64,000 bases of DNA from an uncultured Clostridia bacterium (GTDB taxonomy: Bacteria > Bacillota > Clostridia > Christensenellales > UBA1242): assembly GCA_947366545.1 (NCBI GenBank), contig CANBAL010000001.1, forward strand, positions 50,168-114,167, given 5' to 3'. The notes under the pieces are model-generated. The model was not told where the DNA came from and searched no databases. It worked only from the letters and a program-made list of their open reading frames with translations. Positions 1 through 64,000 of this stretch are shown piece after piece. The position numbers were made by a program, and so were the translations under genes. Numbering within the stretch: the first letter of the stretch is position 1; every line of letters starts with the position of its first letter.

Positions 1-2985
1 CTTCCAGCCAAGGCTCTTAGCAACAAGGCCAAGGTGAACTTCAAGAACCTGACCGATATTCATACGAGATGGAATACCAAGTGGGCTGAGTACGATATCA
101 AGTGGCTGTCCGTTTGCCATGAATGGCATATCTGCCTCTGGAAGAACGATAGAAACACAACCTTTGTTTCCGTGGCGTCCTGCCATCTTATCTCCGACTG
201 AAATTTTACGCTTTTGAGCAACTGTGACTTTAACCATCATGGTTACGCCTGGCTCAAGGTCATCTTTATTTTTCTTTGAGAATACTTGAACATCGACAAC
301 TACGCCACCCTTACCATGTTGTACACGGAGGGAGGTATCACGCACCTCTCTAGCCTTATCGCCAAAGATAGCACGGAGAAGTCTTTCCTCAGGTGTGAGT
401 TCGGTTTCGCCCTTAGGAGTAACCTTACCAACCAAGATATCGTTTGGATGCACCTCAGCACCGATTCTGATGATACCATTTTCATCAAGGTCTTTAAGTG
501 CCTCCTCACCAAGATTTGGAATATCTCTTGTAATCTGCTCATCACCTAGTTTTGTTGTACGGCATTTGATTTCTTGATCGTAAAGTGTGATTGATGTGTA
601 AACATCGTCTTTTACAAGGCGCTCATTAATAAGAATAGCGTCCTCATAGTTTTGTCCTTCCCAGTTCATATAACCGATAAGAACATTGCGGCCAACAGCA
701 AGTTCGCCATTATCAGTAGAGTATCCATCTGTGAGGATATCCCCTGCCTTCACCTTCTCCCCTTTCTTTACGCATGGGCGTTGGTTGAAACATACATCAT
801 CGTTTGCTTTTGCAAACTTAGTGAGTTCATAAATATCAATATTGCCATCTGGGCAAGATACTCTAATTTCGTCAGCTGAAACATAACTTACAACGCCGTC
901 ATGTTTTGCGAGGTGATTGCATCCGCAGTCGCGTGCTGCCTTTGCCTCCATACCAGTACCTACAATAGGTGCTTCTGGACGGAGAAGTGGCACTGCCTGA
1001 CGCTGCATGTTTGCACCCATGAGGGCACGGTTTGCCTCATCGCTGTTTACAAATGGAATAAGTGAGGTTGCCACCGAAATACATTGACGAGGTGACACAT
1101 CCATATAATCAACTTGATGTGCTGGGACCTCAGTCACTGTTGATCCGTGACGGCAGATAACACGCTTATTGACAAAGTGGCCTTCGCTGTCAAGTGGCTC
1201 GATTGCCTGAGCAATGAAACTTTCATTCTCAACATCTGCCATCTTATAGACGATTTTCTTAGTAACAATCCCTTTCTCCTTATCTACCACCCTATAAGGT
1301 GTTTCAAGGAAGCCATAGTCATTTACTTTAACATAAGCAGCAAGAGTGTTTAAAAGTCCGATTGATTGGCCTTCAGGTGTTTCAATAACACAAATTCGGC
1401 CATAGTGAGTATAGTGAATATCACGGATTTCAGGATCGGCACGTTCCTTCTTGATACCTCCTGGGCCTACCGCTGAAATACGGCGCTTCTGAGTTATACC
1501 AGAAAGCGGATTCTTTTGATCCATGATTTGTGAAAGTTGTGATTGCGAGAAGAAATCTCTAAGCGATTTGTTAACCGCTTTTGGATTCATAATTTGAGAT
1601 GGTGTAACCTCTACAAATTCACGACCTTGCAAGGTCTCTTTAACATTTGTGGAAAGTTTTGTTACGCCCGCTCTGAAAGCGTTGCAAGCAAGCTCGCCTA
1701 CTGTTGCCACACGCTTATTTGAAAGGTGTTCAATTTTATCTGTGCCTGCGATGCCTTCAAGTACATCAAGGTAGCAGCTGATTGTTGCGAGAATATCATC
1801 CATTGTGAGAGTAGTGATGATAAGGTCTTTTACGCTTGCCTTAATAGCCTCAATGCGTTTTTCCTTTGTCTTGTTTTCTTTAAGGATTTGTTGAAGTTTT
1901 GGATAGTACACATCCTCTTTTATGCCAAGTTCTTCTTGGTTGCAAGGGAATACCTCACTGAGAGTAACCCTGTTATTACCACGCATTAAGTGTTTCTTAT
2001 TTTGTAGTTGTACCCAAACCTCATTAATACCTGCGTTTTGTACTCTATTTGCAGATTCTTTTGTAAATACTTCACCTGCCTTAACAAGCACTTCGTCCCC
2101 ATCAACAAGGTTTTCTGCAGATACAAGTCCAACAAGTCTATCACGAAGAGCAAGTTTTTTATTGAATTTATATCTTCCAACTATTGAAAGGTTGTAGTAT
2201 GCGTCTGTAAAGAAGGATACATTAAGGAAACTTCTTGTAGTCTCAGCAGATGCAACATCGGCTGGACGAGTCTTTCTTGAAAATTCAATAAGTGCCTCTT
2301 CCTGAGTTGTTTGAGGCTCACGGTCAAGCACATTTTTAATATAGCGATTGTTACCAAATACCTTTAAAATCTCTTCGTTTGTAAAACCAAAGCATTTAAG
2401 GAAAAGACCAAGGCTGATTTTATTCTTTCGCTCAAGTACGATTTTAAGTGCTTCGTTTGCGCCCTGCATTACTTCAATCCATGTACCATGCACTGGAATC
2501 ATTTGAGCAATAAGGGTGGCATTATTTTCTTTCTCTCTTTTAAGGTATACGCTTGGGGCACGAACAATTTGACTGATTACTACCCTTTCTATACCATTGT
2601 AAATGAAAGAGCCTTGCTCAGTCATCATAGGAACATCACCCATGAATACCTCTTGCTCTACTGCTTGTCCTGTTTCCTCAACTACAAAGCGTGCCTTAAC
2701 TTTGAGTGGAGCAGAATATGTTGCACCACGGCGCTTGCACTCCTTTATAGAATATTTAGGCTCGCCAAATGGGAGAATCTCTGTGATATATAATTTTGCT
2801 TTTCCACTATAGTCTGTGAGTGGGAAAAATTCATCAAGCACAGCCTTGATTCCGTTTGTAAGGAAATTGTTATATGAATTCTTCTGGATGTCAAGAAGTG
2901 GTGGAACCTCTACCAGTTCTTCCGTCTTAGCGAAAGTATATCTTTCTGATTTACCATTTTTGATTTTTTTAACATTAACGGTCAT
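1..2985 (-). CDS. rpoB: DNA-directed RNA polymerase beta subunit, 3'-truncated by the window edge (absent from ORF track because open-ended)
   Basis: The reverse-strand frame is open from ATG at 2985..2983 (preceded by AAGGAGA) to position 1. The N-terminus reads MTVNVKKIKNGKSERYTFAKTEEL. The segment at 1..200 translates to VGDKMAGRHGNKGCVSIVLPEADMPFMANGQPLDIVLSPLGIPSRMNIGQVLEVHLG, the conserved RpoB catalytic-region signature. Confidence 0.95.
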   Translation of the reverse strand, partial: MTVNVKKIKNGKSERYTFAKTEELVEVPPLLDIQKNSYNNFLTNGIKAVLDEFFPLTDYSGKAKLYITEILPFGEPKYSIKECKRRGATYSAPLKVKARFVVEETGQAVEQEVFMGDVPMMTEQGSFIYNGIERVVISQIVRAPSVYLKREKENNATLIAQMIPVHGTWIEVMQGANEALKIVLERKNKISLGLFLKCFGFTNEEILKVFGNNRYIKNVLDREPQTTQEEALIEFSRKTRPADVASAETTRSFLNVSFFTDAYYNLSIVGRYKFNKKLALRDRLVGLVSAENLVDGDEVLVKAGEVFTKESANRVQNAGINEVWVQLQNKKHLMRGNNRVTLSEVFPCNQEELGIKEDVYYPKLQQILKENKTKEKRIEAIKASVKDLIITTLTMDDILATISCYLDVLEGIAGTDKIEHLSNKRVATVGELACNAFRAGVTKLSTNVKETLQGREFVEVTPSQIMNPKAVNKSLRDFFSQSQLSQIMDQKNPLSGITQKRRISAVGPGGIKKERADPEIRDIHYTHYGRICVIETPEGQSIGLLNTLAAYVKVNDYGFLETPYRVVDKEKGIVTKKIVYKMADVENESFIAQAIEPLDSEGHFVNKRVICRHGSTVTEVPAHQVDYMDVSPRQCISVATSLIPFVNSDEANRALMGANMQRQAVPLLRPEAPIVGTGMEAKAARDCGCNHLAKHDGVVSYVSADEIRVSCPDGNIDIYELTKFAKANDDVCFNQRPCVKKGEKVKAGDILTDGYSTDNGELAVGRNVLIGYMNWEGQNYEDAILINERLVKDDVYTSITLYDQEIKCRTTKLGDEQITRDIPNLGEEALKDLDENGIIRIGAEVHPNDILVGKVTPKGETELTPEERLLRAIFGDKAREVRDTSLRVQHGKGGVVVDVQVFSKKNKDDLEPGVTMMVKVTVAQKRKISVGDKMAGRHGNKGCVSIVLPEADMPFMANGQPLDIVLSPLGIPSRMNIGQVLEVHLGLVAKSLGWK

Positions 2986-3134
2986 TAGCATTCTCCTTAA
3001 TTTAAACGCAGTGTGAAAAATGAGCAAAAAAAGGACAATATAGCCTGATTAGGCCATAATTATCCCCTTATTTTTTAGTTATTTAACCTTAAAAATACTC
3101 AATTCTCTCACAATCGCCATTTATAGTTCATCTA

Positions 3135-3163
3135 ATTATATCAAAGTCGGCCATATCTGTCAA
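3135..3163 (-). promoter_or_regulatory. Consensus sigma-A promoter for rpoB (TTGACA-17 nt-TATAAT) with A/T-rich upstream tract
   Basis: The minus strand reads ttaataaaaaggTTGACAgatatggccgactttgaTATAATtagatg. The -35 is at 3158..3163, the -10 at 3135..3140, with an exact 17-nt spacer, about 150 nt upstream of the rpoB ATG. Confidence 0.6.
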
Positions 3164-3193
3164 CCTTTTTATTAAAAAAATTTTAAAATATAT

Positions 3194-3219
3194 TAAAAAA
3201 TGGCGACATTTTTCGCCAT
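3194..3219 (-). terminator. Rho-independent terminator ending the ATPase/giant-lipoprotein operon
   Basis: Directly after the TAA stop (3223..3225), the minus strand reads ATGGCGA-aaaatg-TCGCCAT followed by TTTTTT. This is a 7-bp GC-rich stem plus a U-tract. Confidence 0.7.
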
Positions 3220-3222
3220 TTT

Positions 3223-6200
3223 TTATCTAAGCCAAGTGAAAGTAAATTCAATTTTGAGTGTAACGCCGTTTGGAGTGAGGGTTTCATCCTTATTCCAGTA
3301 CTCACCCCAATTACTATCTTGAGCAAAGTCGCCTACAACCATACTATAAACCTTATCTGGTGATAGCATATCTCCACCTGCATCAGCTCCACTACCTGTA
3401 CCAAGATAGGTGACACTAAGCATTGCTTTAAAACTAGCCACTTTTGCGGCATATGATAGGCAACAAGTCTTTGCTATTTCAGTAGCACCGCCATTGCCAA
3501 AGTAGAAAACATGACTATAACCACCGACCGCTGGATTATATTGATACTTATCTGTGCTTTTCTCTACAACTTCCACTGCACCAACATTGGTTTTATCTTG
3601 CAAGTTCACTGTGATACTAGCCGTGGTGAAACACCTCATCATTACACTTGGCATTCCCTTGCCTACAAGGCCGCCTACATTTGCTTTAATCTCAGAACTG
3701 CTTACATGTGTACGCACCTCGATATCTGCAAGAGCATAAGCATCTTGTATTATCATAGCATTATTGCCATTTCCAACAAGACCACCGACATTAACCTCGT
3801 TCACCCTGCCAGATGCAGTAAGCTTTGTCGCCTTCATTGCAACACGATTAATTGTAAGCCCCGACTCTGCGCTGCCAACAACTCCGCCAAGATTTTTTGT
3901 AACGGCGTCAATATTGCCACTAACAACACTATCTCTAATCTCAGAGCCGCCTTGTCCAAATGCAACTCTACCAACAATGCCGCCGACACTACTTGCTTCA
4001 TACGTCCTACCATCAACATTTTTGTTTGGTACGGAAAGCGCAATCTCGCTATACGCATTACTTATCACGCCACCCGCAAGGAGACCAGCGATACCACCTA
4101 CTGCATTTGGAACTTCAGGTGCTAACGAGAAGTATTCCCCATTGCTACCACTAATTTGGACTTTATTTAAATTGCCCTTTACTTCACCAACCGCAAGACC
4201 GCCATAAGTGAAGGCCTTTATTTTTAAAGCATCTGTAAGATTTACATGCAAGTATTCCACGCTCACATTACTATCAATACCACCAAATCCAAGCCCCACA
4301 CGGTCGCCCATTATGTTTGTAATGTTCTTTACATAAAGTTTTTGCAAGTTTCCTCTTCCGCCTGCAAAGCCAACAATTCCACCAGCATATGAATACCTTG
4401 AAATATTTGTCGAACTTTGAGTGTAAGAATTAGTGTCATACTCGGTGCTAGTGACCTCCTCTGGTGTATAGTATGCAATCACTGCAAGCGAACCTGTGAT
4501 GTTTTTCATGTTATATACATTTATCGCCCTGCCTACCACACCGCCTACAAAATTGCTGCCTAGCACGCTGAGGCTTTCTTCACTATATACCTCAACATTA
4601 TATATATTGCCATATGACAAGGTGCCAGCAAGTACGCCCACACAATTTGTACTAGTGAAACTTATTTCCCGTGGCTCAAGATTCAAGTTCATAATAGTTC
4701 CTTGACCTGAAGCAGAAGGATCCTTACCAATTTGTCCAAAGAGACCCGCATTGACTAAGGTGTCATTAGAGTACAACCTGTTTTGAGAGATTGTCATACC
4801 ATTGCCCTCAAAATTACCAAAGTATGTAATTTTATAGGTTTGAGATGGCTCAGACATGTTGCTGTAGTTGATATCTGCAATCAAACGATAGTTGTTATTG
4901 TTATAACCCGATTGCGTTATAGGTGCCAGCATATTTCTTTCAAAGCTTTCCGCACTCTCAATTACATATGGATTTTTTAAACTGCCAAGTGGTGCACTGC
5001 CCTCAGAATAGATATAGTCATAAATCACATCGCCAGATGCATCCTCGTAACTATTGTAAAGCACTTTTTGACTGTTTGCAAGTATATTTGGTGCAACAAG
5101 TTCTAGTCTACCACTGCCAAATTGAACATTATCAAAATCACTGGTTGTATTACCTTTGCTATAGAACCATACACTATTTACTGTCGTTGCACTTGCATAT
5201 GAGAAATCAGAGAAGTAGTTGTCTAAATCTGCAAAGTCTGCCTCTTGCAATCTCTGAGTGCCAGCAAACTTTTTGTCGTCTACTGAAGAGTTGATTGGGT
5301 CTTGAGGATGCCCTTTACTATCTTTAGAAGGACGATACAAGTAATAACAATTCTCAAAAGTGCCGACTGTGCCGTCAATAGAGTTCTCCCTTGCAAAGCC
5401 TGAAGAAGAGTCCACCCTATTTACAAGCACGCACAAACTAAAGCAATTTTTAATTGAGCCTGCATTATCATGTACAAAACCCGCCTTTGTAGAGCCGCCT
5501 TTTACCATACTGATATTAGAATAACAATCTATTATCTTTCCATTGTTTGCAAATACAAAGCCTGCACTTGGTTGTGAGGACTCGATATAATGCTCTGTAT
5601 CCGTGGTGTAAATCTTATCTTTCTCTGGTTGCCCAGAAACATAACTCGTCATAATTGTAGGAGCGTTTCTATCATTTCTATCTGCGGCAGAAGTACCATT
5701 TTCTACTACAAGTCCACCAACTTTATGTCCACGCGAACTATTGCATATTAATTTACCATTTTTATAATAACTGCTTGCAATCTTCTTTGTATTAACACCT
5801 GCAATACCTGCAACATTGAAATTGCTTGTAATATTTAAACTGCTGCGGCTGTTGGTGATATTACCATTATTCTGGCCAACAAGCCCCGCAACATAACATG
5901 AAGTGTTTTGATATTCTGGGCAAGATGCTGAGAACACATAGCCATTACGAGCATTTTCGTTTATGCCACTATGAACATAACAATTTGTGATATTACCACT
6001 ATTCTCACCTGCAAGTAAACCAGCACTAAATGACGATGCCGAAGTATTAAAGGTTGTATCACCCTTAAGTGCAAGGGTAAGATTCTTAATTACTGCACCA
6101 GTGCCAATTCTACGGAACAAACCTAAATTTTCACCGGTGAAGGAATAGCCACCATTGAAATATATTGTATGACCATTGCCGTCAAAGGAAGCAATTAAAG

Positions 6201-9200
6201 TTTCGATTGGAGTAAATTCACTTGTTAAATCTATATCTTGTAGAAGTATATAGTGTGAATTTGGTGTCAAATCTTGCAAATCACTTTCGTCATAAATTGG
6301 TATTGGATGATCACTTGAACTTGATTGATATACATTAAACCTAAACTCAGTGTAAAGCGATGAAGCATTTTCTTCAGAAGATGGCTGGTAAACACCCGTC
6401 TTTTCCTCTAACTGATACTTACTGCTGTAAGAGAAAATGTAGTAAGAATTTACATAATTGTGTGTGATAACAGGTGTAATATTTAACCCATTTGTCCTAA
6501 AATAATAATTATCAAAACTGCTTGTAGGCAAGATTGTTTGTTCGCTATTATATTTTTGGGTTGTAACGCCACCTCCAATAGGAACACCCGCATCATTTAA
6601 GTTGGTGTAAACTTTCCAATCTGCATTTTCAGTCATTGCATTTACAAAGGTATTTACTTTTGTTACTACGCTATCTATGGTTTTATCATATTCAATAATA
6701 GAATACAAATCTGCCTCTAGTGGCTGAATATTGCCAATTTGGACATTGATTACGCCATTGTCCATACCCTTTACAATATCTTTGAATGCGTCACCTTGAG
6801 TATACTGATAGCCAACAACATACTCTAGTATATTTACCGGCATATCAAAGGAGGCCGAGCGCTCATTCTCCCCTTCCTTATGATAAGCATTTGTGGAAAC
6901 GACAATTTGATAACCTGTTGTGAAATCTGCATAATTGATAGCATCTGGCTTGATATTTAGATAATAACTGCCATTTTCTAGTGTAACATATGCCACATTG
7001 CTGATTGTCGTTTTATCATAACTGCCATTGCTACTGCAAGCATAGACTTTAGGCTGCTCGATATCATCAAAAGTAAATCCATGATACTCTAAGTTAAGTT
7101 TATATTTAAGCCCTCTTGCAACACTATAAGAATGGTCAGCATTTTGGGTTTTTCCATCGATTGAAATTACTACCTTATTCTCAAGATGTACATCAAGAGT
7201 TATATTCTTGGTTTTTACAGGCTTTCCTTTGTCAAACACAGTCACCTTAAATTCTGCTTTAGCGTTGTCTGTAACACTGCTTGTGCCAACCATGTATTTA
7301 ATGTAAATAACACCATGATACTTTTCACTCTTATCGCCGTCATAGAATTTATTGATATCATTCCAGTAAATTCTAAGTCCATTTGGCACAGGGGCACCTA
7401 TTACTGTATTTTCAACAAACACTTTGTCAGTGGAATCCCCATTTGCCTTTTTTCTTCCCACCAGACTAAAGGAGCCTTTACCATTACCAAGGATGTTCGC
7501 TAAATCGGTGTTTACGATTTCAATGTAATCATAATCAGCATCATCAGGCGTAAGGCTGACAACCAAAAGGCCACTATTCCCCGCCTCAGCTTTTAAAGAT
7601 GCGTTTGAAAAGTCTTTATTTGTCTCTACATCCGTAATCTTGGAATAATTGTCAATTGAGATATCAGTGACTGCCATGCTTAAAAGCGTGAAAGGCACCT
7701 CACAAGAAATTTCGGGATTTGAATCCGCATATATTCTTATATAATAGTCTTTGTAAATATCTAAAGAATGACGATTTGTGTAATATGACGACATTCTCTC
7801 AATTGAAATGCCAACAACAAAATCTTGCCAGCCGATATTTGCACCCTCTTTAGGGTTGAACTCAACTTTAAATAGTCTATCGTCTTTTTTGTATAGATAA
7901 TTTAAGCCAAGTTTTTCATCACCTTGAAGAGGATTGCCTTCACTATCAAATATAGCGTATAGAGGCTGATTTTCCTTGCTTTGTGAATTGATGCGTATAT
8001 AATTTTCAGTCTCTTTATAGGTGTACACTGGCAACGAACCAAATCTTACTGTCATCTGCTCAGCACCCTTTGTATAGGTGACTGAGGCTTGTGTTATATG
8101 CTTATTTACATAACATATAGAGCCGTCATTTGACACAAGTTTCGTCCTAATGTCAAGAACATAAGTGCCTTCTTCACTGGCACTAGTTCTATTAATTATG
8201 ACATTTTGACCATTTGAAACAACATTTAAAGAAGTTGTATTAGGCGAAACGCTACCATCAAGACTTGTAAACCCTACAATAGATACTTCTGGAAGAATCT
8301 CGGTGTTTTGAACAAGGTTGATGCTTACATTTTCAAACAGACCTTGCCCCAAAGCGTTGAAAATCTCCTCTTCATTTAACGACAAACTATAATTTGGCTT
8401 TACATTCAACGCTACTGAATTATTGCCCTTTATCTCAAACGGACTATGATCGACCGGACGATTCCCTTTTGAGTTTGAATCGTATACTATCGAAATGCTT
8501 TCATCAGAATTGAAATAATTGACAGTTTTGATTATTATTTTCTTGTTTTTAATTTTATTTAAAACGCTGTTTACATTAATAACTGTTTCACCTGTCGCCT
8601 TGATTGTCATACGACCATATTCGTCAATAAACAAATTATTGCTGTTTTCTGTCTCAAGTATCACACCGTTTTTTGTAGGTTTGATTGGGTATAGTGGTGA
8701 TGTGGTTGAAAGAAAGTTGAAATTTTGATCGAGAATCGCTTGCAATGAAGCAACCTCATTCGTGTATGCTGCCTCAAAATAATAAGCATAGAAGGTATCA
8801 AAAGCACCTCTTTCAAAAGATTTAAACCCTTTATTTGCTTCTATTGTCCACAATTCCTTATCTAAAGTGAAGAACCATTGATACTTAATTTGTGCTTGTT
8901 CCTCGGCAGTAACGCCTTCTGACGCATATTGGATATAATCGCCATAATATGATGAAGAGTCTACACGTATATCAGTGATTTCTGCTGCACCATTCCCGCC
9001 ATTTTTAGTACGGTCAATGTAGGTCTTGACATTGGTTTCATTTATTTCAAGGGTGCTACCAGCACCAAACGCAATAACATTAAGATTTACAGAGTTGTCA
9101 CCTTCTGGTCGAGTTAAATAACGGATCACCATACTGCTTTCTGTGCCAGTATAGCCCTCGTCAACCGCTTGAATAAAATAGTCGCCATAATTTGTAGGAG

Positions 9201-12200
9201 TGTCTTTCCACAAAACATTTCCTGCAATAGCGCCGATATGTTCGCTTTTGCCTCTTACAAATGCACGCGATGTAATGCCCTTAAAAATTGCACCTGTTGA
9301 CTTTCCAACTACGCCCCCAACATAAGAGGATCCCTCTATTCTGCCGCCGACAAGTATCCCGTCACCCGCTGTGATTGTCGCGTCCACCTTCTCTCCATTT
9401 TCCAGTTTCTTTTTGCTGCCCTTGATATTGCCTTCGTTTAATCCTGTAACTCCGCCAACATAATCATCTGATGTATTTCCTTCGCTTTTTGAAACAGTTA
9501 TATTAACATAACTAAGATAGTTGGAATACCCTGTTAATATTAGATTTTGATAATCTATCTTTTCAATAGTTGCCGTCTCATCATTTAACCCGACAACACC
9601 ACCAACATTGACATTTCCATTTGCGACTACTGACAATGTAAAGTTGCCACTATATGCCAAAATGCGTGGACTTAATAGTCCGCCCTGTTCAAAAGCGGTA
9701 TAATCCTGCTTAATCGTACCATTATTTTCACCCGCAACAATACCAATATTTGCTATACCTAAAGTTGTAACCTGACTATTAGCAGTGATTTTTACCCCGA
9801 TATTTGTAAGCGTGCCATTATTGATTCCTGTCACAAGACCGATGTTGGCTTGTTCCACAGCTCCTTGCACGTTGATACTGCCTTCAAATTGTACATTTTC
9901 AATTTGTCCGCTTACGCTTGTAAATAACCCATAGTTATTACCTTCGCCTTTGGTAACTTTAATTCCTATTATAGCCGCATAACTTGTTTTACCAACTATG
10001 CTTCCAGAAAAATCACCAAGTGGGAGATTGTCATTGGTTATACTAGCAATATTAATAGATGTTGAAATTACATAATGAGAACTTAAAGAGTTCTTTATTG
10101 CAAGTACATCCTCTGCAGTTTCTAGTGTAAATGGATTTTCTGAAGTGCCATTGTTATAATTAATGGCAATTTCTAGAGGCCTATAACCATCTTTGATAAC
10201 ACCATTTTCATCAAGCCAATCAGTAGCGGCAATCGTTAAATGCCCCGTAAGGGAATTGTTAAGTTTTGCAATATCACTGGTTACAAAAGCATCGTCGACA
10301 TCTAAGCTTATTAAATAACTTCCATCTTCTTGTTTTTCTTTTCTGATACCTTTGTATTGTCCGTCAACACCTTTTTCACCGAAAATATTTGCATGTTGTA
10401 TTGTGCCATTAAGCGAAACACTTGCTGGTTGGAAAGAGACTTGTATATCCGGATTTGTTGCCTTATTCTCCGTCATATCATAAACTATCAAGGTTTTATG
10501 ACGGCTGGTTTCGCGGTTTTGTGAAGAAAAATTAAGTTCATCGATGTTTTTGGAAAGACTTAATCTGCTTACCTCTTGATAAGGTTCGCCATTTATCGTG
10601 ATTGAATATGAATAAAGAGTGTCTAATTGTTGTACATTAGCCACCAAAGTAATATTAAGTACACCAACGGAAGGAAGTGCGGTAAAAGTCATAGTATTAG
10701 GATTAAAGGTACCGAAAGTACCGATAGAATAGTCTCTATATGGATCGTTAGGGTTATAAGTTATTACACTATCCTCATATGTCCAATAAACATAGTTTTT
10801 ATTAAACTCGTCATATTGATATTTACTATTTGTTTGGTCATAGAAATAGTAACCCATTTTTCTAGGTTCAATCTCAAAGGTAGCACTGCGCAACCTATCA
10901 TTACTAACGCCTAGGTAAATATTTGCAAACGATGCATCGATTTTTGCCGTATAATCTCCGTTGCAGTCTCTTGTTTTATAGACATTCAGCCTCTCTATAA
11001 GACTGTAAGAAACGATATCTAATTTGAATTTTTGCTCAATAATATGTAATTTAAAGTCATCCGATACAGTGCTTAAATTGAGGTCTGCAATAATATATCC
11101 ATGACCGTCACCTGCCGTGGTTATAACAAAGGTTGTATCTACAGCACGATAGTTGTAACTAAAACCTGTTTCTTCGCTTTCACTTGGATTGGCATATTGC
11201 AAAACAGTGGATGCGGCATCATCATTCGCAACAAGTTTTACCTCGGCTTTAGTACTTTCATCATTATTTAAAATGAATATTCTAACTCCGTCAACACCGC
11301 TTTCATCCTCTTCTTCAGTGAAAGTTTCAGTTTCCACTATTGCACCATTTGCGTTTTCATACGCAATGCCAATTCGACCGTCAAAACTATCGCTAACAAC
11401 AAATCTAATGTCTTCACTTGTACCGTTATCAAGAGAGAGTGTATATACTCCGCTGCCGATTTTTCCACGAGTGCGCAAGTTCATAACAATTTTATAGCCC
11501 TCTGTATCGCCGCTATCATATCTTTCTCCGAGTGCGGCCTCACCTTCCATCATTATGACATCTTGACCACCCTCACCACCTTTATAAACTAAGGTTGCAT
11601 ATCGGAATTCTGCATTCGCATAAAATCCTTGGAAGGATATTCTATCAGTATTTTGTATAGGAAGATAAACACCAGTATTTTTATAATACTGATCTACTGG
11701 AAAAATTCTGCTTGCACCCTTTTTGATTGTGTATGGTATCTTCTTCTCAATAGCCCTAGTCTGTCCATGTATTTCGTAGGACACTGACAGCGTGATATCA
11801 CCGCTGCCTGTTGTTATCTGATCGCCACCTCTTACAAGCAAAGGTAAAGACAAATCATAAATATCAAATTCACCGGCAAGCCTTTCTTCTCCATTATATT
11901 TGACTGCCACTTGTTCATCAAAAGAGACTTTCATGCCAGTAAATACACAGTCCTTTGGACTTACCGATAAATTGAGATACTGCCATCCAAAATCACCAGA
12001 ATACTTATCATAAAATTCAAGTGCGTCTGGATTTGCCTTATTATTTACATAAATATCTGTTGGTTGATATATTATCTTAACTGGTATCTCCAAAGAGTAG
12101 TTTACGCTTTCATCCTCGGCATTTTTAAATCCATCAAAATAAAATTGCAGATTTATTTGTGTGTCTAAACTGGTGGAAGATTTATTATCTATTTTGAATA

Positions 12201-13287
12201 CATAGGTGGTCTCAGTTTCCTCGCTTACCACCTCACTTACACTAAGATATCTTTCATCAAAACTATAATCATTTTTTATAAGACTGCTTTTTGTAGGAAG
12301 AGTAACAACAAGTTTAGCGCTTCTATAATCCTTCCTTTCCACCTTATCAATTTCATTTAAATTAGGCATTAAGAGTATTTCTCTCTCTTCTTGATAATCC
12401 CTATCATAACTACTGCCGTCTTTATCTTCATAGCAATATTTATACTCGGCTTGTCCGATATTGCCCAGTATATAAAAATCCTTTTGGACATACGGATTGT
12501 CCAAATGTGCGTATTTTGCGATAAATGTATATTTTTCACCTAATGCTACGGGATGTGCCTCACCATCAAAGGTATATTCCCCTTCATCCCCTATACTTAC
12601 AGGTATGAAATCATAACTAGTTTTTTCTTGTTGTGAAGAAGTACTCTCTTTCAAAGTAAACAAATTGTTTTGACTATCTTTGAAGATTAAATAGTCCTCA
12701 ACAAGTTTGACAGAAACAAATTCGTTTCTATATTCATCCCCGTCTTTTATATCATTAAGGGTGAGTGGTACGCTCCACCCCTCTGGCAAAAAACCATAGA
12801 AATAATAAGAAAGGTCGCGTGCATTACCATTGAGGATAAAATCATTTGCGTTTGGCGATAGTTCATAGGTCGGCGATACATATAAATTTTTATCTTTATT
12901 TGTGATGGTGTCCGCATACTGTCTTACCATTACGGTGAGAGTATAATCTTTATTGCCATCTACTGTAACTGCCCTAATCCTTGCACTGCCGCCCTTAAGA
13001 CCTTTTAATCTTAAAGTGGTCACGCCATTTGATGGGTCTGAAGCCTCATAGCTTACTACGGTTGGATCATCATTATGTATATTAAGTCGCCCACTCATCC
13101 CACCAAAATAGTTTTGGATTGTAAAAGCAATTTCCCGCTCCTCTTCTACATCAAGCGTTACGGTGCTTTCTTCACATGTTAAAGAAACATTTGAATAGTC
13201 GGGCTCCCCACAACTAACGAAAAAGATGCCTGCAACTGCAAGCAGCAAACTTAACAAAAATAAGTTTATCTTTTTCGCTATAGTCAT
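3223..13287 (-). CDS. Giant (3,354 aa) predicted surface lipoprotein with an N-terminal Ig-like (Big_2-like) domain and three GLUG-motif beta-helix modules
   Basis: An uninterrupted 10-kb ORF. The N-terminus MTIAKKINLFLLSLLLAVAGIFFVSCGEPD is a signal peptide with a lipobox-like FVSC. Many repeats match the GLUG-motif pattern (GG[VIL][VA]G.N.G.I.N), for example VGGVVGLNDETATI, AGLVGQNNGNITNS, AGFVFANNGKIIDCYSN and VGGLVGNGNNAMIIQDAYA. The SD GGAG abuts the stop codon of the upstream ATPase. There is no LPXTG motif and no HEXXH motif. Confidence 0.85.
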   Translation of the reverse strand: MTIAKKINLFLLSLLLAVAGIFFVSCGEPDYSNVSLTCEESTVTLDVEEEREIAFTIQNYFGGMSGRLNIHNDDPTVVSYEASDPSNGVTTLRLKGLKGGSARIRAVTVDGNKDYTLTVMVRQYADTITNKDKNLYVSPTYELSPNANDFILNGNARDLSYYFYGFLPEGWSVPLTLNDIKDGDEYRNEFVSVKLVEDYLIFKDSQNNLFTLKESTSSQQEKTSYDFIPVSIGDEGEYTFDGEAHPVALGEKYTFIAKYAHLDNPYVQKDFYILGNIGQAEYKYCYEDKDGSSYDRDYQEEREILLMPNLNEIDKVERKDYRSAKLVVTLPTKSSLIKNDYSFDERYLSVSEVVSEETETTYVFKIDNKSSTSLDTQINLQFYFDGFKNAEDESVNYSLEIPVKIIYQPTDIYVNNKANPDALEFYDKYSGDFGWQYLNLSVSPKDCVFTGMKVSFDEQVAVKYNGEERLAGEFDIYDLSLPLLVRGGDQITTGSGDITLSVSYEIHGQTRAIEKKIPYTIKKGASRIFPVDQYYKNTGVYLPIQNTDRISFQGFYANAEFRYATLVYKGGEGGQDVIMMEGEAALGERYDSGDTEGYKIVMNLRTRGKIGSGVYTLSLDNGTSEDIRFVVSDSFDGRIGIAYENANGAIVETETFTEEEDESGVDGVRIFILNNDESTKAEVKLVANDDAASTVLQYANPSESEETGFSYNYRAVDTTFVITTAGDGHGYIIADLNLSTVSDDFKLHIIEQKFKLDIVSYSLIERLNVYKTRDCNGDYTAKIDASFANIYLGVSNDRLRSATFEIEPRKMGYYFYDQTNSKYQYDEFNKNYVYWTYEDSVITYNPNDPYRDYSIGTFGTFNPNTMTFTALPSVGVLNITLVANVQQLDTLYSYSITINGEPYQEVSRLSLSKNIDELNFSSQNRETSRHKTLIVYDMTENKATNPDIQVSFQPASVSLNGTIQHANIFGEKGVDGQYKGIRKEKQEDGSYLISLDVDDAFVTSDIAKLNNSLTGHLTIAATDWLDENGVIKDGYRPLEIAINYNNGTSENPFTLETAEDVLAIKNSLSSHYVISTSINIASITNDNLPLGDFSGSIVGKTSYAAIIGIKVTKGEGNNYGLFTSVSGQIENVQFEGSINVQGAVEQANIGLVTGINNGTLTNIGVKITANSQVTTLGIANIGIVAGENNGTIKQDYTAFEQGGLLSPRILAYSGNFTLSVVANGNVNVGGVVGLNDETATIEKIDYQNLILTGYSNYLSYVNITVSKSEGNTSDDYVGGVTGLNEGNIKGSKKKLENGEKVDATITAGDGILVGGRIEGSSYVGGVVGKSTGAIFKGITSRAFVRGKSEHIGAIAGNVLWKDTPTNYGDYFIQAVDEGYTGTESSMVIRYLTRPEGDNSVNLNVIAFGAGSTLEINETNVKTYIDRTKNGGNGAAEITDIRVDSSSYYGDYIQYASEGVTAEEQAQIKYQWFFTLDKELWTIEANKGFKSFERGAFDTFYAYYFEAAYTNEVASLQAILDQNFNFLSTTSPLYPIKPTKNGVILETENSNNLFIDEYGRMTIKATGETVINVNSVLNKIKNKKIIIKTVNYFNSDESISIVYDSNSKGNRPVDHSPFEIKGNNSVALNVKPNYSLSLNEEEIFNALGQGLFENVSINLVQNTEILPEVSIVGFTSLDGSVSPNTTSLNVVSNGQNVIINRTSASEEGTYVLDIRTKLVSNDGSICYVNKHITQASVTYTKGAEQMTVRFGSLPVYTYKETENYIRINSQSKENQPLYAIFDSEGNPLQGDEKLGLNYLYKKDDRLFKVEFNPKEGANIGWQDFVVGISIERMSSYYTNRHSLDIYKDYYIRIYADSNPEISCEVPFTLLSMAVTDISIDNYSKITDVETNKDFSNASLKAEAGNSGLLVVSLTPDDADYDYIEIVNTDLANILGNGKGSFSLVGRKKANGDSTDKVFVENTVIGAPVPNGLRIYWNDINKFYDGDKSEKYHGVIYIKYMVGTSSVTDNAKAEFKVTVFDKGKPVKTKNITLDVHLENKVVISIDGKTQNADHSYSVARGLKYKLNLEYHGFTFDDIEQPKVYACSSNGSYDKTTISNVAYVTLENGSYYLNIKPDAINYADFTTGYQIVVSTNAYHKEGENERSASFDMPVNILEYVVGYQYTQGDAFKDIVKGMDNGVINVQIGNIQPLEADLYSIIEYDKTIDSVVTKVNTFVNAMTENADWKVYTNLNDAGVPIGGGVTTQKYNSEQTILPTSSFDNYYFRTNGLNITPVITHNYVNSYYIFSYSSKYQLEEKTGVYQPSSEENASSLYTEFRFNVYQSSSSDHPIPIYDESDLQDLTPNSHYILLQDIDLTSEFTPIETLIASFDGNGHTIYFNGGYSFTGENLGLFRRIGTGAVIKNLTLALKGDTTFNTSASSFSAGLLAGENSGNITNCYVHSGINENARNGYVFSASCPEYQNTSCYVAGLVGQNNGNITNSRSSLNITSNFNVAGIAGVNTKKIASSYYKNGKLICNSSRGHKVGGLVVENGTSAADRNDRNAPTIMTSYVSGQPEKDKIYTTDTEHYIESSQPSAGFVFANNGKIIDCYSNISMVKGGSTKAGFVHDNAGSIKNCFSLCVLVNRVDSSSGFARENSIDGTVGTFENCYYLYRPSKDSKGHPQDPINSSVDDKKFAGTQRLQEADFADLDNYFSDFSYASATTVNSVWFYSKGNTTSDFDNVQFGSGRLELVAPNILANSQKVLYNSYEDASGDVIYDYIYSEGSAPLGSLKNPYVIESAESFERNMLAPITQSGYNNNNYRLIADINYSNMSEPSQTYKITYFGNFEGNGMTISQNRLYSNDTLVNAGLFGQIGKDPSASGQGTIMNLNLEPREISFTSTNCVGVLAGTLSYGNIYNVEVYSEESLSVLGSNFVGGVVGRAINVYNMKNITGSLAVIAYYTPEEVTSTEYDTNSYTQSSTNISRYSYAGGIVGFAGGRGNLQKLYVKNITNIMGDRVGLGFGGIDSNVSVEYLHVNLTDALKIKAFTYGGLAVGEVKGNLNKVQISGSNGEYFSLAPEVPNAVGGIAGLLAGGVISNAYSEIALSVPNKNVDGRTYEASSVGGIVGRVAFGQGGSEIRDSVVSGNIDAVTKNLGGVVGSAESGLTINRVAMKATKLTASGRVNEVNVGGLVGNGNNAMIIQDAYALADIEVRTHVSSSEIKANVGGLVGKGMPSVMMRCFTTASITVNLQDKTNVGAVEVVEKSTDKYQYNPAVGGYSHVFYFGNGGATEIAKTCCLSYAAKVASFKAMLSVTYLGTGSGADAGGDMLSPDKVYSMVVGDFAQDSNWGEYWNKDETLTPNGVTLKIEFTFTWLR

Positions 13288-13295
13288 TTTTCTCC

Positions 13296-15971
13296 TTACT
13301 CTTGCTTATCTTTAAAGATAGATACTACATAATCAAGTGGATTTATTTGTACCATTGTTCTTGCTGTTGGTGCCGTAATTACGAAGGCTTGACCAACAGG
13401 TGCGGTAACGATTGCATTCTGCTCCTCACCATTAATTCCACCAGAGTTTTTGTACAGGTCAATAAGACTGTTAACATCGTTTGGTGATAGTGAGAAAATC
13501 ATTGAATATTGGCAGGCGTTAATAATCGCGGTTGATTGTCTCTTGATTTCTTCCGAACCTACGAAGTCGTTAATATTTTGTGTAATGACAACCTGCATTC
13601 CGCCATACTTACGAATTCTCTTTGCCATCGCTGTCATGAAGTTTAACGCGATTGGATATCTTGGATTGATGAAGGTGTGTGCCTCATCCACGACAATGAT
13701 AATATGTCTATTAGTTTTATGTAATTTATTATAATCCTTATTATTAATAATTTCATTTTCAAGGTACTTGAATACAAGAAGCATTTGCGCATTCGTAATT
13801 GTATCGTTGTTTCCTGCAATCAAAGATTGGAAGTTGAAGGTAACAAAGTTTTCGTTGGTTTCAATAGAGGTAGGGCCATTCCAAAGGTTGGAATTTCGTC
13901 CGCCCTTTGCGAATTTCTTAATGTACGCCTCTACAATACGAAGGTTTTTGGCAAGGAATTCATCCTTGACACTTTTCTGTCTTCTTAAAATCAAATCGTA
14001 TAAATTATCAAATATAGGATAATCCTCAGGTTTCAAGGTTTTAAGGTCAGTATTTTCATCGATATTAAACTCATGATACATATCTTGAACAAGAGAGTTT
14101 AATACCTCAAAAGCATCACTTGGTATTCCTTCAAGCACAGTCCTAAAGAACTGCTCAAGGAATTGAAGGTGCTGATTGAAAGAATCGTCCTGCTTTTTAA
14201 CTTCAAAGTAAGTCTTCTTTCCTTCATCATCGTCCTTATCTAATGCCCTGATGACATGGAATGGATTTAATATACCTTGCAGTGATGAGCCGACATCAAT
14301 CATCTTGCCCTTAAGGTTGAAGGTAAGTTTATCGTACTCCTTCTCGGGGTCAAGAATGAAGATTTTACTATTATCAGCCGCAAAATTTGCAAGCAGCATT
14401 TTTGTGGCGAAAGATTTTCCAGAACCCGACTTTCCTATGACCATCATGTTGGAGTTAACACGGGATGGATCAGTTTTTGTCTCTTGTTTGAAGAAGTCGA
14501 TGAATACTGGATATTCATTATCGCCGATATAGAATCCACGCTCATCTTGAAGCTCACTTGAAATAAATGGGAATACGCCAGCAAGTGAATCAGTTGGTAT
14601 TCCTCGGCTAAACTGTTTGATATAATCCCTTTGAGAAACATTTGTACTGATAAACGCATCTATCTGACGAGCAAACATTTCGCTATATCTAAATCCGCCC
14701 TGTCTTAATATTGCCTTGATATCTTTACGCGCAGAATCTTCACAAGTGATAAAAGTGTTTACATCGTATAAGTTTTGGTTGTTATTTTTGAGTTGTGCCA
14801 AAAGATCTCTTAAAGTTTCAAGGTGAGTTTGCAGTTCAATCTGCGTACTTGTCTTACCAGTCTTATATAACTTTGTTTCCATATCCATTATGGCTTTATC
14901 AATTTTCTTCTCTGCTTCAAACTTTGGTGCTTGTTTAAATTTCATGACTACTTTTGTTCGGTCAAGTAGGAAGAAGGATGTTCCCCATGCGTTGCCTACT
15001 TGGAGTGGATATTCGGTAAGGGCAAAGGTACGATAATTCTTTCCATCAATATTGTATTTTGCTGAACTGAACTTTATCTTGTTTGGTGTTGCCCAGTCTT
15101 TGTATTCACTGAAAGGTATGCCTTCAAGCTCCCTTTCATCAAACTCACGATTATAATTTGCACGAAGGAATACTGCAAGTTCCTGTCCATAAAGTCTTCT
15201 TGTACCGATTGGTGTCAATGCCGAAGCCATTGAGCTTGCCATACCATTGATCGTATTTTCAAGTGCCTCGATATCTTTATCAAAAACTACAAGATAAAAG
15301 AAATCTTTATAAATTTTGTTTTTCCTATTCTTATCTTCAAGGAAGGATACCCTCTCTTCAAAGATAGGCGCCCTTGCATCTACCTCGGCTTGTGACATTT
15401 GACCGTCATACATCATGTCGAGAAGATTGTCATACTTTTTATTTTCGTTGTATGTAAAGTTATCTAGCACCACCGCTTTGTTAATTTTAACTATCTCACA
15501 AGTTTGACTTTCTGTTAAACGGCGGAGTGCATTTGCAAAGCTGTTGATAACATTGTCTTGATTGAATTCATTTAAAAGGCCAAAGAGTATTGGCTTAACT
15601 TCAAGCACCTGTGCATAGTAAGACCCAAAAGAAATAAACCTATCTTGATATATTCCCTCAAACGGAATAATCTCATGCATATTCGCCTTGCCCTTTGGAG
15701 AGGACTTAACATAATTCTTTTTCTGCATTGAGAATCTTACAAGGTAGGAAATCGTGACATACATTCGTTCACTGTCGCTTATCTTGAAAAACAATGATAT
15801 CGCAAATATCGCCCATACTATTCCAAGCCAGTATGAACCTGTGAAAAAGTTTGCCCCGACAAGCAAGCCAAATACCACCGCGGCAACAATCGCGATGATA
15901 AGGTCTATCCCTGTAATTCCACGGATAAACTCAAGTTTAACTTTTGTTCTTCTAGGTATAACTCTAACCAC
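13296..15971 (-). CDS. VirB4/TraE-type (type IV secretion-like) ATPase with an N-terminal two-helix membrane module resembling PrgI/TcpE/VirB3
   Basis: 891 aa with a GTG start and SD GTGAGG 5 nt upstream. Walker A is VIGKSGSGKSF (about 14412..14440). Walker B is HIIIVVDEAHTF (about 13680..13705). The central YRTFALTEYPLQVGNAWGTSFF matches the VirB4-type motif of Gram-positive conjugation ATPases. Residues about 20-65 (GIDLIIAIVAAVVFGLLVGANFF...WLGIVWAIFAISLFF) form two hydrophobic helices. Confidence 0.75.
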   Translation of the reverse strand: MVRVIPRRTKVKLEFIRGITGIDLIIAIVAAVVFGLLVGANFFTGSYWLGIVWAIFAISLFFKISDSERMYVTISYLVRFSMQKKNYVKSSPKGKANMHEIIPFEGIYQDRFISFGSYYAQVLEVKPILFGLLNEFNQDNVINSFANALRRLTESQTCEIVKINKAVVLDNFTYNENKKYDNLLDMMYDGQMSQAEVDARAPIFEERVSFLEDKNRKNKIYKDFFYLVVFDKDIEALENTINGMASSMASALTPIGTRRLYGQELAVFLRANYNREFDERELEGIPFSEYKDWATPNKIKFSSAKYNIDGKNYRTFALTEYPLQVGNAWGTSFFLLDRTKVVMKFKQAPKFEAEKKIDKAIMDMETKLYKTGKTSTQIELQTHLETLRDLLAQLKNNNQNLYDVNTFITCEDSARKDIKAILRQGGFRYSEMFARQIDAFISTNVSQRDYIKQFSRGIPTDSLAGVFPFISSELQDERGFYIGDNEYPVFIDFFKQETKTDPSRVNSNMMVIGKSGSGKSFATKMLLANFAADNSKIFILDPEKEYDKLTFNLKGKMIDVGSSLQGILNPFHVIRALDKDDDEGKKTYFEVKKQDDSFNQHLQFLEQFFRTVLEGIPSDAFEVLNSLVQDMYHEFNIDENTDLKTLKPEDYPIFDNLYDLILRRQKSVKDEFLAKNLRIVEAYIKKFAKGGRNSNLWNGPTSIETNENFVTFNFQSLIAGNNDTITNAQMLLVFKYLENEIINNKDYNKLHKTNRHIIIVVDEAHTFINPRYPIALNFMTAMAKRIRKYGGMQVVITQNINDFVGSEEIKRQSTAIINACQYSMIFSLSPNDVNSLIDLYKNSGGINGEEQNAIVTAPVGQAFVITAPTARTMVQINPLDYVVSIFKDKQE

Positions 15972-16109
15972 ATTTACCTCACGATTTTATTGTACTACAA
16001 ATATCGCTAAAAATACAAATGAAAAACATTCATTTTACATAAAAAAAATAAAATATTTTTAAATTAAATAAATAATTAAAAATATAATATTTTGCTGTGT
16101 TTTTTTATT

Positions 16110-16793
16110 TTAAATTGAATTAAAAAATAAATAATTTAATTTATTATGTTTTTTTGCTTTATTTATGCCATTTTGTGTAATGACCTCACCCTTTTTGATT
16201 ATCAGTTCGTTATTCATGCCATAGATATCCATGGTAGCCGTCCTATTTAAAAGCATTGTAGCGTTTAGCGACATTTTTGGAGGGGCACTTTGAATATTAT
16301 TTTTACCTTTTTGCATTATTTCAATTTTAGGAATATTTAATATTTTTTCATTTTTAATATTATTTTTTAATTTTTTTTGCTTTTTTAATGAAAAAATAAT
16401 AAATTCTTCGCTAAAATTAGAAATATATTTCTGTTTTATTTCGCATTTATTTGTAATTAATTTATCTATTTTTTTATTAATTATTTTTATTTTTTCAACC
16501 CTGCCAAGGTTTACTCCGTTCTTATCAAAGACAGTTTTACCAAGAGGATTATGTGCTTTCTCAAGTGCCAGTTCACAGTCTGCGGCACTCTCTATCACGA
16601 CGCACTCCCCTTCATATGCAAGCACTTTTTGCACAGGAAGAAAAAGCTCCCTTTCACTTTCCTCATCCACCACCGTAAATCCTTTGAGCGTTAATAGATT
16701 TTCATCAAAACACATATTTAAAACATAACCTACCATTGTCGCCTCATTAAGCGCCAATACTTTTTTACCAAAAATCATTTCAAGTTTTTCCAT
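16110..16793 (-). CDS. PRC-barrel (YlmC/YmxH-like) domain protein with Lys/Asn-rich low-complexity linker
   Basis: The N-terminal GKKVLALNEATMVGYVLNMCFDENLLTLKGFTVVDEESERELFLPVQKVLAYEGECVVIES fits the PRC-barrel sporulation-protein pattern. A second similar segment reads GKTVFDKNGVNLGRVEKIKI. The middle is encoded by a very AT-rich tract. Confidence 0.45.
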   Translation of the reverse strand: MEKLEMIFGKKVLALNEATMVGYVLNMCFDENLLTLKGFTVVDEESERELFLPVQKVLAYEGECVVIESAADCELALEKAHNPLGKTVFDKNGVNLGRVEKIKIINKKIDKLITNKCEIKQKYISNFSEEFIIFSLKKQKKLKNNIKNEKILNIPKIEIMQKGKNNIQSAPPKMSLNATMLLNRTATMDIYGMNNELIIKKGEVITQNGINKAKKHNKLNYLFFNSI

Positions 16794-16945
16794 GATATAT
16801 GACTATTTCTTTAAAAGCTCAATTATTTCTATTTCTTTAAATAAGTCACAAATCGTCTTTTTTCGCAAGAGGAAGGCTTGTTTCTATAAAATTTTCTTGA
16901 CTTAACTTAAAAAAAAGAATAACATAAACTTACGAGGTTTATGTT

Positions 16946-17152
16946 ATGAACAAAATTACAAAAAATATGACGATAGCAAAAGTGCTTGAACTTGACGAAT
17001 CGCTTGCCGATATTTTTATGGGCTTTGGAATGTTTTGCATCTTCTGTCACCTAAGTGAAGAGGAAACAATTGAAGAGGCTTGCAAAGTGCATGATATAGA
17101 TTTGGATCTTTTACTTCAAAAATTAAATGAAGAGTTAGCCGCCAAAAACTAA
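16946..17152 (+). CDS. DUF1858 / hybrid-cluster-protein-associated redox disulfide domain protein
   Basis: This 68-aa protein (ITKNMTIAKVLELDESLADIFMGFGMFCIFCHLSEEETIEEACKVHDIDLDLLLQKLNE) matches the pattern GM.C..C....E.ieEA...H.iD...L of that small family. Confidence 0.6.
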   Translation: MNKITKNMTIAKVLELDESLADIFMGFGMFCIFCHLSEEETIEEACKVHDIDLDLLLQKLNEELAAKN

Positions 17153-17178
17153 ACACATATAATCGGCTTTTTTGCCAA

Positions 17179-18291
17179 CTACTCTTCCTCTTTGAACAAA
17201 TTTCCTCGTATCATATCAATCAAATCTTGTTTCCCGAGTTCCGTCTTTGTTGAAACAAGCACCTCATTTTCTTTAACAAGCAGCGGTTTTTCAAGTTTAT
17301 CGGCTTTATTATAAACCACTATTCTATTCTTGGTGGCACCAAGAGAGTCAAGAACATCGTTTGTAACCTTCATATCAAGTTTATATTCTTCCTGACCATC
17401 TATCATTCTGCCTAGCGAGCAGTCAACAACATGCAAAAGTAAATCTGCGTCTTTTGCCTCCTCAAGGGTTGCGGAAAATGCGTCAACGAGTTCATGCGGC
17501 AAGTCACTTATAAAACCAACAGTATCGGTGATGACCGCCGTCTTTTTTAAACCTAAAAATAGTTGTCTACTTGTGGTGTCAAGGGTGGCAAAAAGTTTAT
17601 CATCGGCATATACCTTTTCCTTGGTAAGCATATTTATGATTGAACTTTTCCCCGCATTGGTGTAACCAACAAGTGCGACAAGAGGCATTCCCTCCCGCGC
17701 CCTTCTGGTGACCTCACGCTGAGACTTAATCTTTGCAAGTTGGCTTTTTAAAGCGTTCATTTCATTTTCAAGTACTCGTCTATTCAGTTCAAGTTTGCTT
17801 TCGCCTGGGCCTCTCATTCCTACCCCGCCGCTGCCATATCGACCGCTAGTCCCTTGAATTTCACTAAGTCTTGGCAGAAGATACCTATCTTGTGCATACT
17901 TAACTTGAAGTTTTGCCTCACGCGACTTGGCACCACGAGCAAAAATATCTATTATAAGCCCAACCCTATCTACCACGCGTACCCCAAGTGCAGTGGAGAT
18001 ATTTTTCATTTGTGAACCGGTAAGAGCGTAATCAACTATTGCGACATCAATCTTTTCTTCGCTTGAATCAATATACTGCCTAATTTCTTCCAGTTTGCCA
18101 CTACCAAGTACTGTACTTTTATTGAATTCTTTTATATTCTGCGAAAAAGAGCCAAGCACATTCAAATCTGTGGACTCGGCCAGTCTTACTATTTCATTTA
18201 ACTTTCTATCCTTATTGTCTGTTTTCTTTGCACAAATGACAATAACAATAGCATTTTCTTGCTGTGATTGTGTTGAATACATGTTTTTCAT
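17179..18291 (-). CDS. hflX: GTPase HflX
   Basis: G1 is GYTNAGKSSIINMLT, G3 is DTVGFISDLPHELVDAF and G4 is NKAD. The N-terminal domain is HflX-type (LGSGKLEEIRQYI). Confidence 0.85.
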   Translation of the reverse strand: MKNMYSTQSQQENAIVIVICAKKTDNKDRKLNEIVRLAESTDLNVLGSFSQNIKEFNKSTVLGSGKLEEIRQYIDSSEEKIDVAIVDYALTGSQMKNISTALGVRVVDRVGLIIDIFARGAKSREAKLQVKYAQDRYLLPRLSEIQGTSGRYGSGGVGMRGPGESKLELNRRVLENEMNALKSQLAKIKSQREVTRRAREGMPLVALVGYTNAGKSSIINMLTKEKVYADDKLFATLDTTSRQLFLGLKKTAVITDTVGFISDLPHELVDAFSATLEEAKDADLLLHVVDCSLGRMIDGQEEYKLDMKVTNDVLDSLGATKNRIVVYNKADKLEKPLLVKENEVLVSTKTELGKQDLIDMIRGNLFKEEE

Positions 18292-18297
18292 GTAGAT

Positions 18298-18326
18298 AGT
18301 TTAACATATCTTAACAATTCAAACAA
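18298..18326 (-). promoter_or_regulatory. Promoter placed for a leaderless hflX transcript (TTGTTT-17-TGtTAAACT, then 6 nt, then ATG)
   Basis: The minus strand reads TTGTTTgaattgttaagataTGtTAAACTatctacATG. There is no Shine-Dalgarno sequence between the -10 and the ATG at 18291. Confidence 0.4.
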
Positions 18327-18335
18327 AACAATTCT

Positions 18336-18974
18336 TTAACTTACCGTGATAATTGTACCGTCTTTTACACTAAAAATGCAGTTATACACCTTTTCATCCC
18401 TTCCTACAAGGGTAAAACACCAAAATAGTTCATTAAACTCAGGATTTTCCTTGCCTAACACTCTTAGGTAGGCCTCAAATCCCCGTTTAGTATAATGGTC
18501 AATCTGCGTTTTTAATTCTTTTTGCCCTATTTCAAGCGCTTTTTCTTGGTCAATGCCAAATTCTACGCCTTTGTTTACAAAGTTTATGGTGTTTTCCCCA
18601 TAGCTTAGTAAAATTTTATCTTCCGATTTAAGAGTGCGTTCAAGGTCGAACATATAACTTCCACCAACAAGCTCCAAAAGAACATTGTGCTTTTCTTCGT
18701 TTATCTTTATTACCGCACTTAGTCGCATATTTTCATAGATATTGTTTGAAAGATTTAAACAAACCAAGGCAAAGTCACATTTCTTTTGGCTTATGCCATC
18801 CTTAATGTATGGCTCCTCCCTTTTGCCCACGCTTATACTGGCATAGTCACCATTTGCTTCGCCGACAAAATACAGGTCGGTGATTTCAGACATATTCTCC
18901 TTTATATTATCCTGCTTTGCACATCCAACCATTATTAAAGGCAAAATTAGTATTAGCATTATAACTTTTTTCAT
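18336..18974 (-). CDS. Predicted lipoprotein, function unknown (possible PepSY-like C-terminus)
   Basis: The signal peptide with lipobox is MKKVIMLILILPLIMVGCAK. The C-terminal LFWCFTLVGRDEKVYNCIFSVKDGTIITVS resembles PepSY-type strands. Confidence 0.5.
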   Translation of the reverse strand: MKKVIMLILILPLIMVGCAKQDNIKENMSEITDLYFVGEANGDYASISVGKREEPYIKDGISQKKCDFALVCLNLSNNIYENMRLSAVIKINEEKHNVLLELVGGSYMFDLERTLKSEDKILLSYGENTINFVNKGVEFGIDQEKALEIGQKELKTQIDHYTKRGFEAYLRVLGKENPEFNELFWCFTLVGRDEKVYNCIFSVKDGTIITVS

Positions 18975-19046
18975 AGCACCACCCTAGAACTATAAATATG
19001 CCACTGCCTATGAAAATAAGACAAAAAATCAGGCTTTCGCCTGATT

Positions 19047-19307
19047 TTATCCCTGTTCTTGCTCCTCCGCAAACTTCTTTCGTGTTGATTCCCCGCCTCG
19101 CAAGTGTTTCTCAGCAAAATTTTCATCCAAAATCTTCTTCGTTTTATAGTATAGGGCAGGATCTATCCTTCTCAGTCTTTTGGAAACATCATTATGAATT
19201 GTACTTTTACTGTATCCAAACTCCTTTGCTGTCTCCCTTATTGTATCATGTGTAGTTGCTATGTGACTGGCTACATTGCGTACCCTTTCAACTAAATAAT
19301 CTCTCAC
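19047..19307 (-). CDS. spoIIID: Sporulation transcriptional regulator SpoIIID
   Basis: VRDYLVERVRNVASHIATTHDTIRETAKEFGYSKSTIHNDVSKRL...HLRGGESTRKKF aligns with B. subtilis SpoIIID (HDYIKERTIKIG...AKEFGVSKSTVHKDL...HLRGGEATK). I moved the start to the GTG at 19307, which is preceded by GGAGG 8 nt upstream. Confidence 0.85.
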   Translation of the reverse strand: MRDYLVERVRNVASHIATTHDTIRETAKEFGYSKSTIHNDVSKRLRRIDPALYYKTKKILDENFAEKHLRGGESTRKKFAEEQEQG

Positions 19308-19385
19308 AAGTTTTACCTCCACGATAATAACTTATGAGAGACTATCTCACTTTATGTCTAATTTTGTAAGTAATGGTCGAATACT

Positions 19386-19619
19386 TTACTTTTTACTAGA
19401 ATCTATCATTTTCACGATAGCTGGTACTGTCTTGATGTCTTCCACCTTATCGTCAGGTATGCTTAAACCAAACTCATCTTCAAGTGTCATAAGCATCTCA
19501 ACAACATCAAGTGAATCTGCACCAAGATCATCTACGATATTTGCATCGTCTGCTATATCGTCTGTAGATATGCAAAGTTGCTCTGCAATCAATTTTTTTA
19601 CCTTTTCTAATGTGCTCAT
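19386..19619 (-). CDS. acpP: Acyl carrier protein
   Basis: DLGADSLDVVEMLMTLEDEFG contains the phosphopantetheine-attachment DSL motif. I chose the ATG at 19619, 5 nt after GGAGG. The ORF-track start is an upstream TTG. Confidence 0.85.
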   Translation of the reverse strand: MSTLEKVKKLIAEQLCISTDDIADDANIVDDLGADSLDVVEMLMTLEDEFGLSIPDDKVEDIKTVPAIVKMIDSSKK

Positions 19620-19640
19620 ATAGTCCTCCAACTATCAATC

Positions 19641-19670
19641 ATTATATATTAAGCCTGATAACCTTGTCAA
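19641..19670 (-). promoter_or_regulatory. Sigma-A-type promoter for acpP (TTGACA-18-TATAAT)
   Basis: The minus strand reads TTGACAaggttatcaggcttaataTATAATgattgatagttGGAGGactatATG. Confidence 0.5.
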
Positions 19671-19683
19671 CAAATTTAACTAT

Positions 19684-19710
19684 AAATAAAAAATGAACTT
19701 AAAGTTCATT
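19684..19710 (-). terminator. Hairpin plus U-tract after the M23 peptidase gene
   Basis: The minus strand reads AATGAACT-tta-AGTTCATT followed by TTTTAT, beginning at the stop codon. Confidence 0.45.
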
Positions 19711-20282
19711 TATTTATTTTGTAAATCTAAATAATTATTTGGATCTACTTCTTCACCATTGAGAGTCATATAAAAATGTAAGTGTGCATTTAAATCTTTC
19801 TCTGCTGATGCTGTTAAACCAGTCGTACCAAGTTGATCACCTGACTTCACGCTGTCACCCACCTTGACAAGAGCATCTTTATCAAGTGAGCAGTAGTAAC
19901 TTACAAGCCCGTCTTTATGAGTAACTTCGATTGTGTTGCCGATTAGATAATCATAATCCACCTTAGTTACTGTGCCGTCCATAATGCTGTAGACTTTATT
20001 ATTTTCACTTGTCATGTCTATCGCAAGATGAGCCTCCCACTGATTTAATGTTGTGTTCTCTTGAAGCGCCGTGGATGAGAAGTCTTTTACAATCGTTGGT
20101 GCCTCCATTGGAAGAGAAACCTTTAAACTGTTACCCCCTACATCTACGACATCCTTATTGGAATTTACCGCGGCAGTTATTGCAAATGTGAGGGTGACTG
20201 CAAGCACAATCGCTCCAACCCCGATGTAAACACCAAACCTTTTGAAGAACTCAACAAATTTGTTTTTTCTTTTTATGTTCAT
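19710..20282 (-). CDS. Membrane-anchored M23/LytM-family metallopeptidase (SpoIIQ-like by context)
   Basis: An N-terminal TM helix is followed by a C-terminal LytM fold with GNTIEVTHKDGLVSYYCSL...GDQLGTTG...AHLHFYMTLNGEEVDP (HxH retained). It lies one gene from spoIIID, as spoIIQ does in some Clostridia. Confidence 0.6.
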   Translation of the reverse strand: MNIKRKNKFVEFFKRFGVYIGVGAIVLAVTLTFAITAAVNSNKDVVDVGGNSLKVSLPMEAPTIVKDFSSTALQENTTLNQWEAHLAIDMTSENNKVYSIMDGTVTKVDYDYLIGNTIEVTHKDGLVSYYCSLDKDALVKVGDSVKSGDQLGTTGLTASAEKDLNAHLHFYMTLNGEEVDPNNYLDLQNK

Positions 20283-20372
20283 AGACCTTTTAACCTCCTA
20301 CCCCTTTTATTGACCGCATTGATAAGATTTATACACAAAATTTATCAATATTTTTATTATTCACAGCGTAAC

Positions 20373-20819
20373 TTAAAAACCTGTAAGTATCATAGGAAAG
20401 CCAACCAAAATGCTTTCATCAGTAAAAGCAATTTGAACATTATACTTTTTGCCTTCAACAAATCTATAATCATGATATTTTGCGTTGTAACCATTGACGA
20501 TGCGAGTGCTGCCCACATAATAAAAATCAGAGGAGTAGTCCAAAAACCTATTAACAAGCATGCTTTCATCGCAATTTTTATCAAAATAAAGAACATAACC
20601 CTTTACTTTGTCAAGTTTTATTTCTTTTACCTTGCCCGCACTTACCGTAATATAGACATCATTGCCGTTTATTACGGCATTTTCATCCTCAGCATGTGTA
20701 AGGTCGGTGACAAAGCAGACCTTTTCAAGGCCTTGGAAGTCAAATTCATCTCCTTTGGTGCCAAATACCACACCAAAGCCCACTAATGCTATCACAAAAA
20801 AAGCAACAATCCTTTTCAT
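20373..20819 (-). CDS. Secreted/membrane-anchored protein, possibly YwmB-like (DUF1779)
   Basis: It has an N-terminal signal/anchor, MKRIVAFFVIALVGFGVVFG. The C-terminal NVQIAFTDESILVGFPMILTGF resembles the N.Q.A....(I/L).(V/L)G.P.I motif that ends YwmB-type proteins. This is a weak, motif-level call. Confidence 0.3.
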   Translation of the reverse strand: MKRIVAFFVIALVGFGVVFGTKGDEFDFQGLEKVCFVTDLTHAEDENAVINGNDVYITVSAGKVKEIKLDKVKGYVLYFDKNCDESMLVNRFLDYSSDFYYVGSTRIVNGYNAKYHDYRFVEGKKYNVQIAFTDESILVGFPMILTGF

Positions 20820-20880
20820 AAGAAAATTGTTGCCTTATTAGTTTAGGTTATATTTTTTTGTTAAAATAATTTTGACGATT

Positions 20881-21120
20881 TTAAACGAATGCGAAATAAC
20901 CGCATACTATCATTCCAGCAAATGCTATTACGCTGCCTAAGATTAAAAGCGAAAGCCTTAATTTAGGGCTAAGTCCCTTTTTTGCTACCTCTTTTGGCAC
21001 TGTGTTTACATTATTCACCTCGGCAGGTGTGACATTTTCCACCTGCGGCGTTACCGGTGGTTTCGGAATATTTGGCCTTGGTGGAGGTGGTGGTGGCACC
21101 CGTCTGAAATTATTTTCCAT
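20881..21120 (-). CDS. Small proline-rich tail-anchored membrane protein
   Basis: It has a strong SD (AAAGGAGAAACA-ATG). The N-terminus is RRVPPPPPPRPNIPKPPVTP and the C-terminal TM helix is LSLLILGSVIAFAGMIVCGYFAFV. Confidence 0.55.
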   Translation of the reverse strand: MENNFRRVPPPPPPRPNIPKPPVTPQVENVTPAEVNNVNTVPKEVAKKGLSPKLRLSLLILGSVIAFAGMIVCGYFAFV

Positions 21121-21168
21121 TGTTTCTCCTTTGATATAGCTAAATTATAAAATAATGACTTTATTATG

Positions 21169-21723
21169 TCAAACATTTTCAAGCGGATTGTTTCCCCAGT
21201 GCTCCTTAACATTTGTATTTCCATCCAAGCCTTCCACTGCTATTGTCATAATATAGGTTCGGTCACCTCGCAAATGGCTACCCTCGCCTATTATTATGCT
21301 AGAACATAGGCCTATCTTCCCCTGTGAAATAAGTTTTTCTTTATAATAATAGTAGCCGTCATCACCTTTTGCCCAATTATTAGATGTGACAAACTGCATA
21401 TCTGCTGTCGAACTGTTTGCCATAAAAACATACACCTTGGCACGAATATAAAGTTCGCCCTCGGTTTCCGCATTCCTGATGCTTACAATTTGCGACAATT
21501 TCTCTCCTTCCAAAAAGCCACCTGAAAAAGTAAAGGATGCGGTTGACGCCTCATTCTTTTTTACACTAATTTCAATATTATTGCCAAGTTGCATATCGGT
21601 TTGTTGTGTGTTACTTGATGAAAAATACCACCCCGATATTCCCAAATATACCGAAATGCCAAGTAAAATTAAAAGAGAAACACATGCAAAAAGCCAACCG
21701 TAATAAGCATTATTCTTTTTCAT
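21169..21723 (-). CDS. Exported protein with TasA/camelysin-like (SipW-type) N-terminal region
   Basis: The hydrophobic N-terminus is followed by SGWYFSSSNTQQTDMQLGNNIEISV. This resembles the G.W/YAxF(S/T/N)D...G.L.L start of the TasA/CalY class. LYIRAKVYV is also typical of that fold family. The call is motif-level only. Confidence 0.4.
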   Translation of the reverse strand: MKKNNAYYGWLFACVSLLILLGISVYLGISGWYFSSSNTQQTDMQLGNNIEISVKKNEASTASFTFSGGFLEGEKLSQIVSIRNAETEGELYIRAKVYVFMANSSTADMQFVTSNNWAKGDDGYYYYKEKLISQGKIGLCSSIIIGEGSHLRGDRTYIMTIAVEGLDGNTNVKEHWGNNPLENV

Positions 21724-21769
21724 AATAACCTCTTAAATTAGGTTGGCTTTATATTGATACTTTTATTCT

Positions 21770-23152
21770 TTAAATTCGATGAGATTGTGCTTTCCGTCTT
21801 TTGTTTCTTTCATTTCTAAATCTATTTATCTGCTCTTGTTTGAAAATACGGCTTTCCTCCTCAAGTTGCTCCTTGCGTTTCTGCCATTTGTATTTTCTGT
21901 TTCCAAAGCTGAAATCGTAAATTGAAACCGCTCCGCCAAGGATAAGGAAAATGTAGTATGTCAAAAGTCGCCATAGTAGTAACGCCCAAACAACCGCACC
22001 ACCACCGACGCTTGCAAAGGCCGCTGTGAACATCATTTTGAAGGAAATTTCGTTCATACCTGAGCCGCCTGGGAGTGGGAAACATCCAGAAGCCAGTTCA
22101 ACCATGATACCCATGACAAAGTAATTTATAAATTCACCTGGTTGTGGACCTGCAAATAGGCAAACTATAAAGTATGGGATGGAGAATTTAAACAGATATT
22201 TAAGAAGATTTAAACCAAAAAGTACTATAAAATCCTTAAAGGATTTCATATACTGCTGAACTACACTTTGGAAATCCTCAATATATTTTGATATCTTTGC
22301 ATACTGTTTTTCATAGTTTTTGACTATCTTCATTTTCTGCAAAAGTTTTAAGGTTTTGACAACAAGTTTTCTGCCCACGCTTTTACTAATTGAAAGGAAA
22401 GCAACCAAGAATAACAGCAAACTGCCAAGCACAAAACCTATGGCAGAAACCACCGCAATACCGTTAGAGGCATTTGGCGAAGATGTGAAGAAGATTATCA
22501 TACAAATGAAACTGACTACTGTCCACACTATCTGTGAGAAAATATATTTTGCAAAAGGCACAGCGAGTGAGGTGTGCATTGGCACATCATGACTTTTAAA
22601 ATAAGTGATTTGGAAAGGTTGTCCCCCTGTCCCAAGTGGTGTAATAGAGTCGTAATATCGGCCTATGGTATGCACCTTAAAACACAAGGCAAAACGATAT
22701 TTGCCTATCGATTTTTTTAACAGATAACTCATAGACAATATTTCGCAAAGCTGCTCGCCCGCAAACAAAAGTAATAATACTACAATCGCCCATGCGTGAA
22801 TTGGCAAATCGCCAAGAGGAACAAAACCTTCGGTAAGAATATTCCATGTAAGTATTGCCGCCAAAATAACTAGGTTAAGTATGAAAAAACATATATTTGT
22901 TATCTTTTTCTTTCTACTGCCCTGTTTTGCCACAGATTGCTCGGCCTCATCAAACTTGCCTTTCTGCTCGTCTGACAATACGGTGTCCTCTTTTAAGAGT
23001 TTTCGCTGTTTACTCTTTTTAAGTTTTTCCTTGTTTTTTACAACAATGTTTACATCTGCAAGGTCTACTAAATTTAGTTCTTCACTAGGCAAAGAACCAC
23101 TCTCTTGAGTGGTCAAAACAGTATTTTCTATTTTCTTTGCCTTTTTGTCCAT
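21770..23152 (-). CDS. Flippase-like (lysylphosphatidylglycerol synthase TM region / UPF0104) membrane protein with charged N-terminal extension
   Basis: A polytopic protein containing GRYYDSITPLGTGGQPFQI, the family signature. About 85 aa of Lys/Glu-rich cytoplasmic N-terminus precede the first TM helix. Confidence 0.6.
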   Translation of the reverse strand: MDKKAKKIENTVLTTQESGSLPSEELNLVDLADVNIVVKNKEKLKKSKQRKLLKEDTVLSDEQKGKFDEAEQSVAKQGSRKKKITNICFFILNLVILAAILTWNILTEGFVPLGDLPIHAWAIVVLLLLFAGEQLCEILSMSYLLKKSIGKYRFALCFKVHTIGRYYDSITPLGTGGQPFQITYFKSHDVPMHTSLAVPFAKYIFSQIVWTVVSFICMIIFFTSSPNASNGIAVVSAIGFVLGSLLLFLVAFLSISKSVGRKLVVKTLKLLQKMKIVKNYEKQYAKISKYIEDFQSVVQQYMKSFKDFIVLFGLNLLKYLFKFSIPYFIVCLFAGPQPGEFINYFVMGIMVELASGCFPLPGGSGMNEISFKMMFTAAFASVGGGAVVWALLLWRLLTYYIFLILGGAVSIYDFSFGNRKYKWQKRKEQLEEESRIFKQEQINRFRNERNKRRKAQSHRI

Positions 23153-23158
23153 GATTAT

Positions 23159-23187
23159 ACTATATCAAAATAAAAGACCCTTGTCAA
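23159..23187 (-). promoter_or_regulatory. Promoter placed for a leaderless transcript of the flippase-like gene (TTGACA-17-TATAGT, 6 nt, ATG)
   Basis: The minus strand reads TTGACAagggtcttttattttgaTATAGTataatcATGGAC. There is no SD and no alternative in-frame Met for about 100 codons. Confidence 0.45.
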
Positions 23188-23202
23188 ATATACAAGGGAC
23201 TT
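23166..23202 (-). terminator. Hairpin plus U-tract after the PrsA-like gene (overlaps the next promoter)
   Basis: The minus strand reads CCCTTGT-atatttg-ACAAGGG with flanking A/T pairs, then CTTTTATTTT. Confidence 0.45.
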
Positions 23203-23206
23203 TTAT

Positions 23207-25000
23207 TTATTTTATTAAATCAGCGTAAGCACTACCATGATATGTGATTTTATATTGGTCTTGAAGCTCCTTCATATTGAGATTTTGGAAAAGAGCAAAC
23301 TTATCTGTCATAAGTGTATCATAGATTACATCAAAATAAGTTTTTCCTGTAAAACGATTCACATAGGTGGAGTTTAACACCTCGATTGGAGTAAGCCCGT
23401 CTTCATTTTTCCCATCGTTTGTAAGTGAGAAATCTTCTTTAATACCAGTGAATGCATTTTGAAGTTCGCCTACATAGAATAGTACATGAATTCCGTTTTC
23501 AGTAATAACAGGTGTTGATACTGCACCAACCTCACCTTGTTTATATAACTCAACCGCCATATCGGTGAACTCGGTGACATAATTTGAATATACCTTAAAT
23601 TCCTCGCCTTCTTCGGCTTGAGATTTATTTACACCGATAGTATAACAATTTTGTGCATTTATCATGCCTGGGTCGTCATTATATCTGTAAATAAAGTCAT
23701 TGAATAAAGCAAACTTGTTATCTTCTGATGACGCTAAGTCAACATCTTTCTTAATATCAGCAGCAAGTTTAAATGGGTCTACTGGAGCCGCTGTGGTATC
23801 AACTTTATACTCACCATTTTTCTGCGTCCTGATAACAGGTTTAATTTTACTTGCAAGAAGGGAAAGTGCCTCTTGATATTCATCCTCAGTTTTATAGCCG
23901 CCATTATTCTTCTTAGTTATGATTTCCTTATACTCATCAGACTGCTTTATGATGTCATCAAACTTGAAAAGTATATGCGCCACTTGGAAGAATCTTGTGT
24001 CGGTGCCTGCTGGCTTATCTTTATCCTCTCTATAATAGTAAATTTTAGTGGAGTCGCTTTGCATATTCTCTTCATACTTAGCATCGTTCTCTGTTACATA
24101 CTGAGTGTAAGATGCACTTACCATTGCGGTATAAAGATTAAGCATTTGATCTATTGTAACGGTTGATTTATGTGTGTAATTAGTGAAATACTCATCATAT
24201 TTTGAAATCATATAATTTTCATAGCACTGTTTATACAACTCATCAATTTCGCGAAGGAAGATTGATTCTGTATCTGTCGAAAGGTTTAACCCCTTCTCAT
24301 CTGCTTTGAGCGCTTGAAGATATTTGTTAAAGGCCTTTTTATAAGTGCTTGAACCGGACTGATTAACATTAGTGAAGAAGTTTATCCAAATAAGTTCTCT
24401 GTCCTTGCCATCCTCATTTTCGTAGTCGCGTGGGGTTGTATACTCAAATCTATTGATTGCTTTAGTAGGAACATCATTTCTTACAATCTCTAGAGTGCCA
24501 GTAACGCCACTGAGACTTGCTTTTGGGCTATAACCATCAAATTTTCTTGTGTCGGCAGCCGAGGTTGAACCCTGAGAGGTGGCACCATTGCTTGTGCCAA
24601 GTATTTTATCAAGTTGAGCCTTAAAATTGCTTTCAAGTGCATCCGCTGTTTGTTGCCAAATATATGTTTTTTCCTTTTCAGTCAAATCTTTTTTGAATAA
24701 TCTTTCTGCCTCGCGTACTGTCACCCTTCGATTAACAAGAAGTTCGAGGGTCCTGTCCATTGCTTCAGCCTCATCTTTTGCACCATAATATTGCATAAAG
24801 TAATATTTATAACTATCATAGGCCTCAATAAGTTCCTTCTTTTTTATCTCTACCCTTTCAGAACTTTCTTTATCAACCATTGTTATTACGGTCTCATTCA
24901 AATATTTTTCTCTATTGAGCGTGATAAGACTACACCCCGAAAGTAATGAGGTGCAAAATACCATTAAACATAAAAATATTCCTATCCATCTAGTTTTCAT
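23207..25000 (-). CDS. PrsA/SurA-like foldase lipoprotein (parvulin-type PPIase-like C-terminus)
   Basis: The lipobox is LLSGCSL. FQVAHILFKF and GIHVLFYVG are parvulin-like motifs. It sits immediately downstream of mfd, as in many Firmicutes. I chose the ATG at 25000 after GGAGAAATA. Confidence 0.55.
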   Translation of the reverse strand: MKTRWIGIFLCLMVFCTSLLSGCSLITLNREKYLNETVITMVDKESSERVEIKKKELIEAYDSYKYYFMQYYGAKDEAEAMDRTLELLVNRRVTVREAERLFKKDLTEKEKTYIWQQTADALESNFKAQLDKILGTSNGATSQGSTSAADTRKFDGYSPKASLSGVTGTLEIVRNDVPTKAINRFEYTTPRDYENEDGKDRELIWINFFTNVNQSGSSTYKKAFNKYLQALKADEKGLNLSTDTESIFLREIDELYKQCYENYMISKYDEYFTNYTHKSTVTIDQMLNLYTAMVSASYTQYVTENDAKYEENMQSDSTKIYYYREDKDKPAGTDTRFFQVAHILFKFDDIIKQSDEYKEIITKKNNGGYKTEDEYQEALSLLASKIKPVIRTQKNGEYKVDTTAAPVDPFKLAADIKKDVDLASSEDNKFALFNDFIYRYNDDPGMINAQNCYTIGVNKSQAEEGEEFKVYSNYVTEFTDMAVELYKQGEVGAVSTPVITENGIHVLFYVGELQNAFTGIKEDFSLTNDGKNEDGLTPIEVLNSTYVNRFTGKTYFDVIYDTLMTDKFALFQNLNMKELQDQYKITYHGSAYADLIK

Positions 25001-25072
25001 TATTTCTCCAATCAATTATTTCCATAATAGCATAATTTAGTATCAAATTTCAAGCGTTTTTATCTACTTTTC

Positions 25073-28000
25073 TTATTTTACCTCGCTTGCAAGCAAGAGT
25101 GAAATCATCCTATCCACCTTTTGCTGCGAATTTGCCATCATATTGAAGGAAATTTTTGGCAATGAGTCGAAAGATAATACCCCGCCAAACTCCTTTAAAT
25201 TGTTTGCAAGGGAACGAGGAATTATATCTTCACTCTTATTTAATGTAAGCGAGCAAGTGGTGCTGTTTATCCTCACCTTGATAATTCCAAATTTTGCTGC
25301 AAGATTTTTTAAAAGTGCAAGGCGACATAGGTTTTTCACCTCTTGTGGCACCGTCCCAAAGCCGTCTTCCATTGATTTTAATAGTTCGTTTTCTTCTTCC
25401 TCACTGGAAATATTGCTGATTTTTGTATACATAAGTATACGCTCATCACTTGACGAGATATAGTCTTCAAGAATATATGCGTCAAGGCTGATTTCAAGTT
25501 TTACATCATTTTCAGCATCTACTTTCTTTCCTTGCAGTTCCTTCACCGCCTCGTCAAGAAGTTTTACGAACATATCATAACCCACCTTTTCGATATGGCC
25601 GTGCTGAGCCTTTCCAAAGATATTACCTGCGCCACGTATCTCAAGATCCCGCATTGCTATCTTAAAGCCACTACCAAGTTCGCTAAACTCTTTGATGGCA
25701 CTAAGGCGTTTATAAGCGTCCTCCGTCATGATTTTGTTTTTATCATACAAAAGGTATGCGTAACTTAATTTATCACTTCGGCCTATTCTTCCCCTAATTT
25801 GATATAGTTGACCTAAACCTAACTTATCAGCATCAACAATCAGCATGCTATTAGCCTGTGGCAAATCTATTCCATTTTCAATAAGCGTGGTGGAAATAAG
25901 TATGTCATATTCCCCTTCATAGAGTTTATTGATAATTCCTTCAAGTTCACGCTCAGCCATTTGGCCATGGGCGATACCCACCCTTGCCTTTGGCACAAGG
26001 TGACGAATAAAAGAAGCAAACTCAACTATTGTTTCTACGCGGTTATAAATTATAAAACTTATACCGCCCCTAGCAAGTTCACGCGAAAGGACATCTTTGA
26101 TAAGTTCATCAGTCTGCTCGGTAACATAAGTTTGAATTGGCAAGCGCTCGCGAGGTGGCGTCTCAATAATACTTATATCTCTTATTCCTGACAGCGACAT
26201 ATTAAGCGTCCTAGGAATTGGAGTGGCAGAAAGTGACAGAACATCTACACTGCGTTTTGCATTCTTGATTTTTTCCTTATCTTCCACACCAAAGCGTTGC
26301 TCTTCATCCAAGATAAGCAGACCTAAATCTTTGAACACAACATCTTTTCCAAGCAACCGATGAGTGCCGATAAGCATATCGACCTGTCCCTCTTTAAGTC
26401 TAGTCAAGATGTCCTTCACTTCTCGTGTGGTCTTAAACCTATTAAGCACCTCTACTTTAACGCCAAACTCTTCCATTCTTTTTTTAGCGGTGAGGTAATG
26501 CTGTTGAGAAAGTATTGTTGTAGGACAAAGAAGTGCCACCTGTTTTCCATTATAGATAGACTTAAATGCCGCCCTGAGTGCCACCTCAGTTTTACCAAAA
26601 CCGACATCTCCACAAATCAGCCTATCCATAATCTTGTCACTTTCCATATCTTTCTCAATATCGGCAATCGCTTTTAGTTGGTCATTAGTCTCATTAAACC
26701 CGAAGGCATCAGCGAACTTTTTATCAAGAAACTCATCCCGTTTAAACTTATAACCTTTGGCATGCTGTCTTTCATTATATATCTCGGTTAGGCTTATCGC
26801 CATTTCTTTAAGTCCGCTTTTAACGCGTGCTTTCAGTCTTGAAAATTCTGCTCCGCCAAGTGAAGAAAGGCGTGGATTTATTTCACTGCCTACATATGCA
26901 GAAATTGTATTTGCCTCTTCACTAGGCAGATATAATATGCCGCCGCCCTTATACTCAATTACAAAATAGTCCTTTTCATAATCGCCAAGTTTCAGCCTTT
27001 CAATACTGATACATTTACCTATACCATGGAAGGTATGGACAACATAATCCCCAAGTTTTGGAAGATAAAATACCGCGTGTTTCCCCTTAGTAAAAGTGGA
27101 GACATTTTGTTTGAAAAGGCTGTCTATTCCTATCGCAAGCACCCTTTCCTTTAAAAAACTATAACTAAAAGGAAAACTTTGGCTTGAAACATAAATTTTC
27201 CCCTGCTGCAAAACCTCTTTTTCATAATCATGAAAAATAAGCCCATTTTCCGTTAAAAACTCTTTAAGTTTTTCCTTCCTATCACCAGCATATAGAATAA
27301 TCCCCAAGTTCATTTGCAGCGCACTTAGTAAATCCTGTTTGAGCGCCATAAAATCTGTAAGGTATGAGCGAGAAGGAAGTTTATGGTTTTCATAGGCGTT
27401 TTCATTAAAATAAGGACTATTGAATATTAGATCTGCTTTTGAGGACAAATCTTCAAAATATGGGTAGTCCTCCCTTTTAAAATACGAAAGGGAAGAATAA
27501 CTTTTAAGTAACAACTCAAACTCATCCTCTATTCGTTTCGGCTCGTCTATTACCTTATACCCTTCAAGAGAGAATATATCATCCTCTCCTACCCTTAAAA
27601 CAGCCGGCAAGATTTTGCAAGATTTAAGCGGCTTTATATTCTTCATACTGGCGGGGTCAAAGGTATACATTGCCTCAATCTCATCACCAAAAAACTCTAT
27701 ACGATAAGGATTACTTTCCCCGACAACAAAGATATCAAGTATATCACCACGAAGGGCAAATTCGCCCTCCTTAGTCACCAAATCTTCACGGGTATAACCT
27801 AGGTTAATAAGTTTGGTTGTAAGGTTTGTTAGTTCATGTTCCTCCCCAGCCATAAGGCTAACACTTTCTTTATATATTGCAAGGTCAAGCTTTGTAAGTG
27901 CAGAGCATGGCAGCACCAAAAGTATGTCGATGTTTCCCGTCAGAAAACCATTAAGAGCGGAAACATATGGAATGAGGTTTGCGTCCTTTTCTTGTTTCCC

Positions 28001-28186
28001 CTCCCGTGACGAAGTAACAATAGTGGCGGTTTTGCCAAGACTTAAAAAGGCACGCCTATATTTACCGGCACTAGCAAAATCACTACACAAAAAAACAAGG
28101 CGATTTTTTTCACCTAGTAATATTACCTTTTCGCCTTCGCCTACCCCCGAGACAAATTTATTTGACAAAATGGCGTCTAATTTCAT
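25073..28186 (-). CDS. mfd: Transcription-repair coupling factor
   Basis: It has a UvrB-like N-terminal module (GEFALRGDILDIF...RIEFFGDEIE), a CarD/TRCF RNAP-interacting domain (GDYVVHTFHGIG), and SF2 translocase motifs (GDVGFGKTEVA, DEEQRFG). Confidence 0.92.
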   Translation of the reverse strand: MKLDAILSNKFVSGVGEGEKVILLGEKNRLVFLCSDFASAGKYRRAFLSLGKTATIVTSSREGKQEKDANLIPYVSALNGFLTGNIDILLVLPCSALTKLDLAIYKESVSLMAGEEHELTNLTTKLINLGYTREDLVTKEGEFALRGDILDIFVVGESNPYRIEFFGDEIEAMYTFDPASMKNIKPLKSCKILPAVLRVGEDDIFSLEGYKVIDEPKRIEDEFELLLKSYSSLSYFKREDYPYFEDLSSKADLIFNSPYFNENAYENHKLPSRSYLTDFMALKQDLLSALQMNLGIILYAGDRKEKLKEFLTENGLIFHDYEKEVLQQGKIYVSSQSFPFSYSFLKERVLAIGIDSLFKQNVSTFTKGKHAVFYLPKLGDYVVHTFHGIGKCISIERLKLGDYEKDYFVIEYKGGGILYLPSEEANTISAYVGSEINPRLSSLGGAEFSRLKARVKSGLKEMAISLTEIYNERQHAKGYKFKRDEFLDKKFADAFGFNETNDQLKAIADIEKDMESDKIMDRLICGDVGFGKTEVALRAAFKSIYNGKQVALLCPTTILSQQHYLTAKKRMEEFGVKVEVLNRFKTTREVKDILTRLKEGQVDMLIGTHRLLGKDVVFKDLGLLILDEEQRFGVEDKEKIKNAKRSVDVLSLSATPIPRTLNMSLSGIRDISIIETPPRERLPIQTYVTEQTDELIKDVLSRELARGGISFIIYNRVETIVEFASFIRHLVPKARVGIAHGQMAERELEGIINKLYEGEYDILISTTLIENGIDLPQANSMLIVDADKLGLGQLYQIRGRIGRSDKLSYAYLLYDKNKIMTEDAYKRLSAIKEFSELGSGFKIAMRDLEIRGAGNIFGKAQHGHIEKVGYDMFVKLLDEAVKELQGKKVDAENDVKLEISLDAYILEDYISSSDERILMYTKISNISSEEEENELLKSMEDGFGTVPQEVKNLCRLALLKNLAAKFGIIKVRINSTTCSLTLNKSEDIIPRSLANNLKEFGGVLSFDSLPKISFNMMANSQQKVDRMISLLLASEVK

Positions 28187-28683
28187 AATTTCTCCATTAT
28201 CATTTTAGAGGCCTCTTCTATTGCCTTATCAAAAGTCTCTTTGTCCTTAATTTTTGACAGCACAAAATCGGCAAGGTCAAGGCTTTCATCCCTGCCCGCA
28301 CCTATCTTTACTCTTTCAAAATCTTCTCCGATATAGGAGACTATACTCCTTAAACCATTATGTGTGCCGCTACTTCCTCTCTCGCGATAGCGTACCTTGC
28401 CAGCAGGAAGGTCAATGTCATCCACCACCACCAAAATTTTTGCATCCTTATATTTCTTTTTGAGTAGTACCACCGCCTGCCCGCTGTTATTCATGTAGGT
28501 CTCAGGCTTTACAAGAATAAACTTGTCCTTCCCTCTGCCCTCGGCAATACTTGATTTGCAGGAATGTTTTGAAAAAATTACTCCCAAGTCCTTTGCGAGT
28601 TTATCCACCACCATAAAACCTAAGTTATGATAGGTGTTTTCATATCTTGTCCCTACATTGCCTAGTCCTACAACAATATACAT
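28183..28683 (-). CDS. pth: Peptidyl-tRNA hydrolase
   Basis: MYIVVGLGNVGTRYENTYHNLGF...GTHNGLRSI are canonical Pth motifs. Its stop overlaps the mfd start by 4 nt. Confidence 0.92.
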   Translation of the reverse strand: MYIVVGLGNVGTRYENTYHNLGFMVVDKLAKDLGVIFSKHSCKSSIAEGRGKDKFILVKPETYMNNSGQAVVLLKKKYKDAKILVVVDDIDLPAGKVRYRERGSSGTHNGLRSIVSYIGEDFERVKIGAGRDESLDLADFVLSKIKDKETFDKAIEEASKMIMEKL

Positions 28684-28684
28684 C

Positions 28685-29542
28685 CTAACCTTCTTGATTT
28701 ATTAGTTTCTCAAATGGCCCTATACTTGACCCTTCTTTTACCTTACTCTTCTCAATATAACTTGAAACGACATAACTATTTTGTGCAACAATACTATCAC
28801 TGATAACGTTATTAGCGTCCAGTATCGCATTTTTGCCGATATAGGTTTGCCCCCTTAAAATATTGTTTGGATATATGGTTGCACCACTTTCAATTTCGAC
28901 ATCCGCGTCAATAAATATACTATCTTCGCCATACATGATAACGCCATTATCAAGGTGGAACTTTTTGATTTTATCATACAAATATTTTGATACTCTTGCA
29001 AGTGCCCTTGCATTATCAACCACATAAAAAGCCTTTTGACTGAAATCCATAACCTTGCCAGAAACAAAACTATCATTATTCCTTACAAACTCGGTCTTGA
29101 ACACATAGCCCTTTGGAAGAGCAAGAGCATTCATACCGTTCTTGCAAAAATAGTCCATAACCTTATAGAAGGTTTGTTTATCAAGTAGCGGAGTGCTTGA
29201 ATAGAAAACCGCCATATATGGTTTCTCGGTTTGAATAGTCTTTAAAGTGGAGAAAATGTCCGCTGGTACATTAATCACTTTTTCTTCACAGCCACTGCCT
29301 GCAATCAAAACCCAATCAATCATTTTTTTGCCGCATAAATCAAGGTTGTAACTTTCTTTTCCAAGTCCGTTACCCTCTTTAACCACTATGAATAAAACCT
29401 CTTCATCTATCCAATCGTGATTTCTTGCCGTCAAAAAGCCTTCGGGCAGAAGCGTGCTTTCCTCTTCCTCATTTTCTAATGATGAAAAATCAAACTCTAT
29501 TTGATTTTCACATATTGTCAATATGTCTTCTTCTCTTTCCAT
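28685..29542 (-). CDS. Degenerate, C-terminally truncated GlmU-like protein (nucleotidyltransferase fold plus partial left-handed beta-helix)
   Basis: ARALARVSKYLYDKIKKFHLDNGVIMYGEDSIFIDADVEIESGATIYPNNILRGQTYIGKNAILDANNVISDSIVAQNSYVVSSYIEKSKVKEGSSIGPF aligns with the GlmU linker and first hexapeptide turns. The N-terminal LAAG.GTRM motif is replaced by VKEGNGLGKE. The ORF ends where the acetyltransferase active site would begin. I chose the start at 29542 because it is the only Met with a promoter. Confidence 0.55.
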   Translation of the reverse strand: MEREEDILTICENQIEFDFSSLENEEEESTLLPEGFLTARNHDWIDEEVLFIVVKEGNGLGKESYNLDLCGKKMIDWVLIAGSGCEEKVINVPADIFSTLKTIQTEKPYMAVFYSSTPLLDKQTFYKVMDYFCKNGMNALALPKGYVFKTEFVRNNDSFVSGKVMDFSQKAFYVVDNARALARVSKYLYDKIKKFHLDNGVIMYGEDSIFIDADVEIESGATIYPNNILRGQTYIGKNAILDANNVISDSIVAQNSYVVSSYIEKSKVKEGSSIGPFEKLINQEG

Positions 29543-29548
29543 GATTAA

Positions 29549-29577
29549 AGTATACTTTTTTGAAAAATCTTTGTCAA
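29549..29577 (-). promoter_or_regulatory. Promoter placed for a leaderless transcript of the GlmU-like gene (TTGACA-17-TATACT, 6 nt, ATG)
   Basis: The minus strand reads TTGACAaagatttttcaaaaaagTATACTttaatcATGGAA. No SD is present. Confidence 0.5.
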
Positions 29578-29680
29578 CAATTAAAAGGGTAACTATTCTC
29601 ATTAAAATGAAAACTTGTATCAATTTTAGTTTTATTTAATTTTTAAATATGTTAAAATTACATCTATAAAAGGAGAAATT

Positions 29681-30823
29681 ATGAAATCTAAAGGTAAAAT
29701 TTTTGGATTTATGGCTATTAGTTTACTTTTAACTGTTGTTTCAGCAATAGGAGGCTTTATCACACCTACCTTAGGGCAGGAAGAGGCGCGTGCCACTACG
29801 CTTACAAACACCACCCTTTCCACCACCATTTATGATAGGAATGACGGAGAGCTTACTACCACAGACAGCGGAACATATGTTGATAACATAAGTGACAGCA
29901 CAAAAAACCTTACCTTCCATGCTTACTCTTGGGATCAGGTTAAAAAAATTCAATTTAATGGTATCAGAGGAAGTGAAATACCACCTTTTGACTCCTATAA
30001 CTTAAGTGTGAAGGTGGAATATGCACCTATGTATGTAACCGCTACTGGTTTTTCTGATGTAAAACAAACTTTTGAAAGGGTTTTAGTAAGAGATGAGGTA
30101 AGCAATATTTATAATCTTGAAAGCGAAAACCTTAACTATTATTTTGACCCTTCCTCTCTTTCCACATCTGAGGCCACTAAGAACCATGGTTTTGGTTGGG
30201 GGCTTTATAGATTTACCCTTCAAATTGGGCCAAATGTCGAGGGCGAAAGTGGACTACAATATTACAACTGCGAATCCGACCTTATTGTAATTAAACCAAC
30301 CGTCCCTACCGAGGCACCTGTTTTTGTAGAAAACAAAGACAATATCAGTGAGTTTACCACTCCCGTAGTAACCTGTGACCCTGTATCTAGCACAACTATG
30401 CAATGGGCATACCAATTTACAATTTCAAACGACACCAAATACACTTATTGTGATCAAAAACAAATTAGGTGGTATGTAACAGGCACCGCCACCGATGGCA
30501 CCCCTTATGTGCTTACAGAGCTTGATCGTACCCGCCCAGAATTTGCTGGCTATCGCCATAGTATATTTGAAGGTGAAGTTGATAGAAATGGGCTTGTCTT
30601 CACCTTTGACAGTAACGGCGTTGGTGGAGAATGGAAGGTATATTGTGAGGTAACAAACATAAGCACTGGCGAAACATTCCGATGTGAAGAGATGACAGTA
30701 ACCACTGCAACAAAAATGAATGCAAACACAATCTATATTATTATCGGTGCGTGTGGTACGGTTGTACTGATTGCAGTTATTCTTATAATAATATTCACTA
30801 AAAAGAAAGAAAAAGTATGGTAA
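29681..30823 (+). CDS. Type I membrane-anchored surface protein, function unknown
   Basis: It has an SD (AAAGGAGAAATT-ATG), an N-terminal signal peptide, a beta-rich ectodomain, and a C-terminal TM helix with a positive stop-transfer sequence (IIGACGTVVLIAVILIIIFTKKKEK). Confidence 0.6.
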   Translation: MKSKGKIFGFMAISLLLTVVSAIGGFITPTLGQEEARATTLTNTTLSTTIYDRNDGELTTTDSGTYVDNISDSTKNLTFHAYSWDQVKKIQFNGIRGSEIPPFDSYNLSVKVEYAPMYVTATGFSDVKQTFERVLVRDEVSNIYNLESENLNYYFDPSSLSTSEATKNHGFGWGLYRFTLQIGPNVEGESGLQYYNCESDLIVIKPTVPTEAPVFVENKDNISEFTTPVVTCDPVSSTTMQWAYQFTISNDTKYTYCDQKQIRWYVTGTATDGTPYVLTELDRTRPEFAGYRHSIFEGEVDRNGLVFTFDSNGVGGEWKVYCEVTNISTGETFRCEEMTVTTATKMNANTIYIIIGACGTVVLIAVILIIIFTKKKEKVW

Positions 30824-30826
30824 AAT

Positions 30827-30854
30827 AAAACACTGGACTAGCCAGTGTTTTTTT
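30827..30854. terminator. Bidirectional terminator between convergent genes
   Basis: AACACTGG-actag-CCAGTGTT is flanked by an A-run and a T-run. Confidence 0.65.
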
Positions 30855-31248
30855 ATAATATATTATGAACATTCGCGCCCATAAAATGAAGATAATTATC
30901 AGCATAATATTTAATTGACGATATGCTAACTTTAAGTGCGTCTATATCATTATTCCCTACATAGGATTTCATTTTTGAAATTTCCGTACCTATTTCTTGT
31001 ATGCTTTTGTGGTTTACCATATAACATAATGTTGACTCATTATTTGTCCAGTTATATTCAAGGTTATCAACAAGAAGTGACATTTCCATTGAATTAATAT
31101 TTTCACTTGTTGCAAGCACCTGTTCTATTTCGTAGCAATCCCGTTTCACTTGATTTAAACTGTTGTTGACAGCGACATCTTCAAGGACGCAAATTGCAAT
31201 TATAAAGAGAAAAATAAAAACAAAATTTACATAGTGAAATACTTTCAT
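30853..31248 (-). CDS. DUF4363-like small membrane-anchored protein
   Basis: It has an N-terminal TM helix and a helical body. It overlaps the upstream DUF421 gene by 4 nt, the usual DUF421/DUF4363 pairing in Clostridia. Confidence 0.45.
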   Translation of the reverse strand: MKVFHYVNFVFIFLFIIAICVLEDVAVNNSLNQVKRDCYEIEQVLATSENINSMEMSLLVDNLEYNWTNNESTLCYMVNHKSIQEIGTEISKMKSYVGNNDIDALKVSISSIKYYADNYLHFMGANVHNIL

Positions 31249-31952
31249 GATTTCACCTCACATTCAAAACTTTTTCCCTCCCCCTTCATAAACTGAATAT
31301 AGGACTGACCTGCCTTATCTACTGTGAGTATGAGTACCTGCTTTAATTTGTCGCCACCCTGCTGTTTGATGATTTTTAACACCTTCTCCATATCCATATT
31401 TGCAAGAGCAACATTCTCTTTCATGAGTTTACCTTCGCTGACAAGAGTGATAGGGATGAAACTTTCTTCTTCCTCTATCTTTAACCCTCCGTTTGTCGCG
31501 GGGCTGTATTCCGCCTTTGGCAATACGCTTACCTTTCCATTGGTTTCCATGATAGCATACTGCACCTGTGAAATACTGAAATACCCGCATCCGCGCAAGG
31601 CAGACAAAATATCATCTATTGTAAGATTTAATTGTTTCATTGCATTTTGGTCTAGTCCCTTTGGATTAATAATAATTACAGGCTTTCCACTTACAACCTT
31701 TGAAAAGGTGGTGCTTGTTTTAGTAAGAAGTGTAAGTATAAAATGTAAAACCGAAAGCGTCAACAAAGGAATGATGCCATGCAGCACCGGCACCGATACC
31801 TCCGCCATTGGTATTGTTGCAAGGTCTGCAATGATAAGGGTAAGGACAAGTTCAAAAGGTTGCATTTGTCCTATCTGGCGCTTACCCATTAATCTAAATA
31901 CCAAAAGCACTATGATATATATTATTATCGATCTAACTACTATCGTTAACAT
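31245..31952 (-). CDS. DUF421 (YetF/YrbG-like) membrane protein
   Basis: MLTIVVRSIIIYIIVLLVFRLMGKRQIGQMQPFELVLTLIIADLA is the family N-terminus. I moved the start to 31952 so it no longer overlaps the upstream gene (stop at 31981). Confidence 0.7.
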   Translation of the reverse strand: MLTIVVRSIIIYIIVLLVFRLMGKRQIGQMQPFELVLTLIIADLATIPMAEVSVPVLHGIIPLLTLSVLHFILTLLTKTSTTFSKVVSGKPVIIINPKGLDQNAMKQLNLTIDDILSALRGCGYFSISQVQYAIMETNGKVSVLPKAEYSPATNGGLKIEEEESFIPITLVSEGKLMKENVALANMDMEKVLKIIKQQGGDKLKQVLILTVDKAGQSYIQFMKGEGKSFECEVKS

Positions 31953-31980
31953 AGCAGTATTATTGACATATTTCTTTTTT

Positions 31981-33537
31981 TTAACGCTTTTTTGTGAAAA
32001 GTTTCTTAATTTTGAAGAGTTTTGAGTTTTTAGGTTTAATTTTTTCCCTTGCAAGTATGATGAAAGAATGCAGGTTTATCACATCAAACACATTACATAG
32101 CAGCACAAAACTTACCACCGATACTATGCCGCCTATTGCCAGCGACACAAAGAGTGGGAAAACATGACTGCATAAACTTGATATAAAACTTGTTAATGCG
32201 GCGGACGGAATTATCAAAAGTATCATAATTGCAAGCGGTTTTAAAATATTTAAGTGCACCTTTATCTTCCGCTTTAACATGAGACTATTTAATACGGCGG
32301 TGACTATAAAACTTGCACCCATTCCCCAGACAAGTGCATTAATGCCAACAAGGGAAGGTAGGAACCAAATCGCAATAAACATTACGATTGCACCCACAAA
32401 GTAGTTAATAAAACCCTTTATCTCTAAGCCAAGGGAATTGAGAAGAGCGGAGGTTATGTTTGTTATCCCTAGCGGGATTAATACCCAAGCGGATGCCTGC
32501 AAAAGTGTGCCACTTAGTGCATTATCATAGAGGAACAGGCCTGCCCCCTCGCCTAATGCTAGATAGGCGGGAACAAACAGGCATGATATAAAAAGTGAGA
32601 AAATTATTGAAGACCTAACCCGCCTTTTTATATGCTCATTATCATTTTGTGCCATAGCGGCCGACATGTCTGGAATAAGTGCGGTGGAAAGTGAGCCTAT
32701 AATCGTGGTTGGAACAAACAATAGTGGCATTGTCATTCCAACAGCAACACCATAAATTGAAAGTGCTTGGGAGGCTGTATAACCGATAGCACTTAGTCTT
32801 GCCGGAATGATAAGTGCTATAATAGGCTGTATCAAACTGCCCGCAACCCTTATGCCTGTGATAGGCGTGGACTGTTTGACAAGTGGTTTGAAGATATCTT
32901 TGCTAGGCTTTGACATTTTTCCGCCAAAGAAGAAAAAGAGCAGTATTACAAAAATCATGGACATTAGGCAGGCTATAGTTAAACTCCATGCCACTGAGGT
33001 TGCATTTTCAATAGCAGTCAGCGTGCCGCCGATTATTATTACGCAAATGAAAATTCTGACAATTTGCTCATAAAGTTCACTAAAACATAGGGCAAAATAG
33101 TTGTTTTGTCCCCAAAGAGCACCTCGAAATACGCTGTAAACAGAAGAAAAGACCAGACTTGGAAGAAGAACAATCAAAATGCCAATACATCTTGAATCAG
33201 TAAAAAGCGAAGCAAACACATTTTTAAACAGCAGCACAACAAGGCACAATATTACACTTAAAATCACGGAAAATATAAGCGACACTGTGACAAGGCTGCC
33301 CTCGCTTTTGCTCTCACCTTTGGCACGGAACTTTGCTGTCATGCGGGATATAATAAGCGGCAGTCCGCTTGAAACAATCGTGAGCAGCACCATAAATATA
33401 GAAAATGCAACTTGATATAATCCTAAGGACTCCGCACCTATGGTCCTTGACAAATATATACGAAAGAAAAACCCACAAATACGGGTTAGGACAGAAAAAA
33501 AGGTTATAAGTGCCACCGTTTTAAATAAAGATTTCAT
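31981..33537 (-). CDS. SpoVB/MurJ-family MOP flippase (polysaccharide biosynthesis protein)
   Basis: LTRICGFFFRIYLSRTIGAESLGLYQVAFSIFMVLLTIVSSGLPLIISRMTA matches the SpoVB-type N-terminus. The protein has about 14 TM helices. Confidence 0.7.
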   Translation of the reverse strand: MKSLFKTVALITFFSVLTRICGFFFRIYLSRTIGAESLGLYQVAFSIFMVLLTIVSSGLPLIISRMTAKFRAKGESKSEGSLVTVSLIFSVILSVILCLVVLLFKNVFASLFTDSRCIGILIVLLPSLVFSSVYSVFRGALWGQNNYFALCFSELYEQIVRIFICVIIIGGTLTAIENATSVAWSLTIACLMSMIFVILLFFFFGGKMSKPSKDIFKPLVKQSTPITGIRVAGSLIQPIIALIIPARLSAIGYTASQALSIYGVAVGMTMPLLFVPTTIIGSLSTALIPDMSAAMAQNDNEHIKRRVRSSIIFSLFISCLFVPAYLALGEGAGLFLYDNALSGTLLQASAWVLIPLGITNITSALLNSLGLEIKGFINYFVGAIVMFIAIWFLPSLVGINALVWGMGASFIVTAVLNSLMLKRKIKVHLNILKPLAIMILLIIPSAALTSFISSLCSHVFPLFVSLAIGGIVSVVSFVLLCNVFDVINLHSFIILAREKIKPKNSKLFKIKKLFTKKR

Positions 33538-33603
33538 ATCATCTCCTTTTATATTTGTATTAAGTTTGTCCCGAGTTTAATACAATAAATTAAAGGAGAA
33601 ATT

Positions 33604-33762
33604 ATGAAAAAATATAAAGATGAAATTTATGTTGTAAAAAAAGAGGACACTTTATCCTCTATCGCCACCGCTTATGGCGTCAACCCTGTCACAATTCTAG
33701 TTTCAAACAACTGCACCCCTAAGATGATAAAAGAGGGACTTATTCTTTATATAAAACACTAG
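33604..33762 (+). CDS. 52-aa stand-alone LysM domain protein (below ORF-track size cutoff)
   Basis: SD AAAGGAGAAATT-ATG. The translation is MKKYKDEIYVVKKEDTLSSIATAYGVNPVTILVSNNCTPKMIKEGLILYIKH, which follows the LysM pattern Y.V.kGDTL..IA..yGv....l...N. Confidence 0.6.
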   Translation: MKKYKDEIYVVKKEDTLSSIATAYGVNPVTILVSNNCTPKMIKEGLILYIKH

Positions 33763-33763
33763 G

Positions 33764-34477
33764 CTATCTTTTGCTTTTAAAGACATTTTTTAAGTAATTT
33801 TCTATTTGTGGCTTATATTTTGTTGATAAATATATGCTTATCACCACAAACACAAAAAACACCGCCCATACTATAAGCCCCCAACCATGATAAGGTATTA
33901 TTTGCCCACTGGTGAAATAGGATGTCAAAAATATTCCTATTGGACGGGTGACAAGTTGGGTTATCATGAAGAAAAGCCAACTCATATCAGTAAGCCCTGC
34001 CACAAGGCAGAGTATATCGTCTGGGAAGAAGGGAAGAAGCATCATAAGGACAAAACTATATTTCCCGTTGCTTAAAAACTTTGTCCATTTTTCACAACTT
34101 TCCTTTCCAACCATAAACACAACAATCTTCTTTCCGAAACTCCTTCCAAGTGCAAAGGCCACCGCACTGCCAAGAAGGATGCCTGCAAGACTTAATAGTC
34201 CCGCTTGGAACGGGCCATATATCAGCGAACCCGCTACCACCAAAATTGGTGAGGGAATTGGAATAAAAGTAACCTGTAAAAACTGGAACACTACGAACAC
34301 AACTCTGCCATAAAAGCCAAGGCCAAGAATTAGATTTTTAAGTTTTTCTACCGAATTTACATACTCCCACCAACCTGTCGCTTTTAAAATAAAATACATC
34401 GCCACAAGAAATGCCACAATTAAGAATATGACAAGACTTGTGCGAAGTATTTTTTGTTTCTTTGACAAAGTTTCCAT
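33764..34477 (-). CDS. TVP38/TMEM64 (DedA-related) family membrane protein
   Basis: FIPIPSPILVVAGSLIYGPFQAGLLSLAGILLGSAVAFALGRSFGKK is the family core. There is no SD. TATAAT lies 6 nt upstream of the ATG (34484..34489), but the -35 is poor. Confidence 0.7.
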   Translation of the reverse strand: METLSKKQKILRTSLVIFLIVAFLVAMYFILKATGWWEYVNSVEKLKNLILGLGFYGRVVFVVFQFLQVTFIPIPSPILVVAGSLIYGPFQAGLLSLAGILLGSAVAFALGRSFGKKIVVFMVGKESCEKWTKFLSNGKYSFVLMMLLPFFPDDILCLVAGLTDMSWLFFMITQLVTRPIGIFLTSYFTSGQIIPYHGWGLIVWAVFFVFVVISIYLSTKYKPQIENYLKNVFKSKR

Positions 34478-34509
34478 AGTGTTATTATAAGTTAATCACG
34501 ACAAAATTA

Positions 34510-36021
34510 TTATGGATTATACTCGCTTGGACTCAACTTTTCTATTTTGTTTTTTATGCGCTCCTCACTTTCACTTGTAACCTTTTGTGCAGGAATGCGT
34601 TTTACATTGCTTGCAGGAAGGGTCATCCCTTCGCCAAGAGTCTCTTTCCCCTCAACTATCAGTCCGCTTTGTGGATAATAGTAATCATGGCGTACCAATT
34701 TTTCTTTTACAACCTTTCCGTCTTTTAAGTACTGTACATAGCCTTTGGACTCATAACCCTCTCTTGGGTATTTAAGCCTATGGTACTCACCTTTATATAA
34801 CACAAAATTTGTGTACTCGCCGCTATTGTCTTGGATTATCTTATCACCGTCGTGCGGCAAGATTTTAACAAACTCAGCACGAGTTTTTATTTCCTCCCCT
34901 TCCTCAAATGGTTGTCCATATATTTCTACATGTGCTTTGTTGTCATCCCCATATGCCTTTATATAGATTGGGCAGTCAAGTGTGTTTTTAAAAACAAGGT
35001 CAGAATAGCCTTCACTTACCATGGCGTCAAAAGAAAGTGGCACATAAGAGGCAGGTAAAGAATGATGAGAAGAGGCAAGCACCTCAACATCGGCTAAGAG
35101 CAAAGCATTGTATAAAGTGGTGGATGCCTGACATACGCCACCGCCTGCACCAGATACATATACGCCGTTCATAATTATATTTGCCTTTTTGTAACCATTT
35201 TCCACCGTGCGTGGACCTGTAACTGCGTTGAAAGAAACCTCTTCCCCCACCGCAACTATCTTTCCGTTGAAGGCCGAGAGAGCCTTTTTCACATTGCTTT
35301 TTCTATCGTTTGAAGATGTGGCATAACTTGTTTCAAAACTAGAACGCAGAGCAATTTGTTTCAGCATGGCCTCTTTATCTATATTTGGCACAACCTCGGT
35401 GGTCGGCAGCTCTATCGACACTTTATCAGCATTTTTAAGTGCCTCATCAAGTTTTGAATTGAGTGCATCTCTATCTACTTTTAATGCCTTAGCCCCCTCG
35501 CGTACCGAAAACATTTTTTCACTATCTGGATTAAAAACCACTTGTGCATTTTCAGCGTGTGTTTCCACCTCCGAAATTATATTTTCAAGTTTTTCATCAA
35601 GTCCGCCAAGTACATTTTTATAGGAAATGTTGACATTAAGCCCCTCTTTCCTTACCTTGTTTTCTATCTTCTTTTTGGCAAAGATGTTGCCTTCTCTGCC
35701 ATATTTCAAAACCTCTGATATCGGTTTTGATATAGAATTTTTTGCTTCAAACTCATCACCTTTAAGCAGCCAGTTTTCACCGCCATGGGTAAGGGTTATT
35801 TCAATATTCCCCCGCTTTTCAAGCATTTTATTTGCAACTATTTCTTCTGCCTCTTTACTTGTCATTCCCGAAACATCCACACCATTTATATGAGTGTTAT
35901 TATAAAAAGTGGTGCTTTCATTAAGCCCGTCTCCAAAATAAAACTGACAAAAAAGCAGCAGTCCTACTGCCAAGACTGACACCGACATAAGCCAGATAAA
36001 TGATCCCTTTTTCTTAGCCAT
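34510..36021 (-). CDS. VanW family protein (membrane-anchored)
   Basis: GGGVCQASTTLYNALLLADVEVLASSHHSLPASYVPLSFDAMVSEGYSDLVFKN is the VanW domain core. An N-terminal TM anchor is present. Confidence 0.75.
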   Translation of the reverse strand: MAKKKGSFIWLMSVSVLAVGLLLFCQFYFGDGLNESTTFYNNTHINGVDVSGMTSKEAEEIVANKMLEKRGNIEITLTHGGENWLLKGDEFEAKNSISKPISEVLKYGREGNIFAKKKIENKVRKEGLNVNISYKNVLGGLDEKLENIISEVETHAENAQVVFNPDSEKMFSVREGAKALKVDRDALNSKLDEALKNADKVSIELPTTEVVPNIDKEAMLKQIALRSSFETSYATSSNDRKSNVKKALSAFNGKIVAVGEEVSFNAVTGPRTVENGYKKANIIMNGVYVSGAGGGVCQASTTLYNALLLADVEVLASSHHSLPASYVPLSFDAMVSEGYSDLVFKNTLDCPIYIKAYGDDNKAHVEIYGQPFEEGEEIKTRAEFVKILPHDGDKIIQDNSGEYTNFVLYKGEYHRLKYPREGYESKGYVQYLKDGKVVKEKLVRHDYYYPQSGLIVEGKETLGEGMTLPASNVKRIPAQKVTSESEERIKNKIEKLSPSEYNP

Positions 36022-36053
36022 CTTTTCCTCTTATGTCTAGTATGAATGTTTTA

Positions 36054-36085
36054 ACAAAAAAATATACAAGCAGCCGCTTGCATAT
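36054..36085 (-). terminator. Hairpin plus U-tract after the P-type ATPase gene
   Basis: The minus strand reads GCAAGC-ggct-GCTTG, extended by A/T pairs, then TTTTTTTGT. Confidence 0.4.
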
Positions 36086-38547
36086 TATTTCTTCTTTTTT
36101 AGTTTTAAAATGAGTTTTTGCCCGAGTTTTATTAATTGTTTTCTAAATATTATATACAAAAGCACAAGTGCCACTGAATAACCCATGATTATTCCAAATA
36201 ATTTCCATACCTCTCCGCTATAATCAGTAAGCATGAAGAGGTCACCTTTTATCAGTATTCCTGCAATTATAAGCACAACACTTGATACCATTGCAAGCAA
36301 TCTCATTTTGGTGAGTGGGAAGCATAGCGAAACTAAGTTTAAGAAGCCTGTGAAGGTGAGCACCATTACAAGAAGAGTTATATATTGTCCACTTCTATCT
36401 GGCAAGTCGGTAAGGCTTACAATCTCGGTTTCTTTCAATATCATAACCAAAATTACATTTAAGAAAATAAATAGTGCCCTTGGAATTGACCGCTTGAATA
36501 CCTGCGGCATGAAATCACCTTTTATTAAGTTGTCATTTGGCTCAAGCGTCAATATAAAGGAAGGAATACCAATGACAAACATTTCAAGAAGCAGCATATT
36601 CACGGTTTGGAAAGGATAGCCGCCACTTGTCCTCCAAGCACAGGTGACTATAGTCAAAAGTATGGCGAAAAATGTTTTCATAACGAAAAGTGAAGAAGAG
36701 TTTTGCACATTATTTACCACCTGTCGTCCCTCCCGTACTACCGAAGGAAGAGAGGTGAAATTTGAATCCATTAATACAAGTTTTGATATACTTCTTGCAA
36801 CTTCACTACCGTCAGCCATAGCGATACTGCAATCAGCCTCTTTTAAGGCAAGTGTATCATTTACGCCGTCACCCGTCATGGCAACAACTTTACCCTCATT
36901 TTTAAGGGTCTTGACAAGAACATATTTTTGCTCTGGCGTCACTCTGCCAAATACTGTGTACTGATTTGCAAGGCTTGCAACCTCTTCGGCAGTGTAATTT
37001 TCAAGCGAGATATACTTATCACTATTTTCCACGCCAACACGCTGTGCAATCTTTGACACGGTAGCAGGGTCATCGCCTGAAATGATTTTTATTTGCACAC
37101 CATTTGATTTAAACCATTCGATTGTTTCCACCGCTTTTTCACGAATATGTTCTTCTAGGGAGATGAGTGCAAGAAGTTTGCTTTCGCTCCCCTCCATATC
37201 TTCACTGAAAGCGCCTTCATATTCTGTAAGTGCAATAACGCGGAGCCCCTTTGATGCTTGCGAAGAAATATATTCCTTCTGTTTTGGTGTGAGGTGGCAT
37301 TTAATACGCGTAACAGCGCCTAGGAAATACACCTTCCCCTCTTCTAATTCAGTAATTGAATACTTACGCTGAGAAGAAAACTCTAATTTATTGACAGCCG
37401 TCACGCTTTCGTCAACACCATACTCCTTGATAAGTGCTTTTGATGTCGCGTTTTGCGATTTTTGGTTGTATAAAACCTGCGACAAAAGTTTTTTAGCATC
37501 CTTTTTGCCAAAGGTCTTAAGTTCTACAACATCCATGCTGCCATCGGTAATAGTGCCAGTTTTATCAAGACAAAGCACATTGGTGCGTGCCAACATTTCT
37601 ATTGAATATAGATCTTTTACAAGGGTTTTCTTTTTGGCGAGTTTGATAACGCCTACTGCGAGACCTACGGTAACAAGAAGAAACATACCCGCTGGTATCA
37701 TACTTGTTAAGGCACCGCTTGTATAATCTACTATGCCTTTGATAAGTTCAAACTGCGATCCTGCGATATTGTGTAAATCATCCCATTTGCTCCATGCTGC
37801 AAGCGCACCAAGAGGTATCAAGATTATACCTATATATTTTATAAATCTATTCAAATCTTTAAATAGGTTGGACTCGGGTGCTTTAAATTCCTTTGCCCGT
37901 GCCGCCATTTGGTAAATGTAATTATCTTTGCCTACCTTCTCCACCCTTGCATAGCATAGCCCTGACACTAAGAAACTGCCAGAAAGAAGTGGATCATCAG
38001 TAGATTTTACAATGGCATTAGACTCACCTGTAAGCAGGCTTTCATTTACCTCCACTTTGCCGTCAACTATTATACAATCGGTAGGAATTTGGTCGCCACT
38101 CGACAGTATCATTATATCATCAAGCACCAGCTCGTCTGACATAACCTCTATTTCCTGTCCCTCTCTTACCACCTTAATCTTAGGTGCTGTGACAAGGCTC
38201 ATCTTCTCCACTGTGCGTTTTGCCCTTATCTCTTGTATTATCGCGAGTGCGGTATTTAAAACTATTACAACCAAAAACAAAAGATTGCGATAAGACTGCA
38301 CGCAGATGAGTGCGATTGCAATTAACATCCATATAAAATTGAAAAATGTGAAAATATTTTTAGCAAATATTGCAAAATAGGACTTTGATGCCTTTATTTT
38401 TGTATTATTTGAAAGTTTTTGTAGTTTTCGCTCCTCTACCTGCGATAAAGTAAGCCCTATATCAATGGTTGGAAAATATCTTACAATGCCTTCGGCTTGC
38501 AAGTTTTTGGCCTTTTTCTTTCTTGTTTTTATTATTTTCTCGCTCAT
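36085..38547 (-). CDS. Cation-translocating P-type ATPase
   Basis: It has the DKTGTITDG phosphorylation site, the TGES actuator motif, the MTGDGVNDTLALKEADCSIAM hinge, and about 10 TM helices. Confidence 0.85.
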   Translation of the reverse strand: MSEKIIKTRKKKAKNLQAEGIVRYFPTIDIGLTLSQVEERKLQKLSNNTKIKASKSYFAIFAKNIFTFFNFIWMLIAIALICVQSYRNLLFLVVIVLNTALAIIQEIRAKRTVEKMSLVTAPKIKVVREGQEIEVMSDELVLDDIMILSSGDQIPTDCIIVDGKVEVNESLLTGESNAIVKSTDDPLLSGSFLVSGLCYARVEKVGKDNYIYQMAARAKEFKAPESNLFKDLNRFIKYIGIILIPLGALAAWSKWDDLHNIAGSQFELIKGIVDYTSGALTSMIPAGMFLLVTVGLAVGVIKLAKKKTLVKDLYSIEMLARTNVLCLDKTGTITDGSMDVVELKTFGKKDAKKLLSQVLYNQKSQNATSKALIKEYGVDESVTAVNKLEFSSQRKYSITELEEGKVYFLGAVTRIKCHLTPKQKEYISSQASKGLRVIALTEYEGAFSEDMEGSESKLLALISLEEHIREKAVETIEWFKSNGVQIKIISGDDPATVSKIAQRVGVENSDKYISLENYTAEEVASLANQYTVFGRVTPEQKYVLVKTLKNEGKVVAMTGDGVNDTLALKEADCSIAMADGSEVARSISKLVLMDSNFTSLPSVVREGRQVVNNVQNSSSLFVMKTFFAILLTIVTCAWRTSGGYPFQTVNMLLLEMFVIGIPSFILTLEPNDNLIKGDFMPQVFKRSIPRALFIFLNVILVMILKETEIVSLTDLPDRSGQYITLLVMVLTFTGFLNLVSLCFPLTKMRLLAMVSSVVLIIAGILIKGDLFMLTDYSGEVWKLFGIIMGYSVALVLLYIIFRKQLIKLGQKLILKLKKKK

Positions 38548-38666
38548 AATTCTTTTTTATAGTATAATAAATCTATTATTTCAATGTCAAATCTATCCTC
38601 AATAAGTTTGACATTATTTATTAAAATGATTATTCTATAAATATATACATTAAAAAAGAGGATAAA

Positions 38667-39899
38667 ATGAAAATTGAGGTTTCATCAAATTTAAAAAATC
38701 TTTCAAAACTTTTTCCTACCGACCTCTATATTGTAGGTGGGTTTGTAAGGAATAGTTTGCTTGGCATTGACCTTGTGGATGTCGACTTATGCAGCAGCCT
38801 TACCCTTGACAAACTGGCAAAACTGCTAGAAGGCACGCCTTATGGTTTTAAGATAAAAAGTAAAACGCTGGGCACCTGCCTTATCACTATTGATGACGAA
38901 TGCTACGAATACTCAGTTTTTAGAAAAGAATACTATGGCGAAAATGGTGAGCATTCCCCTGAAAGAGTGGAATTTATCTCCGACATACAAGAAGATGCCA
39001 AAAGAAGAGATTTCACCATTAACGCAATTTACTACGATATAAACAGAGATGAAATAATTGATTTCTATCATGGTGTGGAGGATTTGAAAAGTAAAACCCT
39101 ACGCACCGTGGAGACCCCCGACTTTGTACTTTCAAAAGACGGGGCGAGAATACTTAGGCTTTTTAGATTTCAATGCGAACTCGGTTTCAAAATTGAAAAA
39201 GAAACACTTGTCACTGCCCTTAGATATGCAAGTAATGTCAAAGCGATATCGAATGAGCGAAGGACGAGTGAAATGAGCAAGATTGTGAATAGTTCGTCGC
39301 GCTACTCAAACTCAAAACCTAACGCGTTTATGAGAGCCTTTAAACTTTTCAACCATTACGAGGTGTGGCCAAGTTTTGGGCTTGACACACCTAAGGTAAA
39401 ATTCAATATGGTGAAAAAGGTGGAGCAGAAAGCATACGGCCTTCTTATCGACATTATTGATACAGTAAACCCTATCAGTGTTTCATACTATCTTGAACGA
39501 TTGCTTTTAGACCTTGGTCTATCAAAAAAATCAATGGCACTTTCCATTAACATTCTTTCTGGTTATTATGCCGCATTAAATAAAGAAAGCAACAAGCCTT
39601 ATTTCTTTAAATATTTTGATAACTTCCCTATTATTTATCAACTTATAAGCAAAAAATCCAAACTCCTCGCCATGAAATATGAGTTTTTCTATAAGTACAT
39701 TATAAGTCACAAACTTGTGATAAGCACCAAAGATTTACAAATCACCGGTGACGACATTAAAAAGCACTACCCTGAGGTTAATCCAAAAAGATACAAGGCG
39801 ATACTTGAAAGTCTACTTAGTGATGTTTTCGACTGCAAACTTATTAATAACAAAAAAGAACTTATTGCAGCTGTAAATCAAAAATTAAAATATTTATAA
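38667..39899 (+). CDS. cca: CCA-adding enzyme / poly(A) polymerase-family tRNA nucleotidyltransferase
   Basis: GGFVRNSLLGIDLVDVDL and RRDFTINAIYYD are class II nucleotidyltransferase motifs. Confidence 0.7.
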   Translation: MKIEVSSNLKNLSKLFPTDLYIVGGFVRNSLLGIDLVDVDLCSSLTLDKLAKLLEGTPYGFKIKSKTLGTCLITIDDECYEYSVFRKEYYGENGEHSPERVEFISDIQEDAKRRDFTINAIYYDINRDEIIDFYHGVEDLKSKTLRTVETPDFVLSKDGARILRLFRFQCELGFKIEKETLVTALRYASNVKAISNERRTSEMSKIVNSSSRYSNSKPNAFMRAFKLFNHYEVWPSFGLDTPKVKFNMVKKVEQKAYGLLIDIIDTVNPISVSYYLERLLLDLGLSKKSMALSINILSGYYAALNKESNKPYFFKYFDNFPIIYQLISKKSKLLAMKYEFFYKYIISHKLVISTKDLQITGDDIKKHYPEVNPKRYKAILESLLSDVFDCKLINNKKELIAAVNQKLKYL

Positions 39900-39900
39900 T

Positions 39901-39928
39901 AAAAAAACGGGAAATCCCGTTTTTTTTA
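39901..39928. terminator. Bidirectional terminator
   Basis: AAAAAAACGGG-aaat-CCCGTTTTTTTT lies between convergent genes. Confidence 0.7.
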
Positions 39929-40591
39929 TTTATAATTTTCAAGGTTTTCAAAGATAGGATAGGTGTTGGCATTTACTTTAATTGTTGTAACACTCTTTCT
40001 TTTCTGCCCATTTTGAGATGTAAGGTTGCCATCTACTGCAAAGTAGAATGTAACCTCACGGGTCCCATTTTCACCATTAAAAGCAAAATATACTGTATCG
40101 TAAGTTATCTTATTACTTGTATAGAATTTGCTATACTCATAACTTGTGCCATCATGTCTATAAAGCGTTTGTGGAGTATTATAATAAAGTTTTACATAAT
40201 TTGCCCCCAAACGACTACTTAGTGATGAACTGGTTTCAACAAATTCATCTGCTGTCTCATTTATTGTATAATTACCAAAGTTACCACTGAATAACGCAGA
40301 AAGTGTATTAATACTAAATGAATTATTATATGATTTTACAAAGTCATTATAATTTTCACTTTCAGAGTTTAAGTGAATTGACCCGCTTGTGATTTGGTCG
40401 GTGATGATTGTGATTTCATCCGCATCCTTAATGAAATGAGGTCTTAAATTTATATTGACACATGACATAATTATCACTGCAAGTGCAAGTGCAAAAGTCA
40501 CTGCCATTGCGACAATAAGGCCTATCTTTTTTCTTTTTATTCTAAGGCGAAGGTACTCATCGTCAATATTTCTTGTCTCTACATTCTCCAT
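39926..40591 (-). CDS. Membrane-anchored protein of unknown function, coupled to ftsH
   Basis: The start is 2 nt after the ftsH TAG stop, after AAGGGG. It has a single N-terminal TM helix (IGLIVAMAVTFALALAVIIMSCV) and a beta-rich ectodomain. Confidence 0.55.
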   Translation of the reverse strand: MENVETRNIDDEYLRLRIKRKKIGLIVAMAVTFALALAVIIMSCVNINLRPHFIKDADEITIITDQITSGSIHLNSESENYNDFVKSYNNSFSINTLSALFSGNFGNYTINETADEFVETSSSLSSRLGANYVKLYYNTPQTLYRHDGTSYEYSKFYTSNKITYDTVYFAFNGENGTREVTFYFAVDGNLTSQNGQKRKSVTTIKVNANTYPIFENLENYK

Positions 40592-40593
40592 GT

Positions 40594-42834
40594 CTATTCC
40601 CCTTTACCGTCATCTTTTCGCGCTCTTGTGCGTTTTGGTTTTTCAGCCTCTTCCGTCTTTTTGGCAGCAGGCTTTCTTACCGCCTTCTTTTCTTCACTTT
40701 TAACTTCGGGTGCTGCCTTCTCGGTGGCTTCCGCCTTTTTGTCTTCAGTTTGAGGATTTTTGTATTTTTCAAAATCTTGCTTGATTGCTTCATATTCTTC
40801 TTTTGTTATGATGCCACTTGCAAGAAGTTTCTCCCCTTCCTTCACCTTTCTTTCATAACTGAGCATGAGTTCTTTTTCTTCACGCTCTTTTTTCAGTTTT
40901 GCTTCCTTTTCTTTTTGCTCTTTATCACGCTTTTCCATTATTTCTTGAATTTCATCACTGGTTTTACCTTCCATAAGCATATCAACTTCATCTTTATAAA
41001 TGGTCTCTCTTGCAAACAAAAGTTTTACCATTTCATGCAACAAGTTTACATTTTCATTCAAGATTTTCTTTGCACGCTTATAATTGTATTCAAGTATATC
41101 ACGGATTTCGTCATCGGCCTCAGCAGCAAGTTTCTCAGAAAACTCGTTTTTAGTTTGATAATCTCTACCAATAAATACTTGCTGGCTTGTGTCAAGTGAA
41201 AGGAAGCCTAAGTTTTTACTCATACCATAGCGGTATATCATATCATGGGCAATCTTGGTTGCTTGATTAATATCGCTTGATGCACCAGTAGTGATATCTT
41301 TAAAAATAATCTCTTCCGCAATTCGTCCACCCATGCACATTGCAATTTCATCCATTAAATAGTTATAACTTCTGTATGAATTGTCATTTTCTGGGCGCTG
41401 CATTGTATAACCGCCAGCCATTCCTCTTGGAATAATCGATACCTCTTGAATCTCATCACAATATTGTAACTTTTTGCCAAGAATTGCATGACCAGACTCA
41501 TGATATGCAGTAATCTTTTTATCTCTTTCGGTGATAAGTCTGCTCTTCTTTTGAGGACCCATAGTCACCTTATTGATACCTTCTGTAATGTCTGCCATAT
41601 TTATCTTTGGTCTATTTGCCCTAGCGGCAAGTATGGCAGCCTCGTTAAGCATATTTTCTATATCAGCACCAGTGAAGCCCACCGTGATTTTTGCGAGTGT
41701 TTTGAAATCAACATTTTCGTCAAGTGGTTTATTCTTAGAGTGGATTTTGATGATACCCTCTCTGCCCTTAACATCTGGAATATTAACATAGATCTGTCTA
41801 TCAAATCTGCCTGGACGCATAAGTGCTGGGTCAAGTACATCGCTACGGTTGGTTGCTGCAAGAACGATGATGCCCTCGTTTGGCTCAAAGCCGTCCATTT
41901 CAACAAGAAGTTGATTTAAAGTTTGCTCTCTTTCATCATTTCCGCCGCCAAGTCCAGCACCACGCTGTCTACCCACCGCATCGATTTCATCAATAAACAC
42001 AATACATGGCTTATTCTTTTTTGCTTGGTCAAATAAGTCTCTTACTCTGCTTGCACCAACGCCGACAAACATTTCTACAAAGTCTGAACCACTTATCGTA
42101 ATAAATGGAACATTTGCTTCGCCTGCGACCGCCCTTGCAAGAAGGGTTTTACCAGTGCCTGGAGGGCCTACAAGGAGTATTCCCTTAGGTATTCTTGCAC
42201 CAAGGCTTGTGAATTTCCTTGGATTCTTTAAAAACTCAACAATCTCTTCAAGTTCTTGTTTCTCTTCATCGCTGCCTGCAACATCATTAAATTTCACTTT
42301 ATTTGAGGTGTATGCCCTTGCCTTACTCTTTCCAAAAGTCATTGCACCTTTGTTGGAATTTGAGAACATTCTAAACACCATCCAAATAAGGAAGATGCCA
42401 AACCCTATATAAAGAATAGGATAAAGAATATCCCAGAAGGATATGCCGTCTGGTTGAGTGGCTACCTGTATGTCAATTTCAAGCGTCTCATCCGCATTTG
42501 CTGCATTAATTTTTTGTAACAGTCTTTCAATTATTCCGTCGGTACCATTCTTATCATAATAGAAATAGTAATCCGAATTTGTAGGGAAATGACCAACATT
42601 CTTCGAATCTTTAAGCAAAATATACCCTACCCCGTCCTTATAATAGAACGCGATCATCTGCTCATGCTTATTATTTTTTTCACGACCAGTGATAAGCTCG
42701 CTCACCTCGGCCTCACCACCTGTTAAGAATTCTCCCTTAGAGCCATTATTTGTGAATATCAAACAAAGTAATAGCACTATTGCCACTAACAATATTACAT
42801 AGGAAAATTTAAACTTAGATTTATTTTCTTCCAA
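40594..42834 (-). CDS. ftsH: ATP-dependent zinc metalloprotease FtsH with long Lys/Glu-rich C-terminal tail containing a SHOCT-like segment
   Basis: It has [22 protein letters not shown] (Walker A), the SRH region, and the zinc site HESGHAI. It starts at TTG 8 nt after AAGGAGG. The tail includes [20 protein letters not shown]. Confidence 0.95.
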
Positions 42835-42953
42835 AACAAAAGCCTCCTTATTATATCTTTACTTGCTATTTTAACATAAAATGTTTTTTAAAACAACAAA
42901 TCAATAGGGCTTTTGCAAAATTTTATGTCATTAAAACTGGTTTTTTGACCGTA

Positions 42954-44282
42954 CTAGTCAGGTTGAACCTTGATTACAAGTTCAAAATTCATATAATTTA
43001 GAAAATCATCGGGATCATCAAGACTTTTTAAAAATTTTCTGAAATCCTTTTTATTCTCTCGCTCAAACTTTTGCGTAACGCCTATAACATCTGTTTTATT
43101 CTCTCTAAGCACTTTTAGTGTGTTTTGAAAACGATTTTTTAAGAATTGTTCCACTTTCACCGCCACTTCATCAGAAATATCGCTAAGTTCTGTGTTTGTC
43201 CTAATGTTTGTCTCTCCCTCTTTTCCTTCCACAAGTTCAAGCCCAAGGATTACATCCGCTCGAAAAATTGGATGTCCATTCTCAAACTTTGTGGTTATCT
43301 TCACCTTTTTATTCTTAACTAAAAAGGTAAGCATTGCATTATTGTATCTTTCGTCGGTAACATTTTCGACGGTGATAGTCCTGTTTATTGCATTGCCATT
43401 AATGATGTTTATGCCATGTAATTGTTCTGCACTTAATTTATCTACCTTAATACCATTTTTTATAAGTACAACTTCACCACTGTTTAATACTTTTTTATCA
43501 GAGCCGCCACCACTAGAAGAACTTGAACTAGAACCGCCCGACCCCGCCTGTGATGAACTATACCCTGAGACATTATCTTGTGCATCAATTCCACTCTCAC
43601 CACCGCTTTCACCTTCCCCGCTTTGTCCAGATTGTCCACTGCTTTGACCTCCTTGGCTTGCACTTTCTTCACCGTCACCTGATGCAAGTTTTAGGTACCC
43701 TATGATAGACGCACCAGTTTGACTATAATACCCCTTAAAAAATGCCTCCAAGGAAGTATCGGTAACATAAACACTATCTACATTATAGGATATTAGTTCC
43801 TCTAGTTTTAACCCGATATCTTTTTCAAGCGTTTGTGCAGCAAGCAAAAATTCCTTCGCTGGATTGTCAGTACATATTAAAATCGTATTTTCAGATAAGG
43901 AAGCCACACGCCCTAAATAATCTATATCTTTTGCTATATCATCTTCCATAAGTTTTGTGCTTATTACCGTCGTTTTTGCGTGTGAAAGGCATATCTTCTT
44001 CCCTAATGTAAGCCCTGCATTTGATATAGCCTCGGCCACCGATTTTCCTTTCCCTGTAACCACTGTGTTTGTTTCAAGGTAGGTTTGATTTGCAGTGGGA
44101 ATAAATGTCAGGAGTGAAACCTCATACTCATCACCAAGTTTATCTACCCCTACCGCTGTTACTATTGAACAACGTGTACTTTCACCTGGGGCAAAAAGGG
44201 CTGTTGGGGCAAAAAAGACAAGAATTATCAAAAATATCAAGGCCATGGGATTTTTTTTGAATCTATTAATAATTTTTTTCAT
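42954..44282 (-). CDS. Spore germination receptor C subunit (Ger(x)C family) with Gly/Ser-rich insertion
   Basis: The N-terminal ...CSIVTAVGVDK and overall layout match GerAC-type lipoproteins. It is the third gene of an A-B-C operon. The insertion is GDGEESASQGGQSSGQSGQSGEGESGGESG...GSGGSSSSSSSGGGS. Confidence 0.7.
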   Translation of the reverse strand: MKKIINRFKKNPMALIFLIILVFFAPTALFAPGESTRCSIVTAVGVDKLGDEYEVSLLTFIPTANQTYLETNTVVTGKGKSVAEAISNAGLTLGKKICLSHAKTTVISTKLMEDDIAKDIDYLGRVASLSENTILICTDNPAKEFLLAAQTLEKDIGLKLEELISYNVDSVYVTDTSLEAFFKGYYSQTGASIIGYLKLASGDGEESASQGGQSSGQSGQSGEGESGGESGIDAQDNVSGYSSSQAGSGGSSSSSSSGGGSDKKVLNSGEVVLIKNGIKVDKLSAEQLHGINIINGNAINRTITVENVTDERYNNAMLTFLVKNKKVKITTKFENGHPIFRADVILGLELVEGKEGETNIRTNTELSDISDEVAVKVEQFLKNRFQNTLKVLRENKTDVIGVTQKFERENKKDFRKFLKSLDDPDDFLNYMNFELVIKVQPD

Positions 44283-45360
44283 ATTTTGCCCCCTTTTTCC
44301 GAGGTAATGCCATGAAAAATATCATCAGAGGGATTAAATAATTTGTAACAAGGGCAAGATATGGTAGCCAATTTCTGGTGTAAAGTAGCATATTTTCATA
44401 CCTTCCAACAAGTATTACATAAACAACTATAAATATGACATCAAATACCGCCACACTATACCCGCGATTTAGTTTGTGAAAAACATTACAAAAGGCCTCA
44501 CTAAAGCCAAAAGCAAATATAGAAAGCTGAAAATAACTTAAAAACATTATTGTAACCATGGCTATAACATCTAGTCTTCCCACTGAGGTTGCTTGATTTG
44601 ACGCAGATAGAATATCTGTGAGAGCGTTGTTATGCATAAATGCAGTAATTTGATAGATGGAATAAAAGAGAAAGAATATCGACAGAACAAAGAAAATGCC
44701 TATACCCGCAAATTTTAATAGCTCCTTTCCTTCTTTTTTCTCCATACGCACTTTGTCTATTATAAGGAAGAGAAAAATGTAATCCCCAAATGTAAAGATA
44801 TGCTTAAAGGCTGTACCAAAAAAGTCAGGCACCGAGGTATTAAAAAAGTATGGCATACCTTGGTTATTTACAAGCGCCACTGCTAAGCAAACTAATATTC
44901 CCGCACTTATTGCGTAAAAATATAACTCCACCGTCCGTGAAAATGAGCGGAGTCCTGCCACCACCGCATGGTTTACAACGGGTATGACACTTATTAATGC
45001 AAGTAGCGCAAATTCATCTTGGTAAACCTGCCCTTTTAGGTAGGCATATACCACAGAATAGGTTAAAAGCACTTTGAATAGGAAGAAAAACATCAGTACT
45101 ATGTAAATTAACTTTGAGAAAAATCTGCCTAGGTGCTTTTCAAGAATATAGTCAAGAGTATTGTTTGGATATTTGGCTTTCAACATGAAGAAGGTTGCCA
45201 GTACAAACAAATCAACTATAAAAAGCATTAGCACTACAAATAGGCCGTCCGATTTTGCACCCTCGTAAATCAGTGACGGCAGTAAGAATATCTTATTAGC
45301 AAGCACTGACATTGTGCATATCATGCCTGCCTGTCTTGCACTTATTGTTGTACTTTTCAT
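44266..45360 (-). CDS. Spore germination receptor B subunit (GerAB-type permease-like)
   Basis: A 10-TM protein with the N-terminus ISARQAGMICTMSVLANKIFLLPS, typical of the family. It overlaps both neighbours. Confidence 0.8.
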   Translation of the reverse strand: MKSTTISARQAGMICTMSVLANKIFLLPSLIYEGAKSDGLFVVLMLFIVDLFVLATFFMLKAKYPNNTLDYILEKHLGRFFSKLIYIVLMFFFLFKVLLTYSVVYAYLKGQVYQDEFALLALISVIPVVNHAVVAGLRSFSRTVELYFYAISAGILVCLAVALVNNQGMPYFFNTSVPDFFGTAFKHIFTFGDYIFLFLIIDKVRMEKKEGKELLKFAGIGIFFVLSIFFLFYSIYQITAFMHNNALTDILSASNQATSVGRLDVIAMVTIMFLSYFQLSIFAFGFSEAFCNVFHKLNRGYSVAVFDVIFIVVYVILVGRYENMLLYTRNWLPYLALVTNYLIPLMIFFMALPRKKGAKYEKNY

Positions 45361-46784
45361 CGCAGCCTCACTTTGTTTTTATTATGAAAAGACTCCGGTC
45401 TTAAATGAATATCTGCAATATTTTCTTTAAATATTCCGTCTTGAAGGTCATTTGTGATTCGTGGACTGTATGGTGCAAGATATGGTGAGCCATAACTATC
45501 AATCTTATTTAAATAATTTGTAAAGTAAACAAGTCCGCCTACAACCCCCAACATTCCAAGTGAGCCGCCAAGCACGATAAATATCACCTGCAATAGTGTC
45601 ACCTGTGAGGATTGCTGAGGCACCAAATATAACGCTATCTTTGATACCGCAACAATGATAACCCCCGGAGGCGAGATAAGCCCTGCCTTTACACCTGTGT
45701 CACCCAAAATTAAGGCACCTACGACCGAGGTGGCAAGGCCCAGATAACTTGGAAGACGCAAACTGACTTCATACAATATTTGAAATAGGAAAAATATAAA
45801 CACAATTTCAATAAATGGAGTAAAAGGCAACCCCTGTGTTGTATCTGCAATCGTAATTAAGAAATTTAGTGGCAAAACATTATAATGATAAAGTTGCAAA
45901 GCAAGATAAAGCCCTGACGAAATAATTGCCATGACTATACCAATAAGCCTTATAGCACGAATAAAACTTGAATAATGGTGATTAGTATAATAATCATTGC
46001 TGTTTTGCAAATCTTCAAACAAAATAAATGGTACGGTAAGCACTATTGGAGAATTGTCAACTATTATTCCAATCTTGCCCTCTAAAAGTTTTGAGGCGAC
46101 AATATCTGGTTTTTCCGCCATTCCCACCTGACGAAACATTGAATTTTCGTTTTCCTGCAAAAAGCCGACAAGGTAATAGGAATCTATGATGCCATCAATA
46201 TCAATTTCTTTTAATCTTTGTTCAACCTTTTTTACTATCTTTTCATCGGCTATTCCATATAAATATGTAATAATCACCTTTGTATTTGAATAACTGCCGA
46301 TTTTTAGTTGTTTCATTACAAGGTCCTTGGAGGCAAGGCGTCTACGCATTAGAGAAATGTTTGTTTTAAAATCCTCGGTAAAACCTTCCCGCGGCCCCAT
46401 AATGACTGGTGAAGTGGGCGGCTCACTTGGTGTCCTTGTTGGATATTTTAACAAATCCACCGCAACAAACTTTTTCTCCCCTTCCAAAATAATAACTATG
46501 GAGCCTTTTATTATGTTGTCAATTATCTCGCTTTCCTCAATTTCCATTACATCATTTGGCTTTAAAATTTCTTCTTGAAGGGTCTTGATTGTCAGTTTTT
46601 TCTTGGTTAACGCTATCGGCTTATAAATCGTCTCTGCAAATAGTTGATTGTCGGTAATACTTTTAAGATAGATAAAGCCTAGCCTATCTTCCTCATTTGA
46701 CAGCACTCTACTTGCAAAATCGCTGCTTGAATGAAAGGCTTTTTTAATTTCTTGTATCTTTGTTTCTACCTTTAAAAAAGACAT
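45357..46784 (-). CDS. Spore germination receptor A subunit (GerAA-type)
   Basis: A soluble N-domain plus C-terminal TM bundle, with FKTNISLMRRRL and PSEPPTSPVIMGPREGFTE typical of GerA-family A subunits. I chose the ATG at 46784 after GAGGAG. Confidence 0.85.
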   Translation of the reverse strand: MSFLKVETKIQEIKKAFHSSSDFASRVLSNEEDRLGFIYLKSITDNQLFAETIYKPIALTKKKLTIKTLQEEILKPNDVMEIEESEIIDNIIKGSIVIILEGEKKFVAVDLLKYPTRTPSEPPTSPVIMGPREGFTEDFKTNISLMRRRLASKDLVMKQLKIGSYSNTKVIITYLYGIADEKIVKKVEQRLKEIDIDGIIDSYYLVGFLQENENSMFRQVGMAEKPDIVASKLLEGKIGIIVDNSPIVLTVPFILFEDLQNSNDYYTNHHYSSFIRAIRLIGIVMAIISSGLYLALQLYHYNVLPLNFLITIADTTQGLPFTPFIEIVFIFFLFQILYEVSLRLPSYLGLATSVVGALILGDTGVKAGLISPPGVIIVAVSKIALYLVPQQSSQVTLLQVIFIVLGGSLGMLGVVGGLVYFTNYLNKIDSYGSPYLAPYSPRITNDLQDGIFKENIADIHLRPESFHNKNKVRLR

Positions 46785-46801
46785 ACTCTCCTCTTTGAAG
46801 A

Positions 46802-46831
46802 TAGTATGTCTATTCAATTTTAAAATTATGC
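46802..46831 (-). promoter_or_regulatory. Forespore sigma-G-type promoter upstream of the ger operon (GCATA-18 nt-CATACTA)
   Basis: The minus strand reads GCATAattttaaaattgaatagaCATACTAtcttcaaagaggag. This matches the B. subtilis sigma-G consensus GHATR-N18-CATXHTA. gerA-type operons are classically sigma-G dependent. Confidence 0.45.
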
Positions 46832-46833
46832 TA

Positions 46834-47703
46834 TTAATTATAATAAACTATTTCGTCATAATAAAAATGATAATCATCTGTCTTAGGTGCAAGACCTAAC
46901 TTCATTCCGCTTTTGTAAACTGCAGAAATGTCCTCAACCGAGTAGCTGTAACCCGTTGTCGATTGTACCCCTTCAACAAAGATAGTTATAGGCTCATTTT
47001 CATCAATGTATACTTCTATTGCATCTAGTTTATCAACAGAATTGAAAGTTAGGTTGTATCCGCTTAGTTTAATGTCCGTTATTTTTGATAGCGTATGCAC
47101 AACTTTAACACCCTTCAAAGTATTTGAAGGCTTGCTATGTTTAAGGTTTGCGTTATTTGAATGTGCAACTACAAAGATATCGCAAGTCCCTGTTTTAAGC
47201 TCTTGAAATGATATTTTATTAGAGGTTGCTATCGTCATGCTATCGCCCGCATACACCTCATAATAACTTGCCCCCTCAACCGCCTGCCAAGAAATAAACC
47301 CGTCTCCTAAACTAATCTGCGGAGAAGCTAAATATGCATAACTTTGCCAAGAAACTTCCTTACTATATTTACTGTTGTTTCCTTCCATTTCTCCTAAGTA
47401 ACATACGCTTATGTCATATTTTTCGCCAAGTTTTATCTTCTCATTTGTTCCAAGGTCGATTATATTTGTCTGACTGTCAATACTAAAACTTTGCCCATTA
47501 CTCGTGAATTTAAAACGATAACCTTTATAATCCTCATTAGCTTGCGTAAGTAAGTATACGCTTGTCCCGTCATCCAGCACCTCCACAGTTGGTGCTGACA
47601 CTAAATTGCGATTTGCAAGAAAACCTGTTATCAGTCCCCCGCATAACAGCAACCCCGCCACCGCACATAAAGTTATTAAGGTTATTTTCCCTTTCTTCTT
47701 CAT
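46834..47703 (-). CDS. Membrane-anchored protein with Fn3/Ig-like repeats, function unknown
   Basis: It has an N-terminal anchor, ITLITLCAVAGLLLCGGLITGF. ISWQAVEGASYYEVYAG is an Fn3-like W..v.gA..Y.vy motif. Confidence 0.5.
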   Translation of the reverse strand: MKKKGKITLITLCAVAGLLLCGGLITGFLANRNLVSAPTVEVLDDGTSVYLLTQANEDYKGYRFKFTSNGQSFSIDSQTNIIDLGTNEKIKLGEKYDISVCYLGEMEGNNSKYSKEVSWQSYAYLASPQISLGDGFISWQAVEGASYYEVYAGDSMTIATSNKISFQELKTGTCDIFVVAHSNNANLKHSKPSNTLKGVKVVHTLSKITDIKLSGYNLTFNSVDKLDAIEVYIDENEPITIFVEGVQSTTGYSYSVEDISAVYKSGMKLGLAPKTDDYHFYYDEIVYYN

Positions 47704-47711
47704 ACAATATT

Positions 47712-47741
47712 AGTATATATTTTTTAAACAATTCAAGTCAA
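47712..47741 (-). promoter_or_regulatory. Promoter placed for a leaderless or 1-nt-leader transcript (TTGACT-18-TATACT, 8 nt, ATG)
   Basis: The minus strand reads TTGACTtgaattgtttaaaaaataTATACTaatattgtATGAAG. No SD is present. Confidence 0.4.
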
Positions 47742-47839
47742 ACTATTTTTTAAACATATTTCTTAAAAACATTTTCAAAATAGATATTGACAAATAAGAT
47801 AAATAATGCTAAAATTGAAACATAAATTTGGAGGGAATA

Positions 47840-48469
47840 ATGGATTTTAACTATCTTACTATGACACAAAAAGTTGCATTACTGCTTGGTATTATATTCT
47901 CAGTTCTTGCAGTAGCTTCTACTTTCTTCGCTTTTAAAAATGCGGATAAAATTAAATCAAAGGTACTAGGGCTTATCTTATCACTCATCATGCCTTTCCT
48001 TGCAATGACATCTTGGATGATACTTATCTTCTCATTCCTTGACGGCTTTAAAAACGATGACATTATGGTGATATTTGTTTCACTAGCACTTGCAATCGTT
48101 ATCTGCCTTATGATTTTGGTTATCTCTAACGCACTTTACCGCAAACATGATAAAAACATGGGCGGGGAAGAAGTAGAGACAAAAGAAGAAAGCAAGGTAA
48201 TTGAAACTGAGCTTGCACAAGAAGAGGCTGCAACTTTGGAAGAAACAGAAGAAAGTGAAACTGAGGAAACTGTAGTAAACGAAGAAGAAACAGAGTCTGC
48301 TACAGAAATGACTGATAAAAATGGGGAAGAAATACCTGAAGAAGTTGAAGAAGGAATGGTAACACTTGATGGAGATGATCTCCTTATGCCAAATCCAGAC
48401 TCGACAGCATGGCAGGAAATCGAAGAGCCTGCCGCCGACGACACTGATGCAAATGGTGACGCTGAATAA
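47840..48469 (+). CDS. Multi-pass membrane protein with highly acidic (Glu/Thr-rich) C-terminal tail
   Basis: I chose the ATG at 47840, 4 nt after GGAGGG. It has four hydrophobic helices, followed by EEVETKEESKVIETELAQEEAATLEETEESETEETVVNEEETES. Confidence 0.55.
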   Translation: MDFNYLTMTQKVALLLGIIFSVLAVASTFFAFKNADKIKSKVLGLILSLIMPFLAMTSWMILIFSFLDGFKNDDIMVIFVSLALAIVICLMILVISNALYRKHDKNMGGEEVETKEESKVIETELAQEEAATLEETEESETEETVVNEEETESATEMTDKNGEEIPEEVEEGMVTLDGDDLLMPNPDSTAWQEIEEPAADDTDANGDAE

Positions 48470-48482
48470 TTAAATAAAGACA

Positions 48483-48514
48483 AAAAACTTTGGCTTAGCC
48501 AAAGTTTTTTTTAT
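48483..48514. terminator. Bidirectional terminator
   Basis: AAAAAACTTTGGC-tta-GCCAAAGTTTTTTTT lies between convergent genes. Confidence 0.7.
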
Positions 48515-50895
48515 TACCTTACTATAATGTTGACAAGGCGATTTGGAACAACAATTTCCTTTACTATTGTTTTGCCTTGTAAAAGTTCCTGCACTTTAGT
48601 ATCAGTTTTTGCACGATTAAGCACCTTTGTATTATCCGCATTCGCCTCTACTACCACTCTGGAAATTATTTTGCTGTTGACTTGCACAACAAGTTCGACT
48701 TCGTCATCTTTTGTTTTTTCTTCATCGTAGGTTGGCCATGGCTCATATGCTATGGTCTTTTTGTTTCCGAACACCTTTTCCCATATTTCTTCCGTCATAA
48801 ATGGAACAACAGGATTTAAAAGTTTCACAAAGCCGATAGCGTACTCCTTAGGGAAAACATCCTCTTTCATTACCGCATTAGTAAATATCATCATCTGGCT
48901 TATTGCAGTATTGAAATCAAGGTTTTCATAATCCGTGGTAACCTTCTTCACCGTTTGATGATAAACCTTTTCAAGATTTTTATTTTCTTGATCTTTAATT
49001 TTACCGCTTTCAGTAAATATGCGCCATACCCTATCAAGGTACTTTTTTATTCCTTCAATACCTGTGGTGTTCCATGGCTTAGAATCCTCTAACGCACCCA
49101 TGAACATTTCATACATTCTAAGTGCATCAGCGCCGTAATCTCTTACAAGGTCATCTGGATTCACAACATTTCCGCGACTTTTACTCATTTTCTCACTATT
49201 TTCACCAAGTATCATGCCTTGATGGAAAAGTTTTTTAAATGGCTCTTTTACTGGGACTATTCCTTTATCATAGAAATAGTTATTTAAAAATCTTGAATAG
49301 AGAAGATGCCCTACTGCATGCTCATAGCCACCAATATAAAGGTCAACCGGCATCCAATGTTTGATAAGTTCTGGATCTGCCATTGCCTTATCATTATTAG
49401 GGTCAAGGTATCTTAGATAATACCAACTGCTTCCCGCAGACCCTGGCATTGTGTTTGTATCGCGTTTACCTTTTTTGCCATTAACTATAACATTTGTCCA
49501 CTCTTTAGCATTATCAAGTGGTGGCAAACCATTTTTACCTTTATAGTCACTCATTTCAGGAAGAGTAAGTGGCAATTTTTCCACAAGTTTCACGCTGCCG
49601 TCTTCCATATGGATGGCTGGAATAGGCTCACCCCAATAGCGCTGACGAGAGAATGTCCAGTCGCGGAGTTTATATATAGTTGTGCCATAGCCCTTCTTAT
49701 TTTCTTTCAGCCATTCAATCATTTTTGCGATTGCTTGTTTATTATCAAGTCCATTCAAAAAGCCCGAATTAATATGCTTGCCATTTCCAGTAAAGCATTT
49801 ATCTTCCGTTGTTCCCTCAATAATAGGATAGATAGGAAGGTTATGTTTTTTTGCAAACTCAAAGTCGCGTTCATCATGTGCTGGCACCGCCATAACCGAC
49901 CCAGTAGCGTAAGAAGCAAGCACATAATCGCCAATATATATTGGCACCTTTCTGCCATCAACTGGGTTTATCGCATATGAGCCAGTAAACACACCTGTTT
50001 TTTCTTTGTTAAGGCTGGTACGCTCTAAATCGCTTTTCTTTGCACACTCTGCAATATATTTTTCAACAACATCTTTTTGATTACTAGTTGTGATATCTTT
50101 TACCAAAGAATGCTCTGGCGCAAGCACGCAGTATGAAAGTCCAAACAAAGTGTCTGCCCTTGTTGTATACACTTCAAAGGTCTTATCACTGTCAACAATT
50201 TCAAATTTAATAACAGCACCTTGACTTTTACCAATCCAGTTTCTTTGAATTTCCTTAGTGCTGTTTGGCCAGTCTACCTCGTTCAAGCCTTCTAGCAGTC
50301 TTTCTGCGTATTTAGGAGTATCAATAACCCATTGCTTCATTTTGCGTTTTACAACTGGGTACCCGCCACGCTCACTCTTACCGTCTATAATTTCATCGTT
50401 TGCAAGCACGGTGCCTAAACCCTCACACCAGTTTACTGAAGTTTCAGTATACTTTGCAAGTCCGTCTTTATATAACTCTTCAAACCACCACTGCGTCCAT
50501 TTATAAAACTTAGGGTCGGCAGTAGAAATCGCTCTATCCCAGTCAAAAGAAAAGCCCAGCATTTTAAGTTGTCTAATATAATTTGCAATATTTTTTTCAG
50601 TAAAACCACCTGGGTGATTTCCTGTTTTTATAGCATACTGCTCTGCTGGAAGTCCAAACGCGTCAAATCCCATAGGGTGAAGCACATTGTACCCTTGCAT
50701 TCTCTTCATTCTTGCAACAATATCTGTTGCAGTATACCCCTCTGGATGGCCTACATGTAGCCCCTGCCCAGATGGATATGGAAACATATCAAGTACATAA
50801 TATTTAGGCTTAGAAAAATCCCAAACATCAGTTTTAAAAGTGCCTTCCTTGTCCCAACGCTCCTGCCATTTCTTTTCTATGCTCGTAAAGTCCAT
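48514..50895 (-). CDS. leuS: Leucyl-tRNA synthetase
   Basis: It has the HIGH-type motif [16 protein letters not shown], the KMSKS motif, the CP1 editing domain, and a 793-aa full-length layout. Confidence 0.97.
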
Positions 50896-50918
50896 TTTTT
50901 CTCCTTAAAATATATCTT

Positions 50919-50947
50919 AATATATCAAAATGACAAAAAAAAGTCAA
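50919..50947 (-). promoter_or_regulatory. Sigma-A-type promoter for leuS (TTGACT-17-TATATT), leaving only a short SD-containing leader
   Basis: The minus strand reads TTGACTtttttttgtcattttgaTATATTaagatatattttAAGGAGaaaaaATG. Confidence 0.5.
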
Positions 50948-50976
50948 AACAAATTGTGAAATGTTTTGTAAAATGG

Positions 50977-51005
50977 TTGACATATGGTTATAAGATATGT
51001 ATAAT
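50977..51005 (+). promoter_or_regulatory. Consensus sigma-A promoter for the rplJ-rplL operon (TTGACA-17-TATAAT)
   Basis: TTGACAtatggttataagatatgTATAAT, divergent from the leuS promoter. Confidence 0.65.
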
Positions 51006-51203
51006 AGCATTATTAAAATAAAGTCTTGTCCATAGACAGCAAGTGCGAACAGCGTAAACACATAAAGTGTGCTTGCCGAGGAAGATGGTTTAGTTTGATT
51101 TTTCTATCTCTATGCCCCTTCCCGCACGGGCGTAGAGATTTTTGTTTTAATAACACAAAATTCTGTAACAAACCTAGGTTTGCGAAAAAAAGGAGAAAAG
51201 GAC
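51006..51203 (+). promoter_or_regulatory. Ribosomal protein L10 (rplJ) leader with intrinsic attenuator
   Basis: An untranslated leader of about 190 nt lies between a consensus promoter and rplJ. It is more GC-rich than its surroundings and ends in a strong terminator hairpin just upstream of the SD. This is the arrangement described for the Firmicute L10 leader autoregulatory RNA. Confidence 0.55.
51107..51148 (+). terminator. Attenuator terminator inside the rplJ leader
   Basis: TCTCTATGCCC-cttcccgcac-GGGCGTAGAGA (11 bp with one G-U pair) is followed by TTTTTGTTTT. Confidence 0.6.
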
Positions 51204-51722
51204 ATGAGTGCTAATTTAGAAGCAAAAAAACTTATCGTTGATGAAATCAAAGACAAGCTCTCAAGAGCAAAATCTGTTGCCTTCGTTGACTATAAGGGAC
51301 TTACTGTTGCTGAAGACAATGCTATGCGCCGCGAGTTCAAAAAGAACGGCAGTGAATACAAAGTCTACAAAAACAGATTAATGCTCCTTGCACTTAACGA
51401 ACTTGGTATCCAAGGTGCTGAAGAATATCTTCAAGGCACAAGTGCGGTTGCTTTTAGTTATGATGATGAAGTTGCTGGCGCAAAAGTTGTTTGCGAAACG
51501 GCTGAAAAAACAAAAAAATTGACCGTTAAATTTGGTTTACTTAATGGAAACTTCGTTGAAGGCAAGGAAATTGAACATTTGGCAAAACTTCCAAGCAAAG
51601 AAGTTCTTATTGCCAAATTACTTGGTACTCTCAATGGGCCTGCTAGTGCTCTTTGCAGAGTTCTTAATGCCCCTACACAAGGGCTTGCTATCGCATTAAA
51701 TGCAATAGCTACAAAAAACTAA
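51204..51722 (+). CDS. rplJ: 50S ribosomal protein L10
   Basis: MSANLEAKKLIVDEIKDKLSRAKSVAFVDYKGLTVAEDNAMRREF. The ATG at 51204 follows AAAGGAGAAAAGGAC. Confidence 0.95.
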   Translation: MSANLEAKKLIVDEIKDKLSRAKSVAFVDYKGLTVAEDNAMRREFKKNGSEYKVYKNRLMLLALNELGIQGAEEYLQGTSAVAFSYDDEVAGAKVVCETAEKTKKLTVKFGLLNGNFVEGKEIEHLAKLPSKEVLIAKLLGTLNGPASALCRVLNAPTQGLAIALNAIATKN

Positions 51723-51744
51723 TTAAAATTGGAGGAATTTAAAA

Positions 51745-52122
51745 ATGGCTAATATTACAAATCTTGTAGAAGAAATCAAAAAATTAACTATCGTTGAAGT
51801 TGCTGACCTTGTTAAAGCACTTGAAGACGAATTTGGCGTTAGTGCTGCTGCTCCTGTAGCAGTTGCTGCTGCCCCAGTTGCTGGCGCTGCTGCTCCAGCT
51901 GCTGAAGAAAAAACAGAATTCACTGTTGCTCTTAAAGAAATCGGAGCCAACAAAATCGCTGTTATCAAAGTGGTAAGAGAAATCACTGGTCTTGGACTTA
52001 GCGAAGCTAAAGCTTTAGTTGACGCTTGCCCAAGCACAATTAAAGAAAATGTTGCTACTGCTGAAGCTAAAGAAATGGAAGCAAAACTTAAAGAAGCTGG
52101 CGCAACTGTAGAACTTAAGTAA
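51745..52122 (+). CDS. rplL: 50S ribosomal protein L7/L12
   Basis: An Ala-rich hinge plus the C-terminal domain [24 protein letters not shown]. Confidence 0.95.
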
Positions 52123-52156
52123 TCGAATAAAAAATATATAAAGAATTTTGTGTTTC

Positions 52157-52187
52157 AAAAAAACGGACTTAGAGTCCGTTTTTTTGT
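52157..52187 (+). terminator. Terminator after rplL
   Basis: AAACGGACT-tag-AGTCCGTTT is followed by TTTTTGTT. Confidence 0.75.
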
Positions 52188-52194
52188 TGCCCCC

Positions 52195-52223
52195 TTGACA
52201 AATTTCCTTCTGTGTGGTATTCT
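52195..52223 (+). promoter_or_regulatory. Sigma-A-type promoter with extended -10 (TTGACA-17-TGgTATTCT)
   Basis: TTGACAaatttccttctgtgTGgTATTCT lies 20 nt upstream of the SD and ATG at 52243. Confidence 0.45.
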
Positions 52224-52242
52224 ATGAGTATAGGAGGAACTT

Positions 52243-52629
52243 ATGAAAGATAAACTACTTAACGATGCATTATCAAAAAGACTTGTCGAACTTAAAATGT
52301 CAGACTTTTATAGAAACATTGAACAATGGGATGACTGGGGAACAAGGTCTTTTTCCACACCTATTAGAAGACAATACAGAAAAGATTCTCGCCTTATCAA
52401 AAAACTTGTAAAAGAAATTGAGAAAGAATATAACGAAATCTTCGCCTTGGTCTATACAAGGGATGATTTGGAATTAAGTCAAAAACAGATTAACTCGCTT
52501 TTGCGTAGAGTAGAAATATTAGGCAAAAAAATCAAAGCCACGAAAGACTATATCTCATTCGCATCATTTAGATGTGACCCAGACAATAGCAAAGTTACAA
52601 AAGATAAGAAAGAAAAAGAAAATGAATAG
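52243..52629 (+). CDS. Hypothetical helical, Lys-rich cytoplasmic protein
   Basis: It has an SD (TAGGAGGAACTT-ATG), its own promoter and a terminator. I recognise no family. Confidence 0.5.
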   Translation: MKDKLLNDALSKRLVELKMSDFYRNIEQWDDWGTRSFSTPIRRQYRKDSRLIKKLVKEIEKEYNEIFALVYTRDDLELSQKQINSLLRRVEILGKKIKATKDYISFASFRCDPDNSKVTKDKKEKENE

Positions 52630-52649
52630 CGCAATGCTATTCATTTTTT
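52621..52649. terminator. Bidirectional terminator
   Basis: AATGAATAGC-gcaat-GCTATTCATT followed by TTTTT. It includes the TAG stop of the + strand gene. Confidence 0.65.
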
Positions 52650-52890
52650 AATCTTTTTGATTCTTTCTTGCTGAGCGGGCTGGATTCAACTCAATTATTC
52701 CGCGTGAGATTATCGCAGAAAGTATGAGCCATAGCACGCTGAGCAGTACAAGGACATAGATTACTATCGCCCCAGCATTAAATCCCCCAAAGATTGCCTC
52801 AACTAAGTTCCATCGGAAAATTCCAACAAGTCCCCAGTTTATGCCACCTATTGCAAGGATGATAAATGCAATTATATTTGCTATTGCCAT
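52648..52890 (-). CDS. DUF378 small membrane protein
   Basis: IGGINWGLVGIFRWNLVEAIFGG is the DUF378 signature. Confidence 0.7.
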   Translation of the reverse strand: MAIANIIAFIILAIGGINWGLVGIFRWNLVEAIFGGFNAGAIVIYVLVLLSVLWLILSAIISRGIIELNPARSARKNQKD

Positions 52891-52945
52891 TTTACACCTA
52901 CCTTTCGATAGTTATTATGGCTAATTATCAATTATTTATACAGGG

Positions 52946-54337
52946 CTATTTCCTTACTATTTCATACCCCTCTTTACTATCTTTAACTAGGTAGCCTTTT
53001 TCTTCAAGCTCTTTCCGCTTTTCGTCGGCTTTAGCATAGTCTCTATTTTGCTTTGCCTGCCAGCGCTCTAAAGCAAGTAATTTGATTTCCTCTGGCACCG
53101 CGTCTTTTTGCTCGTGTATATCACTATCAAATTTTAAGCCCATTATATCAATAAGTACGCGGTTTATCACATAGCGTAATTCTGGCAGTTTTTCAAGTGG
53201 CATTTTTATTAACTTTAATATTTCTGCCACTACTACTGGAGTGTTGAAATCATCATCCATGGCTTTAAGGCAGTTATCATAGATGTCTTTTATCTCACCC
53301 GTTGGTGCTTTCTCTTCACCGCTTCCTACCTTATTTACAAACTCTGTGATTTTTTCTAGTTGTTTTTTTGCCAGCAACATTCCTTGCTCATTAAAGTCTA
53401 CCTTGCTTCTGTAAGCGAATTGTAAAATGAAATATCTTACCGTCATGGCACCATACTCATCAAACAAAGAGGAAAGTGTCATAGAATTACCAAGCGATTT
53501 GCCCATTTTCTTGCCATTTACAGTAACAAGATTATTGTGCATAAAATAATTCATAGGCACGCTTCCCGTCAAAATGTCGCCCTGAGCACACTCACATTCA
53601 TGATGAGGGAAAAGGTTATCTATTCCGCCGCCATGTATATCAAAGCGTTCTCCTAAAAACTTACGAGAAAGCACTGAGCATTCGATATGCCATCCTGGGC
53701 AGCCTATTCCCCATGGACTAGGCCATTTCATTAAAGTCTTTTCATCAACCGCCTTCCACAAAGCAAAATCCTCTGCGTGGTGTTTATCAGTGGCAACCTC
53801 AATACGCTCACCACTTAAGTTCTCATCCAGCCTTCTATTTGATAGTTGGCCATATTTTGTATATTTGTGGACATCAAAGTAAACATTCCCTTCCTTTGTG
53901 ACATAGCCATAACCTCGGTCAATTATCTCTTTTACAGCCTCAATTATCTCCATAATAAAGCCAGTAGCACGAGGGCTTATACTTGGACGAAGAACATTTA
54001 ATTCATCCATGGCTTTAAAGTATTCACACTCATATTTATACGCAATCTCATAAGGATCAAGCATTTCAAGTCTTGCTTGCTTTGAGATTTTATCTTCACC
54101 TTCATCGCCGTCACCAACAAGGTGTCCTACATCCGTGATATTTTGTACATATTTGACTTTATATCCAAGAAATTTCAAATATCTATGAATGATATCAAAA
54201 CTTATATAACTTTTTGCATGACCAAGGTGTGGCGGCCCATACACGGTAGGCCCACACACATACATGCCAACTCGGCCTTCAGTGATAGGCTTAAACTCTT
54301 CCTTTCTCCTTGTTATTGTGTTATATACTCTTAACAT
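52946..54337 (-). CDS. cysS: Cysteinyl-tRNA synthetase
   Basis: It has CGPTVYGPPHLGHAKSY (HIGH) and KMGKSLGN (KMSKS), in a 463-aa full-length protein. Confidence 0.95.
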   Translation of the reverse strand: MLRVYNTITRRKEEFKPITEGRVGMYVCGPTVYGPPHLGHAKSYISFDIIHRYLKFLGYKVKYVQNITDVGHLVGDGDEGEDKISKQARLEMLDPYEIAYKYECEYFKAMDELNVLRPSISPRATGFIMEIIEAVKEIIDRGYGYVTKEGNVYFDVHKYTKYGQLSNRRLDENLSGERIEVATDKHHAEDFALWKAVDEKTLMKWPSPWGIGCPGWHIECSVLSRKFLGERFDIHGGGIDNLFPHHECECAQGDILTGSVPMNYFMHNNLVTVNGKKMGKSLGNSMTLSSLFDEYGAMTVRYFILQFAYRSKVDFNEQGMLLAKKQLEKITEFVNKVGSGEEKAPTGEIKDIYDNCLKAMDDDFNTPVVVAEILKLIKMPLEKLPELRYVINRVLIDIMGLKFDSDIHEQKDAVPEEIKLLALERWQAKQNRDYAKADEKRKELEEKGYLVKDSKEGYEIVRK

Positions 54338-54355
54338 TAAAAACCTCTTAAATGA

Positions 54356-54739
54356 TTATATTCTTTTATTCAAAAAGTTGGTGAGTACCTCGAGCGCCCT
54401 ATCCACCTCGGGATTTGAGCCGCCCAAGCTCTTCTCAACCTCACTTTCACAGGCTTCAAGTTCAGCCTTCCCCTTTTCAGTAAGATGTAAAACACGACAG
54501 CGTCTATCTATCTCAGCAGGGCCGATTGTAATAAGCCCCTCCTTCTCAAGTTCGCCGCTCATAAGTGCAAAATTTGACTTCTTTATCCCTATTTTTTCTA
54601 TTATCATGGATACTGAAAGATTTTCGTATACACTTGCGAAAAATAAAATTTTCAGTTTGAGTAAACTGAGATTCTTATGCTGTTTCATTAGGTTTTCGGC
54701 CAGTGCCTCTAGTTCGAATAGTTTTCTTGCTCTTTCCAT
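54356..54739 (-). CDS. MarR-family transcriptional regulator
   Basis: The winged-helix core is LSVSMIIEKIGIKKSNFALMSGELEKEGLITIGPAEIDRRCRVLHLTEKG. I chose the start at 54739 because a TTGCAA-17-TATACT promoter (54761..54789) would otherwise fall inside the ORF-track extension. Confidence 0.75.
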   Translation of the reverse strand: MERARKLFELEALAENLMKQHKNLSLLKLKILFFASVYENLSVSMIIEKIGIKKSNFALMSGELEKEGLITIGPAEIDRRCRVLHLTEKGKAELEACESEVEKSLGGSNPEVDRALEVLTNFLNKRI

Positions 54740-54760
54740 ATTTCTTCTCTTGCTTAATTT

Positions 54761-54789
54761 AGTATACTTGAAAAATATTTTTGTTGCAA
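54761..54789 (-). promoter_or_regulatory. Sigma-A-type promoter for marR-cysS (TTGCAA-17-TATACT)
   Basis: The minus strand reads TTGCAAcaaaaatatttttcaagTATACTaaattaagcaagagaagaaatATG. It is back-to-back with the recD2 promoter. Confidence 0.45.
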
Positions 54790-54799
54790 GCGTTTTTAC

Positions 54800-54828
54800 T
54801 TGATTTTGCCTCCTAAACATATTAAAAT
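54800..54828 (+). promoter_or_regulatory. Promoter placed for a leaderless recD2 transcript (TTGATT-17-TAAAAT, 6 nt, ATG)
   Basis: TTGATTttgcctcctaaacatatTAAAATgtttttATGCGT. No SD is present. Confidence 0.45.
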
Positions 54829-54834
54829 GTTTTT

Positions 54835-57060
54835 ATGCGTATTGAAGGTGTGATTGAAGAGATTATCTTTCGTAACGACCAAAATGGTTATAGCGTAATT
54901 GTGGTAGACCAAAACAACACTATGACCACCTGCGTTGGAAAAATGGTTTCAACAAATATCGGCGAAAACATTGCTATGGAGGGCGAATTTACCAACAGTA
55001 AATACGGCCTTCAATTTTCCTTTTCTTCCTATGAAATCATTATGCCAACCACCCTTAAAGGTATAGAGCAATACCTTTGCAGCGGACTTATCAAAGGTGT
55101 AGGCCCTGTAACTGCAAAAAATATTGTCTCACATTTTAAAGAAAACACCTTCGATATTATTGAGATGTCCCCTACTTCACTAGCCGAAGTGAAAAACATT
55201 AGCCTTAAAAAAGCACTTGATATAGGTGAAAAGTTTAAAGAACTTAAAAAACTGCAAAACTCGGTAATGTTTTTGCAAAAATATAATATTTCCACCAATA
55301 TGGCCCTTAAAATATATGAAATATATGGCGATAGAACAATAGATACCGTAAAAAACAACCCTTATAGGCTTGTTGAAGATATTTCGGGGGTAGGCTTTTT
55401 GACCGCCGACCGCATCGCCAAAAATATTGGTATTCCTCACAATAGTGAGTTCCGTGTTAGAGCAGGCTTGCTTCACTGCCTTATGACAGCGGTGGAACGC
55501 ACAGGAAACACATACCTGCCTAAACAAATGCTGATAACCAATGCGGTAAGTGTACTAGAACTAAATTATGAAGAAAATAAGGATCTTTATACCGCAGCAC
55601 TTGACAGTCTAGCACTAGACAAGACCTGCAAAGTGATGTGGCACAATAATATGGAAATTGTGATGCAGTCGCAATACTATTTCTACGAAAGTAGCGTGGC
55701 ACAAAAGTTAGGTCTACTCAACCGCTCTGTCATCTCCAAAAAACTTGATTTAACCGATGAAATAGCTCATTTTGAAAAAATAAACAATATTTCCTTTCAT
55801 GAGGAACAGAAAAACGCTATCACAAACTCAATTAATAGCGGAGTATCAGTTATCACTGGTGGCCCTGGTACTGGAAAGACTACAATTATTAAGTGCATTA
55901 TTGACATTTTGACACAAAACAAATTAAGGTTTATGCTTTTGGCACCTACTGGTAGAGCATCAAAGCGGCTTTCTGACAGTACTGGCTGTGAAGCGAAAAC
56001 CATTCATAGAGCGCTTGAAGTGACGCAAGGCAGCACCTCACGCTTTGTGCATAATGAAAACAATCCCTTTGAAACCGACTGTGTTATTGTAGACGAGGTA
56101 TCTATGGTGGATGTCGCACTTATGAACCACCTTTGCAAAGCACTCCCCCGTGACTGCAAACTCATACTCGTTGGCGATAAAGATCAGCTGCCAAGCGTAG
56201 GTGCTGGAAATGTGCTTGACGACATACTGAAAAGCGGAAAAATTACAATCTCAATGCTTACAAAAATTTTCCGTCAAGCCGACAACAGCCTTATCATTAC
56301 TAACGCACACCTTATCAACGCTGGCAAAATGCCACTTATCGACAACACTTCAAAAGACTTTTTCTTTGAAGAGCGGCTGGATTTAAATTCAATAAAGGAT
56401 TCAATAATCGATATGGTGACAAGGCGACTGCCAGACTTCACCAAACTTGAAAGTAATCAAATCCAAATTCTTGCACCACTTAAAGCGGGCGTCTGTGGTA
56501 TTGATAATCTAAACCGCACCCTTCAAGAAAAACTTAACCCTCCATCACTACACAAACAAGAAATTGTTGTTGGAGATACCATTTACCGTGAGGGCGACAA
56601 GGTGATGCAAACAGCAAACAATTACAACCTTATTTGGAAAAGAATAAATGGCTTTTTGGAAGAAGAAGGCGAAGGGGTATACAACGGCGATATTGGCTTT
56701 ATTGAAAACATTGATTTTCAAACTAATGAGGTGCTTGTCATTTTTGAAGACGGAAGAAAATGCCTTTACCCTCGCACAGAAATCAGCCAACTTTCCCTTG
56801 CCTATGCAATTACCATTCACAAAAGCCAAGGCAGTGAGTTTGATATAGTCGTAATGCCAGTAATTGCAGGCGCAAGTATGATACTCACCCGCAACCTGCT
56901 TTACACGGCTGTAACCCGTGCAAAGAAAATGGTTGTACTTGTTGGAGAAAAAAAGAATTTAAAACGTATGGTATCTAACAACTACACCACACAAAGATTT
57001 ACTCTATTAAAAGACCTACTTATCTCGGCTGATGACAAAATTAACGAGCTTTTTAATTAA
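54835..57060 (+). CDS. recD2: RecD2-type SF1B ATP-dependent DNA helicase
   Basis: The N-terminal OB-like IEGVIEEIIFRNDQNGYSVI is followed by an HhH region, Walker A (VITGGPGTGKTT), Walker B (VIVDEVSMVD), and C-terminal AITIHKSQGSEF. Confidence 0.85.
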   Translation: MRIEGVIEEIIFRNDQNGYSVIVVDQNNTMTTCVGKMVSTNIGENIAMEGEFTNSKYGLQFSFSSYEIIMPTTLKGIEQYLCSGLIKGVGPVTAKNIVSHFKENTFDIIEMSPTSLAEVKNISLKKALDIGEKFKELKKLQNSVMFLQKYNISTNMALKIYEIYGDRTIDTVKNNPYRLVEDISGVGFLTADRIAKNIGIPHNSEFRVRAGLLHCLMTAVERTGNTYLPKQMLITNAVSVLELNYEENKDLYTAALDSLALDKTCKVMWHNNMEIVMQSQYYFYESSVAQKLGLLNRSVISKKLDLTDEIAHFEKINNISFHEEQKNAITNSINSGVSVITGGPGTGKTTIIKCIIDILTQNKLRFMLLAPTGRASKRLSDSTGCEAKTIHRALEVTQGSTSRFVHNENNPFETDCVIVDEVSMVDVALMNHLCKALPRDCKLILVGDKDQLPSVGAGNVLDDILKSGKITISMLTKIFRQADNSLIITNAHLINAGKMPLIDNTSKDFFFEERLDLNSIKDSIIDMVTRRLPDFTKLESNQIQILAPLKAGVCGIDNLNRTLQEKLNPPSLHKQEIVVGDTIYREGDKVMQTANNYNLIWKRINGFLEEEGEGVYNGDIGFIENIDFQTNEVLVIFEDGRKCLYPRTEISQLSLAYAITIHKSQGSEFDIVVMPVIAGASMILTRNLLYTAVTRAKKMVVLVGEKKNLKRMVSNNYTTQRFTLLKDLLISADDKINELFN

Positions 57061-57065
57061 AAACC

Positions 57066-57800
57066 ATGAAATTTCAAGAATTTTTAAAGAAAACTAAAAA
57101 ATTTACATTAAATATACTTTTCCCTGAAAAGATAAAGTGTATCTTTTGTGGTGCCGACATAGATAATTTTGAAACAAGACCCTACTGTGACGATTGTGCA
57201 AAAGAGGACTTTTTCAATGTTGGCAACAGGTGTATGTTCTGCGATGTTAAGATAAAGAAACACAATATTGTATGTGACTTTTGCGGCCATAATAGAAAGA
57301 AATTTGAAAGAGCCTTTTGCCCGCTAATATATAAGGATGAAGCAAAGAACAGTTTATTACGCTTTAAAAGTGATAACGCAAGATACCTTGCCTACCCTTT
57401 TGCGAAACTGATATATAAGCGTATACAAGAAGAAAACATTGATATTGATATTATCATTCCAGTCCCTATGCATGAAAAGTCGCGAAGAAGAAGGGGCTAT
57501 AATCAAGCCGAGCTTCTTGCTGTGGAACTTGCCAAACTTATGAATTGCGAGACAAAAAGCAATGTTGTAATCAAAGAAAAGCAAACCAAGGATCAAAAGG
57601 CCTTGAACTACCGCGATAGACTAAAAAATCTTACTAATTGTTTTAGGCTTAAAGATAAAGAGGCTATTAGAAATAAGAATGTCCTCATAATTGACGACAT
57701 TCTAACCACAGGTGCCACTATGAATGAGGTTGCCATGACAATGCAGCCCTACGCACTACATATTTATGCGGCAGCGGTGGCAAGAGACATGGTGGAATAA
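57066..57800 (+). CDS. comFC: ComF-family (ComFC-like) phosphoribosyltransferase-domain protein
   Basis: It has N-terminal Cys-rich zinc-finger pairs (CIFCG...CDDC, CMFCD...CDFCG) and a PRTase motif, VLIIDDILTTGAT. Confidence 0.7.
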   Translation: MKFQEFLKKTKKFTLNILFPEKIKCIFCGADIDNFETRPYCDDCAKEDFFNVGNRCMFCDVKIKKHNIVCDFCGHNRKKFERAFCPLIYKDEAKNSLLRFKSDNARYLAYPFAKLIYKRIQEENIDIDIIIPVPMHEKSRRRRGYNQAELLAVELAKLMNCETKSNVVIKEKQTKDQKALNYRDRLKNLTNCFRLKDKEAIRNKNVLIIDDILTTGATMNEVAMTMQPYALHIYAAAVARDMVE

Positions 57801-57824
57801 ATTAAAATTATTTTTCAAAAACAC

Positions 57825-57853
57825 TTGACAGCATTATGTAATTTTCGTATAAT
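57825..57853 (+). promoter_or_regulatory. Consensus sigma-A promoter for tRNA-Glu (TTGACA-17-TATAAT)
   Basis: TTGACAgcattatgtaattttcgTATAAT lies about 35 nt upstream of the tRNA 5' end. Confidence 0.6.
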
Positions 57854-57887
57854 GGCTAAGTATCAAAAAATCCCTCTTTTGATATAT

Positions 57888-57962
57888 GGCCTCTTGGTCA
57901 ATCGGTTAAGACATCGCCCTTTCACGGCGGAGTGAGGGGTTCGACTCCCCTAGAGGCTACCA
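57888..57962 (+). tRNA. tRNA-Glu (anticodon UUC) with encoded CCA
   Basis: GGCCTCTTGGTCAATCGGTTAAGACATCGCCCTTTCACGGCGGAGTGAGGGGTTCGACTCCCCTAGAGGCTACCA folds into a cloverleaf. The 7-bp acceptor stem is GGCCTCT/AGAGGCT, the anticodon loop is CTTTCAC, and the T-arm is GGGGTTCGACTCCCC. Confidence 0.9.
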
Positions 57963-57963
57963 G

Positions 57964-57990
57964 AAAAAAACACCGTTAGGTGTTTTTTTG
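57964..57990. terminator. Bidirectional terminator after tRNA-Glu and the convergent lipoprotein gene
   Basis: AAAAACACC-gtta-GGTGTTTTT. The loop contains the stop codon of the minus-strand gene. Confidence 0.7.
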
Positions 57991-58467
57991 TTGCATCAGT
58001 TGTGTGCCCTCTTTGATGATTACTTTATAAACTTGCTCCTCACTTCCGTCCTGCCATGTGATTTTGATTTCTATCACTTCCTCTATATTTTTTATAAGAG
58101 GGTATATTATTGCTTCGCCCGTCTTTTGTCCATTCACTTCTTGATAAAAGTCGCCAGAAGAAATTGTTTTGCCTTGAATGGAAATGCTTCCTGTTTCATA
58201 TTCTTTTACCATGGAAGGAGCGACAAACTTTAAACCTATACGATTGCCGCCCTCCTGCCAACCTCGTGCTATATTTTTTTCATAATATTGTATTTGCTCA
58301 TTTTCGCCGCCAATAAAGATCTCCCCTGTTGACTTATTATATTTAAAGGAAATGCTACCTCCGATATTTTCACTATCGCGTGTACAATTTGCTAAAGGTA
58401 GGGTTTGATTACAACCCGTCAATATTAATGCTAAACAAAGAAAAATAAGACAAAGTAGCTTTTTCAT
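57976..58467 (-). CDS. Predicted lipoprotein, function unknown
   Basis: The lipobox is LALILTGCNQ. The ATG at 58467 lies 6 nt after AGGAG. Confidence 0.6.
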   Translation of the reverse strand: MKKLLCLIFLCLALILTGCNQTLPLANCTRDSENIGGSISFKYNKSTGEIFIGGENEQIQYYEKNIARGWQEGGNRIGLKFVAPSMVKEYETGSISIQGKTISSGDFYQEVNGQKTGEAIIYPLIKNIEEVIEIKITWQDGSEEQVYKVIIKEGTQLMQQKNT

Positions 58468-58482
58468 CACCCGCTCCTTATC

Positions 58483-59928
58483 TTATTTATTTGCAGTTTG
58501 TGAGTTTTTATTTTCTCTATTTAGCATAAGTTGGATTTTTAACACATCACTGCGTTTAACAGAATAATTAGAAAATAGTATTATCGACCCAGCAAGAGCA
58601 ATGGCACAGCCACAGAAAACTATAATTCCTAGACCATTTTGCACCGACATTGCTTGCACCGGTTGGGAAGAATCAAATTTGATTAGGTCAAGTAAAAAGC
58701 CCATAATAAGAAGTGCGATAGAGTTTGCAAGGTTGTAGGTGAAGGTGAAAAATCCAGAATAGGCGCCTGCATTATTTTTACCTGTTTTATATATTTCTAG
58801 CGTCACGACATCAGCGTACATTGACATAGGCAGAGAGTACATAGCACCCGCACCCATACCGCAGAAAATTATGCAAGGAAGGACTAGATAAAACATCTTC
58901 GCGGGCGAGATAAAGGTTCTAAAAAGAAAAGTCAGAGTTGTGAGTGCAATGCCGCAAACGATTAAGGAAAGAGAAATAATAAGTGCCTTTTTCTTATCCA
59001 GCCTTTTTGACACTTTAAGCCATAATGGTTGCGAAATAATTGCACCGCCAAAAAGGGCAAACAAAAGTATTGATATCTGTGTGCTTGAAAAATGGTAGCA
59101 ATAGGTGAACAAGTGCATACCCACCCCCGTCAAAAAGGCAGAGGCAATAAGTGCCATGGAGTAGCCCAAAATTACCGCTCTAAAATCCCGCTTTTTTAAA
59201 ACTTCCAAATAGCCTGACAAGAGTTTACCTAAACTGAACTTTTCCTTTTTGAAAGATAGAAGATAGACATTATTTCTTTTTTGCACCTGTTTAAGGCATC
59301 CCCATACCACAATACTGCTTGATATAAGCACAAGAGCAGAGTTGACATAGGCAATATTGATATACCCCTCTTGACTAAATTCAGTTTGGATGCCAAGAGA
59401 AATTGAAGGCATAAAAAGATAAACGAAAATGCTTGGCAGTATCATGCCTATTATACTAAATATTGTTTTATAACTTTGCACCTTATTTTGCTCGTTATAA
59501 TCGGGAGCAAGGTCAATACCAAGTGCAGAATATGGAGTGCCAAAAAAGGTGTTCGCGCTTTCTATTGCAAGCATGGAAAGAAGAAGCCAAACAAATTTCC
59601 CGCCTTCACTTAAAGATGCAGGCATGGTCCAGATAAGAATATTTAATAAGGCTATTGCAAAACTGCCAAAAAACATATAGCCAAGCCGTCTACCAAAAAA
59701 TTTATTTTTTGTATTATCAGACAGATAACCGACAAGCGGGTCACTTACCCCGTCCCAAAGTGACGCCATAGCCACAGCAATCCCAACAAGCGTGCCAGAT
59801 ATTCCCATTATGCTTGTACCAAAAAACATGATAAAATTGGACAAGGTATTTCCCATGCAACCATATCCTAAACAACCTGCGCCATAACATAATTTTGTGT
59901 AAAATGGTAATCTGTCTTTATTTTTCAC
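58483..59928 (-). CDS. MFS transporter of the glycoside-pentoside-hexuronide (GPH) type
   Basis: It has 12 TM helices. WDGVSDPLVGYLSDNTKNKFFGRR matches the GPH signature D..DP..G...D....(F)GRR. The start is a GTG without an obvious SD, so the start position is uncertain. Confidence 0.7.
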   Translation of the reverse strand: MKNKDRLPFYTKLCYGAGCLGYGCMGNTLSNFIMFFGTSIMGISGTLVGIAVAMASLWDGVSDPLVGYLSDNTKNKFFGRRLGYMFFGSFAIALLNILIWTMPASLSEGGKFVWLLLSMLAIESANTFFGTPYSALGIDLAPDYNEQNKVQSYKTIFSIIGMILPSIFVYLFMPSISLGIQTEFSQEGYINIAYVNSALVLISSSIVVWGCLKQVQKRNNVYLLSFKKEKFSLGKLLSGYLEVLKKRDFRAVILGYSMALIASAFLTGVGMHLFTYCYHFSSTQISILLFALFGGAIISQPLWLKVSKRLDKKKALIISLSLIVCGIALTTLTFLFRTFISPAKMFYLVLPCIIFCGMGAGAMYSLPMSMYADVVTLEIYKTGKNNAGAYSGFFTFTYNLANSIALLIMGFLLDLIKFDSSQPVQAMSVQNGLGIIVFCGCAIALAGSIILFSNYSVKRSDVLKIQLMLNRENKNSQTANK

Positions 59929-59987
59929 TATTGTAACTTATGCGTGGAAAATAAAGACTATGAAAAAAAAGAAGGCAAAACCTCCTT

Positions 59988-60713
59988 TTATTCTTCTTCC
60001 TGTTTTTCTTCGATTATCACTGGTTTTGGATGCAACAATCTATCGGCAATCTCAAAGCGGCTTTCTTGATAGTACACAAGTTCCTTACAATAATGGTCGA
60101 TTGCTTCTATTACTATCTTATTGTCTTTTTCATATTTCTCCCCTTTTGGAAGGTGGAGAGTAAAACCATTGCGTTTTACCTTCTTATTTGTTTCAAGGTC
60201 TTTATAAATGGCAGTTTCATATAATAATGTACAATTATAGCCATTTCCGCTTACAACTCTAAATCTCTTACCTGTGACAACTATCTCGATTTTAGGCAGT
60301 GTTTGTCTCACCACCGATACAAGGTCAATTGTAAATGCATTTGAAAACGCATTGCTTACTGCATTTGCAATCTGTGTTGGGAAATCCTTTGGTGCTTCCG
60401 TGCTTTCACATTGTCCTAATTCAAATTTTTGGCTAGGGCGTTTATAGCCGCCAGTAAGAGAACTTATCTTTCTCACCTTAAAAAAGGATTGGCCCTCTTC
60501 ATATTGTTTACTTATTACAATACCCGCTTTGGAAAGCATATTGCTTTTAACATCATAAACTATTTCACGGCCATTAAAATCCCTCTCATAGGCAATTCTA
60601 TGATATGGCATATTCTTATTTAACTTATCAATAATCTTGTTATAATCCTTACCTATGAAAAAATAGTGCGCCTTTTTATAATTTTCCGCTTGAATGCGTT
60701 CGTTTTCTTTCAT
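59988..60713 (-). CDS. Hypothetical cytoplasmic protein (possibly CYTH-like beta-barrel)
   Basis: I chose the ATG at 60713 after AGAGGTG. It shows an alternating beta-strand pattern and has no EXEXK motif, so the family assignment is not supported. Confidence 0.4.
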   Translation of the reverse strand: MKENERIQAENYKKAHYFFIGKDYNKIIDKLNKNMPYHRIAYERDFNGREIVYDVKSNMLSKAGIVISKQYEEGQSFFKVRKISSLTGGYKRPSQKFELGQCESTEAPKDFPTQIANAVSNAFSNAFTIDLVSVVRQTLPKIEIVVTGKRFRVVSGNGYNCTLLYETAIYKDLETNKKVKRNGFTLHLPKGEKYEKDNKIVIEAIDHYCKELVYYQESRFEIADRLLHPKPVIIEEKQEEE

Positions 60714-60805
60714 ATTCACCTCTATTTTAGTTTACCTAAGTTTACCAAAAAAAGCAAATGTTTAACTATCTTTTTTTATGTCAAACATTATTATAAGGAG
60801 GAAAT

Positions 60806-61387
60806 ATGGAATTTAATAAAAGTAAAACAAAAGAAAGTGTGGCACGCGCCTTTGCTGCGGAGTGCCAAGATGGTGCAAGATATCAATTTATGGCAAAATC
60901 CGCGTTAAGTGAGGGTTTTTCTTTTATCTCCGACCAACTGAAAGTGCTGGCAAAAAATGAAATGGCCCACGCTTCAAGGCTTTACAGCCTTATGATTGAC
61001 AACTGCCAAGGGAAAGAAGACAATGTGCCTATTGAAGCAGGCTACCCTTTTGAGCCGTCCGAACTGAAACATAGCCTTTCAACGGCTGCACAAATTGAAG
61101 AGTATGAGGCAAAAAATATCTACCCCCATTTTGCAAAGGTGGCAAAAGACGAGGGTTTCCCTGAAATTGCGAAAGCATTTCTGCTTATCGCAGAGGTGGA
61201 AAATACCCATGCTGTAAAACTGCAAACCCTTGCAAATCTATACAAAGCAAACAAACTTTATCGAAGCCCTGAAAAAATAAAGTGGACTTGTTCCAACTGC
61301 GGCTATGAGGAAGAGAAAAAAGAAGCGTGGAAAAACTGCCCGCTTTGTAATTACCCACAGGGCTACGCGATGATAAAGTATTATTAG
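60806..61387 (+). CDS. rbr: Rubrerythrin
   Basis: It has a ferritin-like diiron domain (E..H pairs, e.g. NEMAHASRL and EVENTHAVKL) and a C-terminal rubredoxin-like CSNCG...CPLC. Confidence 0.85.
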   Translation: MEFNKSKTKESVARAFAAECQDGARYQFMAKSALSEGFSFISDQLKVLAKNEMAHASRLYSLMIDNCQGKEDNVPIEAGYPFEPSELKHSLSTAAQIEEYEAKNIYPHFAKVAKDEGFPEIAKAFLLIAEVENTHAVKLQTLANLYKANKLYRSPEKIKWTCSNCGYEEEKKEAWKNCPLCNYPQGYAMIKYY

Positions 61388-61404
61388 GACAGACACCACT
61401 CGGA

Positions 61405-61446
61405 AAAATACATTTTAAGTTGTTTCAACATAAAATGTATTTTTTG
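61405..61446. terminator. Long bidirectional terminator hairpin after rbr; also closes the candidate sRNA on the opposite strand
   Basis: AAAAATACATTTTA-AGTTGtttCAACA-TAAAATGTATTTTT, with T-runs on both strands. Confidence 0.7.
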
Positions 61447-61594
61447 ACGCGGACACGCCATGTTTTACATGGCTAACCGCTGTCCTCGCGGTTTCTCCAC
61501 CTAGTCCTCTTCCAAATAAGGTGTCCTTTGGACTACGCGGGCAAAATGATACATTTTGCTTTTCCGCTTTCCTTACGGAAAGTCCGCCAGTCCG
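61447..61594 (-). ncRNA. Candidate structured small RNA of unknown class
   Basis: A GC-enriched island of about 150 nt lies between two terminators in a convergent intergenic region. It has at least six fully Watson-Crick helices (see finding). A possible promoter, TTGCTA-16-TATTAT, is at 61601..61628 on the minus strand. The adjacent hairpin 61405..61446 would act as its terminator. The strand assignment rests only on the promoter and terminator placement. Confidence 0.35.
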
Positions 61595-61649
61595 ATTTCA
61601 TAATAATATTTATTAATTAGATAGCAATTTTCTTACTCTTATTAGATTA

Positions 61650-61680
61650 AAAAAACAACCCCTCAGGGTTGTTTTTTAAT
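61650..61680 (-). terminator. Terminator after hup
   Basis: The minus strand reads AACAACCC-tgag-GGGTTGTT followed by TTTTTTT. It overlaps the TAA stop. Confidence 0.7.
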
Positions 61681-61948
61681 TTATCATATCTTTAAAACTG
61701 TTACCAAATTTGAAAGATGGCACCTTGCAAGCCTTGATTTTAACCTTCTGTTTTGTAAGAGGATTAATACCTTCTCTTGCTGCCCTCTTCTTCACCTCAA
61801 AAGTACCGAAACCAGCGATTTGGATTTTCTCTCCTTTTTTGAGTGTGTCAGCGATTGTTGCTGCCATTGCATCAAAAGCAATTCCTGCATCTTTTTGTGT
61901 GAAATTTGCTTTCTCAGCAAACGCTTTGATAAACTCTGCTTTATTCAT
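61676..61948 (-). CDS. hup: DNA-binding protein HU
   Basis: MNKAEFIKAFAEKANFTQKDAGIAFDAMAATIADTLKKGEKIQIAGFGTFEVKKRAAREGINPLT is the canonical HU sequence. Confidence 0.92.
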   Translation of the reverse strand: MNKAEFIKAFAEKANFTQKDAGIAFDAMAATIADTLKKGEKIQIAGFGTFEVKKRAAREGINPLTKQKVKIKACKVPSFKFGNSFKDMIN

Positions 61949-62024
61949 TCTTTTTCTCCTTTTTTGGCTTTTTGCCTTAGCCTATAATATCATATTCTTG
62001 CCACTTTTCCAAACAAATTTAGCA

Positions 62025-62807
62025 TTACCAAGCAAAATAATTGTTTATTTTGTCAAAAAAGTAGCCAGACATCACTTTAAATTTCTCAAATTCAAGTTTA
62101 TTTTCTCGTAAAAGTGAATAAGCGTCTTTAATTGTAACTCTTACTACACCGACAACTTGGTTGACATTACATGGCCCCAGTGCCCTAGCATCAGTGCTGT
62201 TTGCACGATTATCACCCATAAAAAAGACTTCATCTTTCTTGAGTGTGTAGAATAACTGCCCGTCTACCATGGTATAATCACCAGACCTTAAATAAGTATT
62301 ATAAAAATCTTGTTGGTAGTTCATGCCTTGATAAGTTTGATACTCCATGGCTGACCATTCAAGGTAAGACTTTATATAATCTTCTTCAATCCTCTCCACT
62401 GTGTCGCTACCTTTTCGTATCACTGAAAGACGATACTCCCCTTGCAAATCTCCATGCTTGGCTATACTTATCTTATCACCTTCTAATGCTATCACTCGTT
62501 TAATTATAGTATTCTTGAAAATTGGCAACTTTATTATAATGATATCATTCACTTTTATATCATGGGTCTTCTCAACAAAAACGCCATCTTGATAAACTTC
62601 GCCATTTGCTACTACAAAAGGCTCCGGATTGATTGTAGGCTGCATACTTCTTCCCTGTACTGGGTAGTACTTATAATTGAAATAAAAATACATTCTTCCA
62701 GCAAGCAATAGCATCAGCACAATAAAAAATGCAATAAAAATTCGAAGCAGCACCTTTCGCTGTACCTGTTCACTTCTTGTTTCACCATTGAATGTTGGAA
62801 AATCCAT
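62025..62807 (-). CDS. lepB: Signal peptidase I (P-type, LepB/SipS-like) with enlarged body
   Basis: It has an N-terminal TM anchor, the catalytic Ser box GRSMQPTINP, the Lys box (IIKRVIALEGDKI), and GDNRANSTDAR. Confidence 0.75.
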   Translation of the reverse strand: MDFPTFNGETRSEQVQRKVLLRIFIAFFIVLMLLLAGRMYFYFNYKYYPVQGRSMQPTINPEPFVVANGEVYQDGVFVEKTHDIKVNDIIIIKLPIFKNTIIKRVIALEGDKISIAKHGDLQGEYRLSVIRKGSDTVERIEEDYIKSYLEWSAMEYQTYQGMNYQQDFYNTYLRSGDYTMVDGQLFYTLKKDEVFFMGDNRANSTDARALGPCNVNQVVGVVRVTIKDAYSLLRENKLEFEKFKVMSGYFFDKINNYFAW

Positions 62808-62816
62808 ACCCTTCTC

Positions 62817-63347
62817 CTATCTTTTTGAAAACTTACACCCGCAATAGTTTTGTCTATATAGATTATATTGTTTTGCAAGTTCAATACTTTTTTTGTAGCC
62901 GTCCTGCTTTTTGAAATTGCCATCGATAAATTCGATCTGCTCTGTTTCTTCCACCGCTTTGCCTATGCTGTTGATTACCAAACTATTTTTATGTGGACTA
63001 ACTGTGAGCGTGGTCGCAAAGGCATCATAACCAAGTTCCTTAGCAAGGCGTGCTGTTTTATCTAGTCGTAACTTAAAGCACACCGCACATCTCGCTCCGC
63101 CCTCTGGCTCACCTTCAAGCCCTTTAACCTCATCTAAATACTCTTGTGGAGCAAAAGGCACCTCTATCACCTTTACTCCCACCGCGTCACAATAACGCTT
63201 TTGCTCACTTAAACGATGGTTGAACTCTTCAAGTGTATCTATATTTGGATTATAATAGACAACTGTAATATCATAATCATCTTTGAGTACATTGATGACA
63301 TGGGTGCTACATGGCCCGCAACAACTATGTAATAACAACTTTTTCAT
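62817..63347 (-). CDS. queH: Epoxyqueuosine reductase QueH (DUF208)
   Basis: LLLHSCCGPCS at the N-terminus, plus conserved Cys residues (CAVCFKLR, YCGC). Confidence 0.75.
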   Translation of the reverse strand: MKKLLLHSCCGPCSTHVINVLKDDYDITVVYYNPNIDTLEEFNHRLSEQKRYCDAVGVKVIEVPFAPQEYLDEVKGLEGEPEGGARCAVCFKLRLDKTARLAKELGYDAFATTLTVSPHKNSLVINSIGKAVEETEQIEFIDGNFKKQDGYKKSIELAKQYNLYRQNYCGCKFSKR

Positions 63348-63805
63348 TGCACCGTCCTCAACAATTTGATAAGTTCCCCTAATATATGGTTGTGGCTTAT
63401 GGTATCTTTGATATTATCATAGTACTTGTCAAGTTTAATCATGAACGCGGCTAGGCAGTCACCACAATTTACAAAAACCTGCATAGTGAAAACATTGTTG
63501 TCTAAATCCTTAATTACATAAGACGGAAAAATAAATTCCCCAAGTTTAATTTTTGTTTTTCCTGCCAAGATGTATTTATGAGAAAAAAGATTTAACTTTT
63601 TTGTGAAATTATCATAATAATCAAAAAACTCATCTGGATCGCGATGCACCTCAAAAAGTGAAATCACTTCACCCTTTCTCGACAGATAGTTTTCTTTATT
63701 GGTCATCCCTTGTCCATTTGGCAGACTATATATGTCGTTTGTGAGTTGCCAGCCCTCAGGCAAGGCAAAACTCATTTCATTTAAACTTTCAATAACTCTT
63801 TCCAT
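63344..63805 (-). CDS. Hypothetical protein, overlapping queH by 4 nt
   Basis: I chose the ATG at 63805 after GGAGAAAAT. I recognise no family. Confidence 0.45.
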   Translation of the reverse strand: MERVIESLNEMSFALPEGWQLTNDIYSLPNGQGMTNKENYLSRKGEVISLFEVHRDPDEFFDYYDNFTKKLNLFSHKYILAGKTKIKLGEFIFPSYVIKDLDNNVFTMQVFVNCGDCLAAFMIKLDKYYDNIKDTISHNHILGELIKLLRTVQ

Positions 63806-63852
63806 ATTTTCTCCATGGATTAAGTATGCCACGAAGAAAGACGTTTGTCAAT

Positions 63853-64000
63853 CTAAATAGCATTTATTGCATACATGAAGATATCATTTACATGCTCACT
63901 ACGAAGAGTATACACAAGTATCTTTCCGTCACGCTTATACGAAACAAGATTTTGATCTTTAAGTTGTTTTAGTTGGTGACTTATAGTTGTCTGATTGATA
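63853..64000 (-). CDS. ArsR/SmtB-family transcriptional regulator, 5'-truncated by the window edge (absent from ORF track)
   Basis: The reverse-strand translation is INQTTISHQLKQLKDQNLVSYKRDGKILVYTLRSEHVNDIFMYAINAI-stop. It matches the recognition helix and wing of ArsR-type HTH proteins (S.HL..L....LV...r.G....Y.L). Confidence 0.65.
   Translation of the reverse strand, partial: INQTTISHQLKQLKDQNLVSYKRDGKILVYTLRSEHVNDIFMYAINAI

Follow-up and report, generated by a model that had tools for sequence, protein, structure and literature searches.

The locus raises the question of whether a very long open reading frame encodes a true protein and, if so, what a protein of that size does for the cell. 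The frame lies at 3223..13287 of the window, by which is meant the whole 64-kb stretch of DNA that was analysed. It is on the minus strand, as are all other features given below with coordinates in the window, and encodes 3,354 amino acids followed by a stop codon.

Integrity and conservation of the giant gene

The 3,354 codons run without interruption, and in sequence alignment the protein is collinear with its orthologues over the full length at 30-42% identity. All ten N-free loci with enough sequence (L006-L008, L011, L012, L014, L015 and L020-L022; 7 distinct sequences) keep the frame open over the available sequence, for 3,290 codons or more. The within-species dN/dS values are 0.12 and 0.05, which indicates purifying selection within species, and some sign of clustering is seen in module A. 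Gene calls in L001, L002 and L005 cut the gene in two, and L004 has three frame breaks without runs of N; both could be taken to mean that the gene is decaying or wrongly assembled. In L001, L002 and L005, however, the breaks coincide with runs of N, scaffold gaps inside the repeat-rich modules, and homology resumes past them in a new frame. A two-gene architecture in these relatives was rejected because of this coincidence. The repeat-rich modules break short-read scaffolds, and the giant gene is therefore often mis-called as two genes in metagenome-assembled genomes. L004 alone is ambiguous, representing either a pseudogene in a single lineage or a misassembly. Disruption in relatives had been named in the original prediction as grounds for doubt, and the intact frames in the N-free loci remove it. 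Together with the low dN/dS and a family of 46 cluster representatives of 3,312-3,884 amino acids, they make decay or artefact hardly credible, and this reading is considered refuted. The giant gene is real and intact.

The 46 representatives were obtained by clustering at 50% identity, and an exhaustive HMMER search gave 91 orthologues. A word-indexed search with amino acids 1-1050 gave no match although orthologues exist, which is a limit of the prefilter. Exact look-ups of the giant protein, of the L10 ORF and of P0007 gave no database record, and no description of the family or of its pairing with an ATPase was found in the literature. The proteins form a distinct, undescribed family from uncultured spore-forming Clostridia of the gut, the habitat indicated by the sample names of the relatives. 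No relative was found in viral contigs, and a phage or mobile origin was dropped for this reason.

The giant protein has a relatively high rate of change. Between species it shows 30-42% identity, whereas in the same loci the neighbouring ATPase keeps 74-90% and RpoB 82-85%. Such rapid divergence at a narrowly limited length, with purifying selection within species, is the usual pattern for a binding protein that is exposed. In the family 204 positions are conserved at 90% or more; they are mostly Gly, Asn and aromatic residues, with no histidine and no catalytic-looking motif among them, and no enzyme family of Pfam or NCBIfam matches the protein. Many giant adhesins consist of near-identical tandem repeats, whereas no internal repeats were found here by self-BLAST or at the DNA level, nor does the gene contain simple-sequence tracts able to drive phase variation.

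Anchoring and the N-terminal stalk

The protein begins with a signal peptide and lipobox (13210..13287, aa 1-26, ending in IFFVSC), read from the sequence as MTIAKKINLFLLSLLLAVAGIFFVS-C26. Bacterial lipoproteins, the substrates of Lgt and Lsp, have an N-terminal signal peptide ending in a lipobox of the form [LVI..][ASTVI][GAS]-C. The giant protein conforms to this, with Phe at position -3 as a minor variant where Leu is commonest. The motif F-x-[GAS]-C is found within the first ~32 residues in 46/46 full-length family representatives, and the N-terminus is modelled by AlphaFold as a helix (residues 2-25) followed by a flexible linker.

A search of the giant protein with regular expressions gave no LPXTG, HEXXH, SLH-like or choline-binding motif and Pfam gave no such domain, which sets the protein apart from the sortase, SLH and choline-binding classes of wall protein. 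Neither HEXXH nor HXXEH occurs anywhere in the protein, no peptidase family was matched in Pfam or NCBIfam and no His is conserved in the family; the M26 IgA1 or Zmp type of metalloprotease is thus absent, protease part included. The original prediction was correct on these points and also on the signal peptide and the lipobox Cys, which are conserved in the family; no other anchor motif is present, and lipidation is predicted. The protein is probably lipid-anchored at its N-terminus and would then be exposed on the surface.

The region following the lipobox (10153..13200, aa 30-1045) is modelled by AlphaFold as an all-beta stalk of about ten tandem Ig-like beta-sandwich domains, with a pLDDT of 85.7. 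Foldseek matches it to tandem Ig-like arrays, namely NUP210, titin, DSCAM, the neck of GhpA and Sap/EA1/SbsB, with E-values down to 6e-26; the matches include adhesins and S-layer proteins. No Pfam family, Ig included, reached its cut-off in the stalk. The domains have diverged past mutual sequence recognition, and outside the family the 1,050-residue stalk has no match among 1.84 billion representatives. The first domain (nt 12922-13185, aa 35-122), directly after the lipobox, is modelled as an Ig-like beta-sandwich of 8 strands. It had been predicted to be Ig-like and of the Big_2 type; the fold agrees with the model, but Big_2 (PF02368) gave no match on aa 26-130 at E up to 10. The only trace of a family here is a sub-threshold Pfam match to Invasin_D3 (15.1 bits against a cut-off of 33, E 0.034).

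The beta-helix modules

Three repeat blocks, each opened by an entry segment, are found where the original prediction had placed them. Module A (9028..10149, ~aa 1047-1420) is recognized by motif, profile homology and a partial AlphaFold model. Its entry motif G-T-x-x-N-P-F-x-L-E-x-A-E-D-V (nt 10090-10149) is conserved in the family, and the entry segment itself is NPFTLETAEDVLAIKN at aa 1051 (nt 10137-10090). The C-terminal limit of module A is approximate because the model ends at aa 1200. The core of module B (5338..6321, aa 2323-2650) is opened by S-S-x-x-[SH]-P-I-P-[IV] followed by a DGNGHTI motif, with the entry segment HPIPIYDESDLQDLTP at aa 2327 (nt 6309-6262). Module C (3595..4986, aa 2768-3231) is opened by G-S-x-x-N-P-Y-x-I-x-x-A, with the entry segment NPYVIESAESFERNML at aa 2772 (nt 4974-4927), and has an EGNGM motif and nine GG(V/I/L)(V/A)G rungs. 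A shared NP(F/Y).(I/L)E.AE entry had been claimed for all three modules. This does not apply to B, which has a distinct variant with the family consensus S-P-I-P-[IV]-x-x-Y-x-[DE]-[LF].

The pattern G[GA][VILF][VAI]G was observed 10 times, compared with 0.2 expected from composition, and all 10 occurrences are in blocks A and C. Block B has the repeat variant AG(L/I/F)(V/A)-x-N-x-G-x-I-x-N-C. Comparison of the modules with one another, using family profiles, aligned all three pairs in register from the entry motif: A-B with 99% probability (E 2e-18), A-C with 98.8% (E 5e-17) and B-C with 96.8% (E 3e-10). Homology between A, B and C as beta-helix modules of the GLUG kind is thereby supported. 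They share an opening consisting of a short strand (NPY-x-I), an amphipathic cap helix (A-E-D-L...) and a Y-x-L-x-x-D-I strand, followed in B and C by a (D/E)GNG turn. At the start of module A the AlphaFold model has a strand at 1053-55, the cap helix at 1058-66 and then short periodic strands. The block limits agree with the AlphaFold model, B extending over aa 2327-2650 and C over aa 2771-3231. The model of B and C is all-beta and periodic, with pLDDT mostly 70-90 in the modules and a mean of only 65 for the model.

The best PDB match of B and C in Foldseek is 3N6Z (TM on target 0.52, probability 1.0), which is BACOVA_03286, a 'putative IgA1 protease' of Bacteroides ovatus. Beta-helices of streptococcal IgA1 proteases are also among the top matches, which have probabilities of 0.95-1.0. 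These are followed by generic right-handed beta-helices, and BFVD gives the same picture. The E-values for the beta-helix are weak, 1.7e-3 at best. As modelled, the modules fit the GLUG-type right-handed parallel beta-helix fold, which consists of short beta-strands stacked in coils behind an N-terminal cap helix.

The Glug family of Pfam (PF07581) has a gathering cut-off of 20.5 bits. When the segments were scanned separately module C gave 37.4 bits (E 2.5e-9, 5 stretches), B 20.2 and A 12.5; the whole giant protein gave 14.8 bits, and module C alone passes the cut-off. Glug matches in the orthologues are faint, and PDB sequence searches with modules A, B and C and with the B+C profile gave no significant match. 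The assignment of the repeats to GLUG beta-helices is thus upheld by profile homology, model and Foldseek, but by Pfam for module C only.

The regions between and after the modules

The spacer S2 between A and B (6328..8997, aa 1431-2320) comprises 890 amino acids. No Pfam family matches the copy in the window, and the S2 profile matches no PDB sequence. In three orthologues S2 gave sub-threshold Big_2 matches at the equivalent of about aa 1530-1580 (16-19 bits compared with 22.8). By profile comparison the stalk has no similarity to S2 or to the tails.

Modules B and C are adjacent, with a gap of ~115 amino acids (0.35 kb). This junction (4993..5337, aa 2651-2765) is modelled with pLDDT below 50 and contains a conserved VW...GRLEL segment, in which V2706, W2707, R2727, L2728, E2729 and L2730 are conserved at 90% or more in the family. 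The segment may be where module B terminates. Spacers of about 1 kb or more had been expected between all the modules; A and B are separated in this way, but B and C are not. Ig-like folding of the spacers was likewise part of the prediction. It has support from AlphaFold and Foldseek for the N-terminal stalk, but not for S2, which has no profile similarity to the stalk. The idea of three separate heads on spacers has to be given up, as B and C are a tandem pair at the C-terminal end.

The C-terminal tail (3226..3594, aa 3232-3354) is variable and the least conserved part of the protein, with pLDDT below 35. It ends in a motif W...[ST]-x-L-x-F-E-x-x-[LF]-x-W that is present in about three quarters of the family members. 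The tail does not indicate a polymorphic toxin system: the variable part ends in a conserved motif followed by a terminator and rpoB, without an immunity gene. An activity could be concealed in the 890 residues of S2 and in the last 120 residues.

The VirB4-type ATPase and the rpoB locus

The pairing of the giant gene with a gene for a VirB4-type ATPase, and the fixed position next to rpoB, were overlooked in the original prediction. The ATPase gene (13296..15971) encodes 891 amino acids with the Pfam domains P-loop_TraG, DUF87 and AAA_10, two N-terminal hydrophobic segments and the Walker A (GKSGSGKS) and Walker B (VVDEAH) motifs, which are conserved. The protein matches the VirB4 structure 4AG5 in PDB with E 4e-40. 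It also matches the NCBIfam model NF045975 (VirB4_plasma), the family of the Mbov_0397 conjugal-transfer ATPase of integrative and conjugative elements (ICE), with 551.2 bits over positions 15-892 of 894; the cut-off is 590. Among annotated plasmid relatives the nearest are ICE ATPases of Spiroplasma and Mycoplasma. By its sequence the ATPase is a member of the VirB4 superfamily; equivalence to the ICE subfamily is not supported at this cut-off, which it just misses. It is nearly as conserved as RpoB. A defence system was also considered and rejected, as PADLOC gave generic P-loop matches on the ATPase alone.

The ATPase stop codon is 8 nt ahead of the ATG of the giant gene, and the gap contains GGAG. 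Wherever the sequence of a locus suffices, the two genes adjoin (L001, L004, L006-L012, L014, L015 and L020-L022), and the giant gene precedes rpoB wherever the downstream flank is available. A terminator-like hairpin (3194..3225) with a 13-bp stem and a T run overlaps the stop codon of the giant gene. It is followed, ahead of rpoB, by a sigma-70-type promoter (3135..3163) with a perfect TTGACA-17-TATAAT and a TG, which is outside the operon and marks its end. The giant gene comes second in a conserved operon of two genes, after that of the VirB4-type ATPase. Throughout the clade the pair occupies a fixed place in the core chromosome, just upstream of rpoB.

The upstream neighbour (16110..16793), a conserved gene in a region of 26% GC, encodes 227 amino acids; the protein matches a PRC barrel weakly and has an insert rich in K and N. 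The gene has the same position in L006-L008 and L020-L022 and may be a further part of the ATPase/lipoprotein system. Neither the window nor the flanks of the relatives contain a VirD4, VirB6-like, pilin-like, relaxase or integrase gene, and the set that makes up a type IV secretion system (T4SS) or conjugation locus (VirD4 coupling protein, VirB6-like channel, hydrolase and relaxase) is thus lacking there. Some of the neighbouring genes are sporulation genes: in the window these are SpoVB and Ger genes, and in L006 and L020 SpoIIID.

Discussion

Giant surface proteins built from Ig-like arrays or beta-helices are familiar, so the modular architecture alone is unsurprising; that it would be unusual for a spore-former was a matter of opinion, as such proteins are a common kind. 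SiiE, Ebh and the RTX ice- or host-binding adhesins belong to the class of giant Ig-like-array surface fibres. The stalk of about 1,000 amino acids resembles the tandem beta-sandwich arrays of GhpA of Aureispira and of Sap/EA1/SbsB. The size class is similar and the logic of a long extender with distal binding modules is shared, but the giant protein lacks an RTX/T1SS signal, LPXTG and an SLH anchor.

The structural matches of modules B and C suggest a second comparison. Like 3N6Z and the IgA1 proteases, the best structural matches, they have Glug motif repeats and are compact right-handed beta-helices without large excursions. The streptococcal and Gemella structures 6XJB, 7UVL and 7UVK are M26 IgA1 metalloproteases with the beta-helix in their N-terminal domain. 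The giant protein differs in having three such domains per chain, in lacking a sequence-level match to any PDB chain, also with profiles, and in lacking the M26 middle and C-terminal protease domains, HEXXH, LPXTG and the G5 regions of the IgA1 proteases; a predicted lipid anchor takes the place of sortase anchoring. In the IgA1 proteases the beta-helix domain is a non-catalytic element that gates and binds the substrate (PMC7695701).

The giant protein is best explained as a Sec-exported, probably lipidated surface fibre or adhesin that probably works with the VirB4-type ATPase; the probability of this reading is put at about 0.55. Sec export followed by probable lipidation would place the fibre on the cell surface. 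From the membrane outward the stalk of roughly ten Ig-like domains, ~1,000 residues, would be followed by module A, the spacer of ~890 residues and the tandem pair of B and C at the distal end. The fibre would reach past the wall and present the beta-helix surfaces to a ligand, candidates being mucus, another cell or a glycan from the host or the diet. Its sequence turns over quickly between species with the architecture kept. The giant gene would be co-transcribed with that of the membrane-embedded ATPase, and the products would probably cooperate. Binding appears as the most likely role, and the protein may well be functionally coupled to the ATPase.

A strongly conserved VirB4 partner is unexpected for a simple Sec-exported adhesin, so the giant protein may belong to a machine for something other than adhesion. 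The lipoprotein and ATPase could be a domesticated remnant of a T4SS or conjugation system, in which the lipoprotein makes or senses contact between cells, like the surface lipoprotein CDS14 of mycoplasma ICE or the PrgB-type adhesins of Gram-positive T4SS, and the ATPase powers transfer or assembly. The process would depend on contact, and adhesion would be no more than its opening step. This is unlikely, although several observations agree with it: the end-to-end VirB4_plasma match of 551 bits and the match to 4AG5, ICE ATPases as the closest annotated plasmid relatives, intact Walker motifs with conservation near the level of RpoB, and two genes 8 nt apart that always adjoin. In ICEA of Mycoplasma agalactiae the surface lipoprotein CDS14 is essential for mating and promotes contact between donor and recipient, and the VirB4 homologue CDS17 is also required (PMC6030558). 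The likeness to the mollicute ICE consists in a full-length relative of the VirB4 subfamily genetically associated with a surface lipoprotein, predicted as such here. An element of M. hyopneumoniae encodes a protein of 1,220 amino acids two genes downstream of its VirB4 homologue. The ATPase scores just below the family cut-off, however (551 compared with 590 bits), no other ICE or T4SS gene is found in the 64-kb window or the relatives' flanks, and the locus is a fixed, non-mobile part of the core chromosome beside rpoB in spore-forming Clostridia, with no counterpart in viral contigs. The giant protein shows no sequence relationship to the ICE proteins and no similarity to any Mbov_039x family, and it is far larger than the largest in the ICE compared, 1,220 amino acids. 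It carries an ordinary Sec/SPII signal, and export by this route requires no dedicated ATPase. A bolder version is that the pair is an unrecognised two-gene surface machine of the core genome, the T4SS ATPase, domesticated and diverted from conjugation, assembling, extending or operating a contact fibre of ~3,300-3,900 residues or moving DNA or protein across the contact that the fibre makes; this is decidedly unlikely.

Many polysaccharide lyases and hydrolases are likewise built on a right-handed beta-helix, and the modules could be enzymes held on a stalk (polysaccharide lyase, glycoside hydrolase or non-M26 protease) that degrade host or dietary polymers. The gut habitat and the invariant acidic residues D2351, D2587, E2783 and E3035 in the modules would suit this, and Foldseek also finds PL6 alginate lyases, GH55, GH28, chondroitinase B and phage tailspike depolymerases. 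The GLUG-type beta-helices far outrank these matches, however, whose probabilities are 0.06-0.6 and TM-scores 0.1-0.3. No CAZy-type or peptidase family is found in Pfam or NCBIfam, structural ladders of Gly, Asn and aromatic residues dominate the conserved positions, and enzymes that act on a fixed substrate do not usually diverge to 30-42% identity. These points make the enzymatic role improbable. Slightly more improbable still is a structural role in the envelope, in an S-layer-like coat or in an appendage of the spore or exosporium, in place of a ligand-binding fibre. The Ig-like arrays of Sap, EA1 and SbsB are matched by the stalk, the gene is universal and fixed in position across the clade, and SpoIIID, SpoVB and Ger genes are close by. 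But many Ig arrays in the same Foldseek list are not from S-layers, no SLH or other wall-binding domain is present, the gene is second in an operon behind the ATPase without a strong promoter of its own, and the nearby sporulation genes are separate units of housekeeping type.

What is new is a distinct, unannotated family with architecture and length constant while the sequence changes several times faster than in its neighbours, and its invariable pairing with an orphan VirB4-type ATPase at a fixed locus ahead of rpoB. If the pairing is functional, a conjugation ATPase would have been recruited to a chromosomal, lineage-wide surface function in abundant uncultured spore-formers of the human gut, and the giant protein would be an obvious one to consider in the recognition of hosts or partners, in typing strains and as an antigen.

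Architecture of the giant protein

The giant gene (3223..13287, minus strand) is a single unbroken ORF of 3,354 codons. The entry segments of its three repeat modules, A, B and C, are read in the sequence at amino acids 1051 (nt 10137), 2327 (nt 6309) and 2772 (nt 4974), all on the minus strand. These positions match the original prediction exactly, and its description of the gene was essentially right in coordinates and kind. The motif G[GA][VILF][VAI]G is found 10 times in the protein, against 0.2 expected from its own composition; three copies lie in block A and the other seven in block C. Block B has a related variant of the rung, AG(L/I/F)(V/A)-x-N-x-G-x-I-x-(N/D)-C. Glycine and asparagine are enriched in all three blocks compared with the stalk and spacer (glycine 10-14% versus 6-7%).

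The model of the stalk (aa 1-1200, 22-sequence alignment) is confident, with a mean pLDDT of 85.7. It starts with a signal helix (aa 2-25); the region around Cys26 is flexible, and beyond it some ten beta-sandwich domains reach to aa 1045. The entry of module A comes next (strand 1053-55, helix 1058-66), followed by beta-helix coils. The PDB matches of this model are tandem Ig-like arrays with E-values down to 6e-26, including NUP210, titin, DSCAM, the GhpA neck and the Sap, EA1 and SbsB S-layer proteins. The spacers had been described as Ig-like, which agrees with the modelled stalk. No fold is assigned to the 890 aa A-B spacer (S2): the window copy of S2 has no Pfam match, and neither its profile compared with that of the stalk nor a PDB search gave any similarity. 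A sub-threshold Big_2 match was found in S2 of three orthologues, at one equivalent position. The Big_2-type domain proposed after the lipobox lacks HMM support: the first stalk domain (aa 35-122), an eight-strand sandwich in the model, gave just a sub-threshold Invasin_D3 match.

Modules B and C are separated by about 115 aa, and not by the 1 kb or more first proposed. The gap holds a conserved VW...GRLEL segment, comparable to the motif W...[ST]xLxFExx[LF]xW found at the end of the protein in most family members. We infer that both are C-terminal closing elements, of B and C respectively, which would make B and C a tandem pair. The terminal motif, W...[ST]xLxFExx[LF]xW(L), occupies the last 20 or so residues (3226-3290, minus strand), is kept in about three quarters of the family and may be a cap or docking element; the tail ahead of it is highly variable. 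The motif search of the giant protein gave no LPXTG, HEXXH, SLH or choline-binding motif, as originally predicted.

Homology and fold of the modules

The identity between blocks is only 22-27% (BLAST), and no nucleotide-level repeats were found within the gene. Family profiles built from 47 sequences aligned A with B at 99% probability (E-value 2e-18), A with C at 98.8% (5e-17) and B with C at 96.8% (3e-10), in register starting at the entry motif. Judged from these profiles, the three modules are clearly homologous. The comparison of the modules with one another, suggested with the original prediction, also gives a relative date: each resembles its counterparts in other species more closely than it does the other two modules, and the triplication is therefore older than the family.

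The AlphaFold2 model of B and C (aa 2327-3354, 7-sequence alignment) has a mean pLDDT of 65, with 70-90 within both modules. Two all-beta domains with short periodic strands are predicted (aa 2327-2650 and 2771-3231). The entry motif corresponds to the short strand and following helix with which each of them opens. In a Foldseek search of the PDB, the top match was 3N6Z (probability 1.0, TM on target 0.52), a domain from Bacteroides ovatus annotated as 'putative IgA1 protease'. The other leading matches were the N-terminal beta-helix domains of IgA1 proteases from S. pneumoniae and G. haemolysans (probability 0.95-1.0), with generic right-handed beta-helices (PL6 lyases, Ag43, tailspikes) ranked lower; the viral structure library gave the same picture. 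Against a gathering cut-off of 20.5 bits, Pfam Glug scored 14.8 bits on the whole protein, and 37.4 (E 2.5e-9), 20.2 and 12.5 bits on modules C, B and A alone. The predicted fold and the one clean HMM match, in C, together support the designation GLUG beta-helix, and homology extends it to A and B. The prediction of three such modules holds for predicted fold and homology but overstated the strength of the GLUG assignment, as only C is a clean Pfam match.

Family and gene integrity

An exhaustive HMMER search with aa 1-1050 against 1.84 billion representatives gave 91 matches, of which 46 are full-length (3,312-3,884 aa) and the others fragments; none came from outside the family. Of the full-length members, 46/46 have the lipobox F-x-[GAS]-C; the three entry motifs are likewise conserved in the family. 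Sequence sources list the clade as 'Clostridia/Clostridiales bacterium', and its samples come from human gut. These proteins form a new and so far unannotated family, within a kind of surface protein that is already known. The sole match of a GTDB scan, on a short Treponema MAG contig (L003, 2926-3210), has 35% identity to stalk aa 228-320 and may be a stray relative of an Ig-like domain.

Gene calls split the giant gene in three related loci on contigs of other genomes, at N runs within modules B or C (L001 9885-9910, L002 7721-7730 and L005 1686-1785). Because the breaks coincide with N runs and homology resumes in another frame, the splits are scaffolding artefacts. MAG gene calls accordingly yield two 'genes', for example of 2705+998 or 2579+663 aa. 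Disruption in relatives, which the original prediction had raised, is otherwise confined to locus L004, with three breaks without N at about 7330-7400, 7760-7860 and 10000-10020, at one of which about 16 codons appear to be deleted after DGNGH; L004 is a pseudogene specific to its lineage or else a misassembly. Every N-free contig with enough sequence keeps the frame open for 3,290 codons or more; the products called on such contigs are 3,503, 3,489 and 3,682 aa.

Within species, dN/dS of the giant gene is 0.12 (L006 versus L008) and 0.05 (L011 versus L014), with no non-synonymous changes in the upstream ATPase gene in either pair. The N-gaps, the open frames and these ratios refute a pseudogene or assembly artefact. 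Between species, identity is 30-42% for the giant protein, 74-90% for the ATPase and 82-85% for RpoB. In the first pair, 10 of 29 amino-acid differences fall within about 200 residues of module A (aa 1162-1361, L006 numbering), which hints at local diversification against the overall ratio.

The ATPase partner and the locus

The gene directly upstream (13296..15971, minus strand) encodes an 891 aa VirB4-type ATPase whose Walker motifs are intact and whose N-terminal part has two hydrophobic segments. It matches P-loop_TraG, DUF87 and AAA_10 in Pfam, VirB4 in the PDB (4AG5, E 4e-40) and, end to end, NCBIfam VirB4_plasma (NF045975, the mollicute subfamily of the Mbov_0397 ICE ATPase) with 551 bits, the cut-off being 590. 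Among annotated plasmid sequences, its closest relatives are the ICE ATPases of Spiroplasma and Mycoplasma (27-31% identity).

The ATPase stop and the giant-gene ATG are 8 nt apart, with GGAG inside the gap. A 13-bp terminator hairpin overlaps the giant-gene stop codon and is followed by a perfect TTGACA-17-TATAAT promoter (3135-3163) ahead of rpoB. The unit is thus the ATPase and the giant gene, possibly with a conserved upstream PRC-like gene. Wherever the sequence available for a relative extends far enough, its genes are again arranged as (Mfd ... SpoIIID ... HflX ... PRC-like) - ATPase - giant gene - (rpoB, rpoC). Both this operon partner and the clade-wide conservation escaped the original prediction. 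The position of the ATPase gene is core chromosome, and its product is nearly as conserved as RpoB across species; no relatives were found in viral contigs.

The low-GC island at 16000-17000 is sharp (26% versus about 37%). An ORF inside it (16110-16793, minus strand) encodes a conserved protein of 227 aa that matches the PRC-barrel weakly and carries a low-complexity insert rich in Lys and Asn. An AT-rich tandem repeat of about 52 nt lies at 16057-16155, ahead of the ATPase gene. The rplJL-rpoBC linkage is the usual bacterial gene order; here rpoB (1-2991, minus strand) and the L10 leader with rplJ (51012-51722, plus strand) lie on opposite strands and some 48 kb apart, so the linkage is broken in this lineage. 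The window also encodes a SpoVB-like flippase (31981-33537) and a GerXA, spore permease and GerXC germination operon (42954-46817, minus strand), which together with SpoIIID in relatives show that the host is an endospore-former.

Discussion

The giant protein would be a lipid-anchored surface fibre in which an Ig-like extender bears beta-helix binding modules, with fast-evolving surfaces set on a fixed scaffold. We give this reading a probability slightly above one half (about 0.55). The protein could instead be a tethered enzyme, but Pfam, NCBIfam and the conserved positions gave no conserved enzyme signature in the family; an envelope coat is a further alternative.

The protein and the ATPase could also form a machine derived from a type IV secretion system (T4SS). 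The mycoplasma ICE, in which the VirB4 homologue CDS17 works together with CDS14, a surface lipoprotein that promotes contact (PMC6030558), offers a suggestive precedent by analogy for a pairing of ATPase and lipoprotein. The two differ in that the other T4SS parts are missing at the giant-gene locus, and no other T4SS, integrase or relaxase genes were found nearby. The most interesting feature, and a puzzling one, is that a highly conserved VirB4 ATPase always accompanies the giant protein; the finding would gain substantially in interest should the two prove to be functionally linked.
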